IMG/VR virus record: IMGVR_UViG_3300044530_001484
Location: 1 to 59,525 of that record
Strand: one strand, 5' to 3'
Source of the DNA: a virus
Lineage: Duplodnaviria; Caudoviricetes
Length of the DNA stretch: 59,525 bases
This document shows positions 1 through 59,525 of this stretch, piece after piece. A program made the position numbers and the translations under genes. The notes under the pieces are model-generated. The model was not told the origin of the DNA, did not search any database, and saw only the letters and a list, made by a program, of their open reading frames with translations. Positions within the stretch are counted from its first letter, which is position 1. The number at the start of each line of letters is the position of its first letter.

Positions 1-510
1 GAAAGTGGAGTCACAATTGGTATAGGATACGATTTAGGTTATAATACATCATATCAATTTGCAGAAGATTGGAAAGGTATTCTTGATACTCAACCTTATA
101 TTCGTTTACTTCAGCATCTTGGAAAGAAATCAACCAACGCAAAAGCCGCTATTGCAAGCGTCAAAGATATTGAAATTTCATGGGAAGCGGCGGAAATTGT
201 TTTTAAAAAGAATACATTACCTCGCTTTATAAACGAAACAAAAAAAGCTTTTCCAGGCGTTGAAAAATTACACCCAGATGCGTTCGGTGCACTTGTTAGT
301 TTAGTATTCAATCGAGGAGGAAGTACAACTGGCCCGTCTCGTTTAGAAATGTTAAACATTAAGAAGGCTATTATAAGTGATCGTAATGATATCTATAATT
401 ATATTGCTGCTCAAATTATTGCTATGAAACGCTTATGGGTTAATAAAGGTTTAGATGGACTTTTAGTTAGAAGAAATGAAGAATCTGCTCTTGTAAAATC
501 TTGTATGTAA
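1..510 (+). CDS. Lysozyme/endolysin, pesticin/GH24-like (5' partial)
   Basis: Not in the ORF track because its start lies outside the window. Frame 1 reads ESGVTIGIGYDLG...ALVSLVFNRG...GLLVRRNEE to TAA at 508-510, typical of phage lysozyme motifs. Confidence 0.8.
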   Translation, partial: ESGVTIGIGYDLGYNTSYQFAEDWKGILDTQPYIRLLQHLGKKSTNAKAAIASVKDIEISWEAAEIVFKKNTLPRFINETKKAFPGVEKLHPDAFGALVSLVFNRGGSTTGPSRLEMLNIKKAIISDRNDIYNYIAAQIIAMKRLWVNKGLDGLLVRRNEESALVKSCM

Positions 511-512
511 TG

Positions 513-518
513 TAAATA
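513..518 (+). promoter_or_regulatory. T4-like late promoter motif TAAATA
   Basis: TAAATA 5 nt before ATG 524; the same geometry recurs about 20 times in the window. Confidence 0.6.
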
Positions 519-523
519 CTTGC

Positions 524-1759
524 ATGTCGAGTATATTCATACAGATAGCATCTTACAGAGACCCTGAACTTAAAAACACTCTACGAGATTGTTTAGCTAA
601 TGCTAAGTATCCTGAGAACTTAGTTTTTTGTATTTGCTGGCAGCATGACGAAACTGAAGATTTAGATGAGTATAAAGATGATTCTAGATTTAAGATTTTA
701 GATATACCTTACCAAGACAGTAAAGGTGCGTGTTGGGCTCGTAATATGATACAACAGCATTATAATAATGAGACATACACTCTTCAACTTGATAGTCATC
801 ATAAATTTATAAAAGATTGGGATCAAGAATTAATTGATATACTCGAAGACTTAAAAACTAAAGGTCATAAAAAACCATTACTTACAGGTTATATACCTAG
901 TTATGATCCTGATAATGATCCTAAAGGTCGTAGTAAAGAGCCTTGGTTAATGAATTTTGATAGATTCATACCAGAGGGTGCTGTCTTTTTCTTACCTGCT
1001 TCCATACCTCGAGAACACCGCACACAACCTGTTCCGGCTCGTTTTTATTCAGCTCATTTTTGTTTTACGGATGGTATATTTTGTAAAGAGGTTCCTCATG
1101 ATCCTGAATATTATTTTCATGGGGAGGAGATCTCTATTGCTGTAAGAGCATTTACATGGGGATACGATCTTTTTCATACACATAAAATTATAGCATGGCA
1201 CGAATATACAAGAAAAGGTAGAACAAAGCATTGGGATGATGATAAGAGCTGGGGTAAGAAAAACATTAGCTGTCATTTACGTAACCGTAAATTGTTTGAG
1301 ATGGATGGTGAGAAACGCGATATAGATTTCGGTATATATGGCTTTGGTAGTGTTCGTAGTTTACAGGATTACGAAAGGTATGCAGGTATTAGTTTTAAAA
1401 AGAGAGCTATACAGCAACATACACTGGATAATAAACTACCACCTAACCCACAGTATAGTACTGAAGAGGAGTATGAAGAATCCTTTCTAAGTATTTTTAA
1501 GCACTGTATAGATGTTGGATATGATAGAGTACCAGAAGAGGATTACGAGTTTTGGGTTGTTGCTTTTCACGATGCTAATGATAATACACTACATAGGCAA
1601 GATGTAGATAAAAAGCAAATACAAAGGTTAATGAATGATCCTGATAAATACTGTAAGATTTGGAGAGAGTTTCAAACTAAAGAGACACCTCATCATTGGG
1701 TTGTATGGCCATTCTCTACTTCTAAAGGTTGGTGTGAAAAAATAACAGGTAATTTATGA
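524..1759 (+). CDS. GlcNAc transferase, GT60 / Skp1-hydroxyproline GlcNAc-transferase-like
   Basis: Motifs IFIQIASYRDPEL, GACWAR, LQLDSH and YFHGEE are characteristic of the family. Confidence 0.8.
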   Translation: MSSIFIQIASYRDPELKNTLRDCLANAKYPENLVFCICWQHDETEDLDEYKDDSRFKILDIPYQDSKGACWARNMIQQHYNNETYTLQLDSHHKFIKDWDQELIDILEDLKTKGHKKPLLTGYIPSYDPDNDPKGRSKEPWLMNFDRFIPEGAVFFLPASIPREHRTQPVPARFYSAHFCFTDGIFCKEVPHDPEYYFHGEEISIAVRAFTWGYDLFHTHKIIAWHEYTRKGRTKHWDDDKSWGKKNISCHLRNRKLFEMDGEKRDIDFGIYGFGSVRSLQDYERYAGISFKKRAIQQHTLDNKLPPNPQYSTEEEYEESFLSIFKHCIDVGYDRVPEEDYEFWVVAFHDANDNTLHRQDVDKKQIQRLMNDPDKYCKIWREFQTKETPHHWVVWPFSTSKGWCEKITGNL

Positions 1760-2385
1760 GCTTAGAAAGTATTAAAAAATATTTTGAACCAAAATCTGTT
1801 TTAGATATTGGTTCGAATGTTGGTCAATTTTATAATGAAATTAAACTTATATTCCCAAACGCTTATTATTATTTAGTAGAGGCTAGTGAAAGTTGTGAAT
1901 TAGTATTGGAAACATTAAATGTTGACTATTCTATCTGTTTATTAAGTGATTATGAAAAAGAGGTTGATTTTTACATTAGAAAAAATGAACCAAGATGTAC
2001 AGGTAATTCAATATACCGTGAAAATACATCTTTTTATGATGATGACCAAATTCTTATAGAAAAAAGACAAACTAAAACTCTTTCTAATCTTTTAAACAAT
2101 CAAATATTTGATTTAATTAAAATTGATGTTCAGGGTTCTGAAATTGATATTATAAATGGTGGGTTAGATATTATTAAAGAAGCAAAAGGTATTTTAATGG
2201 AAGTATCTTTAATAGAATATAACCAAAACTCTCCCGCAAAAGATTTTGTTTATGAGTATATGGATAACTTGGGGTTTATCCCTGTTGAACTTATCGGAAA
2301 CATAAATCATCCTTTGACTTACGAATTAATTCAACAAGATATATTATTCTTAAATAAAAAATATGATAACACATTGGCAATATAA
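1756..2385 (+). CDS. FkbM-family SAM methyltransferase
   Basis: VLDIGSNVGQF and LIKIDVQGSE motifs. Confidence 0.85.
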   Translation: MSLESIKKYFEPKSVLDIGSNVGQFYNEIKLIFPNAYYYLVEASESCELVLETLNVDYSICLLSDYEKEVDFYIRKNEPRCTGNSIYRENTSFYDDDQILIEKRQTKTLSNLLNNQIFDLIKIDVQGSEIDIINGGLDIIKEAKGILMEVSLIEYNQNSPAKDFVYEYMDNLGFIPVELIGNINHPLTYELIQQDILFLNKKYDNTLAI

Positions 2386-3001
2386 TGATTCTGTTGGGAA
2401 CCTAACCAGTAATGTAAAAAAAATAATATCAGACAATAACTATAAAACAATTGATATCGGAGCTGCTTTAAACTTTTGGTCTTATCCGGAATGTAGATTT
2501 GTTGCTGACATTGTTAAAATAGAACAAGAAGGTGTTAAATTTTTTGATTTTAACATTCAAAATAAAAACACTTGGACTGAATTGTTAGACTACGTTGATA
2601 AACATGGTAAGTTTGATTATAGTATATGTTCACACACATTAGAAGATGTTATAACACCAACTGATTTATTAGAATTACTACCTAAAATATCTAGAAAGGG
2701 TTATATTGCAATTCCATCAAAATATAATGAATTTATGTTCTTATGGGGCAACAAATATAGAGGTAATGCCCACCATAAACAAATTATTGATGTTAAGGAT
2801 GATATGATTTGTATATACCCAAAATATCCATTTATTGAGGTTTTTGAAGATACTAATAAAGTTTTAGAAAATAATTTAGGTAATGAACTTGTTGTTTTTT
2901 GGGATAGCACAATACCGTATAAGTTTTTTGCTCAAGACTATATCTTCCGCTGTGATGGTGATTTAATCAGAGAATTTTATATACAACTATCAGGTAATTA
3001 A
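2363..3001 (+). CDS. Class I SAM methyltransferase-like protein
   Basis: IDIGA motif I and FDYSICSHTLED. Confidence 0.6.
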   Translation: MITHWQYNDSVGNLTSNVKKIISDNNYKTIDIGAALNFWSYPECRFVADIVKIEQEGVKFFDFNIQNKNTWTELLDYVDKHGKFDYSICSHTLEDVITPTDLLELLPKISRKGYIAIPSKYNEFMFLWGNKYRGNAHHKQIIDVKDDMICIYPKYPFIEVFEDTNKVLENNLGNELVVFWDSTIPYKFFAQDYIFRCDGDLIREFYIQLSGN

Positions 3002-3002
3002 T

Positions 3003-3707
3003 ATGGAAAATGTCGCTTTAATAACTTCTTTGTTTGATTATCCCGAATATTATAAACCGTCTTTTTATAAGAACGCTTTAAAATATTTTTCACCTGAAGA
3101 TATTCATGTTGTGAGAAACTCAGGGTTAATTACAAATGGTTCTTATTATGATAAATTGTTTTTTTACAAAACAGTAAAAGTCTTAGAATATATTGAATCT
3201 CATATTGTAGGGAAATACGACTATGTTTTATTTTTAGATGCTACAGATACCAATTTTATTAAATCACCAGAAGGAATAGTAGAAAACTTTAAATCTTTAA
3301 ATAGTAGTATTATTATGGGAGCGGAAAGGGGATTATGGCCTCCAACAAACTATACTCAGTTATACGAAAACAAACGAGCCATTAATGATAGTAAGTATTT
3401 AAATTCTGGTACTTATTTTGGGTACACAGATAAAATTGTAAACCACTTAAAAGATATTATTGAAAAAGAATATCAGACAGGTATTGATGACCAAGGTAGG
3501 TGGACTATTCAATATCTACTTAATGATGATATTATTATTGACCAAGAACGTGAATTCTTTTTTAGTACATTAGATACCAAAGATAGTGTTAAGATAGAAG
3601 GTAAGAACGTTACACTTTTAGGATTGGATGCTTGTATTATACACGACAACGGTCCTCATACTGAATATACAATTAAACTAACAAGCATTTTGAATGAAAC
3701 CAGTTAA
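3003..3707 (+). CDS. PLOD/procollagen glycosyltransferase-like domain protein
   Basis: VLFLDATD, MGAERGLWP, YLNSGTYFG, DDQ and IHDNG resemble the PLOD GT-A domain. Confidence 0.65.
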   Translation: MENVALITSLFDYPEYYKPSFYKNALKYFSPEDIHVVRNSGLITNGSYYDKLFFYKTVKVLEYIESHIVGKYDYVLFLDATDTNFIKSPEGIVENFKSLNSSIIMGAERGLWPPTNYTQLYENKRAINDSKYLNSGTYFGYTDKIVNHLKDIIEKEYQTGIDDQGRWTIQYLLNDDIIIDQEREFFFSTLDTKDSVKIEGKNVTLLGLDACIIHDNGPHTEYTIKLTSILNETS

Positions 3708-4443
3708 TATTGAAAGACAGGAGTATAAACCTTCGAGTTATGCGTTTTGTACAATAGCTATAGGTGAGGAATATCTACAAAGTGCGATAAATTTTGCAAA
3801 TAAATTAAATGAGTTTTCTGATGAACATCATTATGTTATTATTACAAAAGGAGATACACCAGCAATTCAAAATACAACTTTTGTTCAGATACCTATAAAT
3901 CAACCATTATTTATACAAAATATTTTCAATTATAATTTAAAATATTTACCAATCAAAATATCCTCTGAGTTAGGTTTTGAATATATTTTTTTTGTTGATT
4001 CTGACTGGAAATTAGAAAATGAGTTTTCAACAAAAAAAATAAACACAGTTATAAGTTTTATGGAAACTAATAATTATGATATGTTGTTTGAGAGACCGCA
4101 TTCAATAGGCGAAGGTAAGCATGATAAAAATAATTGTTTTTGGAAGCATAAAAGAGATTTCTATAAGCTATTGGAAACCGATGAATATGATAAAGGTCAC
4201 GTTGCAAATGAACAGTTTTTAGTTTTTAAAAATTCTGAAAAATTAAAAACATTTATTTCTTTTTGGGAGGAATTAACTTATAGTTCTACTGAATCAAACG
4301 TCTGGGCGTTTGCAGAGGGGGTGGAAATAGGTATGTCGTCAGCTAAGGCAAATTTAAATTGGTGTTATTATGGTTGGCAAGATATACTAAATAATTGCTT
4401 TAGTTTCGTTACTAAAGATGTTAAATATTATAAAAGATTTTAA
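3694..4443 (+). CDS. Putative GT-A glycosyltransferase
   Basis: TIAIGEEY start (GT6/GT8-like), FFVDSD DxD motif, and position in a GT cluster. Confidence 0.5.
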   Translation: MKPVNIERQEYKPSSYAFCTIAIGEEYLQSAINFANKLNEFSDEHHYVIITKGDTPAIQNTTFVQIPINQPLFIQNIFNYNLKYLPIKISSELGFEYIFFVDSDWKLENEFSTKKINTVISFMETNNYDMLFERPHSIGEGKHDKNNCFWKHKRDFYKLLETDEYDKGHVANEQFLVFKNSEKLKTFISFWEELTYSSTESNVWAFAEGVEIGMSSAKANLNWCYYGWQDILNNCFSFVTKDVKYYKRF

Positions 4444-4445
4444 AA

Positions 4446-5081
4446 ATGAATATTAAAGAAAATATTACTAGGTTAACAGACCTAAAAGAAAATGATAGTT
4501 TATCAAGTTACATGAATCACACCGCCCAACAATCTCATAATGCATACGAGGTATTTTATGAATTTTTAAAAGAAGTAAAACCAAATCAAATTTTGGAGAT
4601 TGGAACTGCTTTAGGAGGATTTACTAATTTTTTAAAACTGTGCATTGATGATTTAGGCTTATTAACTAAAATATTATCATATGATATATATGAAAGGCCC
4701 TGGTATAAAGATATGGTTAAGTCAGGTATTGATGTTAGAGTTGAGGATGTTTTTGATTTTGTAGCTCTAACGGTAAAACAAGAGGTTGTGGATTTTATTA
4801 AACAGGAGGGAATTACAATTGTGTTGTGTGATGGTGGGTGGAAGATTGGAGAATTTAAAATTCTTTCTGAACATATTAAACATGGAGATTTTATTTTAGC
4901 GCATGACTATGCTGAGAATAAACAAGTTTTTGAATCAAATATTATTGGTAAAATTTGGAATTGGCATGAAATACAAGATTCTGATATTAGAGAGGCGAGT
5001 GATAGAAATAATTTAGAAATTTATAAAAAAGAAACGTTTGAGAACGTTGCTTGGACATGTAGAGTAAAAAATAAGGTATGA
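4446..5081 (+). CDS. Class I SAM methyltransferase (CmcI/Methyltransf_24-like)
   Basis: ILEIGTALGG, LCDGG and AHDY motifs. Confidence 0.65.
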   Translation: MNIKENITRLTDLKENDSLSSYMNHTAQQSHNAYEVFYEFLKEVKPNQILEIGTALGGFTNFLKLCIDDLGLLTKILSYDIYERPWYKDMVKSGIDVRVEDVFDFVALTVKQEVVDFIKQEGITIVLCDGGWKIGEFKILSEHIKHGDFILAHDYAENKQVFESNIIGKIWNWHEIQDSDIREASDRNNLEIYKKETFENVAWTCRVKNKV

Positions 5082-6748
5082 ATAAAATAACACTTGTAAC
5101 AGGACTATGGGATATAGGTAGAGGTAATCTCGATGAGGGTTGGTCTCGTTCTTTTGAACACTACTTAGATAAATTTAAAGAGTTATTAAAGGTAGAGGAA
5201 AATTTAATTATATATGGTGATGAAGAGTTAAGAGTATTTGTTGAAGCGAATAGACCTGCTGATAAAACTCAATTTATATTGAGAGATTTGAGTTGGTTTA
5301 AGAATAATGAATACTTTAATACCATACAACGTATTAGAACTAATCCGGATTGGTATAATTTAGCTGGTTGGCTAAAAGATTCAACACAGGCAAAATTAGA
5401 GTTTTATAATCCTTTAGTTATGTCAAAAATGTTTTTATTAAATGACGCTAAATGTATGGACACGTTTGATTCAGAATATATGTTTTGGATTGATGCTGGT
5501 TTAGCTAATACTGTACATAGTGGCTATTTTACACATGATAAAGTATTTGATAAATTACCTAAATATATTTCTAAATTTTCTTTTGTATGTTTTCCTTACG
5601 AAGCAAATACAGAAGTTCATGGTTTTGAATACAATAAGCTAAATTCAATAGCGTGTGATAAAATTATAAGAGTAGCAAGAGGAGGGTTTTTTGGCGGACC
5701 TAAACACACAATATCAGATATAAACTCTCTTTATTATAATTTACTAATTAATACTCTTAATGATGGTTATATGGGTACTGAAGAGTCTTTATTTAGCATT
5801 TTATGTTATAAGCATTCAGACTTAATAAACTATTTTGATATAAAAGATAACGGATTTATTTCTACGTTTTTCGAAAATCTTAAAAATGATAAAGTAGAAG
5901 TTAAATCAGAGAGTAAAATTACAAAAATAAATAATTTAAATGTAAAACAAACATCTTTGTATGTATTAACATTTAATAGCCCTAAACAGTTTAGGAGATT
6001 GTTAGAATCTTTTAAGCAATATGATAAAAACTTCTTGGATCAACCACGTAAAATTTTATTAGACAATTCTACCGATAAAAAGACTTTGAAGGAATATAAA
6101 GCGTTATGTGCTGAGTATGGATTTGAACATATAAGAAAGAACAACCTCGGTATATGTGGTGGTAGACAATTTATTGCTGAACATTTTGATGAATCTGATT
6201 CAGATTATATGTTTTTCTTTGAGGATGATATGCTTTTTTATCTAGGTGAAGATGTTTGTAAAAATGGATTTAAAAGAATTGAAAACCAATTATATACTAA
6301 GTCTCTTGAAATAATAAACAAAGAGGATCTTGATTTCTTAAAATTAAACTTTAGTGAATTTTATGGTGATAACAGTACTCAATGGGCATGGTATAATGTA
6401 CCACAAACTTTAAGGGAGCAATACTGGCCCGAAAAAAGCAAGCTACCTGTATCGGGATTAGATCCTAATGCTCCTAAAACTAACTTTAATACTATTAAAT
6501 CCTATAAGAGATTACCGTACGCGTTAGGTGAAGTATATTATTGTAACTGGCCGCAAATTGTAAGTAAAGCAGGTAGTAAAAAAATGTTCTTGGATACTAA
6601 ATGGACTCGACCGTATGAGCAAACATGGATGTCACACATGTTTCAACTTACAATCAAGAAAGAATTAGCTAGTGGTGTATTGTTATTAACTCCAACAGAG
6701 CACGATAGGTTTGATTTCTATAGTGCAACAGAAAGAAAAGAAAGTTGA
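5078..6748 (+). CDS. HtrL/YibB-like domain fused to a GT2-like domain
   Basis: N-terminal ITLVTGLWDIGR...FWIDAG...GGFFGG...GTEE; C-terminal LYVLTFN...NLGICGGR...FFEDD. Confidence 0.65.
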   Translation: MNKITLVTGLWDIGRGNLDEGWSRSFEHYLDKFKELLKVEENLIIYGDEELRVFVEANRPADKTQFILRDLSWFKNNEYFNTIQRIRTNPDWYNLAGWLKDSTQAKLEFYNPLVMSKMFLLNDAKCMDTFDSEYMFWIDAGLANTVHSGYFTHDKVFDKLPKYISKFSFVCFPYEANTEVHGFEYNKLNSIACDKIIRVARGGFFGGPKHTISDINSLYYNLLINTLNDGYMGTEESLFSILCYKHSDLINYFDIKDNGFISTFFENLKNDKVEVKSESKITKINNLNVKQTSLYVLTFNSPKQFRRLLESFKQYDKNFLDQPRKILLDNSTDKKTLKEYKALCAEYGFEHIRKNNLGICGGRQFIAEHFDESDSDYMFFFEDDMLFYLGEDVCKNGFKRIENQLYTKSLEIINKEDLDFLKLNFSEFYGDNSTQWAWYNVPQTLREQYWPEKSKLPVSGLDPNAPKTNFNTIKSYKRLPYALGEVYYCNWPQIVSKAGSKKMFLDTKWTRPYEQTWMSHMFQLTIKKELASGVLLLTPTEHDRFDFYSATERKES

Positions 6749-6790
6749 GGTTTACTGTTGTAAAGTATTGCAGCGACGTTAAATAGTATT

Positions 6791-6997
6791 ATGCTAAAAA
6801 GATTATCAGAGAATGAAATACAATTATGTGGTAAAGGTAATTGCTGCCCTATTATTACAAAGGTAGACGAAGATACATACGAGGTTCTTGACGATTACGG
6901 TAATAAAATTAAAGTGAAGAAGAGCGAGCTGGAGCTCGTAGCAGACGCTGTACGAGCTCTTGATAAGCCGAAAGAGGAAACTTTAATCTGTGGTTGA
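6791..6997 (+). CDS. Hypothetical protein (CxxxxCCP)
   Basis: 68 aa ORF with TAAATA at 6780-6785, 5 nt upstream. Confidence 0.6.
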   Translation: MLKRLSENEIQLCGKGNCCPIITKVDEDTYEVLDDYGNKIKVKKSELELVADAVRALDKPKEETLICG

Positions 6998-7259
6998 TTT
7001 AGTACTACATACTATTTCATGTATCGGGCTATGTTTTATTCTAAAGTATGGCTCAATACTTTCTTATTTTAGAAATAAGCTCATTAAGAATGAGTATTTT
7101 AAAGAACTATTTTCTTGCTCACTCTGCTTAGGGTTTTGGGCAGGTATACTTACCGGTATACTAGGGCATTATAACCCTATCGTATTTGCTACTTATGGAG
7201 CTGCAGTGTGTTGGTATGCAGATCATATTCTAGATCTTATTATTTCGAAGTCTCAATAA
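6990..7259 (+). CDS. Small membrane protein, DUF1360-like
   Basis: Hydrophobic, with LFSCSLCLGFW motif. Confidence 0.5.
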   Translation: MVDLVLHTISCIGLCFILKYGSILSYFRNKLIKNEYFKELFSCSLCLGFWAGILTGILGHYNPIVFATYGAAVCWYADHILDLIISKSQ

Positions 7260-7590
7260 ATTGTAACAATTCGTGTAATTGTTCGCAAGCAAATCCCATC
7301 CCGCGATCTGCTGCATCTTGTAGTAGATCATTTAGTTTTTTCTTGAGTATACCAATAGGTATAATTCTCTCATCTTCTTCCTCAAATCTAGCTGTTGTTT
7401 GGTTCATGGAGTATGCAGTTCCCACATTACCGGGAACCGCTGTAGGTATTAATCCTTTCGTTCCGTAAGAATTTTTAGGTCCCCATACATCTTGTGAACC
7501 AGGTGAATAATTGTTATCAGCATATCGGTTATTTGTTAAATCGATTGCTTCGTATATTAATCCAATCTCATTAAACCCATATTTACTCAT
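7240..7590 (-). CDS. Hypothetical protein, possibly virion-associated
   Basis: 116 aa ORF; minus-strand TAAATA at 7597-7602. Confidence 0.6.
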   Translation of the reverse strand: MSKYGFNEIGLIYEAIDLTNNRYADNNYSPGSQDVWGPKNSYGTKGLIPTAVPGNVGTAYSMNQTTARFEEEDERIIPIGILKKKLNDLLQDAADRGMGFACEQLHELLQFIETSK

Positions 7591-7603
7591 TGTGTATATT
7601 TAG

Positions 7604-7632
7604 TTGATTAACGCTAATAATATAGATATAAT
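7604..7632 (+). promoter_or_regulatory. Sigma70-type promoter
   Basis: TTGATT-N17-TATAAT, 6 nt before ATG 7639. Confidence 0.65.
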
Positions 7633-7638
7633 TATCTT

Positions 7639-8079
7639 ATGCAGAAAAAAACGGTAAGTTATGAAAATATTGCTTTTATGGTAGATCAACTTGCTGAGCG
7701 CGTTAAAACTGATTACGATTATATTATTGGTATAGGTAGAGGTGGGCTCATACCAGCGACGATGTTGGGTTATAAGCTTAATAAGAAAGTATTAACGTTT
7801 GGAGTTAATACATATAATAATCAAGTTCAAGATGATAATTATATTGTATATCAACAGCCTAATTTTATTAAAACTAAATCTAAATATCTCGTTGTAGATG
7901 ATATATGTGATTCAGGAAATACATTTAGTATTTTTAAGAACTTATATAGTTATAATGAGGTTCATACATTTGAATATGCATCTCTTTTTGCTAAAGATAA
8001 ATCTTCACATATGGTTGACTATTACGGTTTTTCGGTTCCAGAAGGAATATGGTTAACGTTTCCGTGGGAGGACTCCTAA
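7639..8079 (+). CDS. Purine phosphoribosyltransferase (Gpt-like)
   Basis: IGRGG, PRPP-binding LVVDDICDSGNT, and C-terminal WLTFPWE. Confidence 0.85.
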   Translation: MQKKTVSYENIAFMVDQLAERVKTDYDYIIGIGRGGLIPATMLGYKLNKKVLTFGVNTYNNQVQDDNYIVYQQPNFIKTKSKYLVVDDICDSGNTFSIFKNLYSYNEVHTFEYASLFAKDKSSHMVDYYGFSVPEGIWLTFPWEDS

Positions 8080-8149
8080 TATACTTTCAATACTCTCTAT
8101 AACTACTTGTATATAAACTTGATACAGTAGTTTATATTTAATTAAAAGG

Positions 8150-8177
8150 TTGATTTACAGTGGAGGTGAGTTACAAT
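8150..8177 (+). promoter_or_regulatory. Sigma70-type promoter
   Basis: TTGATT-N16-TACAAT, 6 nt before ATG 8184. Confidence 0.5.
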
Positions 8178-8183
8178 AAGATT

Positions 8184-8543
8184 ATGTCCAGATCTGTGAC
8201 CTGTATAATTTCAGGTAAATCGTTCAATTTTGCTACAGCTTATTTTGCTAAGCGTGTAGAAGAATATACTGATGTAGAATCATTACAACGGTATTATGTT
8301 ACCAAAAAGGTAAAGTCGTTAATTATAAGAGGTTATAGTGCTCAAGAGATTCGAAACATTCTTAATGTAAACGATGATGACTTAGTAGGTGTTGATTCAC
8401 AAGAGATTAAAGATATTATAGTATATCACAGTCTAAGAAATGAGACAATTTCAAAGAAAAATAGTAGTAATTTTGCTACCCATAAATCTGATTCTGATGT
8501 ATCGGCATTCATAAATAATATAAAGGATTTAAATTATGACTAA
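8184..8543 (+). CDS. Hypothetical protein
   Basis: Track ORF 8160..8543; start moved to ATG 8184 on promoter geometry. Confidence 0.6.
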   Translation: MSRSVTCIISGKSFNFATAYFAKRVEEYTDVESLQRYYVTKKVKSLIIRGYSAQEIRNILNVNDDDLVGVDSQEIKDIIVYHSLRNETISKKNSSNFATHKSDSDVSAFINNIKDLNYD

Positions 8544-8763
8544 GAAATTTATAGCACAAACAGGTAGTAATAACACAATAAGAGTTTATAATGCAGACAC
8601 AGGTGCTCTTCATAGAATTTTTAGTGTAGATGGTAATATTGTGTCGCAGCCTGTAGTAATGGAGAGCGAGATGACTGTTACCGTTCAACAAGGTATTTTT
8701 AAGACAATTAAAATATATAATGTTAATAATGGCAGTCTTAAGAAAAATATTCCAATTCAATAA
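8536..8763 (+). CDS. Hypothetical beta-rich protein
   Basis: 75 aa ORF overlapping the upstream stop. Confidence 0.55.
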   Translation: MTKKFIAQTGSNNTIRVYNADTGALHRIFSVDGNIVSQPVVMESEMTVTVQQGIFKTIKIYNVNNGSLKKNIPIQ

Positions 8764-8798
8764 TAGCTATTTAACATTTTATAATTAAATATCTTACC

Positions 8799-9779
8799 AT
8801 GGGAAAAAGTATTTTTGACGAGCAAGTTAGTCGTAAACCAAATTTGTATCCATGGACTGATCAGTTCATTGAAGCAATGCATAATGGATTTTGGACAGAT
8901 AAAGAGTTTAACTTTAAGTCAGACGTTCAACAATTTAAAGTTGAATTGTCTGATCAAGAAAGAGAAATTGTAATACGTACTTTATCTGCTATCGGGCAGA
9001 TAGAAGTAGCTGTAAAGACGTTCTGGGCTAAGTTGGGTGAGAACCTACCACATCCAGCTTTATACGATCTTGGTATCGTTATGTCTAATACTGAAGTAAT
9101 TCATAACAATGCGTACGAGCGTTTGCTCAAGGTTCTCGAACTTGAAGATATTTTTGAAGAGAACCTTAAACTAGAATGGATACAAGGGAGAGTCAAGTAT
9201 CTTCGTAAGTATACACATAGGTTCTATAAGGACTCAAAGAAGCAATATCTATATGCATTAACATTGTTTACTTTGTTCGTAGAGAATGTTTCTCTGTTTT
9301 CTCAGTTCTATGTTATTAATCACTTTGCTCGATTTAAGAACGTTCTGAAGGATACTGATCAACAGGTTAAGTATACTCGTAATGAAGAGAATATTCACGC
9401 TCTGGTGGGTATTCAAATTATTAATACTATCCGTGAAGAGCACCCTGAACTCTTTGATGAAGAGCTGACAGAGCGTATTGTTACAGCTGCTCATGAAGCG
9501 TTTAAATCTGAAAGCAAGATTGTTGATTGGATGGTTAACGGTATTGATGTACCTGGCTTATCAGCACCTATTCTCAAAGAGTTTATCAAAAATCGTATTA
9601 ATGAATCTCTTATACAGATTGGATTGCCTAAGCCTTTTGAAGTAGATTCTACTATTCTAGAGTCTACAATGTGGTTCGAAGAGGAATTATTGGGCAATAA
9701 TATGACCGATTTTTTTCATAGTAGGCCCGTGGAATACTCTAAGAAGAGTCAATCATTCAGCGAAGACGATTTATTTTAA
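8799..9779 (+). CDS. nrdB: Ribonucleotide reductase beta subunit (class I, class Id signature)
   Basis: Ferritin-like ligands QIEVAVK, EVIHNNAY, VENVSLFSQF, EENIH; C-terminal DFF...VEY. Confidence 0.95.
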   Translation: MGKSIFDEQVSRKPNLYPWTDQFIEAMHNGFWTDKEFNFKSDVQQFKVELSDQEREIVIRTLSAIGQIEVAVKTFWAKLGENLPHPALYDLGIVMSNTEVIHNNAYERLLKVLELEDIFEENLKLEWIQGRVKYLRKYTHRFYKDSKKQYLYALTLFTLFVENVSLFSQFYVINHFARFKNVLKDTDQQVKYTRNEENIHALVGIQIINTIREEHPELFDEELTERIVTAAHEAFKSESKIVDWMVNGIDVPGLSAPILKEFIKNRINESLIQIGLPKPFEVDSTILESTMWFEEELLGNNMTDFFHSRPVEYSKKSQSFSEDDLF

Positions 9780-9784
9780 TTTAT

Positions 9785-11434
9785 ATGAGTAGAGATATAT
9801 ACTGGCTAAACAAGGACTCTAGAAAATTTCTAGAGAGAGACTACCTCACAAAAGATGAGACACCAGAGCAACGCATTAGAGATATTGCTGATGCTGCTGA
9901 GAGATATTTAGGTATAAAAGGCTTTGCTGATAAGTTTGAGTCTTATATGCATCGTGGCTTTTATTCTTTATCTACTCCTATCTGGAGTAATTTTGGTAGA
10001 GAGCGTGGCGCTCCTATCTCATGCTTTGGTTCTTATATTCCAGACGATATGAATAAAATTCTCACTAAGATAGGCGAGATTGGTGCTATGTCTAAAATTG
10101 GCGGAGGTACTTCAGGATACTTTGGTGCTATCAGACCTCGAGGTTCTATTATTAATTCTGGTGGAACTGCTACCGGCGTCCATCACCAGCTTACTGTATT
10201 TGATTCTCTAGTTAACTATGTATCACAAGGTAACGTTCGCCGTGGTTCTTTCGCTGCTTATCTTCCTATTGATCATGGTGATATTGAAGAGTTTCTAGGT
10301 ATCAGAGGCGAAGGTAATGACATTCAAGATCTTTCTATTGGTGTTACTATTACTAACGAATGGATGCGCTCGATGGTAGAAGGTGATAGGGATAAACGTA
10401 AGATATGGGGACTTGTTATTAAAAAGCGCTTTGAATCTGGCTACCCTTACTTGTTCTTTACAGATAATGTTAATGATCAAGCACCGCAAGTCTATAAAGA
10501 TAAAGGTCTAAAGATTAATCATTCTAATCTTTGTACGGAGATCTTTCTTTCTAACGGGGAGGATGAATCGTTTGTATGTGATCTTTCCTCCATTAACCTT
10601 GAGCGTTGGGATGATCTTGAAGATACAGATGCTATTGAAACTCTAGTATACTTCCTTGACGCAGTAATGACTGAGTTTATCGATAAGACAGAAGGAGTTC
10701 CATTTATGGAAGCACCACGTAAGTTCGCTATTAATCAACGTGCTGTTGGTGTTGGTGTACTTGGTTGGCATTCTTATCTTCAATCGAAGTCTGTTGCTTT
10801 CGAGTCTATGGAAGCAAAACTTATTAACTGTGAAGTATTTAGCAAGCTGCGTAAGAAAGCTGACACGGCTTCTAAAGATCTAGCTAAACTTTTTGGTGAA
10901 CCTCCGCTACTCGAAGGATATGGAAGACGTAATACTACTACCCTCGCTATCGCTCCTACTACATCAAGCTCATTTATATTAGGTCAAGTTAGTCAAGGTA
11001 TTGAACCTCTACGTGATAACTACTTTGTTAAGAATCTCGCTAAGGGTAAATTCTCTTATAAGAATCCTTACTTAGTCAAACTCCTTAAAACTAAGGATCA
11101 AGATACACTTGAAGTGTGGAAAGATATTCTTTCACATGGTGGATCTATTCAACATTTAACATTCCTTACTCAAGACGAAAAAGATATCTTTAAAACATTC
11201 GGTGAGATTTCTCAAAAGGAAATTATTATTCAAGCTGCACAAAGACAGAAGTTTATCGATCAAGGTCAATCATTAAATGTAATGGTACCTCCTTCCGCTA
11301 AACCTAAGGATGTCAGTGAGTTATATATCTTTGCTTGGGAGCAAGGTATTAAGTCTTTATACTATCAACGTAGCGCAAACCCTGCTCAAGAACTTGCAAG
11401 AAGTATCTTGAATTGTGCATCGTGTGAAGCGTAA
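9785..11434 (+). CDS. nrdA: Ribonucleotide reductase alpha subunit (no ATP cone)
   Basis: ISCF, SNLCTE, APTTSSS, DQGQS, KSLYY and C-terminal CASCE. Confidence 0.95.
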   Translation: MSRDIYWLNKDSRKFLERDYLTKDETPEQRIRDIADAAERYLGIKGFADKFESYMHRGFYSLSTPIWSNFGRERGAPISCFGSYIPDDMNKILTKIGEIGAMSKIGGGTSGYFGAIRPRGSIINSGGTATGVHHQLTVFDSLVNYVSQGNVRRGSFAAYLPIDHGDIEEFLGIRGEGNDIQDLSIGVTITNEWMRSMVEGDRDKRKIWGLVIKKRFESGYPYLFFTDNVNDQAPQVYKDKGLKINHSNLCTEIFLSNGEDESFVCDLSSINLERWDDLEDTDAIETLVYFLDAVMTEFIDKTEGVPFMEAPRKFAINQRAVGVGVLGWHSYLQSKSVAFESMEAKLINCEVFSKLRKKADTASKDLAKLFGEPPLLEGYGRRNTTTLAIAPTTSSSFILGQVSQGIEPLRDNYFVKNLAKGKFSYKNPYLVKLLKTKDQDTLEVWKDILSHGGSIQHLTFLTQDEKDIFKTFGEISQKEIIIQAAQRQKFIDQGQSLNVMVPPSAKPKDVSELYIFAWEQGIKSLYYQRSANPAQELARSILNCASCEA

Positions 11435-11450
11435 TGAACTAAATAACTTT

Positions 11451-12098
11451 ATGAAATGGAAGTATAATCTAAACGAGGTAAATGGAGCAGGTGAGGATGA
11501 TATCGATAGTAAGACACAACAAATCTTTATTAACACAGGAGGACCTAGTAGTCAATTAAGTAGTAATATAAGAGTAGTTGAGAACACAATTTTCTTTTAC
11601 TCTGATATAACGGAACAATCTGCTTTAGATTTGAACTGCATTCTTTATGAACTTGATGCTAAACTTAAAAACACATATAACTTTTTGGGTCCTGATTTTG
11701 TTCCTCATATTAAGTTACGAATTAATTCCTATGGTGGGTCTGTATTTGCAGGTATGGCTATACTCGACACTATTAGGAACCTTAAATCAGAAGTTCATAC
11801 TTATATCGATGGTGCTGCTGCTTCAGCAGCTACGATTATATCTGTCGCTGGTAAGAAAAGATTTATAGGTAAGAATTCTCTAATGCTTATTCATCAACTA
11901 TCATCTGGTAGTTATGGTAAGTTTTCTGAGATGGAAGATGATATGGAAAACAATCGTCGTATCATGAAGATGATTAAAGATATTTACAAGCAATATACAA
12001 AGGTTCCAATGAAACAAATAGATGAGATACTAAAGCATGATCTTTGGTTTGAATCGTCCAAGTGTATAGAGCTTGGACTAGTTGATCAGGTTCTATGA
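11451..12098 (+). CDS. clpP: ClpP-like serine protease
   Basis: INSYGG, AASAAT (Ser), IHQ (His), HDLW (Asp). Start moved from 11415 to 11451, since TAAATA lies at 11440-11445. Confidence 0.8.
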   Translation: MKWKYNLNEVNGAGEDDIDSKTQQIFINTGGPSSQLSSNIRVVENTIFFYSDITEQSALDLNCILYELDAKLKNTYNFLGPDFVPHIKLRINSYGGSVFAGMAILDTIRNLKSEVHTYIDGAAASAATIISVAGKKRFIGKNSLMLIHQLSSGSYGKFSEMEDDMENNRRIMKMIKDIYKQYTKVPMKQIDEILKHDLWFESSKCIELGLVDQVL

Positions 12099-12349
12099 TA
12101 TTTGGTATTCTGTATGCAGTATGTTTTTTCATCTGCTACTTACCACAAATTTATAGGACTATAAGATATAAGAGCGTAGAGGGGTTAAGCTTCTCTATGT
12201 TCTTGCTTTCCTTACTTGGTTATATTTTTTGTGGAATGTATATGATATACGGTGTTGGTTTCAATATAGGTATGGCTATTAATAGCATACTAGGTACTAT
12301 ATGCTGTTTATTAATGATGTTTTATATTATAAAATATAAAACTAATTAA
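12095..12349 (+). CDS. PQ-loop/SemiSWEET-like membrane protein
   Basis: 84 aa, three hydrophobic segments, YLPQIYRT..KSVEGLS motif. Confidence 0.75.
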   Translation: MIFGILYAVCFFICYLPQIYRTIRYKSVEGLSFSMFLLSLLGYIFCGMYMIYGVGFNIGMAINSILGTICCLLMMFYIIKYKTN

Positions 12350-13596
12350 GCACTAGGTGGAGCTGTTTCACTTGAACCTGATTGTATACCGCCGTGTGTA
12401 TGATTTTTGAGAGATATACCATCAGCAATTACATCTACTTTAGATGTAATTGTTTTATCTGCATCTATAGTACCCTTGCATATTATATTACCTAGTACGG
12501 TTAAATTACCACCTACAACTAGATCTCCAGATATTATTTGATTACCTAATACACTTAACCCAGGTTCGATAAAAATATCTGTACCGCCCTTAATATTAAC
12601 ATTAGCTCCCTCTATCTCTATCAAATCACCCGAGGTAATAAACACATGACCCGTCGATCCTCCTCCTGCTCCACCTGTAATATTAACTTGTGCACCGCCT
12701 ATGTATGTTATACCTTGACCAGCTAGTCTCAAAGGACCACTGGTACCAAATGTTATACCACCAGCGGCTGAATTAAAGTCTAACTTATTACCAGCTTGAA
12801 AGTGAACATTACCAAAAGGTATATTTGAAGCTACATCTTTTTCTTCAAAGTATGGTGCTGATATTTGTTTTGTCTTTACTGTTTTATCACCATCATATGT
12901 AAGCTTATCATTTACAGCTCGACCGTTTGGATTTATAAATACTGTATCAAAGTTAGCTGGAGCAGCGCCTGCTGCTATTAATATATCTTTACCTGATAGT
13001 AATTTAATACTGCCACCATTACCCATTAATTGTTCGTAAGGTGTAAGCTTTTTCTGAGTATCTTTATAAAACTCCGACAGGTTCTGATGAGCTTTATTAG
13101 GTTCGAAGTTTTTGCCTTGTGTAGATCCAGTTTCAGGGTCAGGTGCATCACCTTTAGGTTCATGTACAGTACCTGTTACGTTACCGAATCCCGGTTGCAT
13201 CATTTCCGGACTTGACTTTATTGCTGCTAGTTTAGCTTGCTCAGCCATATAACCATCCATTAACGGTGTATTGTACATGTTAGTGTCACCGGTTAAAAAG
13301 GTAATATCACCATAAACTCTATGCTCTGCTTCTTGCGATATTAAATTATAACTACCTTTTGAGGTATGGAAAGTGTTGCCGTTTGTAAGTGTTTGTCTAT
13401 TATTAGGATTGAACTCTGAAGTTACTTGATTAGCAAATGTTAAATGACTACCGGATTTATGTGCGAGATGTATATACTCTCTGCCTGTTGAATTATTAAA
13501 CGTCATAGCACCTGCTGTATGATTCCATACAGCTTTATTTCTATAGTTGTTTACTTCGTTTGGATTATTAACAGGAATCTCTACTGGAGTCGACAT
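12346..13596 (-). CDS. Baseplate spike / gp5 C-terminal beta-helix-like protein
   Basis: EYIHLAHKSGS, Gly-rich beta repeats, and terminal SLKNHTHGG (HxH metal-binding spike tip). Confidence 0.7.
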   Translation of the reverse strand: MSTPVEIPVNNPNEVNNYRNKAVWNHTAGAMTFNNSTGREYIHLAHKSGSHLTFANQVTSEFNPNNRQTLTNGNTFHTSKGSYNLISQEAEHRVYGDITFLTGDTNMYNTPLMDGYMAEQAKLAAIKSSPEMMQPGFGNVTGTVHEPKGDAPDPETGSTQGKNFEPNKAHQNLSEFYKDTQKKLTPYEQLMGNGGSIKLLSGKDILIAAGAAPANFDTVFINPNGRAVNDKLTYDGDKTVKTKQISAPYFEEKDVASNIPFGNVHFQAGNKLDFNSAAGGITFGTSGPLRLAGQGITYIGGAQVNITGGAGGGSTGHVFITSGDLIEIEGANVNIKGGTDIFIEPGLSVLGNQIISGDLVVGGNLTVLGNIICKGTIDADKTITSKVDVIADGISLKNHTHGGIQSGSSETAPPSA

Positions 13597-13602
13597 ATTA
13601 TT

Positions 13603-14268
13603 TTATTTGGTTGGTGGTGTTGTAGTTGGTGCTTTTGTATTTTCAAAGACATTTGGATAATCAGGGTATGCAGTACCTACACCGTATATTTGTTCTATTT
13701 CAGTACCAGAGTTTATCTTGCCTAGCACTATCGGCAATCCTCGAGCGCCATTTATAAAGCCTACTAAAACTTTAGAACCAACAGCAGGCATACTAAACAT
13801 ACCCTTACCAGAATCAGAATAATTTTCTGTTACGTAACAATTACCATACGGGTTTACATTAGCAGTCATGTTGTAACTAGGGCCCCCGGAGTATTCATCT
13901 AGATTTTGTGATGCAAACATTGCTGCAGGCGCTGTTGTATAATTAGTAGGATGCGTGAAGTTACTCATATCATTACCATCCGCTAAAGAGGACGCATCTT
14001 TTGTATAATTATATTTTGAAGCGGAACTCTCACCTGCTATGGGAGCAACAACATATGCCCATATTTCAAAATCATCAGCTTTTTTAATTGCACCTGCATT
14101 TAAATCGCCGCCTATATTTGATCCAGGTGTTTTATAATTTATAACATCACTACCTACAATTGTTAGTCCGGGGATCACTACCTTAACACGTCCTAGATAT
14201 TGACCTGCGTCTTTGTTAGCAAAATCAGCATTTTTTATTACAGTGCCGATATGTAAAGTATTAATCAT
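13603..14268 (-). CDS. Baseplate hub gp5/VgrG N-terminal OB-fold protein
   Basis: LGRVKV...WA...PAVGSKVLVGFING..PIVLG. Confidence 0.7.
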   Translation of the reverse strand: MINTLHIGTVIKNADFANKDAGQYLGRVKVVIPGLTIVGSDVINYKTPGSNIGGDLNAGAIKKADDFEIWAYVVAPIAGESSASKYNYTKDASSLADGNDMSNFTHPTNYTTAPAAMFASQNLDEYSGGPSYNMTANVNPYGNCYVTENYSDSGKGMFSMPAVGSKVLVGFINGARGLPIVLGKINSGTEIEQIYGVGTAYPDYPNVFENTKAPTTTPPTK

Positions 14269-14882
14269 TATATTAGTTTTGTTGTGTTAATTTGACTTGT
14301 AGCTTTATCAACTGAGTTGCTTATTTTACTTGTATAACGTTCTATAACATTACCAGGTTGTGATAACTTTTCCGAAGCTTTACTAACAAGTTTACTTATA
14401 CTAGATGAACCCGCATTAACATCTTTAGCTAGTTTTTTACTTATATCTCCTATCAGTGAACCTGCAACACACTTTAACATTTCCGCTGCAGCAAATCTAC
14501 AATTGTCTTGATCAGCACGAAAATTAATAATATCATTTACTAGCTTCTTAAGATCTTTAATTGTTTGTTCAATAAATTTTATAGTTGCTAATATTGTAGC
14601 TTGTATCTGTAGCAATTGATTTACAACTCCTGATATCTGATTAACAGCATCATTAATTATATCTGTTATCATTCCTGTTAAACCAGCAACGATACTCGAC
14701 ATTACACCGAGAGCTTGATTCTGTAAAGAGCTTAATACCCCTTTTGCTACATTGCCTAGTATACCTGGTAACCCGGTAAGAATAGAGGGTAGACACATAA
14801 CACCTTTTGCAACAGATGTTAACGCACCAACCTTATTATTGACTGCAGAGGCTAATCCTCCTACACTGTTAAATAAAGCCAT
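14268..14882 (-). CDS. Hypothetical helical protein, probably baseplate-associated
   Basis: Coupled to the gp5-like genes; TAAATA at 14894-14899. Confidence 0.55.
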   Translation of the reverse strand: MALFNSVGGLASAVNNKVGALTSVAKGVMCLPSILTGLPGILGNVAKGVLSSLQNQALGVMSSIVAGLTGMITDIINDAVNQISGVVNQLLQIQATILATIKFIEQTIKDLKKLVNDIINFRADQDNCRFAAAEMLKCVAGSLIGDISKKLAKDVNAGSSSISKLVSKASEKLSQPGNVIERYTSKISNSVDKATSQINTTKLI

Positions 14883-14903
14883 ATATTTTAAATTATTTAA
14901 TGC

Positions 14904-14932
14904 TTGAATTCGTTAAGGAACTACATTATAAT
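14904..14932 (+). promoter_or_regulatory. Sigma70-type promoter
   Basis: TTGAAT-N17-TATAAT, 6 nt before ATG 14939. Confidence 0.7.
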
Positions 14933-14938
14933 ATTATT

Positions 14939-15742
14939 ATGTTGGTATCTCATGAGTCTCCTATTTCAATTCTAGATCATTCTAGGCACTATAACGATTA
15001 CGAATATGCTCTCGTGCATTTATTTGAAACACATCCTAAGTATTATAACTTCTTTAAAACGTCTCTTTCACTAGGACGTGAGGTAATGCTCGACAATTCT
15101 ATTTTTGAGCTGGGTACAGCTTTTGATAGTGTTAAATTTGCAGGGTATATTAACGAGCTTAAACCTACATATTATATTGTACCTGATGTATTGGAAGAGA
15201 GTAAAGCTACTATGGAATCTTTTTGGAGCTTTATAACTGAGTATGAGGATCTTCCAGGTCTTAAAGTAGGTGTTGTTCAAGGTAAGACATATGATGAGAT
15301 TATTGCATGTTACGAGTTTATGGTAGGGTATGCTGACTATATTGCAATTTCATTTGATTATTCTTATTATCAGATCATAGGTAGAGCTACAAGTGATAAT
15401 CCTGAACGAGCAAAACTAGAGCGAATGTGTGATGGTCGTCAGAAGCTTATTAATATGTTAATTGCAGATGGTATTTGGGAGCATACAAAGCCTCACCATC
15501 TTTTAGGTTGTTCACTATCGAAAGAGTTTAGTCATTACGCAAATATTAAGAGTATTCGTAGTGTAGATACTTCCAACCCTGTTGTAGCAGGAATCGTTGG
15601 TCAGCGATATCTTAGAGAGATCGGACTATATAATAAACCTAAGGTACTTCTTGCTGATCTTATTGATGCAGAATTAACTGCAGATCAGATGAGCGATGTA
15701 ATTTATAACGTAGAGGAATTTAAAAATATTTGTAACGCATGA
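14939..15742 (+). CDS. TGT-fold protein, putative DpdA-like 7-deazaguanine DNA transglycosylase
   Basis: MLDNSIFE, IVPDVL, VGVVQG, HHLLG and SVDTS parallel TGT motifs; clustered with queF. Start moved from 14900. Confidence 0.6.
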   Translation: MLVSHESPISILDHSRHYNDYEYALVHLFETHPKYYNFFKTSLSLGREVMLDNSIFELGTAFDSVKFAGYINELKPTYYIVPDVLEESKATMESFWSFITEYEDLPGLKVGVVQGKTYDEIIACYEFMVGYADYIAISFDYSYYQIIGRATSDNPERAKLERMCDGRQKLINMLIADGIWEHTKPHHLLGCSLSKEFSHYANIKSIRSVDTSNPVVAGIVGQRYLREIGLYNKPKVLLADLIDAELTADQMSDVIYNVEEFKNICNA

Positions 15743-16296
15743 AAGATATCTCCTGGTTGGTACTCTTTTCACAAACAGGTTCTGAGATTGCTAATATCTC
15801 AGATAAACTAGGCATTAAGCCGAGTAAAATTTTAACTGATAACTCTGATATAACTAGACACGATAAACGGATTACAGAAAGTACATTTTGGTGTGTTAAG
15901 GGTAATACATATGAGCAAAAGTTAGCTTATTACCGTCAACTCTTTGAAGGTTATGATGTTATAACTCTACACGGCTGGCTTAATATTATTCCAAAAGAAA
16001 TTTGTAAGGAGTTTAAAATTTATAATGGTCACCCCGGACTTATTAATTATTATTCAGAGTTAAAAGGAAAAGATCCTCAAGTAAGAGCTTATGATAGAAT
16101 TGGAGAATATTTGTATGTTGGTAGTGTTATCCATGAAGTTACGGAGTATGTTGATTGCGGTCGTATTATTTGTTATGATAAAGTATCTAATGTACATTGT
16201 ACGTCGTTAGATGAGACGTATAAGGTTTTAAAACAAACCTCTCTTAATTCTTGGGTTGATTTCTTTAACAATAAACGTTATAATATTGTATGTTAA
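15739..16296 (+). CDS. PurN-like formyltransferase (putative DpdN-type preQ1 formyltransferase)
   Basis: LFSQTGS, YNGHPGL and GSVIHEV..VDCG are formyltransferase motifs; ATGA overlap with the TGT-like gene. Confidence 0.75.
   Translation: MKDISWLVLFSQTGSEIANISDKLGIKPSKILTDNSDITRHDKRITESTFWCVKGNTYEQKLAYYRQLFEGYDVITLHGWLNIIPKEICKEFKIYNGHPGLINYYSELKGKDPQVRAYDRIGEYLYVGSVIHEVTEYVDCGRIICYDKVSNVHCTSLDETYKVLKQTSLNSWVDFFNNKRYNIVC
16256..16284 (+). promoter_or_regulatory. Sigma70-type promoter
   Basis: TTGATT-N17-TATAAT, 5 nt before ATG 16290. Confidence 0.65.
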
Positions 16297-16883
16297 TTTC
16301 TTTTTCTGGAGCGCAGAGTACAGGTAAGAGCACTCTACTCAAGTTGTGTCAAGATATGATTCCTGAGTGGAATTATATTCCTGAGATTACACGACTTGTG
16401 AAGAGGGAGTATGATCTACCAATTAACGAGGGTGGTAATGATATAACACAAATGATGATTACGGGTGAGCATTTACGAAATGCATATACTAAGCGAGATA
16501 ATCCTACTATTCTTGATAGGTGTTCGTTAGATGGGTTAGTGTATACTCACTGGTTGTGTGATCATGGAAATGTCTCTATGGGTGCTTACAATCATGCTCG
16601 TTGGACATTTGACAATACTATCAACAAGTATGATCTTATTGTATATACCCAGCCTGAAGATGTACCGGTAGATAATGATGGTGAACGAAGTGTCAATGTT
16701 GAATTTAGAAATCAAATAATTGAACTGTTTGAAAGTTATATGGCAAGTATTCCTCCTACCAAACTTCTTCGTGTTACAGGATCGGTTAAAGAACGAATGA
16801 CATTTATGATGCTTCAGTTTGAATTAATGGGATTAAACACAATGTTCAATAGAGACTTGCATCCTTATAAAAATAAACTATAA
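16290..16883 (+). CDS. P-loop nucleotide kinase (NadR/AAA_28/dNMP kinase-like)
   Basis: GAQSTGKST Walker A, LDRCSLD and DGER. Confidence 0.75.
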   Translation: MLISFSGAQSTGKSTLLKLCQDMIPEWNYIPEITRLVKREYDLPINEGGNDITQMMITGEHLRNAYTKRDNPTILDRCSLDGLVYTHWLCDHGNVSMGAYNHARWTFDNTINKYDLIVYTQPEDVPVDNDGERSVNVEFRNQIIELFESYMASIPPTKLLRVTGSVKERMTFMMLQFELMGLNTMFNRDLHPYKNKL

Positions 16884-16884
16884 T
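16857..16884 (+). promoter_or_regulatory. Sigma70-type promoter
   Basis: TTGCAT-N16-TATAAT, 5 nt before ATG 16890. Confidence 0.6.
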
Positions 16885-16889
16885 AATTT

Positions 16890-17840
16890 ATGGCAGCAAA
16901 AAAGAAAAAAACAGAATTAGATAATTCCAGAATTAGTAAGCATCTCGGTCAATCATCAGAGTATAAAAGCTCTTATGATCCTTCTTTGCTAGTTCGCGAA
17001 CCTCGTCAATCAAATAGAACTCATCTCGGTCTTGAAGATGAAGATCTTCCGTTTGTAGGTTATGATACTTGGAATGCCTACGAGGTATCTGGATTAACTA
17101 ATTTTGGCTTACCTGTTGTAGGTATTGCAAAAATTGTATATCCGTGTGCTAGTAAGTATATTGTTGAGTCAAAATCGCATAAGTTGTATTTTAATTCGTT
17201 TAATATGACGAAGCTTGGTGATACTGCGCAAGAAGTTCTCAATGAAATTAGTGCTTGTGTTACAAAAGACTTATCTGAGCTACTTGAGTGTAGTGTTCGT
17301 GTTACTGTTGCAAGTAACGAATATGTATTAAGTGAAAATACGTCTGCATATACTGAATGGAGTCACGATCAGAAGCTTCTACGTCAACGTTCATATATTA
17401 CTCTTGAAGAAGAGTATCCTATTGATAATGTAGAGTTTAGTGTTTATAATGAAACACCTGAGCTGCTTGAAGTGCTAGATTCCGAAGTTCGTGATGTTTA
17501 CTACCATAGTGCTCTTCTTAAATCTAACTGCAGAGTAACCTCACAACCCGACTGGGGTGATGTGTATATTCATATGTCTGGATCTAAGACTGTTGATCCT
17601 ATCTCTCTTCTTAAGTATATTGTATCATTTAGAGATGAGTGTCACTTCCATGAGGAAATTTGTGAGACCATCTACAAGCGCTTACATGATATTGTGCAAC
17701 CTGAAGCGTTAGTGGTACGTTGCTTATATGCTCGCCGCGGTGGTTTGGATATTAATCCTGAACGAGCTTCACATAAGAGTTTACTACATTACACTCTAAG
17801 CGATAGCTCTGTACCTCATATTAAGACTCCAAAGCAGTAA
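16890..17840 (+). CDS. queF: NADPH-dependent 7-cyano-7-deazaguanine reductase (bimodular QueF)
   Basis: WNAYE, VESKSHKLY, KSNCRVTSQPDWG (catalytic Cys), FHEEICE and YARRGG. Confidence 0.93.
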   Translation: MAAKKKKTELDNSRISKHLGQSSEYKSSYDPSLLVREPRQSNRTHLGLEDEDLPFVGYDTWNAYEVSGLTNFGLPVVGIAKIVYPCASKYIVESKSHKLYFNSFNMTKLGDTAQEVLNEISACVTKDLSELLECSVRVTVASNEYVLSENTSAYTEWSHDQKLLRQRSYITLEEEYPIDNVEFSVYNETPELLEVLDSEVRDVYYHSALLKSNCRVTSQPDWGDVYIHMSGSKTVDPISLLKYIVSFRDECHFHEEICETIYKRLHDIVQPEALVVRCLYARRGGLDINPERASHKSLLHYTLSDSSVPHIKTPKQ

Positions 17841-17860
17841 TTCTTAATATATCATATATT

Positions 17861-17891
17861 AAAACCCTACCCTAAAAGGTAGGGTTTTTTT
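17861..17891 (+). terminator. Intrinsic terminator
   Basis: aaaaccctacc-ctaaaa-ggtagggttttttt hairpin with T-run after queF. Confidence 0.85.
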
Positions 17892-17912
17892 GTCTGATGA
17901 ATAAATACTGTT

Positions 17913-18236
17913 ATGGCGGCAGTTCCAACAACTAATAACGGTTCAACATTTTATAATCAGAACGACTGTAGATCGTTTAAACAGTCTATCGGTACAGCAT
18001 TAGTGCAGCTTTCATCTTACCCTTGTTCAGAGGTTATTATTACAAATAAAACAGGTGTTAATGTTACCATATTTGATAATGGGTACAACAATGCACTTAA
18101 CTCAATGCTATTAAGTAATAATGATACGTATACATTTAGAGGTATAACAAATACATCGGTTGTATCAGCTAGTGCAGCATCTACTGGTGATATATACTTT
18201 AGAACACAATACTTTAGTGTCTTACCACAAAGGTAA
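17913..18236 (+). CDS. Hypothetical virion protein
   Basis: Ser/Thr/Asn-rich; TAAATA at 17902-17907. Confidence 0.6.
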   Translation: MAAVPTTNNGSTFYNQNDCRSFKQSIGTALVQLSSYPCSEVIITNKTGVNVTIFDNGYNNALNSMLLSNNDTYTFRGITNTSVVSASAASTGDIYFRTQYFSVLPQR

Positions 18237-18269
18237 TTGCATTAATTAGAGTTTGACTAAATATATTAA

Positions 18270-19760
18270 ATGAGACTGTTTAGCGAAAAGGTAACACCAA
18301 CCTTTACTAGCTCTAACCAGAACATCTTAACTATTAAAGATTTCAATGAAGTCTTTTTTGATGTTTATGAGTTAGAGATAAACGGAAATAAATACATAGC
18401 AGAAAAGGTTTCTGAATATAAAGGAAATCCTGTAGTAAATATTCCTATAGTAATTGAAGGTAAGGAATTAGAAGCTCCGTTTGTAATACAACGAGGCGAT
18501 TTTGAAGTATTGTATAATGCTTCAAATCGGCAAATAGGTGAGAGTACTTCGGCAAGTTTATTTTCTGTAGCTGAAGCTAAAGATAGAGAAGAAGAGCTCG
18601 AGAGTATTATCTTTGAAAAAAAGGAATCTATTTTAGAGGAAATAAAACAAGCTAGACAAGCTGCAACTAAATTTGCAGATGCTATTCAGCAAAGAAATTT
18701 AAGTCGACTAGAAGAACGTGATAATAGAGAACGAGAAGTTTTTGTTGAGTCTACTGAAAGTTTCAAAAAAATTCTCTTAGAAGAATTTTTAAGTATATCA
18801 GAAAATACACGAGATGAATTATTTACATATACACAACAAGAGAATGCAAAAGCGTATGAGTATATTACAGATACTGTTAGTCAGTTAGCAGAAAGGCTCT
18901 CGCTCGAGTTAGATAAAGAAGTTACTCTACAAAATGAAAAGACGGTTAAATTATTTAAGAATAATATTTCGTCCTTAGCTAAGAACATATTAACTGATAA
19001 GTTACTTAAAAAAATTGCTACTAATAACAGTGAGAGTAATAAGGCTTTAGATATTAAGTTTGAGACAGTATCTAAAACCCTTGTAAAGGTCCTCGGTGAT
19101 TATGAAGTTCAGCTAGATGAGAAGATAAAATCAGCTTTAGATAGCTACGAATCACACATCATAACATTAGAGCAGTCTAATATTGAACTCAATGATTCTA
19201 TTATTAAAAGTTCAAATAAAGCTTTAAGCCGTATCGGTAATATTAAAACTCAGTTAGAGGAATCGATAACTAATATATCTTCCGAATTAACAGATAAAAT
19301 TACTTTAGCTGAAGGTAAGATTCGCGACTATTACGATGAACGCATTACCTTAATTGAGACTAGTGTAGTAGATTTTACATCAAAAGATAAAGCTCGAATA
19401 AAAGAGCTTATAGAAGAAAGTAAACAGTCGATACTTAAAGAAGTCAGCGTCATTAAGAATAATGTACCTTCTATAGTAGTTGAAAAGACCTCTGAGCTTA
19501 AGGGAGACGTTGATGTAAAAAAGATTAAGACGGACTTAGAGAAATCTATTTCAAATAGGTTCACCCAAGAGCTCGCTAACGTACGAAGGATTATAGAGTT
19601 ATCGTCAGGTGGAGGCTCTGTAGCTCAACAGTTTGCCAACGGTGGAACCATGAACGGCGATTTAAATGTTACGGGTAATTACTTTATAAATGGTGTTAAT
19701 ATTTTAGAGTCATCTACTAACGACTCTAGTTCAATAATCAAAACTTCAATGTTCATCTAA
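18270..19760 (+). CDS. Long coiled-coil protein with fibre-like C-terminus
   Basis: Glu/Lys/Leu-rich helical body ending GGGSV..GGTMNGDLNVTG; TAAATA at 18258-18263. Confidence 0.55.
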   Translation: MRLFSEKVTPTFTSSNQNILTIKDFNEVFFDVYELEINGNKYIAEKVSEYKGNPVVNIPIVIEGKELEAPFVIQRGDFEVLYNASNRQIGESTSASLFSVAEAKDREEELESIIFEKKESILEEIKQARQAATKFADAIQQRNLSRLEERDNREREVFVESTESFKKILLEEFLSISENTRDELFTYTQQENAKAYEYITDTVSQLAERLSLELDKEVTLQNEKTVKLFKNNISSLAKNILTDKLLKKIATNNSESNKALDIKFETVSKTLVKVLGDYEVQLDEKIKSALDSYESHIITLEQSNIELNDSIIKSSNKALSRIGNIKTQLEESITNISSELTDKITLAEGKIRDYYDERITLIETSVVDFTSKDKARIKELIEESKQSILKEVSVIKNNVPSIVVEKTSELKGDVDVKKIKTDLEKSISNRFTQELANVRRIIELSSGGGSVAQQFANGGTMNGDLNVTGNYFINGVNILESSTNDSSSIIKTSMFI

Positions 19761-19773
19761 TAAAATAAACAAT

Positions 19774-20139
19774 ATGTCAAATTACACAAAAGAATTCCTA
19801 TCAGAAAGTATAAATGGTAAATCAATTACTATTTCCGCGTCGGGCATTAATACAACAACTATACATACTACACCGATAAGTTCAAATATTGTAGATGAGG
19901 TTTGGATGTATGCAACAAACCCAACGACATCTGATGTTACGTTTAACCTATTATATGGCGGCACAGACTTTACCACAGATATATTATTTGAGGGCGTTAT
20001 AGAAGCTTATGCTGGCAGTGTTTTAGTATGCCCAGGGCTTATCGCCAAAGGCGATGGTACGACTGGATTTTCAATATATGGAAATTCACCAACATTAAGT
20101 GGAGTTAATGTATTTGGTTATGTGAATAGAATTAGTTAA
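19774..20139 (+). CDS. Hypothetical virion/fibre-associated protein
   Basis: 121 aa, DEVWMYATN and NVFGYVNRI; directly upstream of the repeat fibre gene. Confidence 0.55.
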   Translation: MSNYTKEFLSESINGKSITISASGINTTTIHTTPISSNIVDEVWMYATNPTTSDVTFNLLYGGTDFTTDILFEGVIEAYAGSVLVCPGLIAKGDGTTGFSIYGNSPTLSGVNVFGYVNRIS

Positions 20140-20142
20140 TAT

Positions 20143-22347
20143 ATGAGCGCTAGATATGGTAATAAAGTTGGACCGCTGGTGTCCCGAAAAACATCTTTCT
20201 TTAAAAAGAATAGATACGATAGAAATTTAATAAAAAAACCAATAACTAGTTGGACTCGTCCTGTGGATTGGTTGACCATGCCAACCATTACAAGTTCTGA
20301 GCAAAAAATAGCATTATTAATGCCGATTTTTCCACAGGGTTCTAATTTGTTAGCTTTTACAGTGGCTGGAGCGTATACGGTTGATTGGGGAGATGGAACA
20401 AGCGAAAATTTTGGTAGTGGGGACAAAGCGCAACACCCATATGATTATGCTGATCCAGATTTAAATGCTACCGTTACAAGTGATGGGTATAAAATGGCTG
20501 TTGTTGTAATTACTCCAAATGGAGGAAATTTAACATCAGTAAATTTCAATCAATTGTATACACAGACTGGATCTACATTCCCAAATAGCTCTCCGATTTT
20601 AGAAATAATACTTTCTTGTCCAAATTTAACAAGTATCACACTAGGTAATAACACCGCTGTAAATGCTTTTTGTAAAGAATTGATCAATTTTTCTGGAATC
20701 AATATGGGAGAAGTGACTAGTTACCAAAATTTGTTTAACAATTTAGCAAAGTTGTCAAACGTATCATTCGGCATAATCGGAAATGTTACTAACATGGCTA
20801 ACATGTTCACTAATTGTTTCTCTTTGACATCAGTTCCACTTTTTAATACAGCGTCTGTTACTACCATGGCTAACATGTTCACTAATTGTGCCTCTTTGAC
20901 ATCAGTTCCACTTTTTGATACAGCGTCTGTTACTACCATGGCTAACATGTTCACTGGGTGCTCCTCTTTGGTAACAGTTCCACTTTTTAATACAGCGTCT
21001 GTTACTACTATGATTACTATGTTCCAAAATTGTTTCTCTTTGGTAACTGTTCCCCTTTTTAATACACCTATATTGACTAATACAAGTGGCATGTTCCTCA
21101 CTTGTCGCTCTTTGACATCAGTTCCACTTTTTAATACAGCGTCTGTTACTCTCATGAACTCTATGTTCAGTGGTTGTACCTCTTTGGTAACAGTTCCACT
21201 TTTTAATACAGCGTCTGCTACTCTCATGAACTCTATGTTCAGCGGTTGTTCCTCTTTGGTAACGGTTCCGCTTTTTAATACAGCGTCTGTTACTACCATG
21301 GCTAGCATGTTCCTAAATTGTGTGTCTTTGACATCAGTTCCACTTTTTAATACACCAATAGTGAATACTATGAATGCCATGTTCAGCGGTTGTTCCTCTT
21401 TAACAACAGTTCCCCTTTTTAATACAGTGGCTGTTACTATCATGAGCAGCATGTTCATTAATTGTTCCTCTTTGGTATCAGTTCCACTTTTTAATACAGC
21501 AATAGTTACTGCCATGGATGCCATGTTCAACGGTTGTTCCTCTTTGGTGACAGTTCCAGCTTTTAATACACCACTTGTGGCTAATTTTTCTGGAATGTTC
21601 CAAAACTGTTTATCTTTGGTATCAGCTCCGCTATCAGGCAGTTTTATAGCTGGTGCAGGAACTACCACCTTAAAATTTGCAGGTATGTTTTCAGGGTGTG
21701 TATCTCTTACAAGAGCATCATTAAGTGGGGCTGAATACTCAATAGCTTTTACTGGTTGTAAATTAAACAAAGCAGAACTAGAATCCATATTTGATAATCT
21801 TGATACAATTGGAGCAGCATCACAAATAATTACAATAACCTCAAACTGGGGAGCACCAACACCAGTATCATTAACAGGAACCAGCACAGCACGAAGCACC
21901 ACTGTAACAATGGCTAGCACAACTGGTATTGAGGTTGGTATGCAAGTCACAGGTACTAATTCACCTTTAACTACCATAACAAGTATAGGTTTAAATAGCA
22001 CGGATAATCGTGTTGATTTAACCAGTCATGGATTGATCGACGGAGACGAAGTTGTATTTACAACAATATCGGGAACGACTGGAATTACGGACAACATAAT
22101 TTATTATGTCGCTGGAATTATATTACCAAATTCTTTTCAGTTGGCAGCAACGCCTAGTGGGTCGGTATTAACATTAACAGGAAATGGAACTGCAAAATTA
22201 AGACATAGAACAGAAGTAGCATCAATCATCCCAAACACAAGTGTTACTATGACTAGACCAATGGCAGGAACTTCCTCAAGTACCTTAGCCTTTCGACAAT
22301 TGAGAACAGGAACAGCATTATTAAAGGGTTGGGCAGTAACAGGATAA
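20143..22347 (+). CDS. BspA/DUF285-like leucine-rich-repeat fibre, putative receptor-binding protein
   Basis: N-terminal RPVDWL..P and VDWGDG; 11 x 24-aa SLxxVPLFNTxxVxxMxxMFxxC repeats; C-terminal KGWAVTG. Confidence 0.7.
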   Translation: MSARYGNKVGPLVSRKTSFFKKNRYDRNLIKKPITSWTRPVDWLTMPTITSSEQKIALLMPIFPQGSNLLAFTVAGAYTVDWGDGTSENFGSGDKAQHPYDYADPDLNATVTSDGYKMAVVVITPNGGNLTSVNFNQLYTQTGSTFPNSSPILEIILSCPNLTSITLGNNTAVNAFCKELINFSGINMGEVTSYQNLFNNLAKLSNVSFGIIGNVTNMANMFTNCFSLTSVPLFNTASVTTMANMFTNCASLTSVPLFDTASVTTMANMFTGCSSLVTVPLFNTASVTTMITMFQNCFSLVTVPLFNTPILTNTSGMFLTCRSLTSVPLFNTASVTLMNSMFSGCTSLVTVPLFNTASATLMNSMFSGCSSLVTVPLFNTASVTTMASMFLNCVSLTSVPLFNTPIVNTMNAMFSGCSSLTTVPLFNTVAVTIMSSMFINCSSLVSVPLFNTAIVTAMDAMFNGCSSLVTVPAFNTPLVANFSGMFQNCLSLVSAPLSGSFIAGAGTTTLKFAGMFSGCVSLTRASLSGAEYSIAFTGCKLNKAELESIFDNLDTIGAASQIITITSNWGAPTPVSLTGTSTARSTTVTMASTTGIEVGMQVTGTNSPLTTITSIGLNSTDNRVDLTSHGLIDGDEVVFTTISGTTGITDNIIYYVAGIILPNSFQLAATPSGSVLTLTGNGTAKLRHRTEVASIIPNTSVTMTRPMAGTSSSTLAFRQLRTGTALLKGWAVTG
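20783..21630 (+). repeat. 72-bp coding tandem repeat, about 11-12 degenerate copies
   Basis: ttgacatcagttccactttt at 20824 and 20896 (72 nt period), continuing to about 21630; end points approximate. Confidence 0.9.
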
Positions 22348-22351
22348 TTTT

Positions 22352-22753
22352 ATGACACAAGGATTTTATAAAAAACAAAACAACGAAATACAATACGCTC
22401 CTAATTATATTGAGGGTAATGGATATATATTAATTTCTTCCGAGAAAGACATATACGAATATCCAGTAGATGGATGGTATTGGTTTAATAGCGAAATATT
22501 GGCAAATGATTTCTTCGTAAATGACTCTAAAAATTTTGTAACACAAAGACAACTCAGATTAGGGCTTTTACAGTCTGGAATTGACCCCGACACTATTACA
22601 GCAATGTTATCATCCAATAAGGAGTCATTAATTGAATGGAATTATGCCACAACAATTGATAGAGAGCATCCACTGGTTAGCCAATTGGGATTAGCATTAG
22701 GAAAAACTTCCAAAGAAATTGATGATTTATTTGGGATGGCCAAAGAATTATAA
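22352..22753 (+). CDS. Tail fibre assembly/chaperone-like protein
   Basis: YPVDGWYWF, RQLRLGL, EWNYA...HPLV, EIDDLF; follows the fibre gene. Confidence 0.5.
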   Translation: MTQGFYKKQNNEIQYAPNYIEGNGYILISSEKDIYEYPVDGWYWFNSEILANDFFVNDSKNFVTQRQLRLGLLQSGIDPDTITAMLSSNKESLIEWNYATTIDREHPLVSQLGLALGKTSKEIDDLFGMAKEL

Positions 22754-22818
22754 ACATATGAATAATCAGTTGAAGGATAGAGTCGGATTGATAGTTTAGA
22801 CCGAGCTAATCTAAAACT

Positions 22819-22852
22819 AAAAAGACCTAGTATTTCTACTAGGTCTTTTTTT
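22819..22852. terminator. Bidirectional intrinsic terminator
   Basis: aaaaagacctagta-tttc-tactaggtcttttttt perfect 14-bp stem between convergent genes. Confidence 0.9.
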
Positions 22853-22872
22853 ATATTTATACGAATTAAAAA

Positions 22873-23298
22873 TTAACGATAACCTAAGAGCCAGAGTCTT
22901 TTTATTTCAGGGAATGAAGTATCAAAACCATTTGCTGTAAGTGATTGTTGTGTTGTCCCGGTAAGTACGGTAAAGAGTGATGAAGACTCGTCAGTAAACA
23001 ATAGAGCCATTGTCCCACCGTTATAAGCACGATCTACTCTGAATGTAGTACCAGAGAATGCAGATAATGTTGCGAATGAACCTGTACCTGATGCGGGTGA
23101 TACAGCAGAAGAGAGTAGAGTGTTAAACGCGATACCTCTTACTCGTTTTGAGCTAAGTGCAGGTGTTGTTCCTGCTGTACCTACTGTTAATAGTTCTACT
23201 GTTTTAAATGTACCAGAACTCGATAAAGACCAGCTTAAGTTAGCTGGGCTATCTCCAAATGCTGATAATGCCTGATTGTTAAAGCCGATGACTGCCAT
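22873..23298 (-). CDS. Hypothetical virion protein
   Basis: Ser/Thr/Gly-rich; start moved from 23352 to ATG 23298, with TAAATA at 23304-23309. Confidence 0.6.
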   Translation of the reverse strand: MAVIGFNNQALSAFGDSPANLSWSLSSSGTFKTVELLTVGTAGTTPALSSKRVRGIAFNTLLSSAVSPASGTGSFATLSAFSGTTFRVDRAYNGGTMALLFTDESSSLFTVLTGTTQQSLTANGFDTSFPEIKRLWLLGYR

Positions 23299-23373
23299 AT
23301 TAATATTTATTCCTTTAGGTTGTATTTTTAATAAATCAGCGACTATCTGCACGACTTTCTATAAAATGTATAT

Positions 23374-24312
23374 TTATCGTTGATACTTTAATAGTACTTC
23401 TTTTTTGGATGAGGTTGACTTATTAAAATGTGACACGGCAGCTGATGTACCTAAAACAACTCTGCTTGCTAATTTAAAACTGCTATCCATGTTATCACTT
23501 ACAGCTTGCTCGTATGTATCGTTAATAACTATACCAACTCTTGTAACGGATGGTTTAATACTATTTACCAGCATTGCGTTTATAAACCTATTATAATCCT
23601 CAATATCCTTAAACAGTTTACCGTTATATCTCTCTACATTATAATACGGCGGACACGTAAATACACAATCATAGGTTTCTTGAGGTATAAATTTTGTACA
23701 ATCATTATTATATAGAGTGCACTTATAATTAATAAACTTAGCAATAGTATTGCTACCCATGAACGTCTTATCCCACATATCATTATAGATATAATCAATA
23801 TCAGAAAGATACGCACCTATTAGTCTGTGCCCCCAACCACCACACGGGTCATATATACACGATACATCTTCTTCATGAGCATACTTCTTTAGCCATAGAG
23901 GAGAGAAGTGTGAATAACCGGTGTGTATACCTGATATCTTAAAGCCTCTTAAAATCTCACGGTCTGTTAGTGTGTCTTTATTTAGATATTTTCTTCTATT
24001 CTCTTTCAGCTTCTGTTGTATGATCTTATCCTGCCACAATTCTCTTTCTACATCGAAAAAGTGTGGTTGAAACGTATGAACTAGACGATTCATTCCTATA
24101 CTACACGTGTATTTTGCCTCACGTAACTTATATAACTCTAGCTCATGTCTGCATTGATCGTGTGTGTAAGCGTAAGTGAGATTTTTACTATCTCGCAACC
24201 ACTTATAAACAGTATTTAATGATACAATACCTTCAAATAACTCTGCACACTCCGTTACAGTATTTTTACTTGCATATTCAACTACAGCATCTCTGAGATC
24301 TTTACACTTCAT
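23374..24312 (-). CDS. Amino-DNA methyltransferase-like protein with N-terminal HTH
   Basis: IYDPCGGWG (SAM binding) then FTCPPYY (xPPY catalytic motif). Confidence 0.7.
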   Translation of the reverse strand: MKCKDLRDAVVEYASKNTVTECAELFEGIVSLNTVYKWLRDSKNLTYAYTHDQCRHELELYKLREAKYTCSIGMNRLVHTFQPHFFDVERELWQDKIIQQKLKENRRKYLNKDTLTDREILRGFKISGIHTGYSHFSPLWLKKYAHEEDVSCIYDPCGGWGHRLIGAYLSDIDYIYNDMWDKTFMGSNTIAKFINYKCTLYNNDCTKFIPQETYDCVFTCPPYYNVERYNGKLFKDIEDYNRFINAMLVNSIKPSVTRVGIVINDTYEQAVSDNMDSSFKLASRVVLGTSAAVSHFNKSTSSKKEVLLKYQR

Positions 24313-25069
24313 ATTTTGCTTGCTTAGATAAATTATCTCTCTCCCATAGAGGTTGATAATTTGAGTGGTGACAAATCTCTTTAAGTAGATCCATATTAGA
24401 AACTTCCTTAAGCATTGCGAGTGGTTTAATGTGATCTAGATGCCAGCAATGATCACCTCTACCATGATTATCCCAGGACATACCTTCAACGAATTGACTT
24501 TCTATATGCACTCTAAACTCTTCTATCGAACAACCAAGATACTTTATTGATGGGTGTGAGCGAGATACATCAGAATATTTTACAGCTTGTCGTACATGCT
24601 CACGTATATTACATCTTAACTTATATAGAGGATCCTCATTATACTTTCTTCGAAATACACCTTTTGTTTTATCCTCTAAATACCGACTCTTTGACTTTAT
24701 TAAATAATGCGCCCTGTTATCGTGTCTGTGTTGTTTGACATTCTCATTAAGCTTTACTCGCGCCTCTGCAGTCAGTCCTTCATACCATTCCTTCCACTTC
24801 TTTGGTGTTATACCCTGCAACTTACGGTATTCTCTATACTCTTTATTTCTCTTCTGTACCTCTTTATCGAGCTTTGTTTTTTGATGTCTCTCTTTACCTT
24901 TTTCTGATATCTCCTGCTTTACCTTTTTTGACGCGAGCCAATACCGTACATTCTCAGGCCAAACATTAAATTTTTCTTTCACAGTCTGTATACCATGCTT
25001 TTGCGCATAAGCAATAATTTCTTGCTTCTCAGTATCAGTATACTTCTTATTACGTCTAAACTCACTCAC
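24302..25069 (-). CDS. HNH-type endonuclease with N-terminal HTH
   Basis: YLGCS..GMSWDNHG..WHLDHIKPL..CHHSNYQPLW..DNLSK. Confidence 0.75.
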   Translation of the reverse strand: MSEFRRNKKYTDTEKQEIIAYAQKHGIQTVKEKFNVWPENVRYWLASKKVKQEISEKGKERHQKTKLDKEVQKRNKEYREYRKLQGITPKKWKEWYEGLTAEARVKLNENVKQHRHDNRAHYLIKSKSRYLEDKTKGVFRRKYNEDPLYKLRCNIREHVRQAVKYSDVSRSHPSIKYLGCSIEEFRVHIESQFVEGMSWDNHGRGDHCWHLDHIKPLAMLKEVSNMDLLKEICHHSNYQPLWERDNLSKQAKYEV

Positions 25070-25133
25070 TATAATATTATTTAATCAAACCGAATATATT
25101 ATCAACCTAATAAAAATAATAATTAGTTTAGTC

Positions 25134-25170
25134 CAAAAGTGAACCGCAGGCGCTTCGGCACCTGCGGTTC
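25134..25170 (-). terminator. Intrinsic terminator downstream of the major capsid gene
   Basis: Minus strand gaaccgcaggtgc-cgaa-gcgcctgcggttc then actttt; 13-bp GC-rich stem with one G:U pair. Confidence 0.75.
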
Positions 25171-25236
25171 TTAGTTTGTTGTGTTGATTCTTAGAACACC
25201 AGATCTTAATAAGCTAACTCATTAAGACTCAATAGG

Positions 25237-26706
25237 TCAAAAATAGACCGACTGATTTGCTGGTGAGAACGCAATACCAAGACCCTGAACAATTACAACG
25301 TGGTAATAAAGATTAGCACCGAAGATATTATCAACGACACCATAACGTGTAAGCAAGCCGACACGTGGAGCGAAGTCATTCGGTCCGATTGTTCTTTGTA
25401 CCATGATAGGAATGTATGGGCAGTAGATGATACCTGTATCATAGAATTCAGAACCCTTATACCCAAGAAGGGCATACTCAATACCACCGGAGTTAGCGCC
25501 ACCTGTGGTGTAGCCGGATCCTTGATATTGTGATGTGTTCTGTACTTCAGTACGTGTATCACGGTAGACTGCGAATCTTCCACCAACTGAACCTACCTTG
25601 GCAATACCAACTGGTTGTGTTGATACGTCACCTTGAACAGGTACCCACTGAAATTCAGGGAGCATTTCAAGAATGGCGCAAACACGTGGTGTTGCAACAA
25701 TGAAGTTAGCAGCGCCGCGTCTATTACGGACAGCAACTCTGTTTGCTTCAATGATAAGCTTTTGATAGAAGTCTCTATTTCTCTCAACGAGCCAGCGGCC
25801 GTCTGCAGAAGCAGGGGACCAGAACGAATATGAACCACCGTTAAGGGCGGATTGGATCATTCTCATGATCATTTCACGGTCGATTTCAGCTTGGATCTCA
25901 TACGACATAGCGTTTGTGATTTCAGCATCGATATCGATACCATTCATATTCTTAAGGTCTTGCTCAAGTTCAACGGACCAACGAGCGCCAAGTCTACGAG
26001 TACCAGCTTCAACAGCTGTCTTTTCAAACTTGACTTCGATTTGTGGGATGTTACCAGTGATTTCAAATGCTGATAAGATTTGGGCAACGCCCTGATCTTG
26101 GTCAGCAAAAGTCCAGCCAGCAGCTGTGCTACCACTAAGTCTTTGTGACGATGCACCAGTGAAACGGGTATCAAGATATTGATAACCTAATTCTCTGTTA
26201 GCAACTGTACCGGCATAACCAGCACGTTGACCATCACCACCGGTACCTGTTGCAATGCTGCTACCATCAATACCGGAACCAAGGTTCTGTGATTGATAGG
26301 TATAACGAAGTGCAAAGGCAAGACCTACTGGACCAGACATTGGTTGAACACCAACAATCTCGTTCGAGATAAGTTCTGGGAATGTACGACGGATCATCGG
26401 GATGAGGATCTTTGGAAGACGTGCATCACCCGACGCATATGTGTCGGCTGAGTTGATTGCACCTGTTCCTGGATTGTAGTTACCTTGGCTTGTAGCACCA
26501 AAAACACCACCACCATTGGTGTTAGCTTCTTGGATGCACCATGCTTCTTGGTTCTCAAGTAGCATAGCTGTGTTCAAACGGGTATTTTCATCACGAATTT
26601 CTCTTACGGAATCTGACTTAAAGTCAAGAATAGGGGCCCACTTCTCAAGAAGTTGGTCTGCTCTTGTCTTGTCGACAAATGATTGTGTTGGACGTATGTT
26701 TCTCAT
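25237..26706 (-). CDS. gp23: Major capsid protein (T4 gp23-like)
   Basis: LLEKWAPIL, LLENQ, VGVQPMSGPVGLAFALR, ELEQDLK, AEIDRE, YCPYIP and LTRYG. Confidence 0.97.
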   Translation of the reverse strand: MRNIRPTQSFVDKTRADQLLEKWAPILDFKSDSVREIRDENTRLNTAMLLENQEAWCIQEANTNGGGVFGATSQGNYNPGTGAINSADTYASGDARLPKILIPMIRRTFPELISNEIVGVQPMSGPVGLAFALRYTYQSQNLGSGIDGSSIATGTGGDGQRAGYAGTVANRELGYQYLDTRFTGASSQRLSGSTAAGWTFADQDQGVAQILSAFEITGNIPQIEVKFEKTAVEAGTRRLGARWSVELEQDLKNMNGIDIDAEITNAMSYEIQAEIDREMIMRMIQSALNGGSYSFWSPASADGRWLVERNRDFYQKLIIEANRVAVRNRRGAANFIVATPRVCAILEMLPEFQWVPVQGDVSTQPVGIAKVGSVGGRFAVYRDTRTEVQNTSQYQGSGYTTGGANSGGIEYALLGYKGSEFYDTGIIYCPYIPIMVQRTIGPNDFAPRVGLLTRYGVVDNIFGANLYYHVVIVQGLGIAFSPANQSVYF

Positions 26707-26785
26707 AATTATATATTTTTCCTTTCGATTAACTCAGGCCACTAGTATGGGCCTCATTGTTCAGGGTTAAAAACTCTTTACCTTA

Positions 26786-27637
26786 TTATTTATACTTTTG
26801 GAGCTCAGATAAGTAAGGATTTCCTGAAATTTGTTTGTTTTCTGTAGATTCTTTTAAAACAGGTGCATCAGCTTTAACGCTTCTTGTTTTAAAAGCTTCT
26901 TCTCTTATAATGTCGATATTTTCCTTTTCTTTCTTATCGAACAATCTAAGTGTGTAGTCAAAATTCTCTTCGATAAACTTAGGTGATTTATCGCTAAGAA
27001 CTCTCTTTATATATTCTTTCTTTTTATCTGAAAGACCTGATGTCTTTGTTTCGATAAGAAGGGAAGCTTTTGTCTTAAAATAACTCTCTCTAATAAGAGC
27101 GTTTTCTTTTGAAAGTTCAGATACTTGTGTGGTGAGTGTATCAATTTGTTTCTTACCATCAATAACAGCATCTTGTACTGACTCACTCATAAGAGCTGAA
27201 TCAATAGCTAATACCTTACGAAGATTACCGAGAACTTCTCTTGCTGTTCTATTCTTAGTAGCCTCAGCAATTGCTTGAGTTGGAATAGCTTCATCAAGAA
27301 ATTCTTCTAAGTAATTAGAAATCGCTTCTGTAAGGGTAGCTTTAAATTGCTTAGCTTCTGTTGTAAGCTCACGCTCATATTTTTTAACAACTTTAACAAG
27401 CTTACCTGCGTTGCTTTTATCAACAGCTTCAACAACTCTTTTTAATTTAGTTGTATGGTCTTTGTCAATAGCAGTGATAAGTTGTTCGAGTTTCTTCGAG
27501 TAAAGATCGTCCTGTTCGGTAAGAGCAGCTTCAACAGTTAATTGAAGTTTCTTACTGAAAGCACTCTCAATAACTTGTAAAGATTCTTCAGAGAGAATCT
27601 GCGTTGCTTCGTCGGGTAGTATGTTCTTGACTTTCAT
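26786..27637 (-). CDS. gp22: Prohead core scaffold protein (gp22-like)
   Basis: Acidic/basic coiled coil directly upstream of gp23; start moved from 27667 to ATG 27637. Confidence 0.75.
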   Translation of the reverse strand: MKVKNILPDEATQILSEESLQVIESAFSKKLQLTVEAALTEQDDLYSKKLEQLITAIDKDHTTKLKRVVEAVDKSNAGKLVKVVKKYERELTTEAKQFKATLTEAISNYLEEFLDEAIPTQAIAEATKNRTAREVLGNLRKVLAIDSALMSESVQDAVIDGKKQIDTLTTQVSELSKENALIRESYFKTKASLLIETKTSGLSDKKKEYIKRVLSDKSPKFIEENFDYTLRLFDKKEKENIDIIREEAFKTRSVKADAPVLKESTENKQISGNPYLSELQKYK

Positions 27638-27638
27638 A

Positions 27639-27953
27639 TTAGAAGAGAGGTTCGTTAAGGGATGCACTAATTCTGTTTTCGATTTTGCTGTCCACTATAC
27701 CTTTTAAATATTTATTGGCTTGTGCGTAGTTTTTAGAAGAAATAGCGTTGATAAATTTAGCAATACCAGAAGACTCAGAAACCATTTCTTCATCTTCCTT
27801 TTTAGCGAAGGGATTACCTTTACCTTTTGTTTTAGGTGTCTTTTTACCTGTAGCTTTTTTAATAGCCTTAGATTTTACACCCTCATATTCTTTACTAGGC
27901 GATTCTAGCTTACCGTCTTTATCGTAATCTTTTTTAGCTGTTTTCTTTGCCAT
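27639..27953 (-). CDS. Small prohead core-like protein
   Basis: Lys-rich, KKDYDKDGK motif; between gp21 and gp22; full TATAAATA at 27959-27966. Confidence 0.55.
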   Translation of the reverse strand: MAKKTAKKDYDKDGKLESPSKEYEGVKSKAIKKATGKKTPKTKGKGNPFAKKEDEEMVSESSGIAKFINAISSKNYAQANKYLKGIVDSKIENRISASLNEPLF

Positions 27954-27958
27954 ATTAT

Positions 27959-27966
27959 TATTTATA
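27959..27966 (-). promoter_or_regulatory. T4 late promoter consensus TATAAATA
   Basis: Exact T4 gp55 consensus 5 nt before ATG 27953. Confidence 0.75.
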
Positions 27967-28627
27967 TAGATTGTATGAATTTTAAGATTTGTTCTCTTAG
28001 AAAAAACTCCATATCCTTACGCGGGAGTTTAGAAATTGATTTTTCAAACCCTTCGTATACTTCTTCATACTTACCATTTACAGCAACAACCCACTGTTTT
28101 GATTCAAGTATACCATTAACGAACGCTTTTGGGTACGATGGGTCTGCTACACAGTCAACAGCAACAAGTTTAAGATTTCTAACTGTATTATGGGTAGATC
28201 CTTCTTCAAGTGTGCCTAAAGCTCTAGATGACATACCAACCTTTACCCCATCATTAATAAGTGACTTAACAATAAGACCGCAAGGTGTAGAAAGTACTTT
28301 TGATTTACCGAAGAATACATTATTATCTTCATACATTTCTGTTACCATATGACAGGCACGTTCTAGATCAACATCAGCAGTCGTTGGATGATTAAGCTCA
28401 CCCATAGCTCTACCTGGTTTAATCATCTCTTCGTTATACCGGTGTACTTCCTGGCGTAACTCATCAATAGGGTATAGCCGCTTATTTTTATTAACACCTT
28501 CTGCCATCATATAAGGACCCTTAATAAAAAGAGTTGATGGTGCATTTCTATTGCTTTCCTCAACAACATATTCAAATTGATCGTTAAGGGCCGGTTTTTC
28601 TACTAATAGATTAAGCTTTAATGCCAT
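27962..28627 (-). CDS. gp21: Prohead protease (gp21-like)
   Basis: NKNKRLYP, GELNHP, GMSSRALG and DCVADPS. Start moved from 28663, with TAAATA at 28633-28638. Confidence 0.93.
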   Translation of the reverse strand: MALKLNLLVEKPALNDQFEYVVEESNRNAPSTLFIKGPYMMAEGVNKNKRLYPIDELRQEVHRYNEEMIKPGRAMGELNHPTTADVDLERACHMVTEMYEDNNVFFGKSKVLSTPCGLIVKSLINDGVKVGMSSRALGTLEEGSTHNTVRNLKLVAVDCVADPSYPKAFVNGILESKQWVVAVNGKYEEVYEGFEKSISKLPRKDMEFFLREQILKFIQSI

Positions 28628-28659
28628 ATGTATATTTATGCTAGTACTAATATAATCTA

Positions 28660-29094
28660 TCAAATAAGGTGCTTTTCAGTAAGGATTAGGAAATCTAAAC
28701 CTTTTCTCCTACAGAACTCTTTAGCTGCAATCCATTTTGCTTGATTTACCATCCACGCTGACTGCTCATATATTAGATGAGCCTTATTTTTATAGTTCGT
28801 CTTTGGAGCTTGTGTTTGTTTAGAAGGTTTAATCTCAATTAAATAATGTTTTACATTATTACCTTCCTTTATCGATACAAAGTTATCTACAAAATATCTA
28901 TGAGCTCTACCGTCTATCGGACTTATATACGGTACAATAACGTTTTCAGATCCCCATTTTATTACATTTGGATTATTATCACAAAAGCGCATAAATTTAA
29001 GTTCTAGTCCAGATCTATAAAACGCGGTTGTACCTATAAATTTGGCTTTATTAATAGGTGTAAATACACCTTGTCTATATTTTTTAGAACTCAT
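28660..29094 (-). CDS. gp4: Head completion nuclease (gp4-like, TnsA fold)
   Basis: YRSGLE, WGSE, HRYFVD, IEIKP, NQAKW and ILTE. Confidence 0.9.
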   Translation of the reverse strand: MSSKKYRQGVFTPINKAKFIGTTAFYRSGLELKFMRFCDNNPNVIKWGSENVIVPYISPIDGRAHRYFVDNFVSIKEGNNVKHYLIEIKPSKQTQAPKTNYKNKAHLIYEQSAWMVNQAKWIAAKEFCRRKGLDFLILTEKHLI

Positions 29095-29165
29095 CTTAAT
29101 TCGCTATAAAAAATTGTTTCGCCATGCTTAAAATTATGTGATATAAATCCAGCAATTAAATTACC

Positions 29166-30311
29166 CTACCCGATTGCAAACATTGGTGGATCTGCATCAC
29201 CGAAACCTGCTGATGCACCAGATGTAAGCATATCTTCTAGTTCTTTTTTCTTAGCGGTACCCTCTTCCAGTAAGCTTGCATTTAGTGTACCGCCTCCTAA
29301 TATAGCTACACCACCAAACTTACCTCTTACTCTACCAATAACAATCATTGTTAACGCGAGTGCGTACTCATATACCCATTGCTCCTTAACAAGATCACGT
29401 AACGGTCTCTCGAGGTAACATGAAATAACACCGTAAAACTGACTCGAACCGGGTTGTGGATACATTTGCAAGTATTGCGTTCTTGCATCAAACTTTAGAT
29501 CACGTCTAGTTGCAAGGACTTTCTCGCGCGTATCCATCCACTCTTTCATTGTGTACCATGATACAAGATCGAAACCATAATTACCCATCGAATAACTAAA
29601 ATAGGTTTGCTGCGCTAACGTTTGCTCTAAAGTAAATAAAGAGTTAATACCTTGGTTAGAACCTTCTTCGAAGTCTACTACAGCAGTGACTTTTCTATAA
29701 TCCATTACATCGTAGTCAAATACATTAGAGTATTGTGTTGCTGTTGCTTCCTGTGATTGAAGTGATATTTTATTTGAAACTGACTCCTTAAATATTGTAG
29801 ATAATATAGGACTGAATGTAACAATTTTTGTGTATAGTGGTAGATCTACTATTTCAAACTCTGTTAATCCGTTACTAAATACACTTGAGAGAGCAGATGA
29901 ACCTGTAAATGTTGATGTACTTAACGCTGAAGTAGCTACATATACAGTAGACGGCTCCTCTATAGTAAAATCAGCTCCCGTCCATACAGGGGCATTTGCT
30001 ATTTTTTGTTGATCAGTAAGACCAGCCTTAGAAAGAGTAAACAGATGATCAAGTCTTATACCTTTATTTTTTTCGTATAACGCTGAACTAAAAATAAGAT
30101 ATTCAGTTGTAAATCCTGCAAATTTAGAAAAATATTCGCAGGCGATCTGAATATTTTGAAATAGTTGATCTTGATGAACCTCAAGTGTAATAAGAGGATA
30201 ACCAAGAGCTCTTTTAATTCTATCAGATAAATCGCCAAATGTTTCAAGTTTATTATTTAAATTAGTTGATTGAAACGCTGATACAGGTAATACTTCGCAA
30301 GCTAGAGCCAT
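29166..30311 (-). CDS. gp13: Neck protein (gp13-like)
   Basis: IKRALGYP N-terminus and WVYEYALA..GKF..GGGTLNA C-terminus; TAAATA at 30317-30322. Confidence 0.8.
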   Translation of the reverse strand: MALACEVLPVSAFQSTNLNNKLETFGDLSDRIKRALGYPLITLEVHQDQLFQNIQIACEYFSKFAGFTTEYLIFSSALYEKNKGIRLDHLFTLSKAGLTDQQKIANAPVWTGADFTIEEPSTVYVATSALSTSTFTGSSALSSVFSNGLTEFEIVDLPLYTKIVTFSPILSTIFKESVSNKISLQSQEATATQYSNVFDYDVMDYRKVTAVVDFEEGSNQGINSLFTLEQTLAQQTYFSYSMGNYGFDLVSWYTMKEWMDTREKVLATRRDLKFDARTQYLQMYPQPGSSQFYGVISCYLERPLRDLVKEQWVYEYALALTMIVIGRVRGKFGGVAILGGGTLNASLLEEGTAKKKELEDMLTSGASAGFGDADPPMFAIG

Positions 30312-30326
30312 ATAAGTATTTATCTA

Positions 30327-32141
30327 TTATGCTGCTGGAGGAGGAGTTTCTGGTGCTGGAGTACCACCACCAGCTGGAGCTGCACCAGCCTCAGGAGGAG
30401 CGCCACCTAGTGCAGCTTCACCGCCACCAAATGCTGGTGGTATACCACCACCTTCCATACCACCCGCTTCAGCTCCCATACCACCGGCTTCAGCACCGCC
30501 AGTTATATCGGCAGCAATAATCTGCTCTCTCCATGCAGGTCCAAGTGAAGCAATCTGTTGTAGCTCCCATTGAAGCTCAGCATCCTTACGTAAAAATTCT
30601 CTATTAGCGAGAATATCTTTATCTTTCCATTGTAAATATTTCTTTTGTGCGTATGTCTTAGAGACAAATTCGTTAGATGCAATTGATGCAAAGTTACCTG
30701 CTTTCTGTTCAAGACGCTGGCTTTCACGCATCTCGTAGAAGTTCGTAGGTACATTAAAATCAACAACGATATTATTATCTGTAAGTTCAAGCTTATCCCA
30801 CAGTCCCTTTAATTGTAAATGTGTAATAAATCCTCTTTTTATACCAGTAGCGAATCTTTGTTGCTGTCTAATAATAAATCTTGCCATCTTAAGTTCTTCT
30901 CTTAAGATTTCAGCACCATCTCTAAATGCATCTGCAGGGTCTAATCTAGATGTCGGTACTTTAAGCGAACGGTAAAGCTTTTTAATAAAATACATCAAGT
31001 CAGTTAATTCGCCTAAATTTTGTCCACCTGCAAGCTGACTTACACTTGAACCTTCTGAGCCCTGTCTTTTTGGAAACCAGAAAGCATCAAGCATTGATTG
31101 TGGATTAAACTTTTTAACAACGTCATTTTGATCAATATCAAACGTTTTACTTGACCAGTAGTTGCTAATAAGCTTTTTAAGATAAGCTTCTGCTTTAGGT
31201 GCAGGCATATTACCAACATCAACATTAAATACAAGACGTTCTGGCGCTCTTACCAATCTATAGATAACAATAGCATCTTCAATAAGTGAAAGCTGTCTAT
31301 AAGCGCGTCGAGCATTTTCTAAGAATGGTAAAACCATTGTCTTAGATTCATTCATAACACCAGAATTAATATATATAACTTGATTTTGATCAAGAGGTAT
31401 ATGCTCAACCTTTTCTTGCTTATCAGGGTGACGTGGATCAAAAATTGGCTTTCTATAGATAAATCCACGAACCATCATGTTTTGTATATTATTATATACA
31501 GGGTCAATTAATTCAGCAGGTAAATTAATTGCACCTAGAACACCTTCTTGAATATGGTCCTTATGTATAATAAGTTCAAAGAAAAGTTCACCCTCAACAA
31601 GTAGCTGTCTAAAGTATTGCCAACCTTTGTTTTTAAGATCAAAATATTCAGCAAATTTGTTAAACTCCTCATCGAGATTAGTTTTGTCTTGCGAGCTTAA
31701 ATCTGTATGGCGTAGTTTAAGTATTATTTCTTCACCGTTCTCATTTGTATTAATAGTCTCATCACAAAGCTCATCCAATGCATCTGCTACATCTGAATAT
31801 GCGGCTATCATCCTATAATCACGTAATCTACCACCCTTATTCTCCTGGATGTTTGCATACATCACCTGACCGAAAGATGAATCTTTACCTATGGACCCAA
31901 TAGGTAGATTATTATATTCATTCGATATAGAAATCGAATTTTTAGCTAGAGCTTCTGTTCTTCTTAATCCCGCATCCGCAAAGATTTTATATTTTGGATT
32001 TAAGTGGTTATTATCTGTATCAATAATATTAGCATACGGTAGTTTATTTTGAATAAACGCTGCTAAACCTCTACCAAATGTTGACGAGCGACCGTCATTG
32101 CCTGTGTAGTTCTTATTTTGATTCGAAGTTGTACCATCCAT
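30327..32141 (-). CDS. gp20: Portal protein (gp20-like)
   Basis: EDAIVIYRLVRAPERLVFNVDVGNMP, FWFPKR and LYRSLKVPTSRL; TAAATA at 32150-32155. Confidence 0.96.
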   Translation of the reverse strand: MDGTTSNQNKNYTGNDGRSSTFGRGLAAFIQNKLPYANIIDTDNNHLNPKYKIFADAGLRRTEALAKNSISISNEYNNLPIGSIGKDSSFGQVMYANIQENKGGRLRDYRMIAAYSDVADALDELCDETINTNENGEEIILKLRHTDLSSQDKTNLDEEFNKFAEYFDLKNKGWQYFRQLLVEGELFFELIIHKDHIQEGVLGAINLPAELIDPVYNNIQNMMVRGFIYRKPIFDPRHPDKQEKVEHIPLDQNQVIYINSGVMNESKTMVLPFLENARRAYRQLSLIEDAIVIYRLVRAPERLVFNVDVGNMPAPKAEAYLKKLISNYWSSKTFDIDQNDVVKKFNPQSMLDAFWFPKRQGSEGSSVSQLAGGQNLGELTDLMYFIKKLYRSLKVPTSRLDPADAFRDGAEILREELKMARFIIRQQQRFATGIKRGFITHLQLKGLWDKLELTDNNIVVDFNVPTNFYEMRESQRLEQKAGNFASIASNEFVSKTYAQKKYLQWKDKDILANREFLRKDAELQWELQQIASLGPAWREQIIAADITGGAEAGGMGAEAGGMEGGGIPPAFGGGEAALGGAPPEAGAAPAGGGTPAPETPPPAA

Positions 32142-32156
32142 CTACAACATATTTAT

Positions 32157-33266
32157 TCACATGTTCGTAAAAGTAAAGTTATTTATGTTATAAGAGCTCG
32201 ACCACCCAACTTCATTATTTACAATAAAATTAAAATTGCACTCACCTGTAAGTGTAGGTAATGAAATTGTTAACATATTATCGGATAATATATTATAATA
32301 TTGACTACTGAGAATATAACCTGTGGTAGACCCTGTATATTCTGAATTTATACCTGTTAATGTACCTGCAATACTGCTTGTTGTGCTTAGTAATATCGCT
32401 GTTGTATGATTAAAATTAGTACCATATATAAGAAAATTGTTAGTAAAATTCTTATTAATATTAAAATTAGAAACTATTTCATGCAACTTACCTTGACCAG
32501 AAAGATTATAATATATGTTTGAAAATGTAGGTATTGCGGATAAGCTAACTGTCTCTATATTGTCAATCCCAGATGTTGCTGCAAAGAAACTATTATAGTT
32601 GTCTTCATCAATTATCATATTCTTATTAACCGGTATAAAGTTAGAATCAATAAAATATATTCGACTTGATACATCATTTTTGTCTTTAAAAAGCCATCCT
32701 TTTATTGTAAAGCTTGTATCAGCTACAACTCTAAATTTTTCTGAATATGATATATCCGTTGGTTCGGTTAGTCCAATATTACCGCTCCACAGTACCTCAG
32801 AGCGTATCTCAACAATTTGTGATGGATCTACAGACGGTTCTTTCCATGATAATATAATATACGGGTTATTATACGGTATAAAATTCGAAAGAATTTGATC
32901 CATATCTTGCATATAACGCGTTATAATTGACATACTTACCTCGATATTAATAGGTACTGGTGTCTTTATAGTACTATTATTAGTCTCACTAAGGGGATTA
33001 TAAACATTATCAAGTTTATTAAATACTCTCGTTGTATCACGTGTTATACCCGTTACCGTAACAGCAACAACAGGTAATGTAAGATTTTGCGCTTTATTAA
33101 CAATGTCATACATTACCCTTTGCTTAGGCGCTAAGACATAACGAACTTCTATATCTTCGCGTGCTTTTCTATCGTTGTCGTATCGTTTTACAACTACATC
33201 ATTAAAAGCACATAAAAATTGCGTGAGTAAATCTTTTACTTCGAAGTTATATGTATAATTACGCAT
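32157..33266 (-). CDS. gp15: Tail sheath stabiliser/terminator (gp15-like) with C-terminal extension
   Basis: FLCAFND, APKQR, LTLP, DMDQILSNFIPY and FTIKGWLF; TAAATA at 33274-33279. Confidence 0.75.
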   Translation of the reverse strand: MRNYTYNFEVKDLLTQFLCAFNDVVVKRYDNDRKAREDIEVRYVLAPKQRVMYDIVNKAQNLTLPVVAVTVTGITRDTTRVFNKLDNVYNPLSETNNSTIKTPVPINIEVSMSIITRYMQDMDQILSNFIPYNNPYIILSWKEPSVDPSQIVEIRSEVLWSGNIGLTEPTDISYSEKFRVVADTSFTIKGWLFKDKNDVSSRIYFIDSNFIPVNKNMIIDEDNYNSFFAATSGIDNIETVSLSAIPTFSNIYYNLSGQGKLHEIVSNFNINKNFTNNFLIYGTNFNHTTAILLSTTSSIAGTLTGINSEYTGSTTGYILSSQYYNILSDNMLTISLPTLTGECNFNFIVNNEVGWSSSYNINNFTFTNM

Positions 33267-33281
33267 CCATATGTATTTAGT

Positions 33282-34925
33282 CTACGCAAATCTATCTAAA
33301 AAGTATTTTGGAATCTTATGCTTATACTTTACAATATTTTCAACAATAGCTGCATCAAGAATGTATGTAATACAATGATCTTTATTAGAACGCACACCAC
33401 GACCACATGATTGAATAAGTGAACTAAGCATTTTATTTGTATACCAGTTAAAGTCTAATTTCATCATTCGCTCTACACGCTTATCATTTGTAGGTAAATA
33501 AGGTGCCTTAATAATAATTTGAAAGCGTGCTAGATCGTCTTTTAAATCTACACCATGTGACATAGACGGTGATGCCATTATAGTTGGTTCAGTAGAATTG
33601 TAATGTATATCTAATAACTCTTCATTTCTAACACCTGGTTCACGGTACAAAATACGCGAACATTTAACATTATCCTGCAGATATTTTGTAATTGTATTTG
33701 TTTGTGTATGAATAAGTCCTTTATCGTTAGCGTGATGCTCACAAATTTGTCTTACTTGTTCAGCAATCTTAGGAAGATTTGCCTGCATATTACTGTAATT
33801 TAGCTTAATCTTTGTATTTGCATATATAGGAGCTTTCTTAGGATCAAACGTTGACTCTGCCTCAATATATTTGAACTTATCAATACCTAACGTCTTACAA
33901 AAATTAACTGGATCGATAATAGTTGCCGACATAAGAATTACTTTATCAGCAAAATTAAAAAGATATTTAGATAATTGATCAACCTTAAGAGGCATAAAAT
34001 TAATACCTTTTGCGGTTCGTTCAAAAAGGTACTCACTATCATGCCATGTATCAACAATAGCACGTAATTTGCTATGTAGAGTTAGGAGTTGAATAACTTC
34101 ATTTTTCTTCTCGTTAATTGTAGCTGTAATAACCTTACCTGTTGTTTTAGCAATAGCATCACGTAGATCTTCGACTTGATCTTCAATATCCTGACAGAGA
34201 GTATTTACCCATTTACCTACTTTACCGTAGTCAGTATTACTTGGAAACGGTCTCACAATAACCATAGATTTCTTAAGAAAATCAAAATTAATTTGACATG
34301 AAAATGCTTTTACAAGCTGGTCTTCAAGCTCGGAAGCTTCATCGCAAATAAGATATTGCTTTCGCTTTACGTGATCTGGTAATGCAAAAAACATATTATA
34401 GTTGAGGGTTGCAAACTTAGATATGATTGCTTTATTACGAGCATTATAATAAGGGCAGGAGTTACGCTTCCAACAATCTTCCTTAAGAGATTTAATATGT
34501 ACGCATGGTGCACTTTCTACAGTAAAATTATTATCGTAGCTACATTGATAATTTGACTTACCTTTTAATACATCTACTTCGTTAAACAATTCTTTATATT
34601 GATCCTGTAGAGCCTTAGTGATTGTCAATGCAAATGCTCCGAATGGCTTTTCTTCTGCCGCTTCATCTGCATTTTGATATCCACCGAGATTGTTGTGCTT
34701 GTATATCTGATAAGATGTTACAAGATCTTGAAATTCTACAGAAGGCTCCGTCGAATCGTTACCAAGAGTCTTAGAAATAAACGATTTACCCGAACCGGTA
34801 GGAGCACTACATACAACAAATTTATAACCTTCCACAAATGCTTGCTCTAGACTCTTTACGAGTTTAACTTGCGATTTATTAGGGGTGAATGTTTCAGGGA
34901 ATTTACTAAGTAGACCAGTAAGCAT
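33282..34925 (-). CDS. DinG/Rad3-like SF2 helicase
   Basis: APTGSGKS, KGKSNYQC and C..CPY (Fe-S Cys), DEAS, MSAT, QSCGRGVR. Confidence 0.85.
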   Translation of the reverse strand: MLTGLLSKFPETFTPNKSQVKLVKSLEQAFVEGYKFVVCSAPTGSGKSFISKTLGNDSTEPSVEFQDLVTSYQIYKHNNLGGYQNADEAAEEKPFGAFALTITKALQDQYKELFNEVDVLKGKSNYQCSYDNNFTVESAPCVHIKSLKEDCWKRNSCPYYNARNKAIISKFATLNYNMFFALPDHVKRKQYLICDEASELEDQLVKAFSCQINFDFLKKSMVIVRPFPSNTDYGKVGKWVNTLCQDIEDQVEDLRDAIAKTTGKVITATINEKKNEVIQLLTLHSKLRAIVDTWHDSEYLFERTAKGINFMPLKVDQLSKYLFNFADKVILMSATIIDPVNFCKTLGIDKFKYIEAESTFDPKKAPIYANTKIKLNYSNMQANLPKIAEQVRQICEHHANDKGLIHTQTNTITKYLQDNVKCSRILYREPGVRNEELLDIHYNSTEPTIMASPSMSHGVDLKDDLARFQIIIKAPYLPTNDKRVERMMKLDFNWYTNKMLSSLIQSCGRGVRSNKDHCITYILDAAIVENIVKYKHKIPKYFLDRFA

Positions 34926-34951
34926 ATATTATAATGATATAGAAGTTCCCT

Positions 34952-35296
34952 TTAGTTTAAAGAGATAAGACTAACAACATTATCATATATTTTATGCGAC
35001 GAATTTATTTTACAGGATTTTAATTTTCCTATTACCGGTTGCGTATTATTACACAATGAGCTAACTTTATAGTTAAGAGTACATCTACCTGTATCGGTAT
35101 AATCAATAGAAAACGGATATGGTAGCTCAAGAATTTTACTTTCACCCTTATCAGTTTCAATATAGAACTTAATAAAATACTGCTTTACATTAAACAATTT
35201 TAATTTACCTGTTTTTAATATTTTATTATCACATTTAAATATAACTTTTGATTGTAAAAAGTTTTGTAGTATTTTATTGTAGTGCTCTAAACTCAT
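34952..35296 (-). CDS. Hypothetical protein
   Basis: 114 aa ORF coupled to its neighbours. Confidence 0.6.
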   Translation of the reverse strand: MSLEHYNKILQNFLQSKVIFKCDNKILKTGKLKLFNVKQYFIKFYIETDKGESKILELPYPFSIDYTDTGRCTLNYKVSSLCNNTQPVIGKLKSCKINSSHKIYDNVVSLISLN

Positions 35297-35670
35297 GAGT
35301 TCATAAATTGTATTTTTTGATCTGTTGACATAGGGTATATCTCATTATTAAATGTCTTCCAGAATTCATCGTTTGCTGGCATTTCTCTCAATACGTCTAC
35401 TTGATCCGCTGAAACTATTCTATAGTTCTGCATTAATATATCCCAAACAACACAAACATTTTTTACTGCTTCATTTATTTGTTTTTGATGCTTTGGAGGA
35501 TTGTAATTCAGTACAATTTTACCATTCGTAGAATTAAGTAGTTCGAATGATTTTGTACAAATCATTCTTCTTGTTGGTGATTTATCAGCAGACTTAATAC
35601 GTCTTGTAAATCTTAAATCAAGTACATTATTAAGTAATAATGTTTCAAGAGTCTGTCGCGTTACTATCAT
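35293..35670 (-). CDS. SH3/WYL_2-like beta-barrel phage protein
   Basis: LRFTRR..RRMICT..VWDI...YR pattern. Confidence 0.5.
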   Translation of the reverse strand: MIVTRQTLETLLLNNVLDLRFTRRIKSADKSPTRRMICTKSFELLNSTNGKIVLNYNPPKHQKQINEAVKNVCVVWDILMQNYRIVSADQVDVLREMPANDEFWKTFNNEIYPMSTDQKIQFMNS

Positions 35671-36067
35671 TTTCTTTTGCTTTACAAATTCCGAAGATTC
35701 TATTTTCGTTTAAAAATACACCGTTACTTACAATACCATAATCTTTGATTGCCATATTCGCGATAGTAATACCTAAATTACTTGGAAACACAACGATATC
35801 ACCAACCTTAGTATATTTAACTTCTGGTCCTGCGAGAATTACTCTTGCTTTTCTCCACGCCTTTGACATTGTATTTGTTGGAATATAAATTCCATTTCTT
35901 AGGATTCCGTCTTTATCAGGAGCTAAATCTACATATTCTACTAAGACAATATCGTCAAAGATAAATGTTAGCTCTAAATCCTCTAAACCGAAATCTCCGT
36001 CTGAGTGTGATGAAAGATCGATGAGACTTCTCATCGGCGCTAGTGTGTCGATACTTCTTGATGCCAT
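35645..36067 (-). CDS. GroES-like co-chaperonin (gp31 analogue)
   Basis: DIVLVE..NGIYIP..ARVILAGPEV..VGDIVVF..LNENRIFG; start moved from 36100 to ATG 36067. Confidence 0.75.
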   Translation of the reverse strand: MASRSIDTLAPMRSLIDLSSHSDGDFGLEDLELTFIFDDIVLVEYVDLAPDKDGILRNGIYIPTNTMSKAWRKARVILAGPEVKYTKVGDIVVFPSNLGITIANMAIKDYGIVSNGVFLNENRIFGICKAKENDSNATDS

Positions 36068-36071
36068 ACAG

Positions 36072-36449
36072 TTAATTAGGTAAGGTTCTAATAAAGTCAA
36101 GGTATATACTCACCTCACGTTGTGATATCATTTGATTCCGAGCAAGAATGGGAATATTTGTATCTTCTTTTTCTTCTTTTTCCTTCTTCTTTTTTACGTA
36201 GGAAATCTTTTTATATTTACTTGTAGGTAGTAAGTGATGATATAATTTGTATTGTTCATTTTTATCATCGAATAAACCTGTAAACCTATTAAATGTTTCA
36301 TTCACAAAAACAGCTTGAGGCTTATCGTAAAATGAAATCCATCTATTTAGCATATAAGGAACAAACGCTTGAAGACCTTCATAGTCGAGATCTTCAGCGT
36401 TTGCCTTCTTACTAAAAACTAATTTTCTTAGTAAGTCGAAGAAGTTCAT
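36072..36449 (-). CDS. gp62: Clamp loader small subunit (gp62-like)
   Basis: FVPYMLNRWIS motif, QY..Y and basic KK tract. Confidence 0.65.
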   Translation of the reverse strand: MNFFDLLRKLVFSKKANAEDLDYEGLQAFVPYMLNRWISFYDKPQAVFVNETFNRFTGLFDDKNEQYKLYHHLLPTSKYKKISYVKKKKEKEEKEDTNIPILARNQMISQREVSIYLDFIRTLPN

Positions 36450-37027
36450 ACAATAATCTTACTAGTCGCGATTTGAATGTCCTTAATTTCGTTATTAAAG
36501 TAGGTTACTACTTTAGAAATAAACACTTCAATTTGATCATCACTAAGATTAGAGCTATATGCGAAGCCTGGCGCTTTCTTACCAGCATTAACATTAATGC
36601 CTGTATGACCAATCGCTACATTATCCTTTGAATATGTAATAGATACGCTTACCTTACCTACCTCGCGTTCAGTTTTATCTGAGCCAAGAAACTTATCATG
36701 AACCATAAGATCATCACCCTTCATCTGAATAGGTCTTTGAATAATATGTGACAATACGTTTGCAATAGCTGTATTAAGTAGACGTTGAAAAGCTACAGCA
36801 CCAATAGGGCAAAGATTAGGAATCTCCCAACAGAAGTTAATAGCGTCGTCACTAAAAATATAATCTTTAGTAAGCGAATCTTCAAGATCAATTAAATTAT
36901 CACTCACAAACATTGGAGCTCTAAAAGCTACAATATTACCGTACGGAGATACTTCTTTATTAAAAAAACGATACGCGAAGCGGGAGTGAATTAGTGAACC
37001 GTCGTATATATGTTGTTGAGCAATCAT
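36446..37027 (-). CDS. DUF366-family protein (biotin/lipoate ligase-like fold)
   Basis: YDGSLIH..FAY, IVAFRAP, DLED, FQRL, GDDL, KVSVSI and HTGINV. Confidence 0.7.
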   Translation of the reverse strand: MIAQQHIYDGSLIHSRFAYRFFNKEVSPYGNIVAFRAPMFVSDNLIDLEDSLTKDYIFSDDAINFCWEIPNLCPIGAVAFQRLLNTAIANVLSHIIQRPIQMKGDDLMVHDKFLGSDKTEREVGKVSVSITYSKDNVAIGHTGINVNAGKKAPGFAYSSNLSDDQIEVFISKVVTYFNNEIKDIQIATSKIIV

Positions 37028-37033
37028 AAGAAT

Positions 37034-37061
37034 ATGGTAACCTATAACCCGATTAATTCAA
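37034..37061 (-). promoter_or_regulatory. Sigma70-type promoter
   Basis: TTGAAT-N16-TACCAT, 6 nt before ATG 37027. Confidence 0.5.
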
Positions 37062-37682
37062 CATATGAATTGAAATTAATTCACCATCCTTAAAAATATG
37101 CCTGGTGTTTTTACGTCTTTTAATTAATAAGCTTCCTTGGGTTTTGAGTTTTTGTAAATTAGCCTCTACCATCCCTGTACGTCTTACAAAATCCTTCGTA
37201 CAACTATACTCTACAACACCGGTATTCGATGTTATGGTAAAGGGTTGTGCTTGAGGATGTTTATGATCTTTACCGTATATTTCAACCATAGTCTTACCTC
37301 GTCGTGGATCAACATAGTTAGGGTTATTGGTTATTTCCTGTAAGGTTTTACCTGTACGTTTGCCTTTCATATCAGTTGAAATTGTTCTTGCATGCTTTTG
37401 TCTTAACCACTCATATATTTTACCTGTAAGTCTCTGCTGTTTATCATTACATGTATTTGACATCATCCATGCTGCATATACTAAGCTACCTATATTGGGA
37501 TGTATTTTGACTAGTAGTTGATGACATACAAAATGCTCTTTAGCTGTAAGCTTAGCAATATTACTTTTATCGTCTATACCACCTAGGCACTTAGGTATAA
37601 TGTGGTGCTTTTCTGAGTATCCTTCAATATTACGTGTCTTAGCTCTCGTAATAATATTATCGTAAATTAACTTATAATTCAT
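37053..37682 (-). CDS. Free-standing HNH homing endonuclease (Mob-like)
   Basis: MNYKLIYDNII..EKHHIIPKCLGG.D..N...LTAKEHFVCHQLL with NUMOD-like C-terminus. Confidence 0.85.
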   Translation of the reverse strand: MNYKLIYDNIITRAKTRNIEGYSEKHHIIPKCLGGIDDKSNIAKLTAKEHFVCHQLLVKIHPNIGSLVYAAWMMSNTCNDKQQRLTGKIYEWLRQKHARTISTDMKGKRTGKTLQEITNNPNYVDPRRGKTMVEIYGKDHKHPQAQPFTITSNTGVVEYSCTKDFVRRTGMVEANLQKLKTQGSLLIKRRKNTRHIFKDGELISIHMLN

Positions 37683-37769
37683 ATATAAGTATTTATGCTA
37701 GTCGCCTTTATATAACGCTAAGATCCCCATTATATATCGGATGTTCAATAATCATATCGTTATTATAAC

Positions 37770-38420
37770 TTATACATCTAATTCTTCAAGCTTTATATTT
37801 TTAAAAAGTATATTTCCTTCATATTGCTCCATATGACTCCACACTTCTACAAACCCTGCTTCGTTTAAAAAATTTGTAAATTCATCTCGAGTTATAACCC
37901 CCTTATAGGTTTCTATTAATGCAACTTCTGTATGTATATATCTTGTTTTGCTTAATATTTTGGGTGAGTTTTTTAAGACAACAGGTTCGAATCCTTGTAG
38001 GTCGAGCCACATAAAATCAATAATATCCAATTTTTCATTAATATACCACTCATCTAGATTAATCGTATTAACTTCAATTTCGTTATTAAACGTTATATCA
38101 CTATATACCTCTAAGTGAGCTTTAGGCTTGAGTAGAGATGAAGATCCCCACGCGCTCCCACGGTTATCACTTACATTAATAATACTCACCCCTGTAATAT
38201 CAGATAGAGCAAGATTTGATAAAATTACATTTGTTCTATCAGATAATTTACTTTTTGTAATGTTGTATAATTCAGGTATTGGTTCAAAGGCATATAGTTT
38301 ACCGGTGGTTAGGAAATCACTGAAGATTTCTGTATCTGTACCATCTGATGTGCCAGCTTCAACTATTGTTGAATCTCTATCTAAGTGTGTATATAACCAC
38401 TGTTTAATATATTGGTCCAT
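37770..38420 (-). CDS. FkbM-family methyltransferase
   Basis: VEAGTSDG, AFEP, SSSLL and WLDLQGFE. Confidence 0.85.
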   Translation of the reverse strand: MDQYIKQWLYTHLDRDSTIVEAGTSDGTDTEIFSDFLTTGKLYAFEPIPELYNITKSKLSDRTNVILSNLALSDITGVSIINVSDNRGSAWGSSSLLKPKAHLEVYSDITFNNEIEVNTINLDEWYINEKLDIIDFMWLDLQGFEPVVLKNSPKILSKTRYIHTEVALIETYKGVITRDEFTNFLNEAGFVEVWSHMEQYEGNILFKNIKLEELDV

Positions 38421-39280
38421 TATTGTATAAATGATTTAAGGTTAATTTCTTGATAATAATCTTCTAGAAAGATTTCTTTACTAGGTGTAAAGGGTGTATT
38501 TAGTAGGTTGGGAATTTCATTGACAGTTTTAAAAGTCCTACATGTATGTAAAAGTTCGGGGTAGTAGTGTAATAATTTATCTGTAACTTGCTGAATAACT
38601 ACAGTATTAAGATGTCTGGCTTCATAATGTCTAATATTAACGAATGTGCCTGTACCGAAAGGGTTAAGTATATATTTAACACTATTAATTTTATTAATAA
38701 ACTCATTATAGCTAAGAGTATTATTTGTTACAATTGCTTCAAATTCTATTGGTAAATTTATTTTTTTAATATCTTCTATTATACATGATCGATTTTGATA
38801 TTGCTCACCATATATACAGCCTAAAAAAAGAAGCTTATCTGCTTTTTCTTCCCACGGTATTGGTTCTTGCAATTTAGTATCTCGCGAAATAAACTGTTTG
38901 CATGGAGTTGCATCTTTAAGTATGTGAAGGTCATCTATATCCGCTATAAATTGATACTTATTATGTATTGTATTAAATTTGTTTTGAATGTCTTCATTCC
39001 ATGGGAAGTGTGAATTAAAGATCTTTTCATAATTAAAAGCAATTACACGAATATTTTTACTATTTAAATGATTAATAAAGTTAGGATCAGCCCATATTTC
39101 AGCATTATGGTGTTCATGAAGGATAAATAAACAACTTATATCAGAGGATATAAGTTGTTGTAAGCTCTCTATATGAAAAAAATCACTGTCATTAAATGTG
39201 TTTTTTAGACCACTAATAATATTTGTAAAAAATGTTGTAGTGTCACTATGCTTAAGTTGATGTAATATACCTATTTTCAT
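38420..39280 (-). CDS. Putative GT-B glycosyltransferase
   Basis: LLFLGCIY..R, ILNP.G..NIRHYEA; start moved from 39322 to ATG 39280. Confidence 0.5.
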   Translation of the reverse strand: MKIGILHQLKHSDTTTFFTNIISGLKNTFNDSDFFHIESLQQLISSDISCLFILHEHHNAEIWADPNFINHLNSKNIRVIAFNYEKIFNSHFPWNEDIQNKFNTIHNKYQFIADIDDLHILKDATPCKQFISRDTKLQEPIPWEEKADKLLFLGCIYGEQYQNRSCIIEDIKKINLPIEFEAIVTNNTLSYNEFINKINSVKYILNPFGTGTFVNIRHYEARHLNTVVIQQVTDKLLHYYPELLHTCRTFKTVNEIPNLLNTPFTPSKEIFLEDYYQEINLKSFIQ

Positions 39281-40155
39281 AATATGTGAGAATTTAAAAA
39301 GAACGGAGCTGTTGGAAAACACATATTATAAGGTGTGTCTCTAAATAGAAAGTTTTTTGGTTGGTATATGACTGTTTTATTATAAATTGCAGCTGTTAGG
39401 CAGAAAGTTGAATTAGAACAGATAATATTTTTAGCAAGATGTAATGTAAGCCAGTCTATAAAATATAGATTAGCGCTATATTCAAAATCGAGTAGGGGGA
39501 ATTTTTTTTGTAAGGTGGGTATGTTTGTTAAGAAGTTTATATCCTCAGTGAAGATATAAACCTTTGTTATTTCTTCATAATTATTTACCATATGCTCTAA
39601 ACATTCTATATAGTAGTCTAGACTAATTCTAACATCACCCCACTCATTTGGGTAATTGGCAAAATCTGTACCTCTATAATGCAAACATATAGAGGTATTG
39701 TTTATTATTTCTCGCTGCTGATTACGTACACTTTCTAATAATTCCTTTTTAAATTTGAGAGTTTTAAATATTTCATACGATGGAAACAGCGGTGTATTAT
39801 GAAACCACCCACCAACCCAAAAATTGTCCGGGAAATTAATCTGCTTATTATAGAGTAGATTAAGTGAGCTTAATAAATTTCTCCTATCTTTATCTTTATA
39901 AATTTCTATATCACCGCCCCATTCCTCATCAAATAAATTAACAATTTCTTCGGGAGGGTCGCATTTATATTCACTTAAATCAAATATTTCATCTAAATTA
40001 GAGTCTGTTGTTATACGTAGGTTTAAGTTTTGTAAAGAGCTTAAATTAAGGCAAAATAAAAGATGTAATATATGATTACCAAAAGAAGCGTTTGGACCAC
40101 ATACTGTCATGTGCTCCTGACTTGTATAGATTGTTTTTAATCCTTTATTAGACAT
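39277..40155 (-). CDS. Alpha-1,2-fucosyltransferase-like (GT11)
   Basis: FGNH, LHYRGTDF and ICSNSTF. Confidence 0.75.
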   Translation of the reverse strand: MSNKGLKTIYTSQEHMTVCGPNASFGNHILHLLFCLNLSSLQNLNLRITTDSNLDEIFDLSEYKCDPPEEIVNLFDEEWGGDIEIYKDKDRRNLLSSLNLLYNKQINFPDNFWVGGWFHNTPLFPSYEIFKTLKFKKELLESVRNQQREIINNTSICLHYRGTDFANYPNEWGDVRISLDYYIECLEHMVNNYEEITKVYIFTEDINFLTNIPTLQKKFPLLDFEYSANLYFIDWLTLHLAKNIICSNSTFCLTAAIYNKTVIYQPKNFLFRDTPYNMCFPTAPFFLNSHIL

Positions 40156-40742
40156 GTTTGTCTGCCAGTAAAAATTAATTTATAATTACTATCTATTAAG
40201 TAGGGTACAAGCAGAGCGCCCTTACCGTTCATACCGTTAGGATCAATAAAAAAGCCGCTGCTAGAATTAAACCCAACATCTGTATCATCTATTAAAATAA
40301 TATGTTTGGTGTTAAGCTTATCATACGCTGCATGGTAAGCTTCTAGATGCTTTTCACTTGCATCGCTGTGATCAACATCCCACGCGTCTAAAAAAAGTAA
40401 ATCAATTTTTTTATCAAAGTTTTTTAAGAACTCTATACCATCACCATTAGTAACCCTCCACTTATTATTTAAATTGAGAGTTTTAAGTAAATCTCGTGTT
40501 AGATCGGTAGACTCACTATTAATATCGACACTATAAAACTCTTCACAAGCAGGAGCTAATATTAAACTGCTATGCCCTTCCATACAGCAACCGTGGCTAT
40601 AATCATCTATATGATGGTTAATAGGTGTTCTATTTGTACCTATTTCAACTATAACTTTAGTTTTAAATTTTTCAAATATTTCTAAAGCCTGTTTAAGATA
40701 CGTATAAGGCTTGTCACGCTTGTCCCAATCAACACTATTCAT
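40137..40742 (-). CDS. Class I SAM methyltransferase
   Basis: IVEIGT, DLLFLDA, ILIDD and GKG. Confidence 0.7.
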   Translation of the reverse strand: MNSVDWDKRDKPYTYLKQALEIFEKFKTKVIVEIGTNRTPINHHIDDYSHGCCMEGHSSLILAPACEEFYSVDINSESTDLTRDLLKTLNLNNKWRVTNGDGIEFLKNFDKKIDLLFLDAWDVDHSDASEKHLEAYHAAYDKLNTKHIILIDDTDVGFNSSSGFFIDPNGMNGKGALLVPYLIDSNYKLIFTGRQTCLIKD

Positions 40743-40777
40743 ATATTTTTATATACAATAGTGTCTAATATATGCAA

Positions 40778-41545
40778 CTACATCCACGAGCAATCCCACA
40801 TATGGCAACAGAATGTTTCTTTTTTAATGTATGAAGTATAGTTGTTTCCTTTATTTTTACAAATATTAAAATTAGGGTAAGGGTATAAAAATGAATTAGG
40901 TAGCGCTACTATATTATCGAGATGTATATTTTTAAATAATTTTCTTGTTGTGAGATAAGGTCCTGTTGTGTCAATTACTTCCATAGCATCCCCGCATTTT
41001 ACTTCTTTATCTAAATTTAACATATCCTCTATAATAGGGCTTTTTATACTACACCCTATAATACTATTAAGAACAGTGGGTTCACGGTCGTATGCTATTC
41101 CACAAAAAAAGTCTAAATCTAATAATTCGGTAAAGGGTCGATTGATAATAAAATCTGTATCACAATAAATACCACCAAAATTATATAAAATTTCCAGACG
41201 CAATAAATCTGACTTTTGACCAAAATTAGGAGTTTTTAAAAATTGGTTGTAATTTTTAAATGACGGTAAATTTTGTATTGTATCGTCAGTCCATAAAATA
41301 TAATTCCAATTATCAGGAAGACTTTTTCTTATATTATCACATTGTTGCTTTTGCTTTAACGGTATATTACCACCGAGCCATATTTGATGTATCGTTTTTG
41401 GTATAACTTCCTTCTGCTTTTGTCTTGTTTTTATATTATCATATACCGTTTTAAGACTATCCCATTTATCTTCCAATTCTCGCTCTGTATTATAATAAAC
41501 CGAGTTAGACATTGAAGATTCAAAACTAGGCCAATTATTTTTCAT
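40778..41545 (-). CDS. GT32 (Och1-like, DxD) glycosyltransferase
   Basis: IPKTIHQIWLG, SDLLRLEILYNFGGIYCDTD and TGP. Confidence 0.85.
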   Translation of the reverse strand: MKNNWPSFESSMSNSVYYNTERELEDKWDSLKTVYDNIKTRQKQKEVIPKTIHQIWLGGNIPLKQKQQCDNIRKSLPDNWNYILWTDDTIQNLPSFKNYNQFLKTPNFGQKSDLLRLEILYNFGGIYCDTDFIINRPFTELLDLDFFCGIAYDREPTVLNSIIGCSIKSPIIEDMLNLDKEVKCGDAMEVIDTTGPYLTTRKLFKNIHLDNIVALPNSFLYPYPNFNICKNKGNNYTSYIKKETFCCHMWDCSWM

Positions 41546-42389
41546 TTGTTAGTCTATTAAGTATTTGTTTACACATACCTTCAAGTGTGAAGTATTGCTG
41601 ATATATTCTTTGACCTTGTTCTAACATTTCTTTTTGCTGCTCATCAGATATACAGGTCAATTTATCCTTTAATTGATTAATATCATTTTCATGTATAAGT
41701 ATACAAAAACTACTCCAATCAATAACATCTTCAAAAGGAAACCACCTTTTGTCATATATAATAACAGGTATTGAATTAAGCTGTATAGCTTCATATATTC
41801 TAAAACTCTGCGCTCCGTATCCACGTGGACATAGGGTAAATTTTGACCGCTTGGTTGTATCTATAAATGTAAGTAATCTATCATTAGATACCTGAGGTGT
41901 CCAGTTTTGTGGTGAAAAAACAATATCTGAATCAGTATGATATAGTCTATATATTTTTTCTCTTAAAGATCCTTCAATTATTGAACCTACAAAAGAACAA
42001 AATATATCTTTTTTAACAGGAATTAATAATTGAGGATCTAGTTGTGAGCATATTAATGGTATTGGTATTCCATTGGTATTACCACCTGCCTCAAAACTTA
42101 GCGTATTATTTGGAAGCCTTTCTGTAACAGCATCATCATGCTGTGATATAGTAAAGTATTTACCTATAGGTAAACAATCTAAATAAGGCTGTATTAAATG
42201 TCTATTTATATTTGTAATATAAACATTAGTCCAGAATACGGGTATAAGAGTATAACCAGTTTTATCAAAACTTTCCTTATTATTTAAATAAAAATTATAA
42301 AAATATTCTTCCAAGTATTTTCCTTGATGATAGGGCGGATAAACAGGGTAATCAGCAGGCGGTCTTAAGTTTTTAAAATTAATAGACAT
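41535..42389 (-). CDS. Exostosin-family (GT47) glycosyltransferase
   Basis: SKFTLCPRGYG..SFRIYEAI...IPV..PFEDVIDW. Confidence 0.8.
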   Translation of the reverse strand: MSINFKNLRPPADYPVYPPYHQGKYLEEYFYNFYLNNKESFDKTGYTLIPVFWTNVYITNINRHLIQPYLDCLPIGKYFTISQHDDAVTERLPNNTLSFEAGGNTNGIPIPLICSQLDPQLLIPVKKDIFCSFVGSIIEGSLREKIYRLYHTDSDIVFSPQNWTPQVSNDRLLTFIDTTKRSKFTLCPRGYGAQSFRIYEAIQLNSIPVIIYDKRWFPFEDVIDWSSFCILIHENDINQLKDKLTCISDEQQKEMLEQGQRIYQQYFTLEGMCKQILNRLTNEK

Positions 42390-42433
42390 AATATTATTTT
42401 ATATGGAATTGTAATATGCATTAATAGTATTAA

Positions 42434-43168
42434 CTACCATGTTATTAACACATTTTTAGGATGTGTTTGTGGAATTTCTCTATTAACTTTTACTTTATGA
42501 TTTTTAATTTTTTGGATAAACTCTTGATGACTATAACCATTCATGTTATTATATATCATATAGCAGTGTTGTGAATTATTAACTACCTTATCTATATACA
42601 TATCTTGAATATCTTTTGCGCATTCAGAGAAAGCGTAGTTACTAATTACCAAATCTGATGATATATTCGTAAAGTCACTCGTACCATCAATATATTCCAA
42701 TTCAATATCATCTAACTTAAGCTCGGTTATATATTTACGTGTAAGATTTATAACGGAAGGTAAATCAATAAAGGTATATTTCTTAGGTTTAAATAATTGA
42801 CGCAATACAGAATATTGACCGCCATAGCCTACACCTATTTCAACAATATGCAAGTTGTTTATATTAATCTGTGAAAGGTCGTTTAGTACTTTAACATATC
42901 GTAGCGTTGTTGGTGAGAAATTACCTATATTATCATAATTAAAGGTAATTGGTTTACCAATAATATCGTTAATTTTAAATTTCTCAATATTATCTATAAT
43001 GTCCTTATTAGTAAGTTGTTGTAAGTATTCAACACCTTCTTCATAAGTAACATGCTCTAATATTTCATTATATGATGAGCTACGCTTAAAATTTTTGAAT
43101 ATATCAAAATTATCTACAGCTTCTTTACAAAAATTAGGATACCTTTGATTGTTAGAAATACTACTCAT
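42434..43168 (-). CDS. Putative sugar O-methyltransferase
   Basis: SPTTLRY, VEIGVGYGGQ, IDLP and SNYAFSE. Confidence 0.75.
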   Translation of the reverse strand: MSSISNNQRYPNFCKEAVDNFDIFKNFKRSSSYNEILEHVTYEEGVEYLQQLTNKDIIDNIEKFKINDIIGKPITFNYDNIGNFSPTTLRYVKVLNDLSQININNLHIVEIGVGYGGQYSVLRQLFKPKKYTFIDLPSVINLTRKYITELKLDDIELEYIDGTSDFTNISSDLVISNYAFSECAKDIQDMYIDKVVNNSQHCYMIYNNMNGYSHQEFIQKIKNHKVKVNREIPQTHPKNVLITW

Positions 43169-43905
43169 ATTATTATTTTATAAGATTTATTATTTTTTAT
43201 GAATAAATCTACATCGTCTTTTTGTGGATCTGTATACCACCAACCTAAGCTTTTATTACGACGTGAGAGTGGGATGTATATTTCTTCTGGATCACCTAAG
43301 AACGAAGCCCACCACGCAAAAGTTGATTGTGACATAATTATTTTTTTTGCATTCGCAATAAAGAGAAAATCTTCTAATATTGTACTACTTTGAATTTTAG
43401 CTTTATATTCCTGTTGTAGCGCTATCACATCATTATCTATATGCTCGACAACAATTGTTAAATCGTCTTTATTAACATTATTAAGAATTTTTCTATAATT
43501 TTCTATACCCAGATAAACACCTATATCCTTATAATCACCATTTCTAATATATAAAGCAGTGTTATTATGTCTTATACCTGCTGTTGCTTCTATAAAAAAT
43601 TCTCTTAATTTATCTCTATAATTTGTATAATATTCTTGACGCTGTGCAAAAGAATTAATGATTATATCACCATCATGATTACATATATTATCTATATTAA
43701 TAAAGTGATCACCATATTGTCTCGTATAAAGTGGGTTTACTATATCACCTATAGTTGTACATAGTTGTGTATTCTTAAAAAATTCAATAGGCGTTGTAAT
43801 AAGCTCCCTACCCGTCTTTAGATGTATAATATACGCGAGAGCATTTATAAACATTTTATTTCCAATCCCTGTACCTGGTATATTATAGGCAATTATCTTA
43901 TTCAT
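43165..43905 (-). CDS. GT11 fucosyltransferase-like
   Basis: GIGNKMF, YIRNGDY and SQSTFAWWA. Confidence 0.75.
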   Translation of the reverse strand: MNKIIAYNIPGTGIGNKMFINALAYIIHLKTGRELITTPIEFFKNTQLCTTIGDIVNPLYTRQYGDHFINIDNICNHDGDIIINSFAQRQEYYTNYRDKLREFFIEATAGIRHNNTALYIRNGDYKDIGVYLGIENYRKILNNVNKDDLTIVVEHIDNDVIALQQEYKAKIQSSTILEDFLFIANAKKIIMSQSTFAWWASFLGDPEEIYIPLSRRNKSLGWWYTDPQKDDVDLFIKNNKSYKIII

Positions 43906-44825
43906 ACATGTAATGTTATAAATTTGTTATTGAGGTATTTTGTAAATCCGACGGGGGAGAGATAATCGGTATATATTTTTCGAATTAGCTTTTGATGATT
44001 GTGATATTCTTCGTCTGTGATATTACTCCAATAGTTATTAATGATATGATTTATATCACCTATATTATCAATCCATATACCTATATTTTTCCAGTCAATT
44101 ACATCTTCACAAGGTAACGTTATATCTGTATTAATAATTATAGGTATGCACCCTAGTGACATACATTCGTATAATCTATAAGAGAAATTACCTGCTCCAC
44201 TGCAGCATAATATTAAATCAGAATTGCTCATATGGTGTACATAATCCATACGTATATCCTTGTTGTGTATTTTACCTCCCCAGAAACTATCACGTATCTT
44301 AAAATCGCATATAATACTCTGATTTGTAGTTAGCTCATTAATAGCTTTCCGTCTAACTATATTGGTTATTGCTCCGCAAAATCCTACTACTGGTTTTTCT
44401 ACTTTCTTCTTTATATTTAAATTAACTAAATCGAGAAAATCGCAACTCCAAGCAGGTAGTCCAGACTCATTTATTTTTTTCCTAGAGTTAATAATCGATG
44501 TACGGTATATTTCTACAAATTGTGGTAAGCATGATGGGGTATTATTATCATCATTGTAAAAGCATATTAACTTCTTATTAAACTGTTCAGCTAATTTGAT
44601 ATATTTTACTATGTTATTATCTAATTTATATGGATATACAATTACATCACAATCTTCTATACTTGCATATTCTACTAATTCAGTTATATCCTTTATCCAT
44701 GTAGCAGAAGAAGAAAAATCCTTATTAGCTCTAATTATTGATTCATCGAGAAATGGAATAAGTAAGAATTGCTCTGTTATAAAAGAGTTATAATTTACAT
44801 CAGCTTTGTCGAACCATATTTTCAT
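43902..44825 (-). CDS. Exostosin-family (GT47) glycosyltransferase
   Basis: VGFCG, LCCSGAGNFSYRLYE..GCIP..LP..IDW. Confidence 0.75.
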   Translation of the reverse strand: MKIWFDKADVNYNSFITEQFLLIPFLDESIIRANKDFSSSATWIKDITELVEYASIEDCDVIVYPYKLDNNIVKYIKLAEQFNKKLICFYNDDNNTPSCLPQFVEIYRTSIINSRKKINESGLPAWSCDFLDLVNLNIKKKVEKPVVGFCGAITNIVRRKAINELTTNQSIICDFKIRDSFWGGKIHNKDIRMDYVHHMSNSDLILCCSGAGNFSYRLYECMSLGCIPIIINTDITLPCEDVIDWKNIGIWIDNIGDINHIINNYWSNITDEEYHNHQKLIRKIYTDYLSPVGFTKYLNNKFITLHV

Positions 44826-45459
44826 TTAATTTAATCATTTCTAATAGTTTAATTTTATTTTCAACTCCAACGACATAATTAGCGTGATGTAGTAGAATAT
44901 TATTAGGTGGTATAATGTTTGTAATATTGTCCCAAACAAAGGTACCATTAGCATTTTCAAAGAAATTACCAATCGTGTAAAATAAATTTTTATCAAGTGT
45001 TTTATACTTAACTATATCTTTTAAGCTATTAAGAGCAACTTGATCATTAACCATTTCACGGAATTTATTTTTTATGGTTGTAAATAACTCTACCGTTCTA
45101 CTATTAGATTTACACCCAAAAAATCCTGCACATAAACTACCCCTATCTTCCTGACATATAATGTCATTATCTATTAGTTCGGATTGTATATAATGTACGA
45201 ACGGCTTAAAGAACTGTATATCACAATCAGCAAATATAAACTCCTCTGTTTCACTTAATGCGATAAGTATTACATCAAGTTTAATATCCATAGAATCAAG
45301 CCAACCACTAGACATGAATGAACCAGAATTGGTTGTTTGTTTGTGGTAAACAGCTTTAATTAAAACTTCTTCTTTACTATATAATCTACGTAATGAGGTT
45401 TTAAAATAATCCTCATACATCGATTTATGTGTATCACTATAATGTGTATATATTATCAT
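44800..45459 (-). CDS. Nucleotide-diphospho-sugar transferase (GT77-like)
   Basis: FADCDIQF, CAGF, NDQ and HHANY..G..K. Confidence 0.75.
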   Translation of the reverse strand: MIIYTHYSDTHKSMYEDYFKTSLRRLYSKEEVLIKAVYHKQTTNSGSFMSSGWLDSMDIKLDVILIALSETEEFIFADCDIQFFKPFVHYIQSELIDNDIICQEDRGSLCAGFFGCKSNSRTVELFTTIKNKFREMVNDQVALNSLKDIVKYKTLDKNLFYTIGNFFENANGTFVWDNITNIIPPNNILLHHANYVVGVENKIKLLEMIKLNENMVRQS

Positions 45460-46211
45460 GCTAGCTGTAACGTAGTACCATCTATATCAACTACAGACCA
45501 GTTAGGTTCTAACTTTAAGTATTCACTTAATAACTTAACATCCTTAACACGCTCATCAACGAGGTTATACCATAATTGATCACTAATTTTATTAACATCA
45601 GCGACCGCCATTCGTTTAGCAGTATCGTCATGTACATTTTTACCTAAAACCCAATGTCTATGTTCAATCATAATATCACCTCGATATACCAGTCTATCAA
45701 AAGCACTAAATAACTGATGTAACCATTGATCAACCCAATTAATTTTAAATTCTTCTCTCATAAACACTCCTAATACTTCTGCATACTTTCTATGGCAGAA
45801 AAGATTAACAGCAAGTTTAGCGCCGTGGCAATCATCGTTACAGTGCACTGCTTTAATATTATCACTGGGCATCTCTTTAAATTCATTTAAAATCTCTAGA
45901 TCCCAATCCTTAGTCTTAAAAACCATATCATCACCAATCATTGAAATAATATCATCTGTACTTTCTTTGACTAGTATATTCCATAGTTTACCTAAACCTA
46001 AAAACTTACCTTCATTTTCAATCTCAATAACCTTTAAACTAGGTATCCCTTTAGCAACTTTTTTTATTGTCTCCAAGGTCGGATCATCTTTATCAACACC
46101 ATAGTAGATATTAACGTTATTAATATCACTAACGGTTGTTAGTATTGAGAATAATAACGTTAAACGGTTATTCATTCTCTCTCTTGTAGGTACTAGTATA
46201 GCGATTTTCAT
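45456..46211 (-). CDS. GT2-like glycosyltransferase
   Basis: ILVPTRER, MIGDD, WVDQW and IEHRH. Confidence 0.7.
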   Translation of the reverse strand: MKIAILVPTRERMNNRLTLLFSILTTVSDINNVNIYYGVDKDDPTLETIKKVAKGIPSLKVIEIENEGKFLGLGKLWNILVKESTDDIISMIGDDMVFKTKDWDLEILNEFKEMPSDNIKAVHCNDDCHGAKLAVNLFCHRKYAEVLGVFMREEFKINWVDQWLHQLFSAFDRLVYRGDIMIEHRHWVLGKNVHDDTAKRMAVADVNKISDQLWYNLVDERVKDVKLLSEYLKLEPNWSVVDIDGTTLQLA

Positions 46212-46984
46212 TGTAAGTAAATTGATTTAAGGTCTGGGTTAAAGTAGAGTGCTGCTGTAGCCATATTAGATATAGGATGTATTAGGTAATCACATTTAGA
46301 TAGCATATATACATCTATAAAATAGTATATTGCATCTTGTATTGTTCCAGGTAAAAAATGCGGCTCCATATCTGTATCTTTTTCTGTTCTCTTAATATTA
46401 GTTGAATAAACAACTTTTAAATTTTTAGTATTCTTAAAGGATGTTAGATCTACCATATTGTCAACACTAAGTATACATGTTTTTTCACCCGGCATACTTG
46501 ATATAATGCTCATATATTTCTCTATATCTGGCATTATGTTATTATTCTGCTCGCACCTTAACAGCTGATTACGTTTTAATATCCCTATTTTAATAGTATT
46601 CTTATTAGCAAAGCTATTATCTATTATATTAATACTATCTTTAAGCAACTTGGTCGGTTTAATATACTTGTTATAGGTATTATAAAGCTTATTACGCCAT
46701 TCACTATTGCCTGTATATAGATTGTGTGCGTTTTTACCTGTGTACTGTAACTGTTTAAACTCACTAATATTAATTTTAGACTTAATATCTCTACCCTCAT
46801 CGTAACACTCAAACAGATTCGAGAAAACTTCTTCGCAATTATATGCAAAAGCTCCAAACGGTTGCCCCTTTAAATTCCACGTAACTTTAGAAACATCCTC
46901 GTTATGTGTAAGATGTGTTATTATCTTATTAAAATTTGAGAAAAAACCACCCTCATGGTGGTTGAAGTCTATATGAATACTCAC
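46208..46984 (-). CDS. NodZ/O-fucosyltransferase-like protein
   Basis: GGFFSNF and DVYMLSKCDYLI..SN. Confidence 0.55.
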   Translation of the reverse strand: MSIHIDFNHHEGGFFSNFNKIITHLTHNEDVSKVTWNLKGQPFGAFAYNCEEVFSNLFECYDEGRDIKSKINISEFKQLQYTGKNAHNLYTGNSEWRNKLYNTYNKYIKPTKLLKDSINIIDNSFANKNTIKIGILKRNQLLRCEQNNNIMPDIEKYMSIISSMPGEKTCILSVDNMVDLTSFKNTKNLKVVYSTNIKRTEKDTDMEPHFLPGTIQDAIYYFIDVYMLSKCDYLIHPISNMATAALYFNPDLKSIYLQ

Positions 46985-47823
46985 TTTTTAAGTTGTTTAA
47001 TTATTTGTATAACTTGATCCTTTGTTACAAATGGTGGCTCGTTTGGATAATGACCATGCTTTTGTTTATAAATTTCTCTACCACCGTATACATTTTTATG
47101 CCATTGTTCATTATCGTTAGCAATAGATGAATTATTAATAGCATCAGGCGCTTCAGTTAGATATTTGTGACTATCATGTAAATCTGCAAACCACCAAAAT
47201 GGCGGGTGGTAACCTGCTTTGATAATTCTATATGTATGATCAACATGCTCCCATGCATTGTAGAAATCATCATCTATAAAACCTACCTTCTCCAGTACCT
47301 CTTTAGTAAAGAAAGAAAACATAGCGACTGTATGTTCAAATAAAGATACCTTTATATACCCGTAGTCTATAATGAGCTTAGGATTTGGTTCTGTATGTTG
47401 ATCAAGTAAATGTCTGTTGTGTAGATCGAAATTATGTATTGATTGCTTACGATTGAATGGTGAACCAGGACCATAGTTAAAATGATGTATACCGCTAGCT
47501 TTATGAGCTTCAATATATCTATCAAAAATAGTAGGATCTAAAATGAGCATATCATCTTCAATTATAAAAATATAATCGCAACCCTTATCTAAGAGATGCT
47601 GCATAGCTTTATTTTTTGATTTACCTACGCCTATATTAGCTTCGTTATTTACCCACTCTCCGAATGGTAATTCAAAATTTTCTAAAGGAGAGCCGTCATT
47701 AATAATAACCAGATTATCTATAGAAGTCTTACACATAATTAATGTGCCTAATAATCCACGTAGGTAGTCAGGTCGATTACACGTAATTATACCAACACCT
47801 ACCTTACCTCTTACATCGCTCAT
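46981..47823 (-). CDS. GT2 glycosyltransferase
   Basis: GIITCNR, INDG, NIGVGKSKN, IEDD and WEHVD. Confidence 0.8.
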   Translation of the reverse strand: MSDVRGKVGVGIITCNRPDYLRGLLGTLIMCKTSIDNLVIINDGSPLENFELPFGEWVNNEANIGVGKSKNKAMQHLLDKGCDYIFIIEDDMLILDPTIFDRYIEAHKASGIHHFNYGPGSPFNRKQSIHNFDLHNRHLLDQHTEPNPKLIIDYGYIKVSLFEHTVAMFSFFTKEVLEKVGFIDDDFYNAWEHVDHTYRIIKAGYHPPFWWFADLHDSHKYLTEAPDAINNSSIANDNEQWHKNVYGGREIYKQKHGHYPNEPPFVTKDQVIQIIKQLKK

Positions 47824-47877
47824 TACATTGTTAATTATATCACCACTAATAAAAGATCAACTGTAATAAATACATAT

Positions 47878-48528
47878 ATGGCGTGCACAAATGGTACTAA
47901 AACATACGTTAATATAAAAGAGCTTCCGGAAATAAGTGATATTAATAACGGTGACTTTTTAATTGTTGAAACAACTAACGGTACAACTATATTAGATTAT
48001 CAAAATTTCCTCGTAACACTAGATAATACTACATTTGCGGACCAGATCACAACAAATACAACAAATATTGTTACTCTTAGTACAGATTTAGCATCTCTAA
48101 GTAGCTCATCAGCTACTGTATCTCAATTTAATACGCTAAATTCTGCTGTTACAGCTCAATTTAATACCCTAAATTCTGCTGTTACAGCTCTTACATCTAC
48201 AACAGCAACAGATACATATGCTGTATTTAGTTTATCAGGGTATAATAATAATGGTCTCAAACTTTTAAGAGGTTCTAATATTTACTCTCTACAAGTCAAT
48301 CAGGTTTCTCCTAGCTTATCTAGTGTAAAAATAACCTTTAATAATCGCTTCTTAGATAGTAATTATGGATATACTATAAATACACAATTATCTACTATTG
48401 CTGGTCCTGATTCACTTAGTGATATTACTACGGATTATATTAATATCTATATAAAGGATAGATTTTATAATAATAACTCGCTCACTGAGCGTGCTACTAT
48501 TAGAATAGTGGGCGGTCAGACTGCTTGA
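47878..48528 (+). CDS. Fibre-like virion protein
   Basis: VNIKELP..GDFLIVE N-terminus, short coiled coil, beta-rich C-terminus; TAAATA at 47867-47872. Confidence 0.55.
   Translation: MACTNGTKTYVNIKELPEISDINNGDFLIVETTNGTTILDYQNFLVTLDNTTFADQITTNTTNIVTLSTDLASLSSSSATVSQFNTLNSAVTAQFNTLNSAVTALTSTTATDTYAVFSLSGYNNNGLKLLRGSNIYSLQVNQVSPSLSSVKITFNNRFLDSNYGYTINTQLSTIAGPDSLSDITTDYINIYIKDRFYNNNSLTERATIRIVGGQTA
48122..48187 (+). repeat. 33-bp tandem duplication (2 copies, 1 mismatch)
   Basis: ctcaatttaatac(g/c)ctaaattctgctgttacag twice, encoding QFNTLNSAVTA twice. Confidence 0.9.
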
Positions 48529-49258
48529 CCGGTATACTAAATTTCTTAAACAGCTCCTTTTCTTTTTCTTCAGCTTCAAGAGCTGCTTTTTGCTGTTTAA
48601 CGAGTGTTTCTAGTTCAGAGAGATTATCAGAATTAAAGATAGAATGTTCATCACCATATAATTCGCCAGTAGGTGTGAGATAATCCGAGATCGTATCAAT
48701 ACGCTTTTGCGGGCTTGTAGGTAGTACAATAATACCCGGAGAATCATCTTTAGGGTAGAAAATATCTGCATCATAGTTTTGACGATATTGAATATATAGC
48801 GCATCAAATATTTCATCAATTTCTTTTATATATGTTTCATCAGTTTCACGAAGACTATCATCAACGATTTTAATAGCTGGATCATACTTTAGAAGTAAAA
48901 TAAGGTCTAAGTGTCTCATTGACTCTCTAGTAAGCTTGATTGCTTTATCTACATATTCTTTAGTAAAGCCTTCAACCTCATGATCATGAGCCCAGAGAGT
49001 ATACGCAAGATTATCAAGTGGGCACCTATCAAATACAATGTTAGAGTTAGCGTCGGTAGACTGTAATTGATCTAACATAAAGTTAAGAATATCCCACTGT
49101 GTATCAATTGATGTACCGGATGAGTGAGGTAAATTCTTTTCTTTAATAAGATCTCTATAGGTCTTAGAGGGTGTTTTGTAGTTAGGCCAAACAGCCAATA
49201 TATTATCAACAAGTGTGGACTTACCGGTGTTAGCTGTACCTGAAACTGCGATTCTCAT
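48500..49258 (-). CDS. P-loop nucleotide kinase (NadR/AAA_28-like)
   Basis: GTANTGKST and FDRCPLD; same motif layout as 16290..16883. Confidence 0.75.
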   Translation of the reverse strand: MRIAVSGTANTGKSTLVDNILAVWPNYKTPSKTYRDLIKEKNLPHSSGTSIDTQWDILNFMLDQLQSTDANSNIVFDRCPLDNLAYTLWAHDHEVEGFTKEYVDKAIKLTRESMRHLDLILLLKYDPAIKIVDDSLRETDETYIKEIDEIFDALYIQYRQNYDADIFYPKDDSPGIIVLPTSPQKRIDTISDYLTPTGELYGDEHSIFNSDNLSELETLVKQQKAALEAEEKEKELFKKFSIPVKQSDRPLF

Positions 49259-49276
49259 ACTTATATATAGTTTATG

Positions 49277-49879
49277 TTACATATTTTTCAAGAACGAAGC
49301 CCATTCATCCTTGTAAATATCAAAAGATAACCCCCTATTTGGGTTATAAGGCTTATATTTAAGCTTTAACCCAGCTTGTTCGGGGGTAAGAGATGCTTTT
49401 CGTGAATTGGTTAACCGACAACAGCAAACCATATTTTCCCATGTATCAGTACCGCCTCTGCTTTTAGGTATAATATGGTCAACACTAAGATCGTCTTTAG
49501 AAAGTTTTTTACCTGTGTATACACATGTAAAATTATCGCGTTTAAGAATATTTTGTTTGGTAGGAAATGATACACGATTATATACGATTTTATCATATCG
49601 AGCACATACTACCACGGATGGAATACGAATAGGTCCACGGGCTGTTTGAATATATTCGTCAAACGGTCTTATAGGTAGTTCTAACCATTCTTTTACACTC
49701 GGGATAGGTACAAAGTAATCTATAACCTCCTGATTAATTTTATTTTCATCTGTAGTTTCATAACTAATATCAAGCGGAATTACAGATTTTGAAAATATAT
49801 TACCAAAGGTTCTTTCAATATCTTCCACGGCAATAGGGAAGTAGTATTTATTAAGAACTAATATCTTAGCCTTCATCAA
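49277..49879 (-). CDS. HNH endonuclease (McrA-like)
   Basis: LVLN, PSVV, RDNFTCVY, DHIIPKSRGG..WENMV..N..K. Confidence 0.85.
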   Translation of the reverse strand: MMKAKILVLNKYYFPIAVEDIERTFGNIFSKSVIPLDISYETTDENKINQEVIDYFVPIPSVKEWLELPIRPFDEYIQTARGPIRIPSVVVCARYDKIVYNRVSFPTKQNILKRDNFTCVYTGKKLSKDDLSVDHIIPKSRGGTDTWENMVCCCRLTNSRKASLTPEQAGLKLKYKPYNPNRGLSFDIYKDEWASFLKNM

Positions 49880-50634
49880 ACACGTAGAGCTAAATTCCAG
49901 AGTACAAGATGAAGTCTCGGACTAAAATTAACGCACATAGCTTTAGCATATTCAGCTACAGTTGCAGCTTTCTCTTGATGTTCTTCACGAGATCCACAGC
50001 AAGGCATAAACCAAATACGACTTAGAGGTACATTAATACCGTTCAGATCATCAACATACTTACACCAAATTTCATCGATATCTTCTGAGCGACTAATAAC
50101 AAACTTAAAGCCTGAGCCGTTTTCTTTATGCCACTTAAGTACATCAGGCTTATACGTTTTTTCTTCTGGATCTCCGTTTGTAGTTAGTTTAGGTGAAGTG
50201 GTAAATGTAGCTTTAAACTCTTCCTTCCATCTAAGATCAGGCATAAGAGTAGCATTAGTTTCAAAATCAATACGAGGTAAAAACTCATACTTCTCAACAA
50301 ATGCTCTTACAAGCTTAAGTAATTGCTTTTGCTGAATCATAGGTTCTCCACCTGTAAGCTTCCAAATAGCACCTTTAGAGAGCTTATCCACGTAGAACTC
50401 CCTTTCCATTAAGTTAAAGATTTCGTTAAAAGACATCTTATTCTTGACTGACCAAGATATAAATGAATCACATCCATTTGGTGAATCTTCCGAGGCAAAT
50501 CCGATACAGGTAAGATTACACATAGACATTCTCATAAAGACAGACGGTTGACCAATATACTCACCTTCTCCCTCAATCGTGAAAAAAACTAAATCATCTG
50601 ATAAAAATAATGTTTCTGTATCGCAATCAATCAT
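49876..50634 (-). CDS. queE: 7-carboxy-7-deazaguanine synthase (radical SAM)
   Basis: FFTIEGEG..G.PSVFMR..CNLTC...CDS, LTGGEP, ETN, TSPK and PRLH; start moved from 50661. Confidence 0.88.
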   Translation of the reverse strand: MIDCDTETLFLSDDLVFFTIEGEGEYIGQPSVFMRMSMCNLTCIGFASEDSPNGCDSFISWSVKNKMSFNEIFNLMEREFYVDKLSKGAIWKLTGGEPMIQQKQLLKLVRAFVEKYEFLPRIDFETNATLMPDLRWKEEFKATFTTSPKLTTNGDPEEKTYKPDVLKWHKENGSGFKFVISRSEDIDEIWCKYVDDLNGINVPLSRIWFMPCCGSREEHQEKAATVAEYAKAMCVNFSPRLHLVLWNLALRV

Positions 50635-50640
50635 ATTAAT

Positions 50641-50668
50641 ATTATGGTATAACAGTTCCATATTTCAA
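50641..50668 (-). promoter_or_regulatory. Sigma70-type promoter
   Basis: TTGAAA-N16-CATAAT, 6 nt before ATG 50634. Confidence 0.5.
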
Positions 50669-50692
50669 GTGTTTTGATTAAATATTATTAAC

Positions 50693-51442
50693 ATGACCCG
50701 TAAAGTGGCGCGAAAGCGCAAGCCTGCTGGTTTGGAGGAAATTTCAGATATTGAAGCTTCTTTTCAAAAAAACTGGATACTTGATTTTAAAATTAAGAAA
50801 CCTTTCCACTTCAACACTAATCATCAACAGTTCTTTAATAGTATAAAGCACGATGATACAAATATGGCTTTTGTAGCTGGACCGGCAGGGTCTGCTAAGT
50901 CATATATTGCTGTATTAGCAGGACTTGAATTACTCAAGGAGAAGAAAATAACAAGTATTATATACATTAGGTCTGTTATTGAATCGGCATCACGTAGCAT
51001 TGGAGCTCTACCGGGAGAGATAGATGACAAGTTCTCACCGTACGCTATGCCTCTTATTGAAAAAATAACAGAAATTACAGATGCTAGTACGTGTAATAAC
51101 CTTAAAACAAATGAGATTATTCGCGCTGTACCTGTTAACTTTGTTAGAGGTCTCACATTTAACGATGCTTTAGTTATTGTTGACGAATCACAAAATTTAT
51201 CTTTGAGCGAACTTATAACAATTCTAACACGCTTTGGTAAAAATACAAAGTATGTTATTTGTGGAGATTTAAATCAGAGTGATATTGGTAAACTGTCCGG
51301 CTTTAAAGAAGTATATGATCGCTTTAATACAGACGAATGCGTGGATCATAAAATCCACGCATTCGAATTTGGAGAATCAGAAATCGTTAGAAGTAAGATT
51401 CTCAAGTTTATCGTTAAGGTACTAGAAGCTAAGCAGCGTTAA
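50693..51442 (+). CDS. phoH: PhoH-family ATPase
   Basis: GPAGSAKS, RGLTF, VDESQN, LTRFG and GDLNQSD. Confidence 0.9.
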   Translation: MTRKVARKRKPAGLEEISDIEASFQKNWILDFKIKKPFHFNTNHQQFFNSIKHDDTNMAFVAGPAGSAKSYIAVLAGLELLKEKKITSIIYIRSVIESASRSIGALPGEIDDKFSPYAMPLIEKITEITDASTCNNLKTNEIIRAVPVNFVRGLTFNDALVIVDESQNLSLSELITILTRFGKNTKYVICGDLNQSDIGKLSGFKEVYDRFNTDECVDHKIHAFEFGESEIVRSKILKFIVKVLEAKQR

Positions 51443-52080
51443 GCACCCCATGATGTACCTGCAAAGGGGTTACTCATTCCTTGTGAAACTCCATTACCAA
51501 CAGCAGCTCCTCTATTTGGAGCGGGCTGCTGTTGAGTCACTGTCTCAACGGGTGTCGTTGCAACTGGTTGAATTTCCGCTTCCGTGTTAAAACTATATGT
51601 TGTCTTGATTGTTTCTTGTTCTACAGCACTATTAGCCTCTGTATATACAGCAGAATTATCCTCATGTTCAAAGACTTCAACCTTATCAACCCAGCACCGA
51701 CCGTCAGTAAGACTACGTACATGTTTGTCTGCAAGTTCAAATACAGTCTCAGCTGCGCGTTCAATGCCTACACCCTTATCCATAATACGAAGCTGAATAA
51801 GTCCACGACTATCAAGATCTTTGAAAATATCTAGTGATGGATCATCTGCTGCAATGGTAGTAGTATGATCAAAAAGATTATTAAGTGTAGCCTTAAGCTC
51901 TTTTAATCCTCCAAAATCAACTGCCCACCCCTTATCATCTAAGGATGAACAACTAAACCATAGTTTAGCTTTTAGCTGATATCCATGAATAAAACGACAA
52001 TGTGAATGGGATGCACGCCATTGTCTAAATGCACAGGAGCCGAGCTCCATTACTTTTGTTGACTGAAAAACAGGTTTCAT
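51439..52080 (-). CDS. queD: 6-carboxytetrahydropterin synthase
   Basis: HCRFIHGY, VDFGGLK, FDH and VEVFEH..NSA. Confidence 0.88.
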   Translation of the reverse strand: MKPVFQSTKVMELGSCAFRQWRASHSHCRFIHGYQLKAKLWFSCSSLDDKGWAVDFGGLKELKATLNNLFDHTTTIAADDPSLDIFKDLDSRGLIQLRIMDKGVGIERAAETVFELADKHVRSLTDGRCWVDKVEVFEHEDNSAVYTEANSAVEQETIKTTYSFNTEAEIQPVATTPVETVTQQQPAPNRGAAVGNGVSQGMSNPFAGTSWGA

Positions 52081-52086
52081 ATCAAC

Positions 52087-52114
52087 ATTGTAATTACTAT
52101 AATAGCTTAGTCAA
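52087..52114 (-). promoter_or_regulatory. Sigma70-type promoter
   Basis: TTGACT-N16-TACAAT, 6 nt before ATG 52080. Confidence 0.6.
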
Positions 52115-52939
52115 CTGTTCGAGTAAAACTTTTTGGGATACTTTAACTTTTTCTGTTAATCCACGTGTCTGTAATACCTGATAAACACTTTTAATATCAT
52201 TCACGTCAAGTACGTCTTGTACGGCTGTTTTATTCGTAATATCCATAATAACCGCATCCATATCCGTTGCACCTGGTGATAGCTTATTTGCGTATTCTCG
52301 TTCGCTAATACCTAAGGTTTTGGTGATAATAGTCGATAGTAAAGCAACTGTAATAGGAGTACCTTTAGATTCGTAGTTTCTTATAATACTATTAAATGTA
52401 GGTGTTTCAGATTTTTTACTTTTTTCACCTTGTACCTGATTACCTTTTGAATCTCTTACATCCATTGAAAGTTGGTTTTCTTTCCCACCCTTAAAAACAT
52501 AAGCATAATATATTTCGGATGGCGCCGAGCCACCTGTTGGTATAAATCTTTCTGCTTTAAAACTAACTATAAATCTATTTGTATTTGTATTAACTTTGGG
52601 TAAATATTGAACATTTTGTGATGCAGTTGTATCTTTTTTAACCTCTAAAACCTTTATACTGTTGGGGTTGAAGGTTTTGTAATATGATATTTTTAATTCT
52701 TGTAAGACGAATTTTTTTGGATCCGTAATTGGGGATGCATTCGGCCTTAGTTCATATAAACCTTTAGCTATACCTGTTACTGGTGACGATATCGTCTTAA
52801 GTGGTGCTGTTAGTGTATTAAACCCCTCTGGATCTAATGCATATATACCTTTTCCAACCGCTTTCATAGCTCGACCTGCAGTTCTTACTTTATCTAAAAA
52901 TCCTTCTTCTAATAATTCCAACTGTGAAAGCTTATGCAT
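52097..52939 (-). CDS. Hypothetical protein, probable internal virion protein
   Basis: N-terminus ..LLEEGFLD; TATAAATA/TAAATA at 52945-52952. Confidence 0.55.
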   Translation of the reverse strand: MHKLSQLELLEEGFLDKVRTAGRAMKAVGKGIYALDPEGFNTLTAPLKTISSPVTGIAKGLYELRPNASPITDPKKFVLQELKISYYKTFNPNSIKVLEVKKDTTASQNVQYLPKVNTNTNRFIVSFKAERFIPTGGSAPSEIYYAYVFKGGKENQLSMDVRDSKGNQVQGEKSKKSETPTFNSIIRNYESKGTPITVALLSTIITKTLGISEREYANKLSPGATDMDAVIMDITNKTAVQDVLDVNDIKSVYQVLQTRGLTEKVKVSQKVLLEQLTKLL

Positions 52940-52953
52940 ATCTATATTTATAG

Positions 52954-52982
52954 TTGATATTATGAATATATGATATTATAAT
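52954..52982 (+). promoter_or_regulatory. Sigma70-type promoter
   Basis: TTGATA-N17-TATAAT, 6 nt before ATG 52989. Confidence 0.7.
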
Positions 52983-52988
52983 CTGATT

Positions 52989-53657
52989 ATGGATGATTCT
53001 GAAAATACCGAAATTGGAGATATCGTTAAGCTACCATATGCTAACGGTAATGCTCCCCGTACAGAAAGGGAAAAGCAAGCTATTATTAAACGAGCTGCTA
53101 AGGCTTATGAAAAATACATGGATGCTCTTGGATTTGACTGGAGAAATGATCCTAACTCGGATAATACTCCAATGCGAGTCGCTAAGGCTTTCGTTAATGA
53201 TATTGCAACCGGCTGTTATGATAATCAGCCTAATGTCACTGCATTTCCGAATAATGGTTATGACGGTATTGTTGCACAGTGCAATATTCCAGTTAAATCA
53301 CTTTGTTCCCATCATCACTTAGCTTTTTCTGGTGTTGCTCATGTAGCGTATATACCGAGCCCAGAAGGTAAGGTTATCGGTCTTAGTAAGCTTAATCGTA
53401 TTGTGGAGTTTTACGCAAGACGTCCGCAAATTCAGGAGGGGTTGAGTGTGCAGATTCATGACGCAGTTGACGTCGCTTGTGAAGGTAATCTAGGTGTAGC
53501 TGTTGTACTCAAAGCTCAACATACATGCGCTTGTAATCGTGGAGTAAGACATGATGGATGCTTTATGATTACATCTAAGCTGTCAGGTGATTTCCTCGCT
53601 GATGAAAAGACACGTACAGAACTTTATAAGTTCATTGATATGGCTTCCAGAAAGTAA
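52989..53657 (+). CDS. folE: GTP cyclohydrolase I
   Basis: [28 protein letters not shown] and HTCACNRG. Confidence 0.95.
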
Positions 53658-53678
53658 GGAACTTACATATTATAAGTT

Positions 53679-54245
53679 ATGAATATTTTCGTAACTAACG
53701 ACGATCCCGTGTTAGCAGCACGGGATCTTTGTGATCAACATGTAAGGTCTAAAATGCAAATAGAAGGAGCTATTATGTTAGCACATGCTTTTCCTCAAGA
53801 ACTCTTAGATCATCCCTCCACACCTAGAACACAGTCCGGTAAACCACGTAAATCTGGTAAAGGTTACGCAAAACATCAATGCTCTATATGGGCTAGAGAA
53901 ACTAAATCTAACTTTGAATGGCTTGTAGATCACACTCTGGAAATGTTTACAGAACGAATGCATCGGTGGCCTAATTCCAAGGAACATTTTACAAAAACCT
54001 TTATTGAATGGTGTAGTAATAATACACATAATATTATTACTACACGTACTGAGCTAACACCGTATGCAGTCGCTATTAATATTGACTGTAATTGTCGTAA
54101 GCTACCGAGATTTGATCAGCTCAGCGTTATCGATCAATACCGTGCCTATATTATTCACGATAAAGACTTTGCAACGTGGACTATTAGACAGTCACCTGAT
54201 TGGTATCATACTGAACACCGATTCGATCATCAGCAATATTCTTAG
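53679..54245 (+). CDS. Pyrimidine-dimer DNA glycosylase/DenV-like family protein
   Basis: MNIFV..P..AAR.LCD.HV..KM..E, H.CSIWAR, YRAY and P.W. Confidence 0.65.
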   Translation: MNIFVTNDDPVLAARDLCDQHVRSKMQIEGAIMLAHAFPQELLDHPSTPRTQSGKPRKSGKGYAKHQCSIWARETKSNFEWLVDHTLEMFTERMHRWPNSKEHFTKTFIEWCSNNTHNIITTRTELTPYAVAINIDCNCRKLPRFDQLSVIDQYRAYIIHDKDFATWTIRQSPDWYHTEHRFDHQQYS

Positions 54246-54639
54246 CATTAACATCAATTAGTGCATCGAGTTGTTTTATAAAGTCCTTACCCACTAAAAC
54301 TTTATAGTCATTAGCCTCTCTATTACCGATGCTGAAAGGTACATTATCGAATTCCGTACCTGCGAACTTAACTCTAAACCCCACAACAGGCCGTTTCTCT
54401 GTATGACCTGCACCTACATTAATTGTTATAGAATCAACGACATCCTTTATTAAACGCTTTCCGTTAATAGTAGTAAAAGAAACTTTTGAACCTTGTCTCG
54501 TTAGGTCTACACCGTGTATCACATTATAAGCGCCGTTACCTGAGTCTATTTTAGCTAATACACTACCTACACCAGCTATATCCATCTCTTCGATAAGACC
54601 TATAACTGTTTTCTCAAAAAAATGTTTAAAGTTAATCAT
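54184..54639 (-). CDS. Retropepsin-like aspartic protease (RimK-associated family)
   Basis: AKIDSGNG, EKRPVV and VLVGKDF; start moved from 54765 to ATG 54639. Confidence 0.75.
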   Translation of the reverse strand: MINFKHFFEKTVIGLIEEMDIAGVGSVLAKIDSGNGAYNVIHGVDLTRQGSKVSFTTINGKRLIKDVVDSITINVGAGHTEKRPVVGFRVKFAGTEFDNVPFSIGNREANDYKVLVGKDFIKQLDALIDVNAKNIADDRIGVQYDTNQVTV

Positions 54640-55084
54640 GAGTACAGTCTTTACATTCTCCACACGCGCACCCTTGTTTTGAGTATTCACAACCTGAATC
54701 CTCACTACCCATATTGTACATGTCTTGATTATGACCATCACAACCCTCGTGTTGTTGATACTCAAGCCAGTGATATACAGAAGAAATATAATCCGATGCT
54801 TTTGTTATTTTAGATGATACCCAACCCTCAAGGGAAGGTAAATCTGCAACAATTTCTTTTAGCTTAGGAGCATACTCTGTAAGCTTATGCAACTCAGACA
54901 ATGCCATTTCAATTTCACTAGGATCATTTTCATGATGATCACTACTATCTGTTGATACTTCTGCACCAGGCATATCCATTGTTATCATAACAGGCTTACC
55001 CATAAGGCTCGGAGCACTTAGATCACCACCGCCTACCTGACCGTAAGCTTCTGATAACAAATTTTGGTCTCTACGTTTTAGCAT
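54632..55084 (-). CDS. Hypothetical protein with Cys-rich C-terminus
   Basis: WVSSKITKASDYI motif; TAAATA at 55090-55095. Confidence 0.6.
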   Translation of the reverse strand: MLKRRDQNLLSEAYGQVGGGDLSAPSLMGKPVMITMDMPGAEVSTDSSDHHENDPSEIEMALSELHKLTEYAPKLKEIVADLPSLEGWVSSKITKASDYISSVYHWLEYQQHEGCDGHNQDMYNMGSEDSGCEYSKQGCACGECKDCTHD

Positions 55085-55092
55085 AACATTAT

Positions 55093-55638
55093 TTATGCTA
55101 TACCTAAGATACTCTTTATTCTTTCTTTATCTGTTTCTTTTATTTGTTGAGGTACGAAATAATCTACTACCGCAGGATCTTTTGACGCTATCATTTCTCT
55201 AACTTTTGTACCACTTATTCCACCACCTTGTATATCTATCTTACTAATTACAACATGTGGATATTTTTCTGGATTTTTAATAAATGAATTATAACGTGCC
55301 ATATCTTGATCTTTAGCTCCTGCACCGACAATTAAATTAACATTATTATGCTCTATTGCTAGATCATAAGTAGATTGTACCGGTGTAATCGAACTCTTTA
55401 CGATTTCAACAGGTTTGGAGAGGTATGGTTTGTATATTGCCCATATTTGATAAGCCATTTCCTGTGTTATACCTTCGCGAGGACTCTTACCTATAAACAC
55501 AACACCTTTATCTGCTCCTTGTAGTATATTTTCAAGCGCTTGAAAATGTCCATTAGTAGGTGGTTTAAACCCACCAGGTAGTACAGCTACGGTTTCTACG
55601 TTTTCTAATCTTTCAAAAAATTGTCTAAAATTAATCAT
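55093..55638 (-). CDS. HIGH-family nucleotidyltransferase (cytidylyltransferase-like)
   Basis: PGGFKPPTNGH and ISGTKVR (KMSKS-equivalent). Confidence 0.8.
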   Translation of the reverse strand: MINFRQFFERLENVETVAVLPGGFKPPTNGHFQALENILQGADKGVVFIGKSPREGITQEMAYQIWAIYKPYLSKPVEIVKSSITPVQSTYDLAIEHNNVNLIVGAGAKDQDMARYNSFIKNPEKYPHVVISKIDIQGGGISGTKVREMIASKDPAVVDYFVPQQIKETDKERIKSILGIA

Positions 55639-57338
55639 ATTCTTCCTTTGTTTTTATGAAATGTAGGTGATATGACTTTAAAGATAAACGGGTTACCATC
55701 AGATCCCTTAAGTTTAATTACAAGGCCTTCATACTCACCGAGACTACCAGCTAACTTATTAAGCTCATCTAAGATCTTTAAGTGCATTCTCTTCTGTATA
55801 GGAAGTAATACTTTCGTTATATGCTGCCTTAATGCCTTTTTCTCACGTTGATCATCTTGCTTTCTTGAAGGGTTATTTAAAATCTCAGCATAGTTGGGGT
55901 ATTGCGAATAAAAATTATTCAACTCCTGTTCAGCTAAGTTCATTTCGTTCGATAAATTAATAGGATTAAATACTTCTATATCTAAAGGAAGAAACTTTAC
56001 ATCCTTAGTAGATAAATCGACTAAACTCTTTGTTATGTCATATTTTATATTACCTGGTAACTCGTTACCTTGATAATCTGTTATATTAATAATAGGGAAT
56101 GTTGACCATACACCCAATTTATCCTTTTCATAATTTGTAGCTACAAAATAAACTACGCTAGGGTTATCCTCACGTGTTAAAGCGAACGGCGAATACAACC
56201 ACTCAGCTTGAACACGTATACCGTCTAGATCTAAATCTTTTTTGTAGCGATCTAATGTCTTAAATACTATTTTTTTAATCTTATTAAAATTAACTTCAAA
56301 TGCTTCTCGTGTAGGTGCATGTTTTATTTTTTCTGTAAAATTACCGTCTGTTACAGGGCCCGAATAACTACCTTGCAAGAAAAACTTATTTTCTGGTGTG
56401 ATACCGAACTTTACACTCAAACCATCAGCTTTTTCAGATATGCTTGAATTACCGGGTTGTATGACACCGTTCGAATCATCTAGTACATTTATAAAATTAA
56501 CAAAATTCTCAAAACTCATTGAGTATTGATCTGATTTATACTCTGAATAAAGATGTTGTACACCTACTCTCGTTCCTTCTGCTGTTGTACTCTCTGTTAA
56601 TTTTTGCTGTGGTAGTAAAGAAGCAATATCTATACCTTCCTTTAAAATAGTCTGCCTTGCATCTGCTACTATAGCTAGAACAATATTAACATCTTTGTAT
56701 CTCTTATATAAAGATGACATAATATTAGGAATTGTTTTAAGATTACGTTCTCTAGCACTTGGATCACCAAGTAAAATTTGCGATACTCTACCCGGGTCTG
56801 ACCCCTCTACTACAGCTCCTGTAGCTCTATCTGTAATACCGTTTATACCACTCCACCTACAGTTAATATTTTTAGCGAGATTTGAAAGTACAATAGCTCT
56901 ATGCATTCCCTTATAGGGTGGTATTTCATCGTTTGCTAATACAAATTGTGCAAATTTAATGTCATGTACAAACATAAAATCAGTTTGTACATACTGTTCA
57001 TTAACTCCTATAATAGGTGTTCTGAAATGGACACTTATACCTGATCTAGCAATATAATCTTTAGGATTAAGATTTCGCTCTTCACACCAATTTTTTAATA
57101 TTGCTGTTAACTCATCTTTTGTATATTTTTGACTATTAATAGCTATATCTAAATCTCCGGAAGACTCTCTTTTACCAGTACTTCCCAATAAGCATCTATT
57201 AAGATTAATACCAACAATATTTGAGAGCATATCGACCGTTGGTTTGATATTAGCTAACTGTATACGTGTAGTAGGATTTTGCTTAAACACGTTTCCTCCC
57301 TCAACAATAATATGGTAATAATGTTTAAAATCTATCAT
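55635..57338 (-). CDS. Pol-beta-type nucleotidyltransferase fused to a KxDG ligase-like domain
   Basis: N-domain LGSTGK..SGDLD..VQTDFM; C-domain SEKADG...QAEWLY...YEGLVI..FKV. Confidence 0.6.
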   Translation of the reverse strand: MIDFKHYYHIIVEGGNVFKQNPTTRIQLANIKPTVDMLSNIVGINLNRCLLGSTGKRESSGDLDIAINSQKYTKDELTAILKNWCEERNLNPKDYIARSGISVHFRTPIIGVNEQYVQTDFMFVHDIKFAQFVLANDEIPPYKGMHRAIVLSNLAKNINCRWSGINGITDRATGAVVEGSDPGRVSQILLGDPSARERNLKTIPNIMSSLYKRYKDVNIVLAIVADARQTILKEGIDIASLLPQQKLTESTTAEGTRVGVQHLYSEYKSDQYSMSFENFVNFINVLDDSNGVIQPGNSSISEKADGLSVKFGITPENKFFLQGSYSGPVTDGNFTEKIKHAPTREAFEVNFNKIKKIVFKTLDRYKKDLDLDGIRVQAEWLYSPFALTREDNPSVVYFVATNYEKDKLGVWSTFPIINITDYQGNELPGNIKYDITKSLVDLSTKDVKFLPLDIEVFNPINLSNEMNLAEQELNNFYSQYPNYAEILNNPSRKQDDQREKKALRQHITKVLLPIQKRMHLKILDELNKLAGSLGEYEGLVIKLKGSDGNPFIFKVISPTFHKNKGRI

Positions 57339-58585
57339 AGTAAGTTTTCTATATTTGAGCTACCCGTATTTACTTTAGAAATGTTAGCTTTTTGAAGTTT
57401 TATATCTTTAGCAGATCCTGTACGTACAAGATTGATTTGATTAGGTAAGAATCCACCTGAAGCATTTCTTATATCGAAACTATAATTACCTTTATCAGTA
57501 ATAATAACTATAGATATATTTTTTCTCGATCTCCTATTATTAATATAATAAGGATATTTGACTTTAACTTCGGTTATATCACCTATAAATTCATTAAGCT
57601 TATCCTCATCAGTTACATCAGCTATTTCAAGATTATCCTTTTTGTCTTTTTGTTTTACATATATATAACCGTAATCAAATGCTGATCCAAGAAACTTATA
57701 TAGTTCATCTTTATCCGCCTTATCTGTAACGTCGTGTGTTTCTGTTAAATAGGGAACTGATTGTACCTTTTCTTTATAATCTTCAAGACCGCGAACTGCT
57801 GCTTTAATATTAACAGCTCCAGCTTCCATAAGATCTTTACCTATATTATTTTTCTCCTTATTAGTAAATTTAACTTGATCATCCTCAATACCAAACATAC
57901 CTTTAGCACCAGCATTTGATACTGTTTTACCACCAATATTTTTAAGTGATATAAAGTATTTTTTATTATTAGTATCTATAAGGGTGATATCAGAAATTTC
58001 ATCTCCTTTATCTTCAGGACCTTTACTCGTTAACGGCCTTTTTACACGTCTACTGAATGTTTGCGTTTTATCGAGACCATCAAACTCTACATCTAAAGCA
58101 CTCTCAAGTTTATCTAAAAAAGATGGTTTATCAGCTCCTTCTTCTTTATTATCAAAATATTGCTCGAGCTCTTCTAATAGACGTCGCTCGTACTCCATAC
58201 CTTCATTCGAGAAACTACCACCACCGAGAGTAATAGTAAACTCATTATTTGATACTTCATCTTTAACTATATATGAAGGAAATTTACCGGATGGTGAATC
58301 GGGATCGCCTGGTAAAATTGAACCGACTATAATAAGATTGATTTCATCGAGGGTTTTTAAGAAATCTTGAGTAAACTGCTCCTTATCTTCAACTTTTTTA
58401 ATAGGCTGAAATCTAATTGATCCTTTCTTACCTGATCCGCCGCGTACATCTGGGTTGGCATTTACAACAGCTTTTTCTACGTCCTTTTTTGTATTGAACT
58501 CACGTACAATAAATCTATCAGGAACAACTTTACCTGCTTCGGATATTTGTTGTCTGTATATATTAGCTAGTTGTTTGTTACGCAT
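57335..58585 (-). CDS. Hypothetical protein, possible PD-(D/E)xK nuclease fold
   Basis: GMEYE...ISDITL..FISLK pattern. Confidence 0.45.
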   Translation of the reverse strand: MRNKQLANIYRQQISEAGKVVPDRFIVREFNTKKDVEKAVVNANPDVRGGSGKKGSIRFQPIKKVEDKEQFTQDFLKTLDEINLIIVGSILPGDPDSPSGKFPSYIVKDEVSNNEFTITLGGGSFSNEGMEYERRLLEELEQYFDNKEEGADKPSFLDKLESALDVEFDGLDKTQTFSRRVKRPLTSKGPEDKGDEISDITLIDTNNKKYFISLKNIGGKTVSNAGAKGMFGIEDDQVKFTNKEKNNIGKDLMEAGAVNIKAAVRGLEDYKEKVQSVPYLTETHDVTDKADKDELYKFLGSAFDYGYIYVKQKDKKDNLEIADVTDEDKLNEFIGDITEVKVKYPYYINNRRSRKNISIVIITDKGNYSFDIRNASGGFLPNQINLVRTGSAKDIKLQKANISKVNTGSSNIENLL

Positions 58586-59264
58586 TTGCTAGATCGCTTT
58601 CTATATCTATATCTGATTCTTGACCGAGAAGATCCTTAATAGTTGTTACTATTTTTTCAGGGTCTACTTCTGAAAATTCATTAACAATAGGCTTTAATAT
58701 TATTAATTCCTCATCTGTAGGTACATGTAATAAAGATTGAAGTATAAGCTCTTTATACAGTGGAAATATTTCAGCTAAGTTTAATTTATTTACATCAGAT
58801 GTATTACTAGGTGTAGTGGTGGGTGTTGAAGTACCTGCTTGATTAACTGCTTGAGGTTCAGTTGCATCTGCTGGCTGCTCAAATAGAAATATATAACTAT
58901 TTAGTAAGCTTAAAGTCTTAGATTCTATTTTTAAACTATGATCTAAACTAAGTATAGATTTTATTTCTTCTATAATCTTTGATATAGGTATATTAACAGA
59001 TTGCTTAATTTCATTAATTTTATTAAAAATAAAAGTTTGTTTATTTTTGTCAAATAGAGACGGGTTAAATATAAATGAATTAGTCAAAATCTTAATAACA
59101 TACTTTTCATTTTCATCTAAAGGCGTAATTACTGCTTCAGGTGGTACTGTCGCCTCTGGGGGAGCTATATTAGCGGGAGACTCTTCTGGAACCTGAGTTT
59201 CTGTTGCAGGCTCCTGTTCATTAAGTATTCTATAGTACTTTTTAAGTAATTGATCTGTTTTCAT
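58578..59264 (-). CDS. Hypothetical protein with internal duplication
   Basis: EQEPATE and EQPADATE segments are each followed by a Pro/Thr linker and a helical block. Confidence 0.55.
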   Translation of the reverse strand: MKTDQLLKKYYRILNEQEPATETQVPEESPANIAPPEATVPPEAVITPLDENEKYVIKILTNSFIFNPSLFDKNKQTFIFNKINEIKQSVNIPISKIIEEIKSILSLDHSLKIESKTLSLLNSYIFLFEQPADATEPQAVNQAGTSTPTTTPSNTSDVNKLNLAEIFPLYKELILQSLLHVPTDEELIILKPIVNEFSEVDPEKIVTTIKDLLGQESDIDIESDLANA

Positions 59265-59272
59265 GCAATAGT

Positions 59273-59524
59273 TTAATAATTTGGTGTTACTGGTCTATTT
59301 GCTGCAGTAGTTATGTTTTTTGCAACCTTGACAATGGCGTTTGAAACATCAGTTCTCGCTTTAAGTACTTGAGGATTATTTTTAAGGCGTGCAGGATTTG
59401 TATTCAGTACACCTGTTATTATTTCATCCTCACCTTCTTCCTCTTCTGTAGATTGTGAGATATGTTTAAGTTCTAAATCAATAACTTTATCACCTATTGT
59501 AATAGTTACAATATCTTTAAATGT
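59273..59524 (-). CDS. Hypothetical protein (5' partial)
   Basis: Open frame TFKDIVTITIGDK...RPVTPNY* running off the window end; not in the track. Confidence 0.55.
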   Translation of the reverse strand, partial: TFKDIVTITIGDKVIDLELKHISQSTEEEEGEDEIITGVLNTNPARLKNNPQVLKARTDVSNAIVKVAKNITTAANRPVTPNY

Positions 59525-59525
59525 T

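Follow-up and report, generated by a model that had tools for sequence, protein, structure and literature searches.

The window, the whole stretch of 59,525 nucleotides of phage DNA analysed here, is a fragment of a phage genome and is 28% complete. Between positions 14939 and 17840 on the plus strand, the open reading frames and their junctions reveal four co-directional genes that overlap or abut, in the order TGT-fold protein, Formyl_trans_N protein, P-loop kinase and bimodular QueF. From 5' to 3', the first two reading frames (14900/14939..15742 and 15739..16296) overlap by 4 nt (ATGA), the second and third (16290..16883) by 7 nt, and 6 nt separate the third from the fourth (16890..17840), all on the plus strand. 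The 3' end of the cassette is marked by an intrinsic-terminator-like hairpin of 11 pairs with a T-run (17861-17888, within an element at 17861..17895, plus strand), and three terminator-like sites were found between 14500 and 18300, compared to 1.2 expected. Reading frames, junctions and hairpin with T-run thus confirm the preliminary description, which had reported four packed genes closed by a terminator. Directly 5' of the start at 14939, a consensus scan alone indicates a promoter-like site (TTGAAT, 17 nt, TATAAT; 14904..14932, plus strand), which is weak by itself, with 22 such sites found in the region and 18.5 expected. The cassette is flanked by baseplate-like genes and other structural genes.

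The first gene (14939..15742, plus strand) encodes a minimal TGT barrel of 267 amino acids, which homology and fold identify as a DpdA3-type guanine transglycosylase. By sequence kinship it is a member of the DpdA3 subfamily, with 47% identity to DpdA3 of phage immuto (1e-81), 44% to that of CP220 (7e-53) and 27% to that of phiST (1e-7), in addition to a match to phrog_19058 at 7.9e-58, and it is predicted to exchange guanine in DNA. The start at 14939, already chosen in the preliminary description, is preferred over 14900, since alignment with the immuto homologue and with phrog_19058 begins in both cases at residue 13-14 of the longer reading frame. Profile and structure searches for the suggested TGT fold gave different outcomes. 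All 48 of the PDB matches listed by Foldseek for the AlphaFold2 model (mean pLDDT 98, pTM 0.93) are tRNA-guanine transglycosylases (E about 1e-7, probability 1.00, TMq 0.54-0.68), while Pfam (E up to 0.1) and NCBIfam returned no match, the Pfam miss counting against the overall interpretation proposed below. Canonical tRNA-guanine transglycosylases (PF01702) are marked by a zinc-binding CxCxxC...H subdomain. The protein lacks a CxCxxC motif, and because this motif and a PF01702 match are both missing, assignment to the canonical enzymes was rejected. The divergent DpdA of the preliminary description is not new, since the protein belongs to a subfamily that has already been named.

Within the family of this protein, D52, D83 and D210 are invariant across an alignment of 96 sequences. 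The best match of the family profile in the PDB, weak at E 0.2, is the HLLG...SID stretch of the bacterial DpdA 7ui4, with which the D210 motif aligns at the sequence level; the hit agrees with the interpretation below, while its low significance counts against it. In bacterial DpdA, Asp95 and Asp256 have been named as catalytic, in a numbering that may differ from that of the 7ui4 chain (PMC10164549). DpdA3 itself was tried unsuccessfully in an E. coli plasmid test, with no activity shown in the published account (PMC10516641), which also counts against the interpretation below.

The second gene (15739..16296, plus strand) encodes a DpdN-type formyltransferase of 185 amino acids. Its description as a formyltransferase is upheld by PF00551 (Formyl_trans_N; 32.8 bits, cut-off 26.1) and by 42% identity to immuto DpdN (3e-41), and its catalytic N-x-H and D motifs align to those of VioF and PurU. 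Among 50,697 GenBank phage records, the only matches were the four immuto records. Identity as PurN (GAR formyltransferase) was rejected, as the score for the TIGR00639 equivalog model, 36.1 bits, is far under the cut-off of 150.1. The function of DpdN is presented as a prediction in the text of PMC10516641, a point against the interpretation below, and the phages placed in group 1 of that paper encode DpdN alongside DpdA and the pathway from FolE to QueF. In the 28%-complete window, the gene is co-encoded with DpdA3, QueF, FolE, QueD and a QueE-like enzyme, QueC not being among them.

The fourth gene (16890..17840, plus strand) encodes a bimodular QueF of 316 amino acids, the reductase of preQ0 to preQ1, with both the QueF_N (117.3 bits) and QueF (75 bits) Pfam domains. 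It is 48% identical to immuto QueF and aligns over its full length to Vibrio cholerae QueF (3bp1, 1.1e-49), with conservation of ESKSxKLY and of the cysteine-bearing SNCxxTxQPDWG stretch, in agreement with the earlier call of an intact enzyme. Its score for NCBIfam TIGR03138, 257.8, is under the equivalog cut-off of 293.45 and weighs on the other side. Further genes for preQ0 synthesis lie elsewhere in the window: FolE, or GTP cyclohydrolase I (52989..53657, plus strand; PF01227, 152.6 bits; 51% identical to immuto FolE), QueD of the PTPS family (51439..52080, minus strand; PF01242, 55.6 bits; 41% to immuto QueD), and a QueE-like radical SAM enzyme (49876..50661, minus strand; phrog_2076, 2.1e-39) that matches five QueE NCBIfam models, each below its own cut-off. 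QueC was not found in the 28%-complete window, which counts against the interpretation, and is present in four of the five related records searched, including the closest relative (G001) and all three that are near-complete (at least 96%). A purine phosphoribosyltransferase of the xanthine/guanine type (7639..8079, plus strand; PF00156, 33.7 bits) is a possible helper of the pathway. Its best NCBIfam model is xanthine phosphoribosyltransferase (2.8e-22, below cut-off), and homologues lie near DpdA3 in immuto and in loci L029, L031, L032, L080 and L085.

The third gene (16290..16883, plus strand) encodes a P-loop nucleoside/nucleotide-kinase-like protein of 197 amino acids, 39% identical to its immuto homologue. 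The kinase assignment is borne out by PF13521 (AAA_28; 50.9 bits, cut-off 27, 2.6e-13), by a Walker A motif (GAQSTGKST, residues 7-15) and by the fold of the structure model (pLDDT 89), for which the top Foldseek matches are deoxynucleoside kinases, thymidylate kinases and the NadR kinase domain (E 5e-7 to 7e-6). The protein matches phrog_2107, 'thymidylate kinase', at 1.4e-18, and its profile reaches TMPK (0.0037) and NadR (0.028) in the PDB. Because these nearest solved relatives cover three distinct specificities, any substrate named for the enzyme is a guess. No NCBIfam kinase model matches, and Pfam dNK scores 15.7, below the cut-off of 27; with no curated model above cut-off, placement in a specific family (TMPK, dNK or NadR) was rejected, and the protein is filed only as AAA_28. 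A second, longer AAA_28 paralogue of 252 amino acids (48500..49258, minus strand; PF13521, 2.6e-13) is 35% identical to the third gene product over 93 amino acids, and both paralogues were found in all four related records (G001-G004).

Relatives of DpdA3 occur in 566 IMG/VR stretches or more, and the loci around the best 80 of these, many of them near-copies, were compared. In 73 of 82 evaluable loci the kinase gene is found downstream of DpdA3 at a distance of no more than 4 kb, a number that does not represent 73 independent events because of the near-copies. No other neighbour of DpdA3 is as constant in this set. Furthermore, all five tested records in which DpdA3 seemed to stand alone encode the kinase elsewhere in the same record. 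In Campylobacter phages of the CP220 type the kinase directly follows DpdA3, and neither QueF nor DpdN has a match in the 18.8-kb CP220 locus, suggesting that the kinase tracks DpdA3 rather than QueF. In another Campylobacter phage, CC_R7, topoisomerase II and dUTPase flank a kinase homologue that is distant from any DpdA3. What separates DpdA3 from the kinase is a variable slot which, again among the loci of the best 80 of at least 566 stretches, is empty in 44 loci, holds DpdN in 22 and a GNAT acetyltransferase in four; the GNAT arrangement leads to the prediction of acetyl-dPreQ1, an undescribed base. Natural fusions of DpdA3 with DpdN (P0025, P0037) and with DUF3310 (P0092) occur, and in L011 and L086 PF18909 is inserted after DpdN and before the kinase. 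The preliminary description, which gave the kinase no role in the known pathway, was correct in that the published pathway lacks one (the word "kinase" does not occur in the main text of PMC10516641), but the constancy of this neighbour indicates that its presence is not incidental.

As a whole, kinase included, the cassette very probably represents the DNA-insertion and tailoring end of the phage 7-deazaguanine pathway. FolE, QueD and QueE from the window, together with a QueC that probably lies on the part of the genome absent here, or else comes from the host, would make preQ0 from GTP, and QueF would reduce it to preQ1 with NADPH. DpdA3, a stripped-down TGT barrel, would exchange guanine for the deazaguanine base, and DpdN would formylate the aminomethyl group with formyl-folate as the donor. 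The expected product in virion DNA is 7-(formylamino)methyl-7-deazaguanine, which probably takes the place of all or almost all G and would block restriction enzymes. In immuto, all G is replaced by formyl-dPreQ1: fdPreQ1 amounted to 345,000 per 10^6 nucleotides, and a dG peak was not seen (Hutinet et al. 2023; PMC10516641). Orthology to the immuto cluster extends this measurement to the present phage and supports formyl-preQ1 in DNA, the product proposed in the preliminary description, as a prediction here. While folds, domains, orthology and gene order are shown directly by the analysis, we can only infer the substrate of the kinase and whether exchange takes place on DNA or on a nucleotide. 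We regard the kinase as a fifth component, conserved together with DpdA3, and prefer the reading in which its substrate would be a purine nucleotide or nucleoside connected with the exchange: it could help to return released guanine to GTP for more preQ1 by way of the phage phosphoribosyltransferase, or it could phosphorylate the modified deoxynucleotide. The kinase may thus supply or recycle purine nucleotides, or else be the sign of a route that works on nucleotides before replication.

Recycling would require that DpdA3 acts on DNA and frees one guanine with each exchange, which the phosphoribosyltransferase converts to GMP and the kinase to GDP and so GTP, feeding FolE for preQ1. This specific account is possible, if somewhat unlikely. 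It agrees with the published post-replicative model, draws on the purine phosphoribosyltransferase at 7639-8079 of the window, which has homologues near DpdA3 in immuto and five further loci, and suits the NMP-kinase-like fold of the third gene product. It also needs no dGTP hydrolase, fitting the zero matches for six dNTP-hydrolase families in the window and in G002-G004. On the other hand, specific similarity to guanylate kinase is lacking (best such match E 0.83), hosts have their own Gmk, the phosphoribosyltransferase is linked to DpdA3 far more loosely than the kinase is, and the PF18909 and HD neighbours are left unexplained.

A pre-replicative route, in which DpdA3 swaps the base on a free deoxyguanine nucleotide such as dGMP, the slot enzyme (none, DpdN or GNAT) tailors it, the kinase phosphorylates the product into the dNTP pool and the phage polymerase builds it into DNA, is rather unlikely. 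Full-replacement phages such as T4 and S-2L use a dNTPase, a dNMP-modifying enzyme and a kinase, which speaks for such a route. It would explain complete replacement of G, which was found in all three DpdA3 phages tested, and is consistent with the free ADG nucleoside reported in CP220-infected cells and the inactivity of DpdA3 in the E. coli plasmid test (PMC10516641). The kinase has a deoxynucleoside/dNMP-kinase-like fold and accompanies DpdA3 even in phages very distant from one another; dNTP/dNMP hydrolases of differing folds adjoin DpdA3 in several lineages, namely PF18909 (L011, L086), PRA-PH (immuto), an HD-plus-kinase fusion (CP220), a MazG-like protein (phiST) and the DUF3310 fusion (P0092). 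In addition, the DpdA3 of the window is acidic (pI 5.04) and lacks both CxCxxC and the large insertion of bacterial DpdA. Against this stand zero matches to the dNTP-hydrolase families PF18909, PF03819, PF01503, PF01966, PF12643 and PF08761 in the window and in the near-complete G002-G004. To our knowledge, every characterised TGT or DpdA works on a polynucleotide; were the pre-replicative reading true, DpdA3 would be the first TGT-fold enzyme to act on a mononucleotide. Moreover, phiST is fully replaced, yet no kinase homologue was found by tblastn or is annotated near its DpdA3, and the authors of the immuto study favour post-replicative insertion (PMC10516641).

It is improbable that the protein is a housekeeping kinase with no specific link to DpdA3, either a dNMP/thymidylate kinase or a NadR-type nicotinamide riboside kinase that aids the supply of NADPH for QueF. 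The annotations as 'thymidylate kinase' in immuto and CP220 and, by one source, as 'nicotinamide riboside kinase', the weak PDB matches to TMPK and NadR, and the distant CC_R7 homologue point this way. Nevertheless, the two genes are neighbours in phages of the Flavobacterium type, in marine phages and in Campylobacter phages, at a kinase identity of 28-47%, and none of the NCBIfam kinase models matches. The kinase also stays beside DpdA3 in the CP220 locus with no QueF match, which argues against NADPH support. Least probable is that the P-loop protein assists DpdA3 on DNA as an ATPase, a counterpart of the DpdB that bacterial DpdA requires together with ATP (PMC10164549), for despite the tight coupling of the two genes and the inactivity of DpdA3 alone in E. 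coli (PMC10516641), its fold is that of a small-molecule kinase and includes no domain for DNA binding, and Pfam, PHROG, NCBIfam and PDB-profile searches gave no similarity to DpdB or ParB.

The preferred reading, a DpdA3-centred insertion and tailoring cassette with its own kinase, extends the fdPreQ1 DNA system published in 2023 to a clade of uncultured phages of roughly 200 kb. Given relatives of DpdA3 in 566 IMG/VR stretches or more, DNA with full replacement of G by a deazaguanine may be common among phages of aquatic habitats. As far as the literature searched shows, supplements aside, the DpdA3-tied kinase, the modular tailoring slot and the DpdA3-DpdN fusions are new. The kinase is a concrete candidate for the factor missing from the failed reconstitution of DpdA3, and with it the question of insertion before or after replication becomes open to direct test. 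Deazaguanine bases matter for evasion of restriction and CRISPR, and as tools for nuclease-resistant DNA.

Among known systems, sequence comparison makes the cassette a close counterpart of the published G-replacing cluster of immuto, and it is not new, because that whole cassette was described in 2023. The four genes and their order recur in immuto (47%, 42%, 39% and 48% identity), so that all four gene calls of the preliminary description match its orthologues, and immuto also shares FolE, QueD, QueE-like and purine phosphoribosyltransferase genes with the window. Unlike the window, immuto has a 51-aa reading frame between DpdA3 and DpdN, a PRA-PH NTP-pyrophosphatase beside DpdA3 (no NTP-pyrophosphatase was found in the window) and contiguous pathway genes, whereas FolE, QueD and QueE here lie about 32-36 kb from the cassette. 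CP220-type phages have a 44% identical DpdA3 followed by an AAA_28 kinase with 28% identity to that of the window, but carry an HD-plus-AAA_33 (kinase) fusion upstream and end in dADG rather than fdPreQ1 (PMC10516641). The DpdN-type protein has the Formyl_trans_N core and the Asn-x-His and Asp motifs in common with PurN and the sugar N-formyltransferases VioF and PseJ, and differs in being short (185 aa) and always within a deazaguanine cassette. Bacterial DpdA (7ui4) and the TGTs share the TIM-barrel fold with the first gene product, and the HLLG...SID stretch of 7ui4 that aligns with it holds the proposed nucleophile Asp. At 267 amino acids, compared to 436 in the 7ui4 chain and 337-392 in the TGT chains among the matches listed, the phage protein has no space for a counterpart of the large Ins8 insertion, which makes up 30% of bacterial DpdA (PMC10164549). 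Finally, bacterial DpdA has the partner DpdB, needed with ATP for guanine exchange (PMC10164549), and no DpdB-like partner gene was seen for the phage protein.

The cassette consists of four plus-strand genes (14939-17840) closed by a terminator-like hairpin of 11 pairs with a T-run (17861-17888). The first gene, which encodes the transglycosylase DpdA3 (14900/14939-15742), is an ORF matching phrog_19058 at 7.9e-58, and the alignment of its homologues begins at the 14939 start. It is followed by the genes for the formyltransferase DpdN (15739-16296; Formyl_trans_N, 32.8 bits against a cut-off of 26.1), a P-loop kinase (16290-16883; AAA_28, 50.9 bits) and QueF (16890-17840; QueF_N and QueF domains), with overlaps of 4 and 7 nt at the first two junctions and a gap of 6 nt at the third. 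The four gene calls and the terminator placed at 14.9-17.9 kb in the preliminary description are thus confirmed by the ORFs, the domain matches, the hairpin and a model of the tRNA-guanine transglycosylase (TGT) fold.

As DpdA3 has no match in Pfam or NCBIfam, and a phmmer search of the PDB returned only chance-level matches to FMN enzymes, a fold search was required. Relatives of DpdA3 number 1477 proteins at E ≤0.001 among 1.84 billion representatives, and an alignment of 95 of the 150 relatives listed yielded an AlphaFold2 model with a mean pLDDT of 98 and a pTM of 0.93. All 48 matches listed in a Foldseek search of this model against the PDB are TGTs (E ~1e-7, probability 1.00, TMq 0.54-0.68), upholding the earlier reading of the first gene as a TGT-fold protein. 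The protein is an acidic barrel of 267 amino acids (pI 5.04), and its sequence does not contain CxCxxC, the zinc motif of TGTs. Unlike bacterial DpdA, for which a large insertion is described (PMC10164549), the DpdA3 of the window has none of this insertion. Among its representative relatives, two natural fusions of 447 amino acids each (P0025 and P0037) join DpdA3 to a DpdN-like formyltransferase domain, tying the exchange and formylation steps together, and a third (P0092, 344 amino acids) joins DpdA3 to DUF3310. A NUMOD3 homing-endonuclease motif is fused to DpdA3 in P0031 (475 amino acids).

Alignment of the window DpdN to VioF and PurU shows that the Asn-x-His and Asp motifs, which hold the catalytic triad of PurN, are kept. 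[quoted passage not shown] QueF aligns over its full length with Vibrio cholerae QueF (1.1e-49), keeping the Cys-bearing stretch, and has an NCBIfam score of 257.8, short of the trusted cut-off of 293.45.

Other genes of the pathway lie towards the far end of the window, which is an entire IMG/VR record estimated to be 28% complete. These encode FolE (52989-53657), QueD (51439-52080) and a QueE-like radical SAM protein (49876-50661; phrog_2076 at 2.1e-39). QueC was not found within this 28% complete record; it is present in four of five related records searched, namely the closest relative (G001; DpdA3 96% identical, record 50% complete) and each of the three records whose completeness reaches 96% or more (184.5, 203.8 and 209.3 kb). 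The presence of QueC and the lengths of these related records suggest that the phage of the window is probably about 200 kb in size and self-sufficient for preQ1.

Several other genes of the window were also observed. Between QueD and FolE lies a 280-aa ORF (52097-52939, minus strand), whose position suggests a pathway role and which has no match in Pfam, NCBIfam or PHROGs. Directly after FolE, the product of a plus-strand gene (53679-54245) resembles phrog_624, 'DNA binding protein' (6.3e-33), and has a weak match to the pyrimidine-dimer DNA glycosylase family (E 0.0023). Ten ORFs of ~200-310 amino acids each stand in a row on the minus strand (38420-47823); two of them are paralogues with 29% identity (41535-42389 and 43902-44825), and another (46981-47823) weakly matches glycosyltransferase-2 (E 0.0011). 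Downstream of the cassette, a plus-strand gene (20143-22347) encodes a 734-aa protein of many ~22-residue repeats (SLxSVPLFNTxxVTxMxxMFxxC); a long ORF antisense to it (20721-22001) probably just reflects this repeat.

To place the kinase, 86 DpdA3 loci were gathered: 12 through the window DpdA3, 80 through the family alignment (8 shared; the best 80 of at least 566 confirmed stretches), immuto and the Campylobacter phage CP220. Four loci with less than 1300 nt downstream of DpdA3 were set aside, leaving 82. A kinase homologue is found within 4 kb downstream of DpdA3 on the same strand in 73 of these 82 loci, many of which are near-copies and so cannot be counted as independent events; kinase identities among the linked loci nevertheless run from 28% to 96%. 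The order is DpdA3-kinase-QueF in 44 loci and DpdA3-DpdN-kinase-QueF in 18, with one further locus of the latter type carrying an extra QueE match and one interrupted by the contig end. A gene with a PF18909 domain stands between DpdN and the kinase in two loci, a GNAT gene between DpdA3 and the kinase in four, QueF again following the kinase in both types, and two loci have DpdA3-kinase followed at a distance by a phosphoribosyltransferase (PRTase). DpdA3 has no match nearby in nine loci, and in all five whole records searched from among these nine, a kinase with adjoining QueF is encoded elsewhere. In seven such loci (L016, L020, L033, L034, L059, L068 and L074), whose kinase-QueF pair also lies elsewhere in the record, DpdA3 is immediately followed by a gene for ~675-685 amino acids with a hydrophobic N-terminus (~6960-9030, minus strand). 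Judging from the coordinates of the record G011, the kinase-QueF pair lies ~7 kb from DpdA3.

Among GenBank phages, only four immuto records and 17 records from Campylobacter phages match the kinase. CP220, the remaining one of the 82 loci, encodes DpdA3 (54675-55451) with the kinase directly after it (55493-56035), and neither QueF nor DpdN has a match within its 18.8-kb locus. The retention of this pair with QueF unmatched indicates that the kinase goes with DpdA3 and not with QueF. CP220 differs from the window in having an HD-plus-AAA_33 fusion upstream of the pair, and phages of its type carry dADG, as stated by Hutinet et al. (PMC10516641).

The position between DpdA3 and the kinase is variable. 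In four loci, it is occupied by a GNAT acetyltransferase of ~181-193 amino acids instead of DpdN: L012 (6801-7346; Acetyltransf_1, 28.5 bits), L008 (6798-7349; 22.9 bits) and L010 (6801-7382; 24.1 bits), all against a cut-off of 20.7, and L077 (6803-7255), assigned via tblastn. A Formyl_trans_N search that recovered DpdN in the window, G001 and G003 found no such gene in any of the four GNAT-type records, one of them a complete genome of 184.5 kb, or anywhere in the complete 209-kb genome G004 (locus L075), where the slot is missing. The 44-locus DpdA3-kinase-QueF type (for example L017, L035 and L075), without an acyltransferase, is the commonest architecture. On a quick tree of DpdA3, in which the long branches L014, L001, L013, L078 and L077 are insecure, the formyl type needs eight changes, at least two of them forced by well-supported branches, and the window falls in a formyl clade of four rows. 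This tree is taken to show only that the acyl slot occurs in more than one clade. The slot is thus labile and the kinase constant. Phages without an acyltransferase presumably carry plain dPreQ1, and the GNAT type predicts N-acetyl-preQ1 as a DNA base; no description of acetylated dPreQ1 in DNA was found in the literature searched. In close relatives whose DpdA3 is 94% identical to that of the window, DpdA3 and DpdN are separated by an inserted gene for a GIY-YIG homing endonuclease (L003, 6842-7648), with a matching gap in L004.

The model of the kinase (pLDDT 89) finds its closest structural matches among deoxynucleoside kinases (2jat, 1j90, dCK) and thymidylate kinases and in the kinase domain of NadR (E 5e-7 to 7e-6), and the kinase family profile matches the PDB only weakly (TMPK 0.0037, NadR 0.028, guanylate kinase 0.83). 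No NCBIfam model matches it, the Protein Atlas holds only viral AAA_28 clusters with no functional lead, and one source names its relatives 'nicotinamide riboside kinase'. Fold neighbors, weak profile matches and the lack of an NCBIfam match point to a small-molecule nucleoside or nucleotide kinase, as judged from the model. A second AAA_28 paralogue of 252 amino acids (48500-49258, minus strand; 35% identity over 93 residues) has a C-terminal extension and lies beside both the QueE/QueD/FolE group and a gene for an HNH endonuclease, and both kinase paralogues are present in all four related records G001-G004.

In the proposed pathway, GTP would be converted to preQ0 via FolE, QueD, QueE and QueC, as in the published scheme, and preQ0 to preQ1 by QueF, after which DpdA3 would exchange the base and DpdN would formylate it. 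For the kinase, any single role is tentative at best. It may, with no great likelihood, act in salvage, the guanine freed at each exchange being returned to GTP for FolE by kinase and phage PRTase; the window encodes a purine PRTase (7639-8079; top NCBIfam model xanthine PRTase, 2.8e-22, under the cut-off). Against this reading, hosts have a Gmk of their own.

A pre-replicative route, in which the substrate of DpdA3 is a free deoxyguanine nucleotide and its product enters the dNTP pool by way of the kinase, is conceivable but doubtful. T4 and S-2L are precedents for full base replacement before replication, and polymerases accept 7-deaza-dGTP. The DpdA3-DUF3310 fusion favors this route, as do the dNTP or dNMP hydrolases, with four different folds between them, that several lineages encode next to DpdA3, including the PF18909 domains (dATP/dGTP diphosphohydrolase N-terminal) detected by hmmscan between DpdN and kinase in L011 (6271-6603; 3.6e-22) and L086 (4226-4636; 2.4e-20). 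The small acidic barrel, free of CxCxxC and of the insertion described for bacterial DpdA, points the same way, and PMC10516641 reports full G replacement for each of the three DpdA3 phages that were tested, as well as free ADG nucleoside from infected cells. However, known TGTs and DpdAs all act on polymers, and no kinase homologue was found in phiST, another DpdA3 phage. The route is further weakened by the lack of matches to six dNTP (dGTP) hydrolase families in the window and G001-G004, three of these near-complete, a negative that is weak for PF18909 (0 of 14 control genomes matched) and includes PF08761, matched in one control only.

It is less likely that the kinase is a housekeeping enzyme or a DpdB-like ATPase partner. 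None of 13 long or two-stretch DpdA3 representatives examined is a DpdA3-kinase fusion, and complex prediction for the two proteins from their alignments gave a score of 0.00, which makes no call in either direction. NAD salvage as the main role was rejected, since the pair of DpdA3 and kinase persists in phages of the CP220 type with no QueF match in that locus.

Among GenBank phages, DNA similarity to the window is limited to the four immuto records, whose annotation has the same order of DpdA, formyltransferase, 'thymidylate kinase' and QueF, with an extra 51-aa ORF between the first two. Identities are 47% for DpdA3, 42% for DpdN, 39% for the kinase and 48% for QueF. As reported, immuto DNA contains 345,000 formyl-dPreQ1 per 10^6 nucleotides with the dG peak gone, and its transglycosylase was assigned to the new subfamily DpdA3 (Hutinet et al., 2023; PMC10516641). 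The same paper gives the role of DpdN as the authors' prediction, with no test, and states that DpdA3 activity could not be demonstrated in E. coli; 'kinase' occurs 0 times in its main text (PMC10516641). The cassette belongs to this known DpdA3/DpdN/QueF system and is no new kind, it probably functions in the same way, and formyl-dPreQ1 is the base predicted for the window by analogy with a homologue at 39-48% identity. To the published system, the present comparison adds the linkage of DpdA3 and kinase, the modular tailoring slot and the natural fusions.
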